The translations under genes were made by a program, and so were the position numbers. Under the pieces are notes generated by a model. The model saw only the letters and a list, made by a program, of their open reading frames with translations. It did not search any database and was not told the origin of the DNA. This document shows positions 1-32,000 of a stretch of DNA of 32,000 nucleotides, in pieces; positions within the stretch are counted from its first letter, which is position 1, and each line of letters begins with the position of its first letter. The DNA is from Bdellovibrionales bacterium (lineage in GTDB: Bacteria > Bdellovibrionota > Bdellovibrionia > Bdellovibrionales > UBA1609), in NCBI GenBank assembly GCA_965247685.1, contig OZ252021.1:840001-872000 (forward strand). Reading direction: 5' to 3'.

Positions 1-1
1 T

Positions 2-226
2 ATAGTGTCCACCCGGAGTTTTTGCATCTAAATGATCTTTATAATTCTTTTGTAAAGAACTTATGATTTTTGGAGGAAAGTCCATGTGATCGACTTGAAT
101 ACCATTAAAATGTGACACAGAAAAAATAACACCTGTTCCAGTTTCTTTATGCAAGCAACTGTAATGTTTTTCTGCGCAGGCGTTAAAGCTGAATAAAATA
201 AAAATAAGCAAGCAAAGTTTTTTCAT
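2..226 (-). CDS. hypothetical secreted protein, 5' part only (gene continues past window start)
   Basis: Open reverse-strand frame runs from ATG at 226-224 to the window edge (MKKLCLLIFILFSFNACAEKHYSCLHKETGTG...). The N-terminus is hydrophobic and signal-peptide-like. It is absent from the ORF track because it is truncated. Confidence 0.35.
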   Translation of the reverse strand, partial: MKKLCLLIFILFSFNACAEKHYSCLHKETGTGVIFSVSHFNGIQVDHMDFPPKIISSLQKNYKDHLDAKTPGGHY

Positions 227-392
227 CTTCTTGCTTTAAAGTAACAAAATATTAAAAAATATGCAATTTAGAGGCATTAGAATAAGTGATATTTTAGTAT
301 CAAAGTATTACAAACTCTTATCCATTTTCAATTTTATCAAAATGAAAAATTAATATTATACTATGTTCTGTTTGTCGTACTTAGCAGTGAGT

Positions 393-1379
393 TTAAGGCT
401 TATTTGCTTCCCATTGCCTAATACGCTCTCGCTTTCTTTCAAGTTTATTTGCTTCATGTTCTTTGATTTTGTCTATCATCCTTTGCTTAACACGCTCTCG
501 CACTCTTTTATCGGAGCCTGTAAGTAGAACTGTCATTGATCCAATGACTGTCACAGGTGTCGTAAAAATTCTTCCGAATTTCGAGAGCTTATTTCTAAGA
601 GGTGCACCATATTTGGAAAATATTAATCCCACTCCAAGGGCTGTTCCCGCCACCCCTCCAGCTATTCTCGAATCCTCGTCGTCAGTCATAAGTTCCGTTA
701 TTTCGGAGCCAATCTGGTACCCAATAAATCCTGCTCCTGTTAGGAACATCGTGAATGCGGCGGCCCCTCTCACGCGAGCCAAGACTGCTGTTGTCATGCC
801 CACTAGAGGAACTCCTATCACATAGTGACATGCCATGTTTACCAACCCAACGTCGTTTAAACAAGAATTCACATCACGCAGTGCATCGAAGTAGAGCTGC
901 AGAACAGGACGTACTGCTTCAATAGAGGCCTCGAATGTTCCGGCATCTTGACTGGCATTTTCAAACTCTGCATGAAAATAAGACTTGATAGTTGAATTTT
1001 CTTTATCCACTAAAAACTCTTTTGTTAGTTTATAAGTAGATACGAGATAATCTAACAACCCGTCAAACATCCCTAAGCCACAACCTTTGATTCCGTCAAA
1101 GACTTCGTCTGAACTACAACCTTTAAGAAATTCCTTTTTCTCCCCTTTGCATTCAGGTCTTTTTTGCATCTTTTTGCAAAGCAAGTCATCAGTTGAAAAT
1201 TCTATCAAGTCTCTTTCTCCTAAGTTGCTACTGAGTGGTGTTTTTTGAGGGCAATTTTGAGTAGTACAAGGACTTCCAGCTTCTGTATCAGATTCATCAG
1301 GATCATAGGAAAAACTAGATTCAGCGCTTAAAAGAAATAAACTTAATAGCACTACCTTTAAACTATTTTTTGTATTCAT
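393..1379 (-). CDS. hypothetical exported/membrane protein (signal peptide, Cys-rich N-domain, Gly/Ala-rich glycine-zipper-like hydrophobic segments, charged coiled tail)
   Basis: 328-aa ORF with N-terminal signal-like segment VVLLSLFLLSAESS. Hydrophobic G/A-rich stretches are present (GVPLVGMTTAVLARVRGAAAFTMFLTGAGFIGY, IAGGVAGTALGVGLIF). Its start overlaps the stop of the upstream ORF as ATGA. No family recognised. Confidence 0.6.
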   Translation of the reverse strand: MNTKNSLKVVLLSLFLLSAESSFSYDPDESDTEAGSPCTTQNCPQKTPLSSNLGERDLIEFSTDDLLCKKMQKRPECKGEKKEFLKGCSSDEVFDGIKGCGLGMFDGLLDYLVSTYKLTKEFLVDKENSTIKSYFHAEFENASQDAGTFEASIEAVRPVLQLYFDALRDVNSCLNDVGLVNMACHYVIGVPLVGMTTAVLARVRGAAAFTMFLTGAGFIGYQIGSEITELMTDDEDSRIAGGVAGTALGVGLIFSKYGAPLRNKLSKFGRIFTTPVTVIGSMTVLLTGSDKRVRERVKQRMIDKIKEHEANKLERKRERIRQWEANKP

Positions 1380-2029
1380 TTCTCTTCTCCTTCTTTATCT
1401 TTACCTTTATTCTTATCTTTCTGATCTAAAACTGTCATTTGTATTCCTATTTTTTGTGCTTTTTTGAAAAACCTACTCACACTTCTATTTTGAAGTGCCT
1501 CTGTTTTTGGACTAATCACCAATATTTGATAGATGTGATTTGAAAAATAAAGCAGTCTTTCTTTAAAGAAGACAAGTTGTGTAACATTTCTTTTATAAGA
1601 GCCAGTGATATTCAATTCAATAAATTTTTTTCTCTTCTTTAAACTGTGTTGATCGGCTTTCCAAGATCCGATATTGAAGAGCATAAGATCTTCTTGTTTT
1701 AGTTGAACAAATTTTTCAAAAAAATCATCGGACTGTAATTCTTTCCAATCAACTTTTTTATCTTTTTTTTGGAGATAAAGAGTGCCAATAACTTTAGGAT
1801 TGTCTTTTAATTTGTAAGTTGAAACTCCATCGGCGACACGAACTCCTGACCATTGAGAACCCATATCATGGATAGGAAGAGGAGCAGGAGCTAGCTCTAA
1901 CTCTATTTTTTCTGTTTCTTTAGGAGATTGCTCTTTATTAGAAGTGTTATTTTTTTTTGAAAAGGCAGTCCCACTAATAAAAAGAGTTAATAAAATAAAA
2001 AATTTCATAAGGTAAATTATACGATACAT
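1376..2029 (-). CDS. hypothetical secreted protein
   Basis: 217-aa ORF. Signal peptide is MKFFILLTLFISGTAFS, so the start may be the internal Met at about 2008. The C-terminus is Lys-rich. It is translationally coupled (ATGA at 1376-1379) to the 393-1379 ORF. Confidence 0.55.
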   Translation of the reverse strand: MYRIIYLMKFFILLTLFISGTAFSKKNNTSNKEQSPKETEKIELELAPAPLPIHDMGSQWSGVRVADGVSTYKLKDNPKVIGTLYLQKKDKKVDWKELQSDDFFEKFVQLKQEDLMLFNIGSWKADQHSLKKRKKFIELNITGSYKRNVTQLVFFKERLLYFSNHIYQILVISPKTEALQNRSVSRFFKKAQKIGIQMTVLDQKDKNKGKDKEGEEK

Positions 2030-2167
2030 TGACGACAGTTATCAATGAAAGACTATTTATTAAGTTGATGTTCCTAGACCTTATCACCTCTAATACATCT
2101 TAATGTTTGTTTTATTTGTATAAATAATACTACAATTGATGATAAAGTATCTGGGGAATCAAATCAT

Positions 2168-2668
2168 ATGAAATTTAACAATCATGCTTTAGTATTTATT
2201 ATCCTTACCCTTATCGCATCACTCACCAGTTGTTCTTCTTCTTCTCGAAAGACAAAAACAGATAACAATAGAGAATACTTGGACGGATACCTTCTTGCAA
2301 CTCCTGATGATCCACCACCCAGTAAACAAGGTCCCTCTAACAACATCTATTATGGTCGATTTAAAACTTGCACTGCATACTCTGAACTCTCTAGATCTCA
2401 ATTACCATTAATGGCACGATTAACACTTCCTTTGTTAGGAAAGTTGCAAGATCTAACTACGGTTGATTGCAAAACAGCTCACACCTGTGACTGCTATAAG
2501 AATGAACACTTGGTGGTAGAAAGCTCTTTTGAGCCACCCCTTTATAGGTGTGTGGAATCTTCCTCTGCCCAAGTAGAAAATGAGGAAATATACAAACCAA
2601 ATGAGAGTTTCTCAGGAGACGGTGTTATAAAGTTTGCTCTTCCTCGATCGGTTTGTAATAAGAATTAA
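2168..2668 (+). CDS. hypothetical lipoprotein (Cys-containing)
   Basis: 166-aa ORF. Signal peptide ends in the lipobox LTSC (LIASLTS-C-SSSS). No family recognised. Confidence 0.6.
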   Translation: MKFNNHALVFIILTLIASLTSCSSSSRKTKTDNNREYLDGYLLATPDDPPPSKQGPSNNIYYGRFKTCTAYSELSRSQLPLMARLTLPLLGKLQDLTTVDCKTAHTCDCYKNEHLVVESSFEPPLYRCVESSSAQVENEEIYKPNESFSGDGVIKFALPRSVCNKN

Positions 2669-2702
2669 ATGCACTAATATAATGAGTGTTCTATTGTACT
2701 AA

Positions 2703-2843
2703 GATTTCAATTCTTCTTGAGAGACAAAATGCTAATCTTATGAATAAAACTGTTAGTAACAGGCAATACGATAGAATTCAAAAAATTGACTGTAACTATA
2801 TAGATCCGTTTTGATTGCACTACAATTTCCTATATGATAAAAT
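2703..2843 (+). CRISPR. orphan copy of the CRISPR leader (2703-2807) plus one solitary, perfect 36-bp repeat (2808-2843)
   Basis: 2703-2843 aligns with 5819-5957 (the array leader plus first repeat). The repeat GTTTTGATTGCACTACAATTTCCTATATGATAAAAT is identical. The approx. 60 nt upstream are identical except for 2 substitutions next to the repeat, and the distal leader carries a 2-nt indel and a few mismatches. Confidence 0.85.
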
Positions 2844-2898
2844 CTATATCAAAACCAAGCTAACAAACAAAATAAATTTCAATTTGTAAGTAGTTTAA

Positions 2899-3252
2899 TT
2901 ACTTCTCACATTGAAACTCATAATTATGAGTTGGGTTGTAGCCCATAATCCATAAAAAAGGAATCCAAAAAAATAGTCCGCCAATTAAAGCTCCAACACT
3001 TAACCGTTCAGTTCGACTGAACATTACAGATTGGCTTTGACAGCCTGCTTTTCTCAAATTAACAGATGTTGTAGAACCCACTACTTTAGTATCAGAGTGC
3101 AAAACCTCACCTGTACCTTGATATTGACCATCGACATACACTTTGACGTTGCGGTCAATATTGCCATTCCTATCTACTACACGAATAGATGTGGTGCTAG
3201 CACAAGATATTAAAGAGCTTGCTACACAAATAGAAATGATACGAAAAAACAT
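2899..3252 (-). CDS. small lipoprotein with C-terminal hydrophobic segment (PEGA-like beta domain, tentative)
   Basis: 117-aa ORF with lipobox LISC (VASSLIS-C-AST). VKVYVDGQYQGTGEV resembles PEGA-type motifs. C-terminal TM-like segment is GALIGGLFFWIPFLWIMG. Confidence 0.55.
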   Translation of the reverse strand: MFFRIISICVASSLISCASTTSIRVVDRNGNIDRNVKVYVDGQYQGTGEVLHSDTKVVGSTTSVNLRKAGCQSQSVMFSRTERLSVGALIGGLFFWIPFLWIMGYNPTHNYEFQCEK

Positions 3253-3445
3253 AAAAACCCCCTTGGAATAGTTTATAGCATCCTACTGAGATGATTTAAC
3301 ATAGTCAATAATCAAAAGAAAAATAAATGAAGAAGTGTTCATTTTAATCAAATTTATTACAAACTAAGGCTAAACCTGCAACCATAAGTAATGCCAATTC
3401 AAAGAACTCGCTATTTTTTTAAGGGTGTTCTTATGGAAGACATAG

Positions 3446-3471
3446 CTGAAAGACATCAAAATGTCTTTCAG
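3446..3471. terminator. perfect 11-bp stem / 4-nt loop hairpin, probable terminator downstream of the abiE operon
   Basis: CTGAAAGACAT-CAAA-ATGTCTTTCAG lies 59 nt past the abiEii stop. The T-rich tail (GTTATTTTAT) is only on the + strand, so the strand it serves is ambiguous. Confidence 0.4.
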
Positions 3472-3529
3472 GTTATTTTATACCGAGCACATGGGTAACA
3501 CTTTCGCTCTAAAGGGATGATCTTACTTG

Positions 3530-4378
3530 TTAAAAGTTTATCTTTTTAACAATATCTTTTGTTGTTTGAACATAGTATGAAAAATTTTGATTAAGACCTT
3601 TTACTGTAGATTGTACTTCTTGCCATCCTATTTCCTGTGATGTCAGAAAATCATCACTATTCAAACAAGAATCAATCAATGAAAGAGGTACATTTTTTGC
3701 TTCAAATACCTTTACGATATGTTTGGACAGCTCTTTAAAAAAATCATTAATTTTTCCTTCATCAAGAACTTTTGTATAAATTTGTTCTATATCATAAAAG
3801 TCACGAGCCCTATTGTTATGTGTGCTTCGATACTTATAATCAGGATGAGATTGACATATAGCTCGAAGTTTTTCCAGAATAAGTAAAGCCTTGGAATAAA
3901 CTTTTATTTCAATGGACTTTACTCTAATTATTTCGAAACTTTCACTGTATTCCATTTCACTGATATCAATTGGAATTTTATTTGTTAACAAACCTTCCGG
4001 AATAATAGCGGAGGCGGATTTTTGATAGACTTTGTTGTTCTTTAGTTATGAGTTTAAATTCAATAGCCCATCCACTCAAGGAGTCAGAACTCCAGTCTGT
4101 CTTATTATAGGTTTACGAATTGGTTTGAAATCGATAACATATAGTTTATTTTTTAAAAATTCTTTACGTATTGCTGATTCAAGATAATTAAAAAAATTAT
4201 TTTCTTTCTCAATTTTTTCAGGAAAAGAAAAATCAGAATCTCTGGATAATCGAGATTTTAAATTATGTACAAATCTTAGAGCTTGTCCTCCTTTTAAATA
4301 CATCTTTCCACTTAAGATATCATGTGAATAAATGGCTACAAGAATTTTCCAAACAACCTCTTCAGCGGTTATCATCAA
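3530..4378 (-). pseudogene. abiEii: AbiEii/DUF1814-like nucleotidyltransferase toxin, interrupted by two in-frame stop codons
   Basis: ORFs 4076-4378 and 3530-3991 are in the same frame. The N-part has LKGGQALRF...RLSRDSDFSF (the nucleotidyltransferase GG...D.D motif of AbiEii). The C-part has LEKLRAI...RARDFYDIEQI. In-frame TGA at 4078-4076 and TAA at 4048-4046 interrupt an otherwise continuous 283-codon frame. The ORF overlaps the stop of abiEi by 17 nt. Confidence 0.65.
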
Positions 4379-5231
4379 TCACTCCTTTGGGATAATGAAT
4401 TTTCCATTTTGAATCATAAGACCAATTTTTATTAAAATTTTTATCTAAATAAAATGTTATTTTAGGAGAAGAAAAATAATTTAACCATTTTTTGCTGATA
4501 TGAGGTTCCTTTAATCTGGAAAGTAGGAAACCTATAGACTGCCAGTAAGGATAAAAAGGGGAATAAGCTTCATAAACTTTATAGAGTTTGTTAATGTTTA
4601 TGCGAGCTTTAGCAAAAGCATTTATAAGAGTTTTAATTCCACCACTATAATGGGGGCTGATTAGAGAATCGATAAGTGTTCTTTCCAGTGATGTAAAAAA
4701 TATTTTAACTTGTCTTGTTTTATCTATTTTCAGTAATTTATTTTTAACTCCTATTTTACCTAAGTCTTGTTTTTCTAATAATGTAATTTTAGTTTTTTGA
4801 TACATAAAGTATTTAGATGTTTTTCTTGGGGATTTAAGGAAGGCTTGATGTATTTTTGCTGAAATCTTTTCCTTTGAATGAGTAGGAATTCTTCCAACAA
4901 TCTCTTTGGATAAAAAATATTCTTCTGGCCTATGATTTGTTAATTCATTTAAGTATAAAGCTGAAAAATGACTAAGGTAATATCTTGGATGAAAAGCTGT
5001 TAATATATCAATAATTTGGATCTTATTTAAATTAAAAGTTAAGAGCTTATAATCTGCTGTTGCATTCCAAACTACAGGGACTTCTGTTACAGCTCTTAGA
5101 ATACGTGTTTTTTCTTGATCTGTAATACGTTTGTTTTTATGCATTTTTTGAAGTAGTTTTTCCAATGTTATCTCAGGAAAAACCATAGGTAATTTTGAAG
5201 AAAGTTCTGTTTTAAATTTTGCAATGGACAT
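4362..5231 (-). CDS. abiEi: AbiEi-like antitoxin / transcriptional regulator (type IV TA)
   Basis: 289-aa ORF immediately upstream of and overlapping the AbiEii-like gene. Motifs LSHFSALYLNELT and TSLERTLIDSLISPHYSGG are typical of AbiEi-family proteins. Recognised from memory, not searched. Confidence 0.6.
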   Translation of the reverse strand: MSIAKFKTELSSKLPMVFPEITLEKLLQKMHKNKRITDQEKTRILRAVTEVPVVWNATADYKLLTFNLNKIQIIDILTAFHPRYYLSHFSALYLNELTNHRPEEYFLSKEIVGRIPTHSKEKISAKIHQAFLKSPRKTSKYFMYQKTKITLLEKQDLGKIGVKNKLLKIDKTRQVKIFFTSLERTLIDSLISPHYSGGIKTLINAFAKARININKLYKVYEAYSPFYPYWQSIGFLLSRLKEPHISKKWLNYFSSPKITFYLDKNFNKNWSYDSKWKIHYPKGVIDDNR

Positions 5232-5253
5232 TACTGTTTAACTCTGTTTTATT

Positions 5254-5281
5254 GTATCATGTGTATATATACACATGATAC
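5254..5281. promoter_or_regulatory. 28-bp perfect palindrome in the abiEi promoter region (candidate AbiEi operator)
   Basis: GTATCATGTGTATA|TATACACATGATAC lies 23-50 nt upstream of the abiEi ATG (5231) and contains a TATATA -10-like core. Confidence 0.55.
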
Positions 5282-5447
5282 TTCTAATTTTAAGATAAGT
5301 CAAGAGAAAAAATGGTAATTTATTAGTTTACATAATTCTTAGTTTCTCCTACAATTTGAAGGGATTTTAAAGGGAAACTTCGGTTACTATAGGTTGTAAG
5401 CGGTTACCAACAGGATGAATAGGTGGTATTTTGTTTAATTTTGAAGT

Positions 5448-5602
5448 TATTTTAGAGTTTTGAAACCCTTACCTTCTATCCCGTCCACCCCACAGATTTC
5501 TTCAAGAAGTGTAGAAAAAATATTTGGAACCTTTTGAACTTCATCTAAAACAACCTTCTTTGATAATCCTTTTACAAACCCAATAGGATCTTCTTTGCTG
5601 TT
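5448..5602 (-). pseudogene. gene fragment resembling the Walker-B region of an AAA-type ATPase
   Basis: A 51-codon open stretch translates to NSKEDPIGFVKGLSKKVVLDEVQKVPNIFSTLLEEICGVDGIEGKGFKTLK*. VVLDEVQ is a hhhhDE Walker-B-like motif. There is no start codon or N-terminal part, and stops flank it in all frames. Confidence 0.25.
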
Positions 5603-5818
5603 TTAGTCACTACATCATCTTTAGCTATTCTGTTTGCCGTACTTAGCAGTGAGTTTAAGTTTAGAAAAATAAAAAAGCATCTTGGAATAAACAAAAAGAA
5701 GTGAAGACAGGTTTTAGTGAAGTTAATTAAAGATTTTCTATCAGGATATGGAAGGGAGATTTTAACAGAGGCCATAAATAAAATAGAAAAATTTACTGGA
5801 GAAAGAGATTGGAGTAAG

Positions 5819-5921
5819 GATTTCAATTCTTATTGAGAGATAAAATGATATATATGAATAAAACTGTTAGTAACAGGCAATACGATAGAATTCAAAAAAT
5901 TGACTGTAACTATATGGATCT
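5819..5921 (+). promoter_or_regulatory. CRISPR leader (transcription-upstream flank of the array)
   Basis: AT-rich 103-nt flank directly 5' of the first repeat in crRNA orientation. It is conserved in a second copy at 2703-2807 and contains the inverted repeat CTGTTA-G-TAACAG (5864-5876). Confidence 0.6.
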
Positions 5922-7540
5922 GTTTTGATTGCACTACAATTTCCTATATGATAAAATAAAGATATCAGCTCATCAAAAAAGCGGGTAGTTTTGATTGCAC
6001 TACAATTTCCTATATGATAAAATGGTAAAACAATTTATAAGTATGCAAATGGTGTTTTGATTGCACTACAATTTCCTATATGATAAAATGGGCTTGTTAA
6101 GCACTATTAATAGGTATATGTTTTGATTGCACTACAATTTCCTATATGATAAAATAGGTTGCGTTGAAAGTCTGTTTTGAAGGGCGTTTTGATTGCACTA
6201 CAATTTCCTATATGATAAAATTGTTATATTATAGTTAAGTAAATAAATCTAGTTTTGATTGCACTACAATTTCCTATATGATAAAATATAAATCTTGAAC
6301 AATTCACTAAGATAATAGTTTTGATTGCACTACAATTTCCTATATGATAAAATTCTTCTTTTGTACTTTCTATTTTTGTAAGTGTTTTGATTGCACTACA
6401 ATTTCCTATATGATAAAATTTAAAAGAAATAAACAAGGAGCTGGAAGTGGTTTTGATTGCACTACAATTTCCTATATGATAAAATTATTCGGTCATATTG
6501 TGTAAAGAGATCATGGTTTTGATTGCACTACAATTTCCTATATGATAAAATAAAGAATATGATGAATGAGGTGGCCAGAAGGTTTTGATTGCACTACAAT
6601 TTCCTATATGATAAAATATATTATAGTTAAATAAACAATTGTCTAGGGTTTTGATTGCACTACAATTTCCTATATGATAAAATTGGTTTACAATTGGTGT
6701 AAAAACCAGCTGGGTTTTGATTGCACTACAATTTCCTATATGATAAAATATCTATAGATCAATTAAATAAAAAAGTCTAGTTTTGATTGCACTACAATTT
6801 CCTATATGATAAAATTGAAAAGCCGTGGTTGTCCGATAAGACTAGGTTTTGATTGCACTACAATTTCCTATATGATAAAATATTACAAGTTGATTCACAA
6901 GCTCGGACGATGTTTTGATTGCACTACAATTTCCTATATGATAAAATATTTATAGAAGATTACAATAATAAATATGCGTTTTGATTGCACTACAATTTCC
7001 TATATGATAAAATACCACTAGAATAAATATGGATTGGAACTCCGTTTTGATTGCACTACAATTTCCTATATGATAAAATTCATTGTACTGGATGGAATGA
7101 ATATAATGTGTTTTGATTGCACTACAATTTCCTATATGATAAAATTCCTCGGTTAAGGACCTCGCCTCGATTTATGTTTTGATTGCACTACAATTTCCTA
7201 TATGATAAAATAGTTACAGAAATTGTGGGTTTCACAACTCCGTTTTGATTGCACTACAATTTCCTATATGATAAAATGGGTCTTCGTTCCACACACCACC
7301 TGCGTTGGTTTTGATTGCACTACAATTTCCTATATGATAAAATAAATGTAAAATTTGAGAATGGATGTGCTTAGTTTTGATTGCACTACAATTTCCTATA
7401 TGATAAAATTGAAGTGGCCGGAACTATTAATATTGCTACGTTTTGATTGCACTACAATTTCCTATATGATAAAATTTATAAATATGCAAACGGTAGGAAG
7501 CCTTGTTTTGATTGCACTACAATTTCCTATATGATAAAAT
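5922..7540 (+). CRISPR. CRISPR array, 25 x 36-bp repeats, 24 spacers (23 x 30 bp, last one 29 bp)
   Basis: Repeat GTTTTGATTGCACTACAATTTCCTATATGATAAAAT starts at 5922, 5988, 6054 ... 7440 (period 66) and at 7505. All copies look identical on inspection. Orientation is set by the GTTTT 5' end and by the strand of the tracrRNA anti-repeat and its terminator. Confidence 0.97.
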
Positions 7541-7582
7541 AAGCCATTTATAACTCCTTGAAATTACAGGAGTTATTGGCTT
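7541..7582 (-). terminator. long hairpin between cas2 stop and array (probable cas-operon terminator / barrier to array read-through)
   Basis: AAGCCA-TTT-ATAACTCCT / loop TGAAATTAC / AGGAGTTAT-TGGCTT gives a 15-bp stem with a 3-nt bulge. On the - strand it is followed by ATTTTAT. Confidence 0.5.
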
Positions 7583-7591
7583 ATTAAAAAC

Positions 7592-7924
7592 TCAAAATAG
7601 TAGCAACTGTTGTTTCTTCTTAGTTAATTTTTCATCATACTTTCCACGAAAACTCACAATATTACTAAACTGCTTATCCGTCACAGCTAATAGATCAATT
7701 TTCCCATTTTGAGGCAGTTGGTAAGAAATTTTTTTAATGAGACTTTCCACCTTTTCTTTACTAGGGCATACCTTAGAATAAACAGAATATTGAACCATCT
7801 GAAAACCAAGATCCAATAAACGATACCTAAATTTAGATGCCATTTTTCTCTCTTTTTTTGTTGTTACCGGTAAATCAAAAAAAGTAAATAACCACATAAC
7901 TCTATAATGACCTAAATAACTCAT
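7592..7924 (-). CDS. cas2: CRISPR-associated endoribonuclease Cas2
   Basis: 110 aa. N-terminal MWLFTFFDLPVTTKKERKMASKFRYRLLDLGFQMVQYSVY is typical of type II Cas2. It has a 4-nt overlap with cas1 and is adjacent to the array. Confidence 0.92.
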   Translation of the reverse strand: MSYLGHYRVMWLFTFFDLPVTTKKERKMASKFRYRLLDLGFQMVQYSVYSKVCPSKEKVESLIKKISYQLPQNGKIDLLAVTDKQFSNIVSFRGKYDEKLTKKKQQLLLF

Positions 7925-8871
7925 GCCGAAGTTTTTATTTTCTTAGAATATAAAAAACTTAAATTAAAATTTTGCCAATTTATCTTTAGATTAATATCCC
8001 ATTTTTTCTTTTCCTTACACAATACTAACGCCAAGGCGGTGGACATTCGAGAAATAACTTGAAACAGTGGACTTATTCCAGAGCATCCTTCAACATCCAC
8101 AATCACAAGACCTGACAGTACCTGCTTCACTTCCTTATTCACATCACGATATGCTTGTGAGTATAACTGTCTTACAACATAATCTGCGATAGGTCTAAAA
8201 GGCTCTATTAAGTCATCTACCAAACACATAGGATTATACATATTTCTATGATGAATACCTATACTAGGATGAAGCCCTGACACAATAACACCTCTTGCAA
8301 CACAAGACCGTATAATAGCATAAGCATAATTTAACATCGCATTAATGCCATCTCCATTTTGATCTCTTTTAAATTTGTTGGAAAATAATCTCATCCAATA
8401 GACCCTAGCACCTTGAGCTTCTAAATTATTCAAATCTCCAGGTTGAACTAAATTGGACATATTGAATAATTTTTTATAAGGCAAACCTAACTCCTTCAAT
8501 ACTAAAGATTGATTTTTTAACTTTAACTTTACCACTTCTTTCCACAATCTTTTTTGTAAAGATTGACTCATATTAACCTGAGATTGAATCCTTATATTTT
8601 GTTTACAATTTCCAACTAACGGCAAAAGAATAGCTCTTGGTGAAAAATTGGATCCACATATAGAAACTGGAATCCCACGATCTGATAATTCCACTAAAAT
8701 ATTAGAAGAATAAATACAACCATAACCTGTAATAACAATACCTAAAATATCATCAAGAGAAACACGAGATAATAAATTCTGTTTTTCTTTGATCTCTAAA
8801 AACCCTCTATATAAACTTAGACGAATATTAGGTCTCGAGATTTCAATAAACTGTCCAAAACTACTACTCAC
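7921..8871 (-). CDS. cas1: CRISPR-associated integrase Cas1
   Basis: 316 aa, positioned between cas9 and cas2. Size and the conserved C-terminal region (NAMLNYAYAIIRS...GLHPSIGIHHRN...LVDDLIEPFRP) fit type II Cas1. Confidence 0.92.
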   Translation of the reverse strand: MSSSFGQFIEISRPNIRLSLYRGFLEIKEKQNLLSRVSLDDILGIVITGYGCIYSSNILVELSDRGIPVSICGSNFSPRAILLPLVGNCKQNIRIQSQVNMSQSLQKRLWKEVVKLKLKNQSLVLKELGLPYKKLFNMSNLVQPGDLNNLEAQGARVYWMRLFSNKFKRDQNGDGINAMLNYAYAIIRSCVARGVIVSGLHPSIGIHHRNMYNPMCLVDDLIEPFRPIADYVVRQLYSQAYRDVNKEVKQVLSGLVIVDVEGCSGISPLFQVISRMSTALALVLCKEKKKWDINLKINWQNFNLSFLYSKKIKTSA

Positions 8872-8880
8872 AAACTCAAC

Positions 8881-11800
8881 CTAAGCACTATGTCTTTTAG
8901 ATTCTTCTTTACCAACAATAAAATCAGTCAATTGAACCAAACCACAAGGGCTAATATTAACTCGTTTAGGATTACATTTTTGTAGAGAAGATGGACTCTT
9001 TTGTGTGTACTTATATTGATCTGATCTACTTCTGTTTCTTGCATCTACATTCGCTTCAAAATGCTCTGAAAATGTTAGATTTTTATTTTGTGTAAATTTA
9101 ACAAGCCTCCAGAATCGACCAGCAAAAAATAACATATCCCCTTTCATCAATCTTGCTTTGTCTGGAATAGGCTTAAAAGTCTTTTGATTAGCAGAAAATA
9201 TACTTATAACTTGTGCATCCCATTTTCCGCTTGAGTTTTTAAACAGTTGAATTGCATAATTTCCATCCTCCTGAAAAAATTTGTAAATTTTTCCAAATTT
9301 ATTTTCAATAGGTATCACTCGTTCCTTTCTATTTAAGCGAACCCTGCGAATACCTGTTTTTTGGTGATAATTAATTAAAAATTCTTTAGAGAGGGTATTA
9401 TTGACTTTTAATTCTTTTAAAAAATCTTGTTTCACCTTTTCACTAATGATTCGACTTTCTATTTTCTTTTTATCTGCTCCGTTTAAAGTCAAAATTTCAA
9501 CATAATGGATCACATTAATTGGCTTGGAAAAAGTATTAACACTACCTAATACCCCGTAAGCTGTATCATTGTGGAGTTGACCTGCTTTTTTAGTTCTCCT
9601 TCTGTGAGATACAATAATTTGATCTATTACTCTCTTAGCATCTTCTTTAAAAGAAGGCCAAGGAATCACATCTTGTGTTATCACTCTACCAATATTCTCC
9701 AGCCTCTCTTTACTCTTTCCTTCTATTCCCTTCGCAATATTACTAATCTGTTGAACTAAAGAACGATCAACTAAACCTATCACAAGAGCATCTTTTGCAT
9801 GATGTCTATGATCGTTCCTATTTTTTTTATCATACTGTAACAAAGATCTTAAAAGAAATGTAGTCTGTCCTTTAACACTCCACACATCTTTACAAACTCT
9901 TCCTAAATACTGAATAGCATATTTAGATATATAACGAGTATCATTCAACTGCCTTTCTAAAAAGTTTCCATTTTCTTCAAATTTCTTCATAGCATCCTTG
10001 TTAAATTTCCATCGTTTTTGCTCAGATAACTCATTAACTCTCTGAAGAATTCCTGCCCATCGCACTTTATCAGATGAAAAGGCTTCATAAGGAGTTTGGT
10101 TCCCTTTTTGTTGATTAAAAACTTTATAAACCAACACTTTATTCATAAAGCCGTCATCTAAAGTCTTAGAGTAGGGCAATATGTGATCAACTTCCAGCTC
10201 TGGACTAAGAAGTTTAGTTTCTGGAATCTTTTTACCAGAGTAAACACAGGTATTGTTTTGCTCTTTCCAAAGCTTATATCTGACACGATTCGTTTTATTG
10301 TTAATTCCTCCAAACTCATCAATAAATTTTTTCGCATCTTCATTTCTTTTTTTATTATCATTTATTTTCTTATCTGATTTTTTTTTAGTTTCTGAGCCCA
10401 TTGGTAAATCTCTAGCTGTCTCTATCACCACCTCCATCGGTTTTCCATAGACACGAAGGATATCATTTACCAATAGCCTTAATTGATTAAAAGCAATATG
10501 GACTGTAGGATTTGGAATTCTGAAGGACTCAAATTTATTATGTTTACTCTCTGCTGTTTCAGACAATTTCATCTCCACACAATGGTCTCCTAAAACTTGC
10601 TGATAAAGAGGTAGCTTGTCTAACAACTCACCTTTATGTCTCCTATCTGAATGATGCCAGCCTGCTAACTTAATAGCTTCAATTTCCAATTCTCCCTTTT
10701 CAAGAAAAGGTATAATTTTGTGAATAACTTTTCTACTGTATTTCCCATGATCTTGTGGAAGATCGTTCATGTTTTCCAAAACGTTATCCAAAATTTGATC
10801 AGAAATATTTAAATTATTTTCTCTACTAAACTTTTGTAAATCTTTTAAGACTTCCTCATCCTTTTTTATAAAGATATCTTCTTGGCTTTCACCCTCCAAT
10901 AACTCGATAAATTGATCCTGAATATCTAAAGACCAACTTTGCCAATCAGGTATAAGGTTTGTCAAAACTATACTAGTTTGCTCTCCCTCTAAATAATTCC
11001 TATCGTTAATATCTAAGTTAAAACGAGAAAAGTCTTCTACATCAGAGAAAAAATTTTTAAATTCTTTTTCTAAAGAAGAAAATGTAACTTTATTTTTCTT
11101 TTGAAATAGCTTTTCAATAACATAATTTCTAAACTCAATACCTTTATCCATATCCTTCAATAACACACTTTCACCCATCATATTTATATAAGATAAATTA
11201 TTTAATTCTTTTAAAATCCTAAATTTTTGAAAAGAAGGCAATGCTCTACTAATTCGTTTCTCACTAGGGAGAAAATAACATTTTCCGACAATAGACTTCT
11301 TTAATTGCCTTTGATGAAAAATAGCCTTATGAAATAAAGCTTTCAACTTTTGATCTTTCAACTTATCGTAATATTGAGACTGAGAGTCCCAGAGTTTATT
11401 AAATTCATTTTCAATCATAGACCTTTGAGCATAAACAACATAATTCTCCTTAGCTCCAGCACCTATTGGCTTTCTAGCTAATATCCAGTGTTCTTGTTGA
11501 GATCCTGGGTGTTTTCTACTTTCTTCCATCTTTTGAAAACGTTTCCATAAAAATTCACCATATGTTCTAGCTCCACATTTTTCTAGTTGCTCTTCTGAAT
11601 TTTCTACAGATTTAGCAATAATCCCATCCTCTTTTCCACTTCCTGATTTCCTATTACTTTTAAAACCTCTTCTTTGATTTAAGTGAAATAAAGCTCTTCC
11701 AAAATGATAAATATTCAACTTTTCATCCAGCCCCTTGGTTCTTATTTCATATGGGTTTAAATTTTGTAACTCTTTTAAAGAACATTGATCCTCCGGGAAT

Positions 11801-12108
11801 AATCCATATTTTTTCAACAAATGAAGAAGATAAGCTCTTCTCTGTAAATAACGATCTCTTTGTCTTCTTTGCAGCCTTGCCTGCCTGCGAGTGGCATTTA
11901 AAGTTGTATAATCTTTGGAATTTCTACCAGAGGGAAAAATCCTCACCCCTGCTTCTGTAATCTCTTTAGGACTGTTGTTTTTATCTAAATTATATAAAGC
12001 CCACCCTATAGAATTAGTTCCTATGTCTAAAGCAAGTCTTAAGTTATTTGGGGGTTGTTTTAAATCTTGATTTAGATCTTTCAGTTTTAAAATTTTATCA
12101 CCTGACAT
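8881..12108 (-). CDS. cas9: Cas9, type II-C size class (1075 aa)
   Basis: Motifs present: RuvC-I LALDIGTNSIGWAL (D28), Arg-rich bridge helix RRQARLQRRQRDRYLQRR, RuvC-II VVIETARDL, HNH EVDHILPYS...NKVLV...NQQKGNQTPYE and RuvC-III HHAKDALVIG. AAGGAG RBS at 12117-12122, 8 nt from the ATG. No csn2 or cas4 in the locus. Confidence 0.97.
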   Translation of the reverse strand: MSGDKILKLKDLNQDLKQPPNNLRLALDIGTNSIGWALYNLDKNNSPKEITEAGVRIFPSGRNSKDYTTLNATRRQARLQRRQRDRYLQRRAYLLHLLKKYGLFPEDQCSLKELQNLNPYEIRTKGLDEKLNIYHFGRALFHLNQRRGFKSNRKSGSGKEDGIIAKSVENSEEQLEKCGARTYGEFLWKRFQKMEESRKHPGSQQEHWILARKPIGAGAKENYVVYAQRSMIENEFNKLWDSQSQYYDKLKDQKLKALFHKAIFHQRQLKKSIVGKCYFLPSEKRISRALPSFQKFRILKELNNLSYINMMGESVLLKDMDKGIEFRNYVIEKLFQKKNKVTFSSLEKEFKNFFSDVEDFSRFNLDINDRNYLEGEQTSIVLTNLIPDWQSWSLDIQDQFIELLEGESQEDIFIKKDEEVLKDLQKFSRENNLNISDQILDNVLENMNDLPQDHGKYSRKVIHKIIPFLEKGELEIEAIKLAGWHHSDRRHKGELLDKLPLYQQVLGDHCVEMKLSETAESKHNKFESFRIPNPTVHIAFNQLRLLVNDILRVYGKPMEVVIETARDLPMGSETKKKSDKKINDNKKRNEDAKKFIDEFGGINNKTNRVRYKLWKEQNNTCVYSGKKIPETKLLSPELEVDHILPYSKTLDDGFMNKVLVYKVFNQQKGNQTPYEAFSSDKVRWAGILQRVNELSEQKRWKFNKDAMKKFEENGNFLERQLNDTRYISKYAIQYLGRVCKDVWSVKGQTTFLLRSLLQYDKKNRNDHRHHAKDALVIGLVDRSLVQQISNIAKGIEGKSKERLENIGRVITQDVIPWPSFKEDAKRVIDQIIVSHRRRTKKAGQLHNDTAYGVLGSVNTFSKPINVIHYVEILTLNGADKKKIESRIISEKVKQDFLKELKVNNTLSKEFLINYHQKTGIRRVRLNRKERVIPIENKFGKIYKFFQEDGNYAIQLFKNSSGKWDAQVISIFSANQKTFKPIPDKARLMKGDMLFFAGRFWRLVKFTQNKNLTFSEHFEANVDARNRSRSDQYKYTQKSPSSLQKCNPKRVNISPCGLVQLTDFIVGKEESKRHSA

Positions 12109-12279
12109 AAAAAAAACTCCTTTATAAATATACAGTCACTTTGAAAGTAGTTTCGGATAAAATATTAAAAACATTAGGAATAATTTTACTTTTTTAATAA
12201 AAAAATAAAATCTATTTCATAATGAAACATAAAAATAGAGTATGAAAAAAAATTATACAGTAAATAATCAAAAAAACAT

Positions 12280-12308
12280 TTGATCATATTGATAAACTAT
12301 GTTCTAAT
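12280..12308 (+). promoter_or_regulatory. candidate sigma70-type promoter of tracrRNA
   Basis: TTGATC (12280-12285), 17-nt spacer, TCTAAT (12303-12308). Predicted start is about 12314-12316, just 5' of the anti-repeat. Weak -10, so speculative. Confidence 0.3.
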
Positions 12309-12309
12309 G

Positions 12310-12400
12310 ATCAACAATCATATAGGAAATTGTGGTACTCTCAATAACAAGCGAGTATTCGCACCAGTCTTAGGCGAAGGAAACTTCGCCTTTGTTTTTT
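12310..12400 (+). ncRNA. tracrRNA: tracrRNA (anti-repeat + nexus-like hairpin + terminator hairpin); 5' end approximate
   Basis: 12317-12333 ATCATATAGGAAATTGT is perfectly complementary to repeat positions 15-31. 12334-12348 GGTACTCTCAATAAC pairs imperfectly (wobble, 2-nt internal loop, 1-nt bulge) with the repeat 5' end GTTTTGATTGCACT. This is followed by hairpin GCGA-GTAT-TCGC (12351-12362) and a terminator. It is divergent from cas9. Confidence 0.8.
12373..12400 (+). terminator. rho-independent terminator of tracrRNA
   Basis: GGCGAAG-GAAA-CTTCGCC (7-bp stem, GNRA tetraloop) followed by TTTGTTTTTT. Confidence 0.8.
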
Positions 12401-12568
12401 CTATATTAAAAAATAAATCTTTTAATATCTGCATAAAAAGCCCCTTTCCAAAAGATAGGTAATAAGAAGAAGACTGTACACCTTTTGCACATTCATATTT
12501 TTGAGATGGCTGATAATTCAATTGGTCTCTTCCAAGATAAACAGATTTTTTAATAAAAAACTGAATAT

Positions 12569-12597
12569 TTGTATATACTTTAGAATTTTTCTATAAG
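12569..12597 (+). promoter_or_regulatory. candidate promoter upstream of the solitary degenerate repeat
   Basis: TTGTAT (12569-12574), 17-nt spacer, TATAAG (12592-12597). The predicted start at about 12604 would leave a 5' tag of approx. 13 nt before the repeat-like element. Confidence 0.3.
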
Positions 12598-12616
12598 ATC
12601 AAATAAGACTTTTATG

Positions 12617-12651
12617 GTTTTGATTGTACTACAATTTCCCGTAGGTAAAAC
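12617..12651 (+). repeat. solitary degenerate CRISPR repeat (same orientation as array repeats)
   Basis: GTTTTGATTGTACTACAATTTCCCGTAGGTAAAAC. The first 23 nt match the array repeat except C11>T. The 3' third is diverged, so the TGATAAAAT promoter-like box is lost. Confidence 0.8.
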
Positions 12652-12857
12652 TTATAGAATCAACAGCCTATATACTTTTTTGAATTTTATCACTGATAGA
12701 AGTTGATCTGTTTTTGTCACAACTGATCATAACTAAAATTAAAAAAAAATCCCAAATGGAACGATAAAGTTTTTACTGATTTTGATTAAGAATTTCGTTT
12801 CTTATCTTCAGTATATATGCTTTCGTGAGGGTTGCTTAATACCTAAGATCTTAAGTA

Positions 12858-14498
12858 TTAAACTCTATTCAGTACACTATCGCATTCACGTTCTTGATAT
12901 AAATCTTCAAGAGCTGCTACAGGCTCTTTTGCGTATGTCAGTAACTTACAAGCCTGAATAAGGTTATTTTCTTTTCTGTAATATAGATTACTTAATAAAT
13001 ATAAATACAAAGGATTCCTTAATTGAGCAAGTCCTTGAAACAGTTGATGAGCTTCTTTAAATTGCCGTGTCAAATAAAACTGATGACCCACAACAAATTG
13101 TGCTTCTAAATTACCTGCTTGAGCCGCTTCACGTATACGTATATCAAGTCTTTGAATATTTGTAATATTCTTTTGAACTAAAAACTTCAAAATATTTTTA
13201 TCTACCTCATTTAGTTCTGGATTTGAACTGGACAATTTGTGGTAAGTATCGAGCAAATCATCTTTGTTTACAGGGTTTAAAAAATTGGATAAAATCATAT
13301 CATTATCTAAGTAAAATATAGCTCTCATCATCAAATCTTTTTTATTTTCTTCATCAGATAATAATTGATAGTAAAACAATGATTCTTGCTCTTTAATCAA
13401 GCTAGCTATACTCTCTTTACTTGTTTTCAAGGAAGACATAAAATTCTCGAAACCATTATTGATAGGAATTACATTCAAGTGCCTACACTCTGATGAAGGA
13501 TGGATAGAGGAGGTAATTCCAATAATTTTCCCATCCTGATTTAAAGCAGGGCTTCCGCTGATTCCAATTAAAGTCTTACAAGAAGTCATATTATGAGAAA
13601 CCATAAAAGAAGTGTATAAGGAATTTATTGAAAATGCGTTTGTAGCTTTTATTTTTTGTAAACCCCATTTTGTAGGGTAACCTAAAATATAATTTGGAAC
13701 TTCATTCAAGTAATCATCCGCTAAACTTAAAGTAGACCCTGTATAATTTTCCACCTCCAAAACAGCTAGATCCATCAAAAGAGACAAATCTCTAACACCT
13801 GTGATAAGAAACTTTTGATCTCCTTGCTCAACATAAAAAGGAGTATTAGATGTCTTCTTAAACCAATCTTGATCAGGAATATTCATTTGAATTAAAAGCC
13901 ATAGAATGCTTCCAAAAATATGATAATTAGTAACAAATATTGGTTGTTTATTAGAGTCTTTAATGAAGAATCCAGATCCGATACCTTCGCTTCTTGTATC
14001 AACATCTTCTCTAAATTGCACAATAACTCGTCCAACTCCACTTTGAGTTTTCTCCAGCCATTGTGGAAAGATTAATTCTTCTTGGTGATTAGTTTTATCA
14101 ACTGAGCTAGTTTCTTCTTGCGAAGAAAAATCTTCTGGAGACTCTTCTTTAGGATCGATACAAAACTCTGAATATCTTCCATTTGAGTGTAATTCTATAA
14201 AACAGTCTTTGATATAGGGAGACTGTGTGCTCAACATTTCTAAAGCATTGTTCCGAGGATCAGAGTTATCTCCTCTTATCTCTATCGAACAGTTTTTAGA
14301 ATAACCTGTTAATACTTTCTCAATAGAGCATTCTTTTGTATATTCTTGTAATAGAAAAGTTTCCGAGGAATTCACTTCCACGATTTCCCCTCCCACTAAC
14401 TTTTTTTTCCCTTTCAAAGGATCTAAAAGAATCTTGGAGTCATCTGCATAAAGATGAAAGGAAGTCAAAAACAACAAAAGACAAATTAAATTTTTCAT
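12858..14498 (-). CDS. secreted trypsin-like serine protease fused to C-terminal Sel1/TPR-like repeats
   Basis: Signal peptide MKNLICLLLFLTSFHLYA. Chymotrypsin-fold triad order is His (FVTNYHIF), Asp (MDLAVLEV), Ser (GISGSPAL). The C-terminus AAQAGNLEAQFVVGHQFYLTRQFKEAHQLF... is Sel1-like. Confidence 0.7.
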   Translation of the reverse strand: MKNLICLLLFLTSFHLYADDSKILLDPLKGKKKLVGGEIVEVNSSETFLLQEYTKECSIEKVLTGYSKNCSIEIRGDNSDPRNNALEMLSTQSPYIKDCFIELHSNGRYSEFCIDPKEESPEDFSSQEETSSVDKTNHQEELIFPQWLEKTQSGVGRVIVQFREDVDTRSEGIGSGFFIKDSNKQPIFVTNYHIFGSILWLLIQMNIPDQDWFKKTSNTPFYVEQGDQKFLITGVRDLSLLMDLAVLEVENYTGSTLSLADDYLNEVPNYILGYPTKWGLQKIKATNAFSINSLYTSFMVSHNMTSCKTLIGISGSPALNQDGKIIGITSSIHPSSECRHLNVIPINNGFENFMSSLKTSKESIASLIKEQESLFYYQLLSDEENKKDLMMRAIFYLDNDMILSNFLNPVNKDDLLDTYHKLSSSNPELNEVDKNILKFLVQKNITNIQRLDIRIREAAQAGNLEAQFVVGHQFYLTRQFKEAHQLFQGLAQLRNPLYLYLLSNLYYRKENNLIQACKLLTYAKEPVAALEDLYQERECDSVLNRV

Positions 14499-14548
14499 AC
14501 ATTATGAATACCATAATAATTACGAAAAAAATATATTCCTAATCTCCT

Positions 14549-14565
14549 TGTAATAATTACATAGA
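14549..14565. promoter_or_regulatory. 17-bp motif TGTAATAATTACATAGA (contains palindrome TGTAAT-A-ATTACA) upstream of the protease gene
   Basis: Lies 51-67 nt upstream of the ATG at 14498. An identical 17-mer is found upstream of the ankyrin gene (15706-15722). Confidence 0.4.
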
Positions 14566-14606
14566 TTTCTTAAGGACTTTACACCGATGAGCGTACTCAA
14601 AAAAAC

Positions 14607-15620
14607 CTACAAGCTAGCTACAGATTGTTCGCATTTTCGCCTTTCTGCTTCTTGAAGAATTTTCCCTGCATATGGAAAACTACTTGAAATTGCCATAAAT
14701 GAAGGTTTTCGATCCTGGTTATCTGGGATGCTCGGATCTGCTCCGAGTTCGAGAAGAGTGGTTATTGTATTTTGATGACCTTGTTCAGCTGCATGGTGTA
14801 AAGGTGTTTGACCTTTATTATCTTGTTCATTTAGATTTACTCCTTCTCTGTCGAAAAGTCTTATCATATATGAACGACCTTTTGTAGCTTCCAAGTGTAG
14901 AACTGTTTCACCCTTGTTATTTTTTCTATCCAGATCTGGTTTGTATTTGAAGAAAATTTCTGCCAGAAATGAATGACCCTTGTATTGGTGGGCTACGAGT
15001 GAAAGTAGGTGTAAAGGTGTTTGGCCCTTGTTATTTTGGCTATTCAGATCTGCTCCATTTTTAGCAAGATGGATTGCTATACCTGAGAAGAAATTTCTTA
15101 CTTGAACTGCACGATGTAAAGGAGTGTTACCTTCGTTATCTTTGATTTTTAAAACTTCTACTAAATCTTCTACTTCGATTTTTTTGAAGAGATTTTGTAA
15201 TTCACGTGAACTGCTTGCTTGAGCTAACAGGTGTAAAGGTGTTTGACCCTTGTTATTTTGGCTGTCTAGCCTTGTTTTGTTGAAGAGAGTTTTTGTTACG
15301 AGTGAATGACGTGCTTCAATTGCAAGATGTAAAGGTGTTTGACCTTCATTATCTGGTTTATTCAGAACTGCTCCATGTTGGAAGAGAACGTTTGCCATAC
15401 GTGAATTACCTCTTTGAGCTGCTATATGTAAGGCTGTTTGACCCTTGTCATATTTGGTATTTAATAAATCTCTTACTGTCGAAAGATCTGTTGCTTTAAG
15501 AAAAGTATCAATTTTCCGAGCATTTCCTTTTTGAACTAAATCGAAAAATTGATTTTCAAGTTCTTTTGCTCCTGCATAAGTAGTAAAACATAATATTATT
15601 CCGATAACATAAATTTTCAT
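14607..15620 (-). CDS. ankyrin-repeat protein with N-terminal signal peptide
   Basis: 337 aa with at least 7 tandem ANK units of consensus N.KGQTPLHLA....G (e.g. DNEGQTPLHLAIEARH, NNKGQTPLHLLAQ, DNKGQTPLHHAAEQGH). The N-terminus MKIYVIGIILCFTTYAGA is signal-like. Near-identical 33-bp DNA blocks occur inside the gene. Confidence 0.85.
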   Translation of the reverse strand: MKIYVIGIILCFTTYAGAKELENQFFDLVQKGNARKIDTFLKATDLSTVRDLLNTKYDKGQTALHIAAQRGNSRMANVLFQHGAVLNKPDNEGQTPLHLAIEARHSLVTKTLFNKTRLDSQNNKGQTPLHLLAQASSSRELQNLFKKIEVEDLVEVLKIKDNEGNTPLHRAVQVRNFFSGIAIHLAKNGADLNSQNNKGQTPLHLLSLVAHQYKGHSFLAEIFFKYKPDLDRKNNKGETVLHLEATKGRSYMIRLFDREGVNLNEQDNKGQTPLHHAAEQGHQNTITTLLELGADPSIPDNQDRKPSFMAISSSFPYAGKILQEAERRKCEQSVASL

Positions 15621-15705
15621 AACTAACCCTTCCAGTTAAATAAATATTATTGAGTGATTTTTTTATCTATTAAATAACGAATATAATCAAGTCAATTTAG
15701 TACAG

Positions 15706-15722
15706 TGTAATAATTACATAGA
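15706..15722. promoter_or_regulatory. second copy of the 17-bp palindromic motif, upstream of the ankyrin gene
   Basis: TGTAATAATTACATAGA lies 86-102 nt upstream of the ATG at 15620. Confidence 0.4.
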
Positions 15723-15812
15723 CTCATAAAGCTGCAAGAGTAGTTTTAAATAATATTTTGGATTAAAATAGTTATAATTTGAAAAAATATTTAAAGTTAC
15801 TTCATCAAATAT

Positions 15813-15851
15813 GTTTCAATTTCACTGCAATTTCCTATCAAGATGTGAAAC
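15813..15851 (+). repeat. diverged CRISPR-repeat-like element
   Basis: GTTTCAATTTCACTGCAATTTCCTATCAAGATGTGAAAC. About 22 of the first 26 nt match the array repeat, including CACT(G/A)CAATTTCCTAT. Same orientation as the array. Termini are GTTTCA...TGAAAC. Confidence 0.6.
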
Positions 15852-15854
15852 AGG

Positions 15855-15930
15855 ATGGGTCATTAGAGTCTCCAATGAAGGATCCAGATTCGACACCTTC
15901 TTCTTTATAGAAGGATTCATTCTTAAAAAA
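15855..15930 (-). pseudogene. truncated paralog fragment of the trypsin-like protease gene
   Basis: 15862-15910 aligns to 13951-13999 at roughly 85% DNA identity. It translates to FYKEEGVESGSFIGDSNDP, against EGIGSGFFIKDSNKQP in the intact gene. It is bounded by an in-frame TAA (15933-15931), and the frame runs into the repeat-like element. Confidence 0.55.
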
Positions 15931-16012
15931 TTAAGAAGAGAACTTTGTTAAAAGCTTCCAGCAAAACTAGTCATTGTTATTCGCCTAACAGCCATTGATC
16001 AGTATAAATACT

Positions 16013-17551
16013 TCAACTATAGCGATCTTCACATTGTTCTTTTTTTTCTAAACAAGATGGGTGGTCAATAGAATGTTGCCCAGCTTGCTCAATACATTCA
16101 TAAAAAAACTGATTTTTCTCCTGACATTTTCCATATAAAATAAAATTAAAATGACGAGGACTTAAAAGAGAGATATTTTTTTCTTTATTAAAAGTACTAT
16201 TCCATCTCTTCCAATGATTGCTCATAATACTATCTTCACTAGTAAATCTACAATCATAGACTGAATGGGAATATTGTCCATAGTTATCAGATATCGCCTT
16301 TAGATTTTCTTTTTGAGAATAACTCCTTTCTTCATATTCATCCTCAAGCCCAAATAAGTGCAACATCTCATGAAGTATCGAGGGACAGTCGATATTTGAG
16401 GAATATTGGAATGTATTAGAGCGATGATGTCTTGACTGAATTTCAATTTTTTCTGATTTCTTTTTTTCACAAGTGTCTTTTGGAGATGAAATAATGATAT
16501 TCAATTTTTCTCCGTTGGGACCTATTAGTTTTGGATTGGCTTTATTCATACATTTTTTTACTTTTGTCATATAATGTTCAGGGATTTGGTCTTGAGGGAT
16601 ACTTCCATCATAATTTTTTCCTGCAACAAAATGCATGTTTAAATTAATAACATAAGATCCGTTTAGTTTTCTCTGGACTGAGTGGAATGGTGTAACAAGG
16701 TATCCATAAGGAAAAATCTTTTTTTCTGATCCAGGTTCTAAAGATTGACATATTTCCAATTCTTGCACTTTATTTAGAAAGTCTTTTATATCACTTATTC
16801 CGGTATTCGTTGTGAAATTTTGAGTTAGGCATATACCACCTTCTATATTAAATGTATCTTGTGGACTAACAAAAAGAGCTGTTAAATTTTCAATACGATT
16901 TTGGCGGATACGTATATCTTCATCAATAGTTTGACAAACAAAATTGTTTCTACTTTCCTTATTGAGACATTCCTGAGGTATCCTTTGTGTTTCTATTTTA
17001 TTAACTATTCTATTTAAGATTTGTGCAATGCAGTTTACGTCTTTATTTTTGATTTTATTAAAAACCTCAGAATGAACTTGGTCTGAACCATACCATATAC
17101 GATTTCTAAACGTATTCTTTGAACAGTGGTTGCAGTCTAGTGCCTCTTGCATTTCTTGGTAACCAATTGGTGCATCGACTGGATAATAGCCTTTTGGAAA
17201 TAATGTCATTTCTTCCATTTCTTGATAAGTTTGTTGAGATGCTTCAAGTATACGTGTTGTTGCGTCTTCAATGCATTCAGGGGAATTTTTACATAAATTT
17301 GCAATATCTTGTTGAAGGTTTTGCTTTATTTTTTGTAATTTTTCCAGATTCTCTTCATAAGGATATTTCTGAGGAAGTTCTCTTATTCGTTCAATAATAT
17401 CAGATACATCTAGGAGATCACCTTTTGTTTTCAAAGTAGCGTAGGGTCTCTCGGAGGTTATAGGAATGTATATTTTTTGTTCTTCTGCTATGGAAAATGA
17501 GGCTTTAGCAGTAATAAATATCAACAGTAATATAGATAGATATTTGTACAT
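16013..17551 (-). CDS. secreted zinc metalloprotease, metzincin-like (HExxHxxGxxD)
   Basis: 512 aa with signal peptide MYKYLSILLLIFITAKASFS. Contains the motif ILHEMLHLFGLEDEYE followed by a possible Met-turn (DSIMS) and many Cys residues. Family assignment (M64-like?) is uncertain. Confidence 0.65.
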   Translation of the reverse strand: MYKYLSILLLIFITAKASFSIAEEQKIYIPITSERPYATLKTKGDLLDVSDIIERIRELPQKYPYEENLEKLQKIKQNLQQDIANLCKNSPECIEDATTRILEASQQTYQEMEEMTLFPKGYYPVDAPIGYQEMQEALDCNHCSKNTFRNRIWYGSDQVHSEVFNKIKNKDVNCIAQILNRIVNKIETQRIPQECLNKESRNNFVCQTIDEDIRIRQNRIENLTALFVSPQDTFNIEGGICLTQNFTTNTGISDIKDFLNKVQELEICQSLEPGSEKKIFPYGYLVTPFHSVQRKLNGSYVINLNMHFVAGKNYDGSIPQDQIPEHYMTKVKKCMNKANPKLIGPNGEKLNIIISSPKDTCEKKKSEKIEIQSRHHRSNTFQYSSNIDCPSILHEMLHLFGLEDEYEERSYSQKENLKAISDNYGQYSHSVYDCRFTSEDSIMSNHWKRWNSTFNKEKNISLLSPRHFNFILYGKCQEKNQFFYECIEQAGQHSIDHPSCLEKKEQCEDRYS

Positions 17552-17567
17552 TTAGACACTCTTCGTT

Positions 17568-18254
17568 TTATATTTTAAAAATTCCAAATTCAGGATCTAT
17601 ACACTCTATGTCCACTTTTCCTTCAGATATGCACTGGAATTGTTTTTGAGAAAATCTTTTCTGTATCCTTATCCATTGAGGAGATATATCCCTTGATGGA
17701 TCTTGTTTCGGAGCAGGGGCAGGTTTATATAAAGTACGTTGAATAAAGCTGTTATCTCTTGTATAAAAAGCGCAGTTGACACATTGCCATTTGTTTTCCC
17801 ATATTTCATATATAAGCTTTTCTAGGGCTTTAAAATCTGAATGGTCTGGATGTATTTTTTCTTTGTTGATGTGGATGACAGGGGAATGGGGGTCTGGCTT
17901 AGACTGAAACCGCTTGTCTATTTTCATCATTGAAGACAAGGGGACTGTTTTTTGAAAGCGACTGTGAATCTTTAGCACTTGTTCTTTGAATAACTTTAAT
18001 TGAGGAGTAATTTCAGATTGAAAGAGTCCTAAGCGGACTTTTTACCTCTCCTTTTGAAAGTTTGAAGTGTTGACAGCTAACTGCACGGTATTTTGTTTTA
18101 AGATAACAGAAATTATATCTTTATTTCTGTAGTGAGATACTTGCCATGCCAGAGCAATAGATTCTTCGGAGGCATAAACAAGGCAGTGGAAAAATAAAGA
18201 TAATCCAATCAATAAAATATTTAGATTTTTAGAAAAAATAAAAAGTTTATTCAT
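17568..18254 (-). pseudogene. hypothetical secreted protein split by one in-frame TAA
   Basis: ORFs 18042-18254 (signal peptide LLIGLSLFFHCLVYA) and 17568-17978 share a frame. The 63 nt between them are open, and the only interruption is the TAA at 18044-18042 (codon 71 of 229). Confidence 0.45.
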
Positions 18255-18478
18255 AATCTCACCTTCTTATGTAACATTTTATACCTATATTTTCCTTTTC
18301 GGTCTTTTAGCTATTAATTTTAGTAAAAAACGTCGATTAATAAATTGCTAGGTGACTAACTAAACTACCCTTTATCCTAGATTGAGACACTGTAAGTCAT
18401 TATAAACACTCATAAAAATAATATCAAATAAAATAAGGTTCATTTCTAATGGTTTATTGACGACAGTAAAGTATAGAA

Positions 18479-19621
18479 ATGATAATTTTACGAGAACATT
18501 TGTTTTTCGATTGGTGGAGTGTTTTTACGGTGTGTTATTGTAGGGTTTCCTCTTATTTTCAGTTTTTGTTCATTATTCTTATTATGTTCTTATCGGCATA
18601 CGTACAGTCCGAACCTTGTACCTTTGTCTCAATAGATAATAATAATGTGGATTTGTGTGAAGAGGATTACAGAAACAATCTCTTAGAGCAAATGGAGAAT
18701 CTTATTTGTCCTTTTCCAAATTTGCGGGAGGCAATGGCAGATGAAAGAATGGCTCAAGTTATTGCTGGTAAAAATGTTTTTCAGACAATCGCAAGCAACG
18801 ATGTGGTTAGACTGCGGAAGGATGTAGGTCTTTATGTAGCTCTTAATCCTTTGAAAAAAAAGATTCATAAAACTTATAAAGATTTTTATGAAGTGGTTCA
18901 CACGGATTTTACTCTTAATATTACAACTTACCCAGCGGAGGTTAAGAAAGATTCTTGTGTAGGTCATAGTACTATCGTGAAGAAACCTACTGCTGAAAAG
19001 AACTTTGGAGAATTGGAAATATTATTAGAGGAAGGGCAGTTAAAGAGCACTTCAGAGACTTTAGGTGTCAAGAGAGATATATCGGAGGTTTTTGGAGATT
19101 ACTTAACAGTGGAGGGAAAAAAGCCTCGTTATTTTGAGCTACGAGAAGATCTAAAAAAAAATGAGGAAGGGAAGAGAGATATAATAATTATTTGCGAAAA
19201 TTCAAAAAATTCTTTAGACGAGAGGCTGAGTTTATACTGTGATGGTGATAATAGTGACAAATGTAAGAAACAAATGCCTCCTCTATGTTCGGAATGGGAT
19301 AAAAATAATAATCAGAGTTCAGAAAAGAAAAATATTTGTTCTTCTTGGAATACATTTGAGAAAATATCTGGAGATTTTTTTCTTCACAACATTACGATGA
19401 ATCATTTTTGTCCGGATGATTGTTCTTATTATGTGCAATTACTACAGAGAGTTCGTAAGAAAGAGAGTGAACATTGTGTAGAAAGCCATGCTATTGTGCA
19501 TTGTGGCCCTAAGAAAACGGAAGCCAAATACAATTTAAATATTAAGGTAGTAGATGACTTTTGTGAGGATTTTAATGTGATGTGTGTCCCTGATAATCTC
19601 GATCAAATAGCTTCTCAATAA
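18479..19621 (+). CDS. hypothetical Cys-rich secreted protein
   Basis: 380-aa ORF. A likelier start is GTG at 18530, preceded by GGAG, which gives the signal peptide ...FQFLFIILIMFLSAYVQS. There are many Cys residues. No family recognised. Confidence 0.55.
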   Translation: MIILREHLFFDWWSVFTVCYCRVSSYFQFLFIILIMFLSAYVQSEPCTFVSIDNNNVDLCEEDYRNNLLEQMENLICPFPNLREAMADERMAQVIAGKNVFQTIASNDVVRLRKDVGLYVALNPLKKKIHKTYKDFYEVVHTDFTLNITTYPAEVKKDSCVGHSTIVKKPTAEKNFGELEILLEEGQLKSTSETLGVKRDISEVFGDYLTVEGKKPRYFELREDLKKNEEGKRDIIIICENSKNSLDERLSLYCDGDNSDKCKKQMPPLCSEWDKNNNQSSEKKNICSSWNTFEKISGDFFLHNITMNHFCPDDCSYYVQLLQRVRKKESEHCVESHAIVHCGPKKTEAKYNLNIKVVDDFCEDFNVMCVPDNLDQIASQ

Positions 19622-19647
19622 AAAATTAAATTATATTTAAAAACCTA

Positions 19648-19667
19648 TAGATCAGTTGGTTAGAGTA
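19648..19667 (+). other. tRNA 5'-half remnant (D-arm-like)
   Basis: TAGATCAGTTGGTTAGAGTA matches the canonical tRNA D-arm TAGCTCAGTTGGTTAGAGCA at 18/20. No anticodon stem, T-arm or acceptor partner follows. Confidence 0.4.
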
Positions 19668-19779
19668 CATACTTAAAAAGGTGAAACTTGTTTTTTTTAT
19701 CACTTTAGTTTTCTAATTTTTAGGCAGCTTAGAACTAAAATTAACTCAACTTGGAGCTGAAAAATATGATCTTAGATAA

Positions 19780-20358
19780 TTATTTTGAACCATTTGTATT
19801 TATAGGGAAGCACCAGTTGGGTTTTTGTTTTGTGCCTCCGTCATAAGGATAGGAGAAACCCTTCTTAATCAAATAATTAGATAGATTAATATTATCAACA
19901 TAAACATCTGCAACGATTCTAAAATATTTTCCCCTTTGAATATTGAGCAGATCAATTCTTTTTGCAGACTTTAATAAATCCTCAATTAATTTTTGGGCTT
20001 GAAGAGCTTTTTCTTTTTCACAGTCTGTGTTTCCTTGGATCTCTGGAGTATCTACACCGTTGACCCTAATGTTTATATTTTCTCCTATGAGAGGGTGGAT
20101 ATCTGGAATGTTAAAAGTGATAGTATCTCCGTCATAATTTCTCACATACTCCACACATCTCAAATTGAAGTCATCATGAATACAAGCATGGATCTGAGAG
20201 TTTTTAGTTCGAGTTGAGGAAGTTGTTTGAGGTTGTAGTGATGAAAGTTTTCTATTTAAGAAAGTGCAGCCAAAAATAAAAAAAATAACAATAAACAAAC
20301 TGTATTTCATAATGTTAATTATATCTCGCTCAATGGATATAGGGAGGCTTAATTCCAT
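19780..20358 (-). CDS. thermonuclease (staphylococcal nuclease, SNase-like) lipoprotein
   Basis: Motifs [18 protein letters not shown] and [13 protein letters not shown] are SNase-like. The probable true start is Met17 (ATG at 20310), giving [15 protein letters not shown] (lipobox) and removing the overlap with purE. Confidence 0.75.
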
Positions 20359-20873
20359 TGTTTTTTAATTTGTGCTTGAAAAAGTTTTACGTTCTCGTTG
20401 GCTTGCTCTACTTTACTTTGTTGTTTTTTCATGTGTTGCTTTAGTTTTTTTGTGAGATTCGCTTGGGATAGGCTGAGTATTCTTATGGTCAGAAGTGCGG
20501 CATTATGAGCATTATCTATGGCAACAGTAGCTACTGGTATTCCATTTGGCATCTGAACGATAGATAATAAAGAGTCTAAACCTTTTAATTTTGCACTACA
20601 AATAGGAACTCCAATAACAGGCAAAGTGGTGAGAGAAGCCACCATACCAGGTAGATGTGCAGAACCTCCAGCACCTGCAATGATCACTTGGATACCCTTG
20701 TTTTGTGTTTGCAAAGCATATTTTTGCATAGCTTGTGGTGTGCGGTGAGCAGAAATCACCTTGGATTCATAAGGAACGTCGAACTGCTCAAGCACTTCAA
20801 CAGCTTTTTGCATCACGGACCAGTCTGAATCGCTACCCATAATAATAGACACAATCGGCTTTTTTTTAGACAT
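20349..20873 (-). CDS. purE: N5-carboxyaminoimidazole ribonucleotide mutase
   Basis: [10 protein letters not shown]...VISAHRTP...[27 protein letters not shown] matches the classic PurE signature. The gene is adjacent to purK. Confidence 0.9.
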
Positions 20874-20890
20874 AACTTATTCCTAACATA

Positions 20891-22048
20891 TTATTTAAGC
20901 TTTGTAGAAAAAAATTTTTGTGCTTTAAACAGTTTTTTTAGAGCATCATTTCCAGAAGCTCCTCCAGCGTTCAAATGCCCCATTTTTCTGGTGGATCTCA
21001 GTTCTTTTTTTCTGTAATCATGCAGAAAAACATCATTAATTTTTTGCCAATCTGTAGATTTCTCTACTTGTCCAATTAAATTGAGCATAGCAAATCCCTT
21101 ATATAGTATTTTAGGTGTGATTAAGGGGCGATTCAAAATAGCTTCTATATGAAGAGAAAATTGATCCTTAGATAAAACGTTCAAGGAATAGTGACCTGAG
21201 TTATGGACTCGTGGTGCAACTTCATTCACGAGTAAACCCTTTTGAGTTTGAAAAAGTTCAAAAGCAATAACCCCATCATATTTTATAGCTTTTAAAAATT
21301 TTTTAATCCGAATGATTAAGTTTTTTATCTGAGAATGTGTGACAGGACCTTTAACCCAGTAGCATCTAAAGTTTTTTTGAAAAGTTTCTACTAAAGGAAG
21401 ATGAACGATCTTTTTTTTATATTGAGATGCAAATAGAAGTGCTAATTCTTTTTGAAAAGGAATAAATTCTTCTGCAATAAAACCTTTTTTTAATTTGGAT
21501 TTTATTTTTTTTAAATCTGAAATATTTTTTACTACGAAAGTTCCATATCCATCGTAGCCAAGACGTCTTTGTTTTAAAACCATTTTATTATTCAATTGAT
21601 TCAAAGCTGTTAGGGCTTCTTTATAGCTGCTGACAGAGTAGAAAGTGGATGTTGGAATATTGTGTTTTTTGAGAAGTTTTTTTTGTGAGAGTCGATCTTG
21701 TAAAGTGTCTATAATTTGAGGATGAGGGCGAACAGGTGTTTTAGATCGCTTCATGGCTTGCTGTAAAGCGGATGTGTTTACAAATTCATTTTCAAAAGTC
21801 ACAACATCTGTTTTTTTTAAAAACTGAACAAGAGAGGTTGTGGAATTTAAGTTTCCTTTTGTCCAAAAGGACGTCACTTGTGCAGAAGGGTCATCTGAGT
21901 TAGAGCTGAGGACATGAGGCTCTAAACCTAACTCATGAGCTTTGAGAACCATCATGCGAGCAAGTTGACCTCCTCCTAATATTCCAATTTTTTTTTTAAT
22001 TTTTGGCAAGCTCGACCTAATCCATTTGTACTTGGAGTATCGGATCAA
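20891..22048 (-). CDS. purK: N5-carboxyaminoimidazole ribonucleotide synthase (ATP-grasp)
   Basis: IGILGGGQLARMM N-terminal motif and ATP-grasp body, upstream of purE. The annotated start overlaps the glutaredoxin gene by 32 nt. An alternative TTG at 22009 would remove the overlap. Confidence 0.85.
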   Translation of the reverse strand: MIRYSKYKWIRSSLPKIKKKIGILGGGQLARMMVLKAHELGLEPHVLSSNSDDPSAQVTSFWTKGNLNSTTSLVQFLKKTDVVTFENEFVNTSALQQAMKRSKTPVRPHPQIIDTLQDRLSQKKLLKKHNIPTSTFYSVSSYKEALTALNQLNNKMVLKQRRLGYDGYGTFVVKNISDLKKIKSKLKKGFIAEEFIPFQKELALLFASQYKKKIVHLPLVETFQKNFRCYWVKGPVTHSQIKNLIIRIKKFLKAIKYDGVIAFELFQTQKGLLVNEVAPRVHNSGHYSLNVLSKDQFSLHIEAILNRPLITPKILYKGFAMLNLIGQVEKSTDWQKINDVFLHDYRKKELRSTRKMGHLNAGGASGNDALKKLFKAQKFFSTKLK

Positions 22049-22280
22049 GTTTTTTCTCTTGGTCCAGCTTCATAAGATCCGAACATCCGCCAATCATTTC
22101 ATCATTAATAAAAATTTGAGGAACAGTTTGTAAACCTGTACGAGCTTTGAGTTCATTCAGCTCTTCTAGTTTATCGTCCATGCAAAATTCTTGAAATGAT
22201 GCACCTTTTTCCTTAAGGATTTTTTTTGCCAAGTCACAAGCGGGGCAAGTGGTTTTTGTGTAAATTTCTATTTTAGCCAT
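22017..22280 (-). CDS. grx: glutaredoxin
   Basis: 87 aa with a CPAC active site (TKTTCPACDLAK), TVPQIF and GGCSD motifs. Confidence 0.85.
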   Translation of the reverse strand: MAKIEIYTKTTCPACDLAKKILKEKGASFQEFCMDDKLEELNELKARTGLQTVPQIFINDEMIGGCSDLMKLDQEKKLDPILQVQMD

Positions 22281-22407
22281 GGTGAAATACCTCCCTGATT
22301 TAAAAATACTATCATAGTTTTTTAAGTAAAGTCCAACACTGAATCAAAAATTAATGAAGTTGAAATTGGAACAAGTAAAAAGTCCAAAAAGATTTTCAAT
22401 TCGTTCA

Positions 22408-24255
22408 CTAATAAATACTCACCACTTGAATTTCTAATTCTTTGGCTACCTCATCTCTAATTTCATAAGAGTGGTCTGTATCTTTACCTACACCAAAGTA
22501 AACAAACTCAAACTCTGTAGTCTTTTTTAACGACTTAAGCCCCTCAATGAGATTCTCCGGCAGGATTTTCACGGTTAAAATAATATCCTTATCGACATGA
22601 AGGGGAGAAATTTGTTGTGAAACAACTCTTTGTAGGAGTTCATAAAAATGAATGTACCTAGAAGATTCCTCTTCCTCCTCCGCATAAAAAAGAATCAACT
22701 CAAAAGGCTCCTTATGATTTTTTAAAATGTATTCAATGGTTTGATTAATCAAGCGTCGAATGCGATGATTACCTACACATAAAATAAATTTCTTGCAGCA
22801 GTTTTCTGGGATTTCATTCAAAGATTTAAATTTACCGAGTCCCAGTCGTAAATCTATGTGGGATTCTAATCGTTGTTCCAGCATACCCCATCTATAATAC
22901 GCCATCATCAATAATGTACTACCAAATAAAAAGGTGAACATGAGAAGGGGGGCCGAAGAAGAATGTATCACCAGTGTATAAACAGAAAAACTTAAAATGA
23001 TCGCCGTAATAAGAGGAGGAAGAGGTATTTTATATTGGCTCACTTGAAGATATGTTTTCGAAATGTATTCCAAAGGGGTTTTTTTACTTAAATTTCTGTT
23101 TCTAAGTAATATAACTCCCACAGCAAAACTGACCATAACTCCTAAGAAGGCAATCTCATACACTTTCGCTGTGATCTCCACTGCCCCCGCGACAAAAGAA
23201 GACATCATCATCACAATAAGCATCATAGAAAAAACAATGACAGGGTAGCCTTCAAATTTAGGAACGATATGATTTATTCTTTTAAGGAAAATTTGAGGAA
23301 GATTTCCATGCTTGGCCATTGTCGTTGCTAAACCAATAAAACCCACATAGGCAGTGTTAGTAGCTGCAAATAAGGTCAAAGTGGCATCAACCACTATAAG
23401 GAAAAGGAGAAAAGAGCCTCCTATTTTTTTACTTAAACCAGAAAGAAGGTGATTGAGATTGCTGCTCACTTCCTCAGGAGTGAGAATAATCAAACAAAAA
23501 ATGGAAATAACAGGTGCAGTGGCAGAGACTAAAATAATAACAGCTCGGTAAAGTTTTCTGACTGTGAGCATAGTTGGCCTTTCTAAGGTTTCTACGATTT
23601 GTGCTGCAGACTCAAAACCTGTAATACCTAAAAATGAAGCTGCAAATCCATAAGCTAAGGTGGCAATTGTAATTTCTTTAGGATAATTGAAGAAATTGAA
23701 AAATTTTGAAAAATCAACATCGTTCCAATGAAATACAAGGTAAATAAGACTCCAAGTAGAAATAATCATGAGTAATGAAAAATGAGTGATGGCAATTACT
23801 GTAACAATTTTTGCAGGTTCTTTGATCCCTTTGATGTTGAGGACACCAAATAAAATCAATGGGATAAATGAAATATAAACCACCTGATGGACGTGAAGCC
23901 CTCCTGAGAAAAGAGAAGAAAAATAATAGCTTCCAGATAAAGAACTAACGGCTGCAGTCGCAAGATAAGAGACTACAGTTAAAGCTCCTGCGACAACAGC
24001 CATTCTACGGCCAAGGCTTCTAAGAATCATCGAATAAGCGCCACCATTATAAGGGCTCATTGCAAGACCTTCTTCATAAGTTCTTTTGAAGATCCACATT
24101 GCAAGGCATGCGATGAGGATAAAAAGTGGAGCAAAGTAACCCACAATAGGAAATAAGATTCCCGTACCGTAAAAAACAGATGTTCCAATATCTGCTCCCA
24201 CAATACCTGCAGCGATAATCCAGTTTAATTCACTGTTTTCTTTTTCAAATTCCAT
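22408..24255 (-). CDS. APC-superfamily amino acid/polyamine permease with C-terminal cytoplasmic domain
   Basis: 615 aa with about 12 hydrophobic helices. The N-terminal GADIGTSVFYGTG and SPYNGGAYS motifs are typical of APC transporters. A soluble tail of approx. 150 aa follows. Confidence 0.7.
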   Translation of the reverse strand: MEFEKENSELNWIIAAGIVGADIGTSVFYGTGILFPIVGYFAPLFILIACLAMWIFKRTYEEGLAMSPYNGGAYSMILRSLGRRMAVVAGALTVVSYLATAAVSSLSGSYYFSSLFSGGLHVHQVVYISFIPLILFGVLNIKGIKEPAKIVTVIAITHFSLLMIISTWSLIYLVFHWNDVDFSKFFNFFNYPKEITIATLAYGFAASFLGITGFESAAQIVETLERPTMLTVRKLYRAVIILVSATAPVISIFCLIILTPEEVSSNLNHLLSGLSKKIGGSFLLFLIVVDATLTLFAATNTAYVGFIGLATTMAKHGNLPQIFLKRINHIVPKFEGYPVIVFSMMLIVMMMSSFVAGAVEITAKVYEIAFLGVMVSFAVGVILLRNRNLSKKTPLEYISKTYLQVSQYKIPLPPLITAIILSFSVYTLVIHSSSAPLLMFTFLFGSTLLMMAYYRWGMLEQRLESHIDLRLGLGKFKSLNEIPENCCKKFILCVGNHRIRRLINQTIEYILKNHKEPFELILFYAEEEEESSRYIHFYELLQRVVSQQISPLHVDKDIILTVKILPENLIEGLKSLKKTTEFEFVYFGVGKDTDHSYEIRDEVAKELEIQVVSIY

Positions 24256-24368
24256 AGATAATTTTTTGACCTATAGTAGGAGTGTTTAAGCTTTAATTAT
24301 TTCATATAATCATTTTAAAAATGACAAGTATTTTATGAATTTCAATCACAAGTCTAGCCTTTTTTATT

Positions 24369-24836
24369 TTAAGACAGCTTAAGAATATGCTCAAATTCTT
24401 TTTTTTGAACAGGCATAATAGAAAGCCTTTGACCTTTTTTTAAAACAAGCATGTTTTTCAGCACTTTCTCTTTTTTCAGTTGCTCTAAAGTGATGAACTT
24501 CTTAAATATTTTTTTAAAAATCACTTCCACACAATACCAACGAGGATTTTCTAAAGTGGACTTAGCATCATAGTATTTAGATTTCTTATCTAAGGCTGTG
24601 AGGTCAGGTTGAGCTCTTTTTGAAATAGCAGCTAAGCCTGTTATTCCAGGTGGATTTCCTAAAGAATGATAGAATAAAACTTCGTCACCCACATTCATGT
24701 CATTCATCATAAAGTTTCGTGCTTGATAATTTCTCACTCCATCCCACAAAGCTTTTTTATCTTTTTGCAAATCTTTTATGGAATAGTTGGAAGGTTCAGA
24801 TTTCATAAGCCAATATTTTTTCATTTGATCATCCAT
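24369..24836 (-). CDS. EVE (PUA-like) domain protein
   Basis: KYWLMKSEPSNYSI.DL......WDGVRNYQARNFM..M..GD.VLFYHS is the hallmark EVE-domain N-terminus. The start may be Met5. Confidence 0.8.
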   Translation of the reverse strand: MDDQMKKYWLMKSEPSNYSIKDLQKDKKALWDGVRNYQARNFMMNDMNVGDEVLFYHSLGNPPGITGLAAISKRAQPDLTALDKKSKYYDAKSTLENPRWYCVEVIFKKIFKKFITLEQLKKEKVLKNMLVLKKGQRLSIMPVQKKEFEHILKLS

Positions 24837-24938
24837 CTTTAGAGGTTAAGAAAATTGTTTTAAATGAGAAAGAGATGGAAAGTCAATTTGTTGTTGATTT
24901 GTAGAGTTTTTGAAGCGTTAATCTTATTCAGACAAAAG

Positions 24939-24967
24939 TTGCTATCTTCTTTATCTTATAGTTATAT
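24939..24967 (+). promoter_or_regulatory. candidate promoter of tRNA-Arg
   Basis: TTGCTA (24939-24944), 17-nt spacer, TTATAT (24962-24967), 11 nt before the mature tRNA 5' end. Confidence 0.35.
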
Positions 24968-24977
24968 GAGGAAATAT

Positions 24978-25051
24978 GCGCTCGTAGCTCAACTGGATAG
25001 AGCATCAGACTTCGGATCTGAGGGTTAGGGGTTCAAATCCTCTCGGGCGCG
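24978..25051 (+). tRNA. tRNA-Arg (anticodon UCG)
   Basis: Manual fold: acceptor GCGCTCG/CGGGCGC, D-arm GCTC-AACTGGATA-GAGC, anticodon arm TCAGA-CTTCGGA-TCTGA (anticodon TCG), variable GGGTT, T-arm AGGGG-TTCAAAT-CCTCT, discriminator G. CCA is not encoded. Confidence 0.9.
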
Positions 25052-25075
25052 TGATTTTTATGAAATTTTGTTTTG

Positions 25076-25104
25076 AAAAAAAGCTATTTGTATAGCTTTT
25101 TTTT
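25076..25104. terminator. bidirectional rho-independent terminator after tRNA-Arg
   Basis: AAAAAAAGCTAT-TTGT-ATAGCTTTTTTTT. The A-run and T-run allow function on both strands. Confidence 0.65.
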
Positions 25105-25191
25105 ATTGGCTATGTGAGATAAAAAGAGCAGTGACATGAAGTTGCTACAGGATGACTCGATAAGCTGCGGCGAATGCCTTCGCTTATCTCC

Positions 25192-25287
25192 AGGGTTCAA
25201 ATCCTCTCGGGCGCATGATTTTTTATGAAATTTTGTTTTGAAAAAAAAAAGCTATTTGTATAGATTTTTTTTATTGGCTATATGAAA
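25192..25287 (+). repeat. duplicated copy of the tRNA-Arg 3' end plus its downstream terminator region (pseudo-tRNA fragment)
   Basis: 25194-25287 repeats 25030-25118 at an offset of 164 bp. The shared sequence is GGTTCAAATCCTCTCGGGCGC, then ATGAAATTTTGTTTTGAAAAAAAA..GCTATTTGTATAG..TTTTTTTTATTGGCTAT, with a few substitutions and indels. No acceptor 5' strand is present upstream. The terminator copy at 25241-25272 sits 30 nt after the tolA-like stop. Confidence 0.8.
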
Positions 25288-25301
25288 TTTTATATGATGT
25301 T

Positions 25302-26045
25302 TTATTCAGGAAAGTGAAATCCTACTCCCTGTTTGAGTACCGAATTGAGTTCCGGAAGAGGTTCTGGGAGAGGAGAAGCTGTTCGAATAGTATCAATAAC
25401 TACTTGATCGAAAGTTTCATTGCCTGAAGTTCTTTCCAGTTCGATACGAGTGATATCTCCATAAGAGTTGACTTGAATAATCACCGTCGCCCGCAGATCT
25501 TTATCCGCAAGCCACTGCGGAAGATTCCAGTATCGAATCACATGCATTTTGACTCGATCAAAATAGGCATTCAACAATACTGTGCTAATCTCTCCATCTT
25601 GAGACTGTCCTTTAGAAATTTTTTCTCCCTTATATGTTGGAGGTTCTAGGCTTTGATCTTGTTTTAATTTTTCAATAGCATCTGCTTGTGCTGCTCTCGT
25701 ATCTACTGGTTTCTTCGGAGTGGATTTTTTCTTTTGAGATTTCTTTGGAGTTGCTTTCTTTTTAGGTCGAGAGGCTTTCTTTTTAGGTCGAGAGGCTTTC
25801 TTTTTAGGTCGAGAGGCTTTTTTCTTTTTTTGGACTTTCTTCTTTTTAGGAGTTGAAGTTCTTTTGATGTCTGGTAGACCGACCATATCTACTCGCACAG
25901 TTTGTTTGATCTGTGTAGATCTGGACCTACTAAAAATATTAGGAGATGCAAAAATCATTAGAAGAAATAAAACAAAGTGACCTGTAATGGAATATAGGAT
26001 CCACCGGCGAAAGGTTTTTTTGAATAATAACTGAGAAGTAATCAT
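25302..26045 (-). CDS. tolA: TolA-like (TonB-family C-terminal domain) envelope protein with Lys/Pro-rich linker
   Basis: N-terminal TM anchor, K/P-rich linker with 3 exact KKKASRP repeats, and C-terminal domain RYWNLPQW...TSGNETFDQVVIDTIRTASPLPEPLPE. Third gene after the tolQ- and tolR-like genes. Confidence 0.6.
   Translation of the reverse strand: MITSQLLFKKTFRRWILYSITGHFVLFLLMIFASPNIFSRSRSTQIKQTVRVDMVGLPDIKRTSTPKKKKVQKKKKASRPKKKASRPKKKASRPKKKATPKKSQKKKSTPKKPVDTRAAQADAIEKLKQDQSLEPPTYKGEKISKGQSQDGEISTVLLNAYFDRVKMHVIRYWNLPQWLADKDLRATVIIQVNSYGDITRIELERTSGNETFDQVVIDTIRTASPLPEPLPELNSVLKQGVGFHFPE
25753..25815. repeat. 3 exact tandem copies of a 21-bp unit inside the tolA-like gene
   Basis: GCTTTCTTTTTAGGTCGAGAG x3 (25753, 25774, 25795) plus a partial fourth copy. 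In frame, encoding KKKASRP repeats. Confidence 0.9.
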
Positions 26046-26047
26046 TA

Positions 26048-26458
26048 CTATTTTAATTGAGTGACTAAGTTCACTTGCTTTAGCCCTGCAGACTGAACTT
26101 CACCTAAAGTTTCAGCTACGATACCATAGTCCACGTTTTTGTCTGCTTGAATATAGACAGCTTTAGATCTTCTATTTTTAAAAATAGCTTTCAGTTTAGT
26201 TTGAATCTTTGAAACGGGAACGACCTTAGTGCCGAGATAAATTTTACGATCTCTTTTAATGACGATGATAAAAGGATCTTCAGGAACTTGTAATCCTGTA
26301 TTTTTAGCATCTGGAAGTTCAATGCTGAGACCTTGCTGCATCATAGGAGCTGTCACCATAAAAATGACAAGCAAAACAAGCATGACATCCACAAAAGGAG
26401 TGACATTTATTTCTGACAATACACGTTGAGATTTTCGATCTGAAAGTTCAACACCCAT
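26048..26458 (-). CDS. tolR: ExbD/TolR-family protein
   Basis: 136 aa. INVTPFVDVMLVLLVIFMV is the hallmark TM motif. It has a 1-nt overlap with the upstream tolQ-like gene. Confidence 0.85.
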   Translation of the reverse strand: MGVELSDRKSQRVLSEINVTPFVDVMLVLLVIFMVTAPMMQQGLSIELPDAKNTGLQVPEDPFIIVIKRDRKIYLGTKVVPVSKIQTKLKAIFKNRRSKAVYIQADKNVDYGIVAETLGEVQSAGLKQVNLVTQLK

Positions 26459-27249
26459 TAGGAATCCTTAAAAAAGTTTCTTTTAGCAATATTTAAAAAA
26501 TCTGTTTTGAAGTTGTTAAACAAAAGTTCTGTTTTTCTTACTTTATTCAAATAATGATTATAGAAAACAGTAGCGGGAATGGCTGCAAATAAACCAATAC
26601 CTGTTGCAATCAAAGCTTCTGAAATACCAGGTGCAACAACAGCGAGGCTTGCTGAACCCATTTGTCCGATTTTTTGAAAGGCGTCCATAATACCAAATAC
26701 TGTACCAAAAAGACCAATAAAAGGGCTCACAGAACCTGTTGTTGCTAAAAATGTAAGTTTATCTTCCATGGCGGATATCTCATTGGCGATAGCTTTATTT
26801 AAAGTGCGATCTAAATTGTCAATGCCTGTAAATAAGTTGTCCGTGGAATTTTGAGCTTCAGATTCTGCTAACTTGGATGTGGATATGCGATGAATCTCTT
26901 TATAACCTGCTCGAAAAATAGTGGCTAAAGAGCTTTTGGTGTATTTGTTGCTTACTTCGTAAATGCTTTGTAAATTATTTGCTTTTTGAAAAATATCCTG
27001 AAAAGGAGCGTTGTAAATATCTATCATGCGAAAAGTTTTTCTCTTAGTCAGAATAATTCCCCAAGAAAGGACAGACATAAAAATAAGGATGATAAAAGTA
27101 GCTTGTACAAACAGATTAGCATGAAGAATAGAGTAGATGATGTTCACATTGGAGTGGGGAGTATCTGCTACAACGGCTATAGGCTCTGCAAATGCAAAAC
27201 TGGATAGTGAAGTGGTTAAAATAAAGGTGAGCATTAAAAAAATTTTCAT
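26458..27249 (-). CDS. tolQ: MotA/TolQ/ExbB proton-channel protein
   Basis: 263 aa. SPFIGLFGTVFGIMDAF...VAPGISEALIATGIGLFAAIPATVFYN is the conserved family core. Confidence 0.85.
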   Translation of the reverse strand: MKIFLMLTFILTTSLSSFAFAEPIAVVADTPHSNVNIIYSILHANLFVQATFIILIFMSVLSWGIILTKRKTFRMIDIYNAPFQDIFQKANNLQSIYEVSNKYTKSSLATIFRAGYKEIHRISTSKLAESEAQNSTDNLFTGIDNLDRTLNKAIANEISAMEDKLTFLATTGSVSPFIGLFGTVFGIMDAFQKIGQMGSASLAVVAPGISEALIATGIGLFAAIPATVFYNHYLNKVRKTELLFNNFKTDFLNIAKRNFFKDS

Positions 27250-27414
27250 GTTATAGGCTATATTCTCATAAGCTTAAAGAGAGTCAATGATATTTTAACT
27301 TATTATTTATTGATAATTGATTGGAAAATTTGAACTCTGTATGTTAGTTTAGACTTCCAGAGGCTTAAGATTGGCTGAAGTTTTGTCACTCATAAAACAT
27401 TAGAGGAAAAATTT

Positions 27415-28824
27415 GTGGAACAATATAAGTACGGTTTTGTTACAGATATAGAAGCAGAGACTTTATCTAAAGGGCTAAACGAATCAACTATTGAGCAGAT
27501 TTCTCAAAAAAAAGGAGAGCCTCAATGGATGTTGGATCTACGGCTCAAAGCTTACCATCATTGGCTGACCTTGAAAGAGCCCAATTGGGCGCACCTCAGG
27601 TATTCTGCTATCGATTATCAGAAAATTCATTATTATTCAGCGCCTGTGCAAAAGAAGAAACTGGCATCTTTAGAAGAGGTAGATCCGGAGTTATTAAAAA
27701 CTTTTGAAAAACTAGGAATCCCTTTGAATGAACAAAAAAGACTATCTGGAGTGGCAGTGGATGCGGTGTTTGACAGTGTTTCCGTAGTCACTACTCAACA
27801 AAAAACTTTAGAAAAACATGGTGTTATTTTTTGTTCTATGTCGGAAGCAATTCAAAATCATGGTGATTTAGTCCGAAAATATATGGGAACTGTTGTTCCT
27901 TATCGAGATAATTTTTTTGCGTGTTTGAATCAGGCTGTTTTTACAGATGGTTCTTTTTGTTATATTCCTAAAAATGTCAAATGTCCTTTGGACTTATCTA
28001 CTTATTTTCGTATCAATCAAGAAAATACAGGTCAGTTTGAACGTACATTAGTGATTGCTGAGGAAAAGTCTTATGTGAACTACTTGGAGGGTTGTACAGC
28101 TCCTATGCGAGATACTAATCAGCTTCATGCTGCTGTGGTGGAGCTTATTGCTTTAGATGATGCTGAAATTAAATACTCCACAGTGCAAAACTGGTATCCT
28201 GGAGATCAAAAAGGGATAGGTGGAATTTATAATTTTGTAACTAAAAGAGGAAAATGCCAAGGGAAAAGATCTAAAATTTCATGGACTCAAGTGGAGGCCG
28301 GTTCGGCAATCACATGGAAATATCCTAGTTGTATTTTAAAAGGGGATGACTCTGTGGGCGCTTTTTATTCTGTAGCTCTCACGCATGATCATATGCAGGC
28401 AGATACAGGGACTAAGATGATTCATATTGGAAAAAACACAAAGAGCACTATTATTTCTAAAGGAATTTCTTCAGACTATGCCGTCAATAGCTATCGAGGT
28501 TTGGTCGATATTTTACCCAAAGCAAAAGGAGCACGAAACTACACGCAATGTGACTCTATGTTGATTGGAAGCTCCAGTTATGCAAATACTTTTCCATCCA
28601 TTGATGTTAAAAATTCAGAAAGCATTGTGGAGCATGAAGCTTCAACTTGTCGAATGAGTGAAGAGCAATTGTTTTACTTGCATTCTAGAGGTTTAAGTAA
28701 GGAAGAATCTATATCCACTTTAGTCCATGGCTTTTGCAAGGAAGTGTTCAAGCAACTTCCTTTAGAATTTTCTGTGGAAGCCGTTAAACTCATTGAAATG
28801 AAATTAGAAAATAGTATAGGTTAA
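27415..28824 (+). CDS. sufB: Fe-S cluster assembly scaffold SufB
   Basis: 469 aa with a GTG start. Conserved blocks are [31 protein letters not shown] and [21 protein letters not shown]. Followed by sufC and sufD. Confidence 0.92.
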
Positions 28825-28828
28825 AACG

Positions 28829-29584
28829 ATGATTAAAATTTCAAACCTTTGTGTTGAAACGGGTGGCCTTGCTATTTTAAAAGGCCTCAGCCTTACTATT
28901 TTGCCTGGTGAAATGCACTCTATTATGGGTCCTAATGGGTCAGGTAAAAGTACTTTGTTTAAAGTGCTCACAGGTTATCCCGGCTATGAAATTACAAAAG
29001 GGAGTATTTTTTATCGAAGACAAGATGATCTAGAGTATGAAGATTTAATGAATAAAGCTCCAGAACTGAGGGCTCAAGAAGGAATTTTTATGGCTTTTCA
29101 ACACCCTGTGGAAGTTCCTGGTGTGACCAACTTAAATTTTTTAAGAGCATCATTTAATTCTATCTGTAAGCATTTAGGTGCTGAAGAAATGAATGAAGAA
29201 AATTTTTTGAAATTTATAGAGCCTAAGTTAAAAACTCTACAGTTGAAACAAGAGTTTTTATATCGTTCTTTGAATGCAGGGCTGTCAGGTGGAGAAAAAA
29301 AGAAGAACGAGATGCTTCAAATGCTCGTTTTATCTCCGACACTTTGTTTACTCGACGAGGTCGACTCAGGTTTAGACATCGACTCCATTAAAATGGTTGC
29401 TCAAACTTTGAAAAAGATGAAGAGTTCTCATGACTCTATTCTATTGATTACTCACTATCATCGAGTGTTGGAAGAATTGAAACCTGATTATGTACATATT
29501 CTGGTGGATGGGCGAATTAAAAAATCTGGAGATTACTCACTGGCTGTCGAAGCGGATCAAAAAGGCTATGATCAATGGATCTAA
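28829..29584 (+). CDS. sufC: Fe-S cluster assembly ATPase SufC
   Basis: Walker [13 protein letters not shown] signature [11 protein letters not shown], Walker [13 protein letters not shown], and H-loop THY. Confidence 0.92.
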
Positions 29585-30609
29585 ACTCTGATTTATCTTT
29601 CTCAAAAAATGTTATTGAAGTGTGTGACCATCAAATAAAACTTCTTAAAGATGAGCATATTTTTTTACTTCAAAACACTCCTTTAGACTCTCATTATGGG
29701 AAGTGGATTCAGAGTCAATGGTCAAAAAGCATGGAGGATGAAAATGCTTCTTTAGAAGAGATAAAAAAACAAATAGGTGTGGTGTGTGTTTTAAAAAAAG
29801 GGGAGAAAAAAAATATTCAGGTGAACTACTCTTCTTCTCACTTCAAATCAACTCTCATTAAAAATTTTATTTTTTTAGAAGAATTTTCTTCTCTTTCTTG
29901 GTTTGAAAATATTTGCTCATCTCAATTTCAGATAGAAACATATATTCATGTTGCGAATCAAGCGACACTTCAGAAGTTAGTTTTTAATCTTCAGGATTCA
30001 TCTTTGCGGACTTTATGTGATCTTCATCATAAATCCTGCTTGCTTTCTTTTGATTTTAATCTCAACTCATCCACTCAATACACTAAAGTAAGAGGTCAAG
30101 ATTCTGAACATTTAGCTATTCTTCAAGGTTTGAATGTGCTTCATGAAAAACAGCAAGTCCGCCAACGTATTGAGACTCAACATGAGGGTGAGAAAGGTTA
30201 TGGTAGGCAAAGATTTTATAGTGTTCTTGGTGGAAAATCTAGAAGTCATGTTCACTCTAAAGTGATCATCAATGCGCAAGGGACAGACTCTCACCAGCTT
30301 CTGAAAAATTTGATTTTAAATCCTTACGCTCAAGCGAAAAATCAACCTGAACTGGAAGTCTCAAAAGATCAAGTGAAGGCCTCTCATGGATCGACAACAG
30401 GACAACCGAATCCATTGGAGATTTTTTATATGAATACTCGAGGAGTATCTTCAAAAAAAGCTTTGGAATTTTTAGTGCATGGTTGGGTGGAATCAGTTTT
30501 TAATCTTGATGAAGATGAAGACATCATTTCAGATTCATTTGAAAACTTTGTTCAGCAAGTCCAACCTATTTATCCTTTTATTAAAAAGCATATTAATCGT
30601 ATGCTCTAG
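29575..30609 (+). CDS. sufD: Fe-S cluster assembly protein SufD (divergent)
   Basis: 344 aa with a 10-nt overlap with sufC. The C-terminal block [10 protein letters not shown]...[11 protein letters not shown]...A..FLVHGW is typical of SufD/SufB-fold proteins. Confidence 0.8.
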
Positions 30610-30613
30610 CACC

Positions 30614-30997
30614 TTAAAATTGGGTGGAAGTCAAAGAGAAGTCTTTCACGATGTCTTGAGCATCAAAAGTAATAACAGCATCAAAAGATGAAGTTGTCGT
30701 TTGATGAGAGGCTGAGCCTCTTCCAAAAATAATGATAGAGCCGGCAGAGGCTTCATTTTTAGAATCAAAAGATTGTTTAGAGTATGTCCATACTGCTTCA
30801 CCATTAGATTTTTGAGTGACAATATTAGGAGAACCCCAAGTTTTTAGAATTTGAGCTTGAGTAGTTTCCCCTTTTACCAGTAGTTTTTTTGCAATCCCAG
30901 GAGTGAAGTTGGATTTTTGCAAGTGCATGGTTTGGCAGCTTATAGCTAAAAAAGCTACTATTAAGTAAATAAAACGCATAATTTGAGTCCTCCTCAA
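30614..30997 (-). CDS. small lipoprotein (BamE/SmpA-OmlA-like, tentative)
   Basis: 127 aa with signal plus Cys (LIVAFLAIS-C-QT). KGETTQAQILKTWGSPN......WTY resembles the BamE fold motif. Convergent with sufD, with the stops 4 nt apart. Confidence 0.5.
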   Translation of the reverse strand: MRRTQIMRFIYLIVAFLAISCQTMHLQKSNFTPGIAKKLLVKGETTQAQILKTWGSPNIVTQKSNGEAVWTYSKQSFDSKNEASAGSIIIFGRGSASHQTTTSSFDAVITFDAQDIVKDFSLTSTQF

Positions 30998-31198
30998 GTG
31001 AAATAAGATTGCATTATTCTATATTTAAAGTCTTTTGAGGTCAAAGGGGAGGTGACGGAAAGCTAGAGTTTTCTAAGATTGTTTTTATTTGAAGCACGAT
31101 CTGAAAACACTGCTCATGACAGAAACACACGGTTCAAAAGCCCTTCAAAGCCCTTCGTAGTATGAAAATTTTATCTCTAAAATCTATTAAAAGTGAGG

Positions 31199-31226
31199 TT
31201 GACCAATAGGATATTAAGAGTATAAT
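31199..31226 (+). promoter_or_regulatory. near-consensus sigma70 promoter of the rrn operon
   Basis: TTGACC (31199-31204), 16-nt spacer, TATAAT (31221-31226). An AT-rich UP-like tract lies upstream (31165-31193). Confidence 0.55.
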
Positions 31227-31238
31227 AACGAGTCTTTT

Positions 31239-31253
31239 CGTTCTTTGAAAACT
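31239..31253 (+). promoter_or_regulatory. boxA-like antitermination element in the rrn leader
   Basis: CGTTCTTTGAAAACT resembles the rrn leader boxA consensus (TGCTCTTTAACAA, or the TGTTCTTTGAAAACT type). Confidence 0.45.
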
Positions 31254-31404
31254 GAATAGTCACTTAAAAATGGTTTCGGGAACCTGTCGAAGAGTTCTTT
31301 AGGGAGCTCCGAGATATTGGTTTTGATTTTTTTCACATATGTCTTTTTTTAAGACAATGTGATTGTTTTTTTATTATATTTAAGAGCTAGTTAAAGTTCT
31401 TCTT

Positions 31405-32000
<596 letters not shown>

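Follow-up and report, generated by a model that had tools for sequence, protein, structure and literature searches.

A solitary repeat unit that, together with a type II-C CRISPR array, brackets a toxin-antitoxin block in a Bdellovibrionales bacterium

When a solitary repeat is found close to a CRISPR locus, it is usually written off as debris; the term solitary repeat unit (SRU) is attributed to Faure et al. 2019. Such units occur commonly in CRISPR-cas loci, and those of type II have been described as mostly spurious duplications that are possible substrates for inter-locus recombination (Shmakov et al. 2023, PMC10120712). In type II-C systems, each repeat contains a promoter and spacer acquisition takes place at the last, cas-proximal repeat, the first one being the oldest, 'extra' repeat, which is mutated in 60% of cases and whose RNA product (ecrRNA) is the subject of three described suppression strategies (Feussner et al. 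2025, PMC12080349). Repeat-derived elements are also known as Racrs and mini-arrays borne by mobile genetic elements, which are encoded on viruses or plasmids (PMC10651486; PMC6858448).

The locus described here is a clear-cut case in which a perfect repeat, with its flank, brackets a toxin-antitoxin (TA) cassette. It is contained in the window, the whole stretch of 32,000 nucleotides from a Bdellovibrionales bacterium that was analysed (Table 1). The 36-nt repeat at 2808-2843 (GTTTTGATTGCACTACAATTTCCTATATGATAAAAT) is identical to 25 of the 25 array repeats. Located outside of the array, matching its consensus at 36/36 positions and separated from the nearest other repeat by 3.1 kb, it is thus part of an SRU, an element of an already known kind and probably a relic of recombination. 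No second or degenerate repeat follows within 100 nt of 2843, the best ungapped identity downstream (18/36) being at background level, and the unit at 2703-2843 holds no immune memory since it lacks a spacer followed by a repeat. As claimed in an earlier note on this DNA, the solitary repeat retains the TGATAAAAT extended -10-like box and the 3' end of the lipoprotein gene is 55 nt distant; a promoter-like TTGATT-16-TATGAT was also flagged at the same repeat. As regards a repeat-internal promoter and transcription of the array towards the cas genes, both of them putative, the sequence shows the TGATAAAAT motif at the 3' end of every repeat and the orientation of the array relative to the tracrRNA. 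The flank of the degenerate third repeat bears no similarity to the region upstream of the array.

The locus is a type II-C CRISPR-Cas system, with cas9, cas1 and cas2 beside the array and no fourth cas gene (csn2 or cas4) between cas9 and the array. The tracrRNA carries an anti-repeat as found in this type, whose duplex with the repeat amounts to -33.1 kcal/mol compared to -11.3 +/- 2.4 kcal/mol in shuffled sequences, and the anti-repeat is kept upstream of cas9 in the related loci L002, L003, L005 and L009. Among recorded Cas9 proteins, the closest one shares 66% identity. The described polarity of type II-C arrays (PMC12080349) agrees with the degenerate repeat being the cas-distal one in the relatives L001-L003 and with the conserved hairpin region next to cas2, a layout of about 50 nt that is found in six of seven relatives and displaced by an insertion in L006. 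In light of this polarity, the label 'leader', which had earlier been given to the duplicated segment, is wrong. Since acquisition proceeds at the cas-proximal repeat, the duplicated unit instead corresponds to the old end of the array, composed of the upstream region and the oldest 'extra' repeat. For annotation this implies that type II-C arrays have their old end, and not a leader, on the upstream side, and that a lone repeat derived from this end still bears a predicted promoter and a tracrRNA-pairing site.

Table 1. Features of the CRISPR-Cas locus and of the adjacent bracketed block, in window coordinates.
Feature	Position	Strand	Basis
Copy A (U_A) of the stretch preceding the first, oldest array repeat	2693-2807	+	Alignment to 5808-5921
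Solitary repeat unit: a single type II-C repeat of 36 nt, perfect, its 3' end with the TGATAAAAT extended -10-like box	2808-2843	+	0 mismatches to array consensus
117-aa lipoprotein-like ORF: signal peptide ending LISC, hydrophobic C-terminal segment	2899-3252	-	ORF list
AbiEii toxin gene, apparent pseudogene: two frameshifts, residues ~96-121 in another frame	3530-4378	-	PF08843 on both halves; PADLOC AbiEii
AbiEi-like antitoxin/regulator gene, 289 aa, intact	4362-5231	-	PADLOC AbiEi E = 2.6e-14
28-nt perfect palindrome in AbiE promoter region	5254-5281		Self-BLAST, terminator scan; kept in L007 and L008
AAA_14/DUF4143 ATPase gene, internal fragment (~residues 55-100, ~45 codons)	~5468-5619	-	tblastn with L004 AAA_14 proteins
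32-nt stretch matching window 366-397 at 31/32 positions; putative recombination scrap	5628-5659	+	0 matches expected in shuffles
Copy B (U_B) of the same upstream stretch, contiguous with the array	5808-5921	+	Alignment to copy A
CRISPR array: 25 identical 36-nt repeats, 29-30-nt spacers; crRNA sense +, converging on cas2	5922-7540	+	
cas2-array region with conserved hairpin ~10 nt from cas-proximal repeat; II-C spacer-acquisition side	7541-7591		Polarity from PMC12080349
Type II-C operon: cas2 (7592-7924), cas1 (7921-8871), cas9 (8881-12108)	7592-12108	-	Pfam Cas2, Cas1; TIGR01865 Cas9 E = 1.7e-184
tracrRNA: anti-repeat, hairpins, terminator; divergent from cas9	12316-12405	+	Sequence, fold z = -4.0, placed in this analysis
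Third, degenerate solitary repeat, 29/36, array orientation, beyond cas9 and tracrRNA	12617-12652	+	Background maximum identity 22/36

The direct repeat that had been noticed at 2703-2843 and 5819-5957 is real. A BLAST search of the window against itself aligns 2693-2843 with 5808-5957 at 92.1% identity over 152 columns (E = 4e-56), and a repeat search of the window finds 98% identity between 2739-2843 and 5853-5957, which comprise the last 105 nt of the duplication. The lengths originally given (105 nt plus 36 nt, 103 nt plus 36 nt, and 2975 nt for the intervening stretch) are correct, with the homology beginning about 10 nt further to the left, at 2693/5808 rather than 2703/5819. The upstream region of copy A contains a 13-nt palindrome (CTGTTAGTAACAG). 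Both copies are distinguished by 11 differences, nine of which reside in the distal 46 nt and two in the proximal 105 nt (Fisher p = 4e-4), corresponding to a divergence of about 20% in the distal compared to 2% in the proximal part. The two proximal differences are found at positions -6 and -1 relative to the repeat, and 2739-2801, the proximal 63 nt, is free of any difference. This split requires selection or gene conversion acting on the proximal 105 nt, and it hints that the solitary unit is perhaps more than a mere relic. As direct repeats of 141-152 nt, the copies could loop out the 3.1-kb block located between them.

This block contains the cargo that had been described, namely a lipoprotein-like ORF, AbiEi, AbiEii and an AAA_14/DUF4143 ATPase fragment. 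The insert of about 3 kb is a mosaic of decayed pieces and not one recognisable episome, as is evident from the frameshifts in AbiEii, from the confinement of the AAA_14 fragment to about residues 55-100, of which the stretch at 5507-5619 shows 90% DNA identity to an intact AAA_14 gene of L008, and from the 32-nt scrap, whose counterpart at 366-397 consists of the stop codon and 3' flank of a 328-aa gene at 393-1379. The lipoprotein-like ORF could not be assigned to a family in Pfam, NCBIfam or PADLOC and is not included in the version of the AbiE cassette found in relatives. GC content and tetranucleotide usage of the insert show no anomaly.

Within the cassette, AbiEi and AbiEii adjoin as in AbiE operons and overlap at 4362-4378 (PADLOC, PF08843). 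An intact nucleotidyltransferase toxin is apparently not encoded, the frameshifts having been found by tblastn against the intact 284-aa homologue of L008; should the assembly be based on long reads, however, they may stem from errors of sequencing. Spanning 3530-5308, the cassette forms a discrete unit with 79-86% DNA identity to cassettes in chromosomal TA/defence islands of L007 and L008, where the homology does not extend beyond the cassette and the surroundings are devoid of repeat-like sequence. The palindrome in its promoter region is, as judged from its sequence, a probable AbiEi operator. Homologues of AbiEi with 70-82% identity occur in about 30 Bdellovibrionales contigs, and distant ones adjoin AbiEii/AbiGii genes on small plasmids.

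Recombination through the duplicated homology is the most economical origin of this bracketed layout. We consider it, on balance, somewhat probable that the segment 2703-2843 is an SRU that was left by recombination, as an orphan copy of the array's oldest end, which is upstream in terms of transcription, encompassing about 105-115 nt of the upstream region together with an intact repeat. The most likely process would be homologous recombination at the cas-distal end of the array, within a toxin-antitoxin/defence island, with the repeat and the flank proximal to it providing the homology. The block between the copies would then be a patchwork of island DNA, assembled from the lipoprotein gene, a decaying AbiE cassette, the AAA_14 fragment and the scrap of a gene flank of 32 nt. 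The layout might have been reached by a single crossover with a circular DNA bearing the unit, by a one-sided, homology-anchored insertion from a related strain where the cargo naturally resides upstream of the array, or by a local duplication followed by insertions. The unit is fully capable of pairing with the tracrRNA. Read-through from the upstream plus-strand gene (2168-2668), which no terminator separates from the unit, could yield a spacer-less, crRNA-like 'extraneous' RNA, which the upstream hairpin would be expected to blunt, and the repeat promoter would fire rightwards and antisense to the lipoprotein gene. Solitary repeats in array orientation are found within 10 kb of cas9 in five of seven relatives (L002, L004, L005, L006 and L009), some of them bracketing the whole cas operon, and array flanks are duplicated in L005 (69-71%) and L006 (96% over 78 nt). 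The genomic context differs at the locus of every relative, and the gene family in the left flank is confined to the source genome.

The earlier note had ascribed the layout to a circular episome carrying its own upstream region and repeat together with AbiE as maintenance cargo, which would have entered the first repeat of the array or its flank by a Campbell-type crossover. We regard this origin as doubtful. The expected product, homologous direct repeats at both junctions around foreign-looking DNA, is indeed found and brackets a 3-kb accessory block with an AbiE pair and an ATPase fragment. On its right side, copy A stops where the repeat ends, distant AbiEi homologues are borne by small plasmids, and the same topology is observed in L002, where direct repeats surround an AbiE pair that is not homologous to that of the window and where one copy ends in a truncated repeat. 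However, the proposed descent of the insert from an episome finds no support, since the ORF list and domain search reveal no integrase, replication or mobilisation genes, and what is found is a decayed mosaic with gene fragments and of ordinary composition. Similarly, the closely related AbiE cassettes of L007 and L008 are chromosomal, in TA islands devoid of repeat-like sequence. Neither element genes nor a further copy of the cargo with its homology were detected in the insert, in plasmids, viral contigs and metagenomes, or next to the L007 and L008 cassettes. The expectation that the presumed leader and its repeat would be found on plasmid or virus contigs was likewise disappointed, with no match for the repeat, the repeat family or the upstream block in viral contigs and JGI metagenome contigs and none among plasmids at the DNA level. 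There is no evidence for an arrival of the solitary repeat on a plasmid.

It is also unlikely that the unit originates from a second, tandemly oriented array or a duplicated array end, whose left member collapsed by deletion between repeats and was subsequently separated from the right one by the accumulation of island genes. The repeats scattered past the old array end in L002 and L004, which are in part degenerate, are consistent with eroding arrays, and the divergence of the distal part of the duplication suggests age. Against this stands the lack of any trace of a repeat or spacer after 2843, and the sequence to the right of copy A does not resemble the conserved region beside cas2 on which spacer acquisition by a complete II-C array would depend. 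Moreover, an initial duplication of the flank would still be required.

With a similarly small chance of being correct, the CRISPR repeats of this uncultured Bdellovibrionales clade might, with or without the array flank, serve as portable homology arms for a system of defence-island cassettes. Repeat-mediated insertion and excision would then move CRISPR-Cas and its neighbours between sites and genomes, and the proximal flank would be kept to silence the spacer-less RNA that the orphan repeat would otherwise provide for Cas9. The solitary repeats that enclose a TA cassette, an AAA_14 gene or the complete tracrRNA-cas9-cas1-cas2-array module would be the footprints of such a process. If repeat-mediated recombination does shuffle these loci, CRISPR-Cas and adjacent defence genes could be moved in a simple way that requires no integrase, and the frequent location of TA modules beside arrays would be explained.

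A functional role of the unit as RNA appears highly improbable. In such a role, it might titrate or redirect Cas9, be it as a spacer-less, crRNA-like decoy resembling ecrRNA or Racrs or as a regulator of the scaRNA/CreA kind, or it might be a portable promoter from which RNA antisense to the lipoprotein or AbiE genes is made. Besides the perfect repeat and the conservation of the proximal flank at a time when the distal flank drifted, such a role is favoured by the strong pairing of the repeat with the tracrRNA. In addition, a 16-bp bulged helix in U_A covers the would-be 25-nt ecrRNA guide and has been retained in both copies, which differ in it by a U-A/U-G change, matching one of the suppression strategies described for type II-C. 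We have also found no terminator between the upstream plus-strand gene (2168-2668) and the unit. However, the fold is no more stable than in shuffled sequences (z about 0), and a search of the 32-kb window for partial targets of the would-be guide (10-16-nt seeds drawn from the 24 nt that precede each copy) returned only chance matches in coding regions and none near the cas9 or AbiE promoters. The window thus also lacks the pseudo-spacer complementarity of about 11 nt or more to a cas or cargo promoter by which CreA, scaRNA and tracr-L are recognised. Furthermore, neither the upstream region nor the positions of solitary repeats are conserved in any of the relatives compared, whereas a regulatory element would be expected to show conservation, and type II SRUs are mostly non-functional according to the literature.

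Finally, although the source is an assembly from an uncultured organism, a chimeric join via the shared repeat or the collapse of two strains into one contig is unlikely to the point of being negligible, because the copies carry 11 differences and unique flanks on all four sides, the junction 2843/2844 between a repeat and non-array sequence must exist somewhere in nature, and comparable structures are found in five independent assemblies of relatives.

Collectively, the unit shares features with several described systems. Like Racrs and mini-arrays of mobile elements, it offers a solitary repeat that is able to pair with or load the effector machinery of the host, but it is chromosomal and located beside its own array, and its repeat family occurs in no viral contig searched. 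With CreTA, scaRNA and tracr-L it has in common the derivation from a repeat and the proximity to cas genes and to a TA module, whereas those are defined by a pseudo-spacer with partial complementarity to a promoter, for which the 32-kb window contains no equivalent, and the TA module of this locus is a protein AbiE pair and not an RNA toxin. The duplication of a homologous segment as direct repeats around inserted DNA resembles Campbell-type integration, although the insert is a mosaic without element genes and no donor was found. The relationship to the ecrRNA-forming unit (PMC12080349) is reflected in the composition of the duplicated segment, with its upstream region and first, oldest 'extra' repeat, and in the helix over the would-be guide, which resembles one of the three suppression strategies; in contrast to that system, the extra repeat is unmutated and present in two copies, and an upstream terminator was not found. 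As in described SRUs (PMC10120712), a single array-type repeat is located outside of the array, inside a CRISPR-cas neighbourhood and in a TA-rich context. Distinct from these, about 110 nt of the upstream flank of the array have been carried along, the unit together with the array brackets a 3-kb TA block, and similar units in relatives bracket whole cas operons.

The segment that ends in the solitary repeat and the segment that ends in the first array repeat are direct copies of each other, as the earlier note had proposed, with a self-BLAST of the window aligning 2693-2843 to 5808-5957 at 92% identity over 152 columns (E = 4e-56), far above chance. The 36-nt solitary repeat does not differ from any of the 25 repeats of the array, and a repeat search in the window gave 98% identity for the last 105 nt of the two copies. 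Their divergence is uneven: of the 11 differences found in a base-by-base alignment, 9 fall in the distal 46 nt (20%) and 2 in the proximal 105 nt (2%; Fisher p = 4e-4), the latter at positions -6 and -1 from the repeat, with none inside it. A larger hidden duplication was rejected, as neither 5660-5818 nor 5309-5467 shows significant similarity to 1-2702, and so was a collapsed mini-array, as no relic of a second repeat was found downstream of 2843. The best reading of this unit is that of a recombination-derived solitary repeat unit (SRU) in a defence island.

The adjoining locus contains three cas genes and lacks a fourth, and is therefore of type II-C. Its repeats start with GTTTTG and end with TGATAAAAT on the + strand, which directs the crRNAs toward cas2. 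In type II-C arrays, new spacers enter at the last, cas-proximal repeat and every repeat carries a promoter of its own; the first one is the oldest, a spacer-less 'extra' repeat that together with about 25 nt of upstream sequence can yield extraneous crRNA (PMC12080349). In three relatives (L001, L002 and L003), the mutated repeat is the cas-distal one. This polarity and the pattern in the relatives place the duplicated segment at the old end of the array, and its designation as a leader in the earlier note is thus wrong. The layout of the cas2-array interval, about 50 nt with a hairpin, is conserved, and the cas-distal upstream regions have nothing in common between genomes.

The anti-repeat of the tracrRNA pairs with the repeat with one bulge and four mismatches (-33.1 kcal/mol vs -11.3 +/- 2.4 for shuffled repeats) and is followed by a GCGA-GUAU-UCGC hairpin and a GGCGAAGGAAACUUCGCC-U-tract terminator, with a fold z of -4.0. 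In L002, L003, L005 and L009, the anti-repeat is kept some 200 nt upstream of cas9. The site in the window, with its structured tail and its conservation in relatives, was preferred over the degenerate repeat, which was rejected as anti-repeat. The degenerate repeat is nearly intact in its first 23 nt and mutated at its promoter end, its flank is unrelated to the array-upstream region, and its relative position matches that of the solitary repeats of L006, L005 and L009; as it lies past cas9 and the tracrRNA, there are repeats on both sides of the cas operon. Within the array, two spacer pairs share stretches of 91-95% similarity (6222-6251 vs 6618-6647 and 6032-6053 vs 7473-7494), which suggests repeated acquisition from related targets. 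The 141 spacers of the window and its relatives include none with a match in the cargo, in the window itself or in the loci of the relatives.

Features of the window and of related loci (L001-L006 and L009, CRISPR-Cas loci of relatives; L008, a toxin-antitoxin island with the AbiE cassette)
Locus	Feature	Coordinates	Strand	Remark
Window	32-nt direct repeat (31/32)	366-397 and 5628-5659		stop codon and 3' flank of 328-aa gene 393-1379
Window	Solitary repeat	2808-2843	+	
Window	Block sequence right of copy A			toward lipoprotein gene; CTATATCAAAACC
Window	Lipoprotein-like ORF, 117 aa			no family match
Window	AbiEi gene			PADLOC E = 2.6e-14
Window	AbiEii gene			two frameshifts relative to intact homologue
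Window	AAA_14/DUF4143 ATPase	5468-5619		internal fragment, ~45 codons
Window	Array, 25 repeats	5922-7540	+	
Window	cas2	7592-7924	-	
Window	cas1	7921-8871	-	
Window	cas9	8881-12108	-	
Window	tracrRNA	12316-12405	+	anti-repeat, then hairpins and terminator; divergent from cas9
Window	Third solitary repeat, degenerate (29/36)	12617-12652	+	array orientation; beyond cas9 and tracrRNA
L001	Module-bracketing direct repeats	7062-7778 vs 16267-17019		770-nt repeats bracket locus; orphan repeat absent
L002	Solitary repeats			one full, one truncated; 160-nt direct repeats around different, non-homologous AbiE pair
L003	Solitary repeat			none within 10 kb of cas9
L003	AAA_14/DUF4143 gene or fragment	8567-9715		
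L004	Module-bracketing direct repeats	8908-9771 vs 19790-20245		
L004	AAA_14/DUF4143 genes or fragments	16681-17841 and 20285-21460		two degenerate repeats adjoin AAA_14 genes
L005	Module-bracketing direct repeats	5906-7233 vs 15757-17369		include PDDEXK_2 (Rpn-like) gene; repeat, flank and this gene duplicated on both sides of locus
L006	Repeat with 42 nt of array flank			upstream of cas9; 96% over 78 nt
L006	AAA_14/DUF4143 gene or fragment	836-1831		
L008	AAA_14/DUF4143 genes or fragments	12062-12310 and 18093-19331		
L009	AAA_14/DUF4143 gene or fragment	351-1487		perfect repeat beyond it, upstream of cas9

The 3-kb block between the two copies is a mosaic. The frameshifts in AbiEii compensate each other (3990-4080) and might reflect either decay of the toxin or a sequencing error; AbiEi is intact. 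The AbiE promoter contains a palindrome of 28 nt without mismatches (5254-5281), probably the AbiEi operator, which is also present in the cassettes of the toxin-antitoxin islands L007 and L008 of relatives. For the 328-aa gene whose end is repeated in the block, a search of 5.8 billion proteins yielded a single homologue, a 68% paralogue at another site of the same contig, and an attempt at synteny of the left flank found its family confined to the window's own genome. Foreign composition was rejected (GC 30.2% vs 33%, ordinary tetranucleotide distance), and integrase, replication or mobilisation genes were not found in the block. The AbiE cassette (3530-5308) recurs in toxin-antitoxin and defence islands far from CRISPR, with 1.8 kb at 79% identity in L008, from the genome that holds L004, and 1 kb at 86% in L007, from the metagenome-assembled genome (MAG) that holds L003. 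In both islands homology ends at the cassette borders and repeat-like sequence is absent. Where visible elsewhere, the cassette travels without a repeat. With its decayed pieces, ordinary composition, lack of mobility genes and the repeat-free cassettes elsewhere, the cargo looks like piled-up island debris and not like a single episome that integrated recently.

The duplication of the upstream flank along with the repeat requires recombination through the unit itself. Three routes are possible, and the data do not distinguish between them. The unit may have come in on a circle by a single crossover; DNA from a related strain, in which the block was the natural neighbour of the array, may have been inserted one-sidedly with the homology as its anchor; or the unit was duplicated earlier and further DNA accrued later. 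Under any of them, the contrast between distal and proximal divergence requires selection or gene conversion acting on the proximal 105 nt. The earlier note had taken the arrangement for Campbell-type integration of an episome; the direct repeats on which this proposal drew are real, but the episome, though still conceivable, is unsupported in light of the mosaic cargo and its lack of element genes, with no DNA-level match in plasmids and neither an AbiEi relative nor a match to the repeat family in viral contigs. JGI metagenome and viral contigs contain neither the exact repeat nor a 29-nt stretch of the region upstream of it. Integration of a 'giant spacer' by Cas1-Cas2, which would copy the repeat only, and an insertion that simply split the array are both ruled out by the duplicated flank.

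The solitary repeat retains the extended -10 box ascribed to it and full complementarity to the tracrRNA, and the lipoprotein gene does end 55 nt downstream on the opposite strand; judged from sequence, the orphan promoter would yield an antisense transcript. No terminator is predicted between the + strand gene 2168-2668 and the unit, and a spacer-less RNA might arise by read-through. The 3.1-kb block might also loop out between the two copies. In both copies, 19 nt of the would-be guide lie within a bulged 16-bp helix. Of the two proximal differences, one turns a U-G pair of this helix into U-A. The helix resembles a published type II-C strategy against extraneous crRNA (PMC12080349), yet since its fold is no more stable than shuffles, the resemblance is only a hint of such suppression. 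A regulatory guide is not supported, as the window offered no target for the 24 nt that precede the two copies and the degenerate repeat.

Elsewhere in the window, a second copy (92%) of the 3' 24 nt of tRNA-Arg(TCG) (24977-25052) and of the 68 nt downstream of them lies only about 70 nt away, at 25193-25288. It has the look of an att-type scar left by the loss of an integrated element. Positions 14607-15620 encode an ankyrin-repeat protein and contain internal DNA repeats, and the window ends inside a 16S rRNA gene, with its 5' part at 31405-32000.

Close relatives are missing from the record: apart from an identical protein (P0001), the nearest Cas9 is 66% identical, and the single relative that came out of a genome scan stood at 56%. 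The Cas9 relatives are annotated as Bdellovibrionales MAGs. In the seven more distant loci that were read (L001-L006 and L009), the flanking genes differ in every genome. The survey shows orphan repeats and duplicated array flanks to be recurrent in the clade and not a one-off. The tracrRNA-cas9-cas1-cas2-array module as a whole lies between direct repeats (0.4-1.3 kb) in several relatives. In L002, the flank of the truncated repeat is a multi-copy element (9429-9754, 17196-17367 and 19814-20226), of which an inverted copy upstream of cas9 leaves the locus bracketed by inverted repeats too. AAA_14/DUF4143 ATPase genes or fragments adjoin the II-C loci in most relatives, often directly beside solitary repeats, and one such gene in L004 separates an orphan repeat from the first repeat of the array. 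That CRISPR-Cas and toxin-antitoxin genes move as cassettes by way of these repeats throughout the clade appears improbable to us.

SRUs in CRISPR-cas loci, their frequent association with toxin-antitoxin genes and their possible promotion of recombination between loci have already been described (PMC10120712), and solitary repeats borne by mobile genetic elements act as RNA anti-CRISPRs (PMC10651486). The unit of the window is a further example of an SRU with an unusually clear architecture, and what is worth following is the pattern, seen across the clade, of repeats on either side of cargo or of entire cas operons.

Follow-up and report, generated by a model that had tools for sequence, protein, structure and literature searches.

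Elements of two kinds, degenerate or orphan CRISPR repeats on the one hand and scaRNA-type mini-arrays on the other, have been described before, and the one that we analyzed here is at best a new member in a new lineage. A scaRNA is known from Francisella novicida, and predictions of scaRNAs cover 16 type II systems, Neisseria among them (PMC6199352). The scaRNA of the N. meningitidis II-C system has been studied experimentally and appears to act largely on mRNA, partly independently of Cas9 (PMC13431127). Roughly 6% of type II loci contain mini-arrays (Shmakov et al. 2023, PMC10120712), and unconserved mini-arrays that have no target, for example in type III loci, are treated as degraded repeats (PMC10120712). 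A third system, tracr-L of the S. pyogenes II-A locus, is a natural single guide: a long form of the tracrRNA carries an 11-nt guide and targets the cas9 promoter (10.1101/2020.05.21.102756). The scaRNAs described so far have a promoter at one end and a terminator at the other, their transcripts have been detected, and they bind Cas9.

We analyzed a 32-kb window, by which we mean the whole stretch of DNA under study (32,000 nucleotides, 33% GC). The window holds a type II-C CRISPR-Cas9 locus, and the positions of its features are collected in Table 1. The array repeat has the sequence GTTTTGATTGCACTACAATTTCCTATATGATAAAAT, the 3' end of each array repeat is an extended -10 (TGATAAAAT), and the last repeat of the main array is a perfect copy. 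We used two sets of loci for comparison: (i) a clade set, consisting of the window and 11 related loci (L001 and L082-L091), with Cas9 proteins that are 51-66% identical; and (ii) a set of 80 more distant II-C loci. The Cas9 relatives that bear names come from MAGs labelled 'Bdellovibrionales bacterium'. An extended -10 at the repeat end, varying in sequence, is kept in 12/12 clade loci. Zhang et al. are said to have described, in 2013, a promoter within each repeat of Neisseria-type II-C loci, and the repeat of the window resembles the repeats of that type in ending with an extended -10.

The terminator of the tracrRNA is located at 12372-12391. Homologues of the tracrRNA in 12 loci align with one another, and the terminator stem shows compensatory changes. 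A covariance model built from the 12 tracrRNAs of the clade finds exactly one tracrRNA per locus, at 59-108 bits, with the tracrRNA of the window scoring 102 bits. Because of this alignment with its compensatory changes, and because of the covariance model, the tracrRNA assignment is solid. Rfam at the gathering threshold identified only a tRNA and a 16S rRNA in the window, and at E<=5 it returned nothing meaningful in 12100-12900.

Table 1. Positions of the CRISPR-Cas9 genes, the tracrRNA and the repeat-derived sequences in the 32-kb window.
Feature	Position	Strand	Description
Leader copy with one perfect repeat ('empty array')	2693-2843	+	92% identical to 5808-5957 over 152 nt; repeat 36/36
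Array leader	~5808-5921	+	adjoins array start
CRISPR array	5922-7540	+	25 identical 36-nt repeats, 24 spacers; convergent with cas2
cas2	7592-7924	-	ORF and Pfam Cas2
cas1	7921-8871	-	ORF and Pfam Cas1
cas9	8881-12108	-	1075 aa, type II-C size; ORF; homologues with HNH/RuvC_III domains
tracrRNA gene	12313-12400	+	anti-repeat, nexus hairpin, terminator; divergent from cas9
Promoter-like pair TTGTAT-17-TATAAG	12569-12597	+	TTGTAT at 12569-12574, 17-nt gap, TATAAG at 12592-12597
Degenerate copy of the 3' 20 nt of the repeat	12585-12604	+	ATTTTTCTATAAGATCAAAT vs AATTTCCTATATGATAAAAT; 16/20
Insert ('tag')	12605-12616	+	AAGACTTTTATG; 12 nt, between the two repeat pieces
5' part of the stray repeat ('handle')	12617-12639	+	GTTTTGATTGTACTACAATTTCC; 22/23 vs array repeat
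Diverged 3' third of the stray repeat	12640-12652	+	CGTAGGTAAAACT replaces TATATGATAAAAT; 7/13
T6 run	12676-12681	+	25 nt past the repeat
Third, more decayed repeat	15813-15848	+	19/23, or 22/26 counting CCTAT

The stray repeat begins 217 nt beyond the tracrRNA terminator, within the 12401-12857 intergenic region that precedes the next gene, and is oriented in the transcription sense of the array. The match of its handle to the array repeat was obtained 0 times in 100 shuffles. Over the 3' third the agreement is near the chance level for DNA of 26% GC, and the repeat-borne extended -10 is gone from this segment. A first-pass annotation of the DNA had described a repeat that keeps its 5' part and has lost its 3' third, and our alignment bears this out (22/23 over 12617-12639 and 7/13 over the next 13 nt). 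The diverged segment matches the 3' end of a degenerate repeat copy in L083 at 9/13 positions, a similarity of uncertain significance. We considered this shared 3' end as a possible sign of selection and rejected it: no further instances were found, and the L083 copy has lost tracrRNA-pairing positions and therefore lends selection no support.

The same annotation had proposed that a single C11>T change in the stray repeat closes the only C:A mismatch of its duplex with the tracrRNA. RNAduplex leaves C11 of the array repeat unpaired against an A of the tracrRNA and pairs U11 of the stray copy, as proposed. The word 'only' needs qualification, since U8/U9 also lie in an internal loop; C:A is the sole mismatch within the long helix. 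Over the first 24 nt, the predicted duplex with the anti-repeat is more stable for the stray copy than for the array repeat (-25.8 vs -21.9 kcal/mol). Over the full 36 nt the order is reversed (-28.0 for the stray copy vs -33.1 kcal/mol for the array repeat), because the anti-repeat pairs the 3' third of the repeat too. The tracrRNAs of L087 and L090 have a G opposite C11, i.e., the same mismatch is closed from the tracrRNA side, and closing it is therefore tolerated in relatives. A single C>T among 8 G/C positions in an AT-rich genome is by itself not significant. Together, the alignment and the predicted duplexes show that the stray repeat is repeat-derived and keeps the sequence needed for tracrRNA pairing.

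Read in reverse complement, 12617-12639 can pair with the crRNA repeats at 22/23 positions, and a promoter-like site is present on the minus strand at 12755-12726. Both observations would fit the earlier suggestion of a second anti-repeat read from the minus strand, which would serve as an alternative tracrRNA. However, the covariance model has no match over 12560-12660, which includes 12617-12651, on either strand up to E=10. On the minus strand we found neither a nexus nor a hairpin or terminator, and Rfam identified nothing there. We give this suggestion almost no credence.

The first-pass annotation had called the repeat solitary, which it is not. The degenerate copy of the repeat's 3' half ends 12 nt upstream of it and is the only such non-array match in the window, and further copies of the repeat lie at 2693-2843 and 15813-15848. 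At the local composition, a 16/20 match is expected by chance ~0.5 times per 32 kb and ~1e-3 times per 60 nt. The unit is thus laid out as a repeat 3'-half, 12 nt of other sequence, and a repeat 5' part. Such a layout, with two repeat-like pieces (one of them strongly degraded) around a spacer-like intergenic insert outside the array, resembles that of mini-arrays and CreA-CreR regulators. Unlike in mini-arrays, the insert is only 12 nt long, and no partial match to a cas promoter or to a neighbouring toxin gene was found; the 10-nt match in AbiEii, described below, lies in a conserved coding motif. This 12-nt insert is the unusual point of the element, and it is explained neither by decay nor by a regulatory role. 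The extended -10 of the upstream half has changed from TGATAAAAT to AGATCAAAT, with both the TG and A(-11) mutated; one change in this motif created the TATAAG of the promoter-like pair.

We weighed two principal readings of the element at 12585-12652: (i) what is left of a second array unit or of a duplicated one, which we consider the probable reading; and (ii) a scaRNA-like or mini-array regulatory RNA, which would be transcribed from TATAAG or TAAGAT, start at ~12604-12607 and consist of a 10-13-nt guide followed by the handle, and which we consider unlikely. Under the second reading the RNA would pair with the tracrRNA, load Cas9 and bind an endogenous site without cleavage (or target RNA), a mode of action that we likewise doubt. 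Several features do speak for a regulatory RNA. Like the scaRNAs of F. novicida (II-B), N. lactamica (predicted) and N. meningitidis, the element lies apart from the array, in intergenic DNA of the cas locus. It also shares with them a degenerate repeat in array orientation, capable of pairing with the tracrRNA and preceded by a short non-repeat 5' segment. It lies on the correct strand, its tracrRNA pairing is intact and improved, and the upstream half, whose match is improbable by chance, leaves only the 12-nt insert as a guide. Finally, scaRNAs are known in type II systems, II-C Neisseria among them (PMC6199352, PMC13431127), as are mini-arrays (PMC10120712).

The transcription signals around the element argue against a regulatory RNA. 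The TTGTAT-17-TATAAG pair that had been proposed as the element's own promoter is present as described, but it does not rise above chance: 12050-12900 contains 5 promoter-like sites vs 5.4 expected from shuffles. A consensus promoter scan omits the pair, as TTGTAT agrees at 3/6 positions and TATAAG is without the final T. The promoter that would derive from the repeat has changes at critical -10 positions, and the loss of TG and A(-11) from the upstream half favors a remnant. The T6 run is where the annotation had placed it. A terminator scan found no qualifying stem-loop on the plus strand between the repeat and T6, RNAfold predicts no more than weak AU-rich pairing, and no Rho-independent terminator bounding the unit was identified at 12617, although the locus uses clear GC-rich terminators elsewhere in the window. 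We rejected a 30-aa ORF at 12614-12706 as a gene, as it has no ribosome-binding site and no support, and we likewise rejected a decayed leader upstream of the stray repeat, whose local alignment scored no better than the null (P=0.4).

We searched the window for sites that the element might recognize. The 14-nt tag has no match at <=1 mismatch elsewhere in the 32 kb, in agreement with what the first reading of the sequence had reported. The best PAM-proximal match is a perfect 10-nt match at 3793-3804 on the minus strand, where ~0.14 such matches are expected by chance; it codes for a conserved RARDFYD motif in a split AbiEii gene, and we rejected it as a target. We also rejected the Shine-Dalgarno region of cas9 (12113-12124), with which the tag pairs at 11/12 positions when G.U is allowed, as the window contains 45 comparable sites. 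For the tag and the region around the cas9 translation start, the predicted duplex energy is -8.0 kcal/mol (P about 0.3). Neither a translation start nor any other site of the 32 kb stands out for complementarity to the tag, which counts against a regulatory RNA, and no tag target was found in the cas9-tracrRNA intergenic region. The element would resemble tracr-L, if it works, in joining repeat-like sequence to a short guide (11-nt in tracr-L) so that Cas9 represses instead of cutting. It differs from tracr-L in being a separate unit set apart from the tracrRNA terminator and in having no match to the cas9 promoter. These target searches covered the 32-kb window out of a 1.28-Mb genome, in which about 2 perfect 11-mer matches to the tag are expected from composition.

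The spacers of the array were of little help in defining a PAM. No protospacers were found in phage records, in four viral-contig scans or in the retrieved related loci; the 20 matches from one of the viral-contig scans are limited to a 19-nt core and are not protospacers. Overlapping spacers gave just one inferable flank, AGGAAGCC. A BLAST match that would make 12586-12616 a relative of an L083 spacer was rejected as not significant against 240 clade spacers (P=0.25).

Stray repeats elsewhere in the window favor a remnant. Two more extra-array repeats are present, and with the 12617 copy they form a decay series: 2808 (perfect, the repeat within the 2693-2843 leader copy), 12617 (22/23) and 15813 (19/23). 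In the 15813 copy, predicted tracrRNA pairing is reduced to -16.1 kcal/mol. An AbiE-type toxin-antitoxin remnant is located in the block between the 2693-2843 leader copy and the main leader, and a trypsin-like protease gene and an ankyrin-repeat gene are bracketed by the stray repeats at 12617 and 15813. We tried to find closer relatives of the locus through the trypsin-like gene; its best homologue is 50% identical and lies beside a tRNA gene, in another context and with no repeat.

The apparent variability of the trypsin-like/ankyrin gene pair, which the element adjoins, would fit a different role, that of a guide-less decoy. A transcript of the handle would titrate the tracrRNA and Cas9 and so damp interference, like repeat-mimicking RNA anti-CRISPRs or the solitary repeats of mobile elements, and the handle does pair with the tracrRNA better than the array repeat does over the first 24 nt. 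Against this, we found neither transcription signals nor conservation of the element, nor mobile-element or phage genes nearby, and one chromosomal copy would be a weak competitor for 25 promoter-bearing array repeats. We regard a decoy as very improbable.

Extra-array repeats are common throughout the clade. Same-sense stray repeats occur on the cas9 side in ~6/12 clade loci (the window, with two copies, L082, L083, L086, L087 and L091) and on the leader side in 4/12 (the window, L084, L085 and L089); at the same threshold, a stray repeat was found in 1/54 other II-C loci. Their positions and flanks vary between clade loci. In L086, 5906-6170 matches 15757-16033, with a copy of a PDDEXK_2 gene included; in L087, 9111-9188 matches 16499-16576; and in L085, direct repeats of 217 nt and 247 nt flank the tracrRNA end and the stray repeat. 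Judged by such alignments, several of the clade's stray repeats are plainly segmental duplications of the leader and first repeat (L086, L087 and 2693-2843 of the window). Clade arrays also contain internally duplicated spacers. From the frequency of stray repeats, the duplications and the duplicated spacers, it follows that the Cas9 loci of this clade are rearrangement-prone, and stray repeats at every stage of decay are normal debris in them. The duplication origin of the other strays weighs against a regulatory RNA at 12617, and none of the tags of the clade's stray repeats is complementary to its own cas9 start. Like degenerate terminal or orphan repeats, the element has a conserved 5' part and a diverged 3' end, is isolated, has no spacers of normal length, and has sibling copies at differing stages of decay nearby. 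Unlike a degenerate terminal repeat, it lies ~5 kb from the array, beyond cas2-cas1-cas9-tracrRNA, and does not qualify as a terminal repeat.

We also asked whether the element is conserved, a check that the first-pass annotation had named. No equivalent element is present between the tracrRNA and the next gene in any of the 11 related clade loci (0/11). In the two closest relatives (Cas9 66% and 63% identical), the next gene abuts the tracrRNA terminator, with no repeat between them. A candidate for a decayed counterpart downstream of the L086 tracrRNA (GTTTTTGATTGTGTACTA) was rejected, as its 9-mer TTTGATTGT has 11 chance occurrences in 585 kb. The element thus has neither a conserved position in the 11 related loci nor a partial target in the cas9-tracrRNA intergenic region, one or both of which characterize mini-arrays. 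Its absence from the relatives counts against a regulatory RNA and is in line with a remnant. However, this is a conservation test of low power, because the nearest relative, other than the window's own Cas9, has only 66% Cas9 identity.

Two more distant II-C loci provided a positive control. In L056, a degenerate repeat lies ~300 nt downstream of the tracrRNA on the same strand and matches at 21/24 positions, and 3/3 of its substitutions keep tracrRNA pairing as G.U. It is preceded by a repeat 3' remnant with a promoter-like TTGATA-17-TATTTT, and a 15-bp terminator hairpin follows directly after the repeat. The 14-nt insert is paired at 14/14 positions (11 Watson-Crick, 3 G.U) with the start-codon region of cas9, the only non-self site of 14/14 quality in that locus. 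This tag duplex has a predicted energy of -22.1 kcal/mol, compared with -9.5 +/- 2.1 for shuffled tags, and 0/1000 shuffles reach it. L011, whose Cas9 is 59% identical to that of L056, has a counterpart at the same position: a repeat remnant with a perfect extended -10 (TGTTATAAT), after which come an insert of 68 nt, a degenerate repeat matching at 17/24 positions and a strong terminator. By these sequence features, the L056 and L011 elements look like genuine scaRNA-type or mini-array genes.

The window element shares with the L056 and L011 elements its position and strand relative to the tracrRNA and its layout of remnant, insert and handle, with an insert of 12 nt vs 14 in L056. This recurrence of the layout at the same place supports a regulatory RNA. 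The differences are in the functional signals. In L056 and L011 the repeat runs straight into a strong terminator and the promoters are better, whereas at the window element no terminator was found and promoter-like sites are at chance level; the L056 insert complements the cas9 start codon region, whereas no such target was found for the window element within the 32 kb; and the element is conserved between L056 and L011, whereas that of the window is not conserved in relatives. In short, L056 as the positive control combines promoter, terminator and a tag paired at 14/14 positions, and none of these was found above chance for the window element, as would be expected of a remnant. What stands of the earlier proposal of a scaRNA/CreR-like crRNA mimic is the strand, the pairing and the layout shared with L056 and L011; promoter, terminator, conservation and target complementarity do not bear it out.

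A broader form of the regulatory reading would make short-insert mini-arrays downstream of the tracrRNA a recurrent II-C device, with the window element as a working member, which we consider quite doubtful. In such a device, a guide of 12-14 nt, set between a repeat remnant with a promoter and a tracrRNA-pairing handle, would make Cas9 a non-cutting, sequence-specific regulator of DNA or mRNA, again with little probability in our estimate. The L056 guide would act at the cas9 start codon, where its G.U pairs fit RNA-level targeting, though we would not rely on this either. The target of the window element would then lie elsewhere in the 1.28-Mb genome, a supposition that we hold equally loosely.

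Considering the evidence as a whole, we favor the interpretation that the element is left over from a second CRISPR unit or a duplicated one, a possibility that the first-pass annotation had listed and that gains from the two further extra-array repeats in the window and from the clade duplications, several of them demonstrable. In such a remnant, the 3'-half of one repeat would be followed by an insert that has become shorter and by a repeat with other sequence in place of its 3' third. The loci of this clade are reshaped again and again by segmental duplications and deletions, and these may have left the element on the tracrRNA side of the cas operon, the 12617 copy having presumably arisen by duplication, as other clade strays did. 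With promoter-like sites at chance, no terminator or significant window target found, and no counterpart in the 11 relatives, the element appears to have neither dedicated transcription signals nor a target and hence would not have been selected as a gene. Chance read-through of it could load Cas9 with a meaningless guide.

Some observations do not sit easily with a remnant. The handle is 96% identical to the array repeat while its flanks are unrecognizable, a pattern that suggests a very young fragment, gene conversion, or selection acting on the handle. The pieces that are kept are exactly those that an RNA gene needs, namely a repeat half with a promoter, a short insert, and a handle that pairs with the tracrRNA, and the sole substitution in the handle improves tracrRNA pairing. 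L056 shows the same layout and position with an insert of 14 nt that is a functional-looking tag. Moreover, the conservation test is weak with the nearest Cas9 at 66%, and the target search was confined to the window.

Were the element to work, the few cases of natural Cas9 reprogramming for regulation would be joined by one from a Bdellovibrionales-like lineage of predators or symbionts, and a simple route from array debris to regulator, through spacer truncation, would be suggested. The main value of the element is cautionary: in a clade whose Cas9 loci are strewn with duplicated repeats, pairing competence and AT-rich 'promoters' are insufficient for calling a scaRNA. The clade-wide abundance of stray repeats and the L056 and L011 genes are by-products of more interest than the element itself. 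Of these, the small-RNA gene of L056 and L011, with an L056 tag that complements the cas9 translation start, is a more promising lead than the window element.

Stray copies of the CRISPR repeat occur in the window beyond the partly decayed one at 12617, and we collected their positions with those of the other features in the table below. Between the "empty array" and the leader of the real array, 2844-5807 carries the remnant of an AbiE-type toxin-antitoxin system, in which AbiEii is split into two ORFs (4076-4378 and 3530-3991). Two relatives, L084 and L090, likewise have AbiEii genes flanking their Cas9 loci. On the other side of the locus, the repeats at 12617 and 15813 bracket the genes for a trypsin-like protease and an ankyrin-repeat protein; the pair looks inserted into, or captured between, repeats.

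Features located in the window and in the compared loci
Feature	Locus	Position	Strand or orientation	Remark
Second CRISPR leader copy with one perfect repeat ("empty array")	window	2693-2843		3 kb before the real leader
Imperfect palindrome ATTTCATAATGAAAC	window	12215-12229		cas9-tracrRNA intergenic region; clade-conserved
Third repeat copy, more decayed (19/23)	window	15813-15848	array orientation	
Direct repeats (217 and 247 nt, 96-97% identical)	L085	8908-9771 and 19790-20245		beside 5S rRNA gene
Complete small-RNA gene	L056	9350-9485	-	about 300 nt downstream of tracrRNA
Pairing target of the L056 insert	L056	9978-9991	+	cas9 start-codon region
Counterpart of the L056 element	L011	9350-9500	-	position as in L056

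Stray repeats of this kind are a habit of the clade: same-sense copies lie around the Cas9 loci of 9 of its 12 members (the window and eleven relatives), versus a few percent of 54 other II-C loci. Several of them adjoin genes for AAA_14/DUF4143 ATPases (in L082, L091 and, twice, L085), and one, in L086, adjoins a PDDEXK_2/Rpn-like gene. L082 has, at 121-213, a perfect stray repeat and, after it, a copy of the region upstream of tracrRNA. In L085, the 217- and 247-nt direct repeats come after the tracrRNA terminator in one of their copies and after a degenerate stray repeat in the other; the pattern looks like a gain or loss, as one unit, of everything between array and tracrRNA inclusive. Within single arrays, identical spacers recur in L083, L085, L086, L088, L090 and L091, with one spacer present in several copies in the L086 array (14569-15792), which indicates that repeat-mediated duplication inside these arrays is frequent. 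In locus L112 (11900-12510), the closest homologue of the trypsin-like gene (50% identity) adjoins a tRNA gene that is followed by two repeated copies of the tRNA 3' end, the mark that integrative elements leave when they use a tRNA gene as attachment site.

An extended -10 box (TGATAAAAT, TGGTAATAT, TGATATAAT, TGATAGAAT, TGGTATCAT) closes every repeat of the window array (5922-7540) and of all clade arrays. Because this box varies in sequence while its function-like form is conserved, it points to crRNA promoters borne by the repeats, by analogy with Neisseria, where repeats carry the crRNA promoters. The palindrome between cas9 and tracrRNA resembles the 3' half of the repeat, and could be an operator. 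An alignment of the clade tracrRNAs (A3, column 25) has G rather than A opposite repeat position C11 in L087 and L090, so that here the tracrRNA closes the mismatch, whereas in the window it is the stray repeat at 12617 that closes it, from the crRNA side. Window spacers 2 and 24 (6024-6053 and 7476-7504) overlap on one target region, with two differences, and share the core TTATAA.TATGCAAA with one L082 spacer; the 3' flank inferred from their overlap, AGGAAGCC, is the only hint of a PAM.

Two distant II-C loci outside this Cas9 clade, L056 and L011 (Cas9 59% identical to each other), carry small-RNA elements with repeat-derived parts. The L056 gene combines a promoter-like TTGATA-17-TATTTT and a strong terminator with two repeat-derived pieces, a repeat 3' remnant and a degenerate repeat (21/24), between which lies a 14-nt insert (GGAAATGTGTGCTA). 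In its L011 counterpart, a 68-nt insert separates a repeat remnant bearing a perfect extended -10 (TTCTGATTTGTTATAAT) from a degenerate repeat (17/24), and the terminator is AGAGGGTGCGAAAGTGCCCTCT; we looked for complementarity between this element and the start of L011 cas9, and found none that was significant. The L056 insert pairs with the start-codon region of its own cas9 at 14 of 14 positions, three of them G.U, in a duplex of -22.1 kcal/mol that none of 1,000 shuffles equalled. The L056 small RNA is a candidate autoregulator of cas9, possibly acting at the mRNA level.
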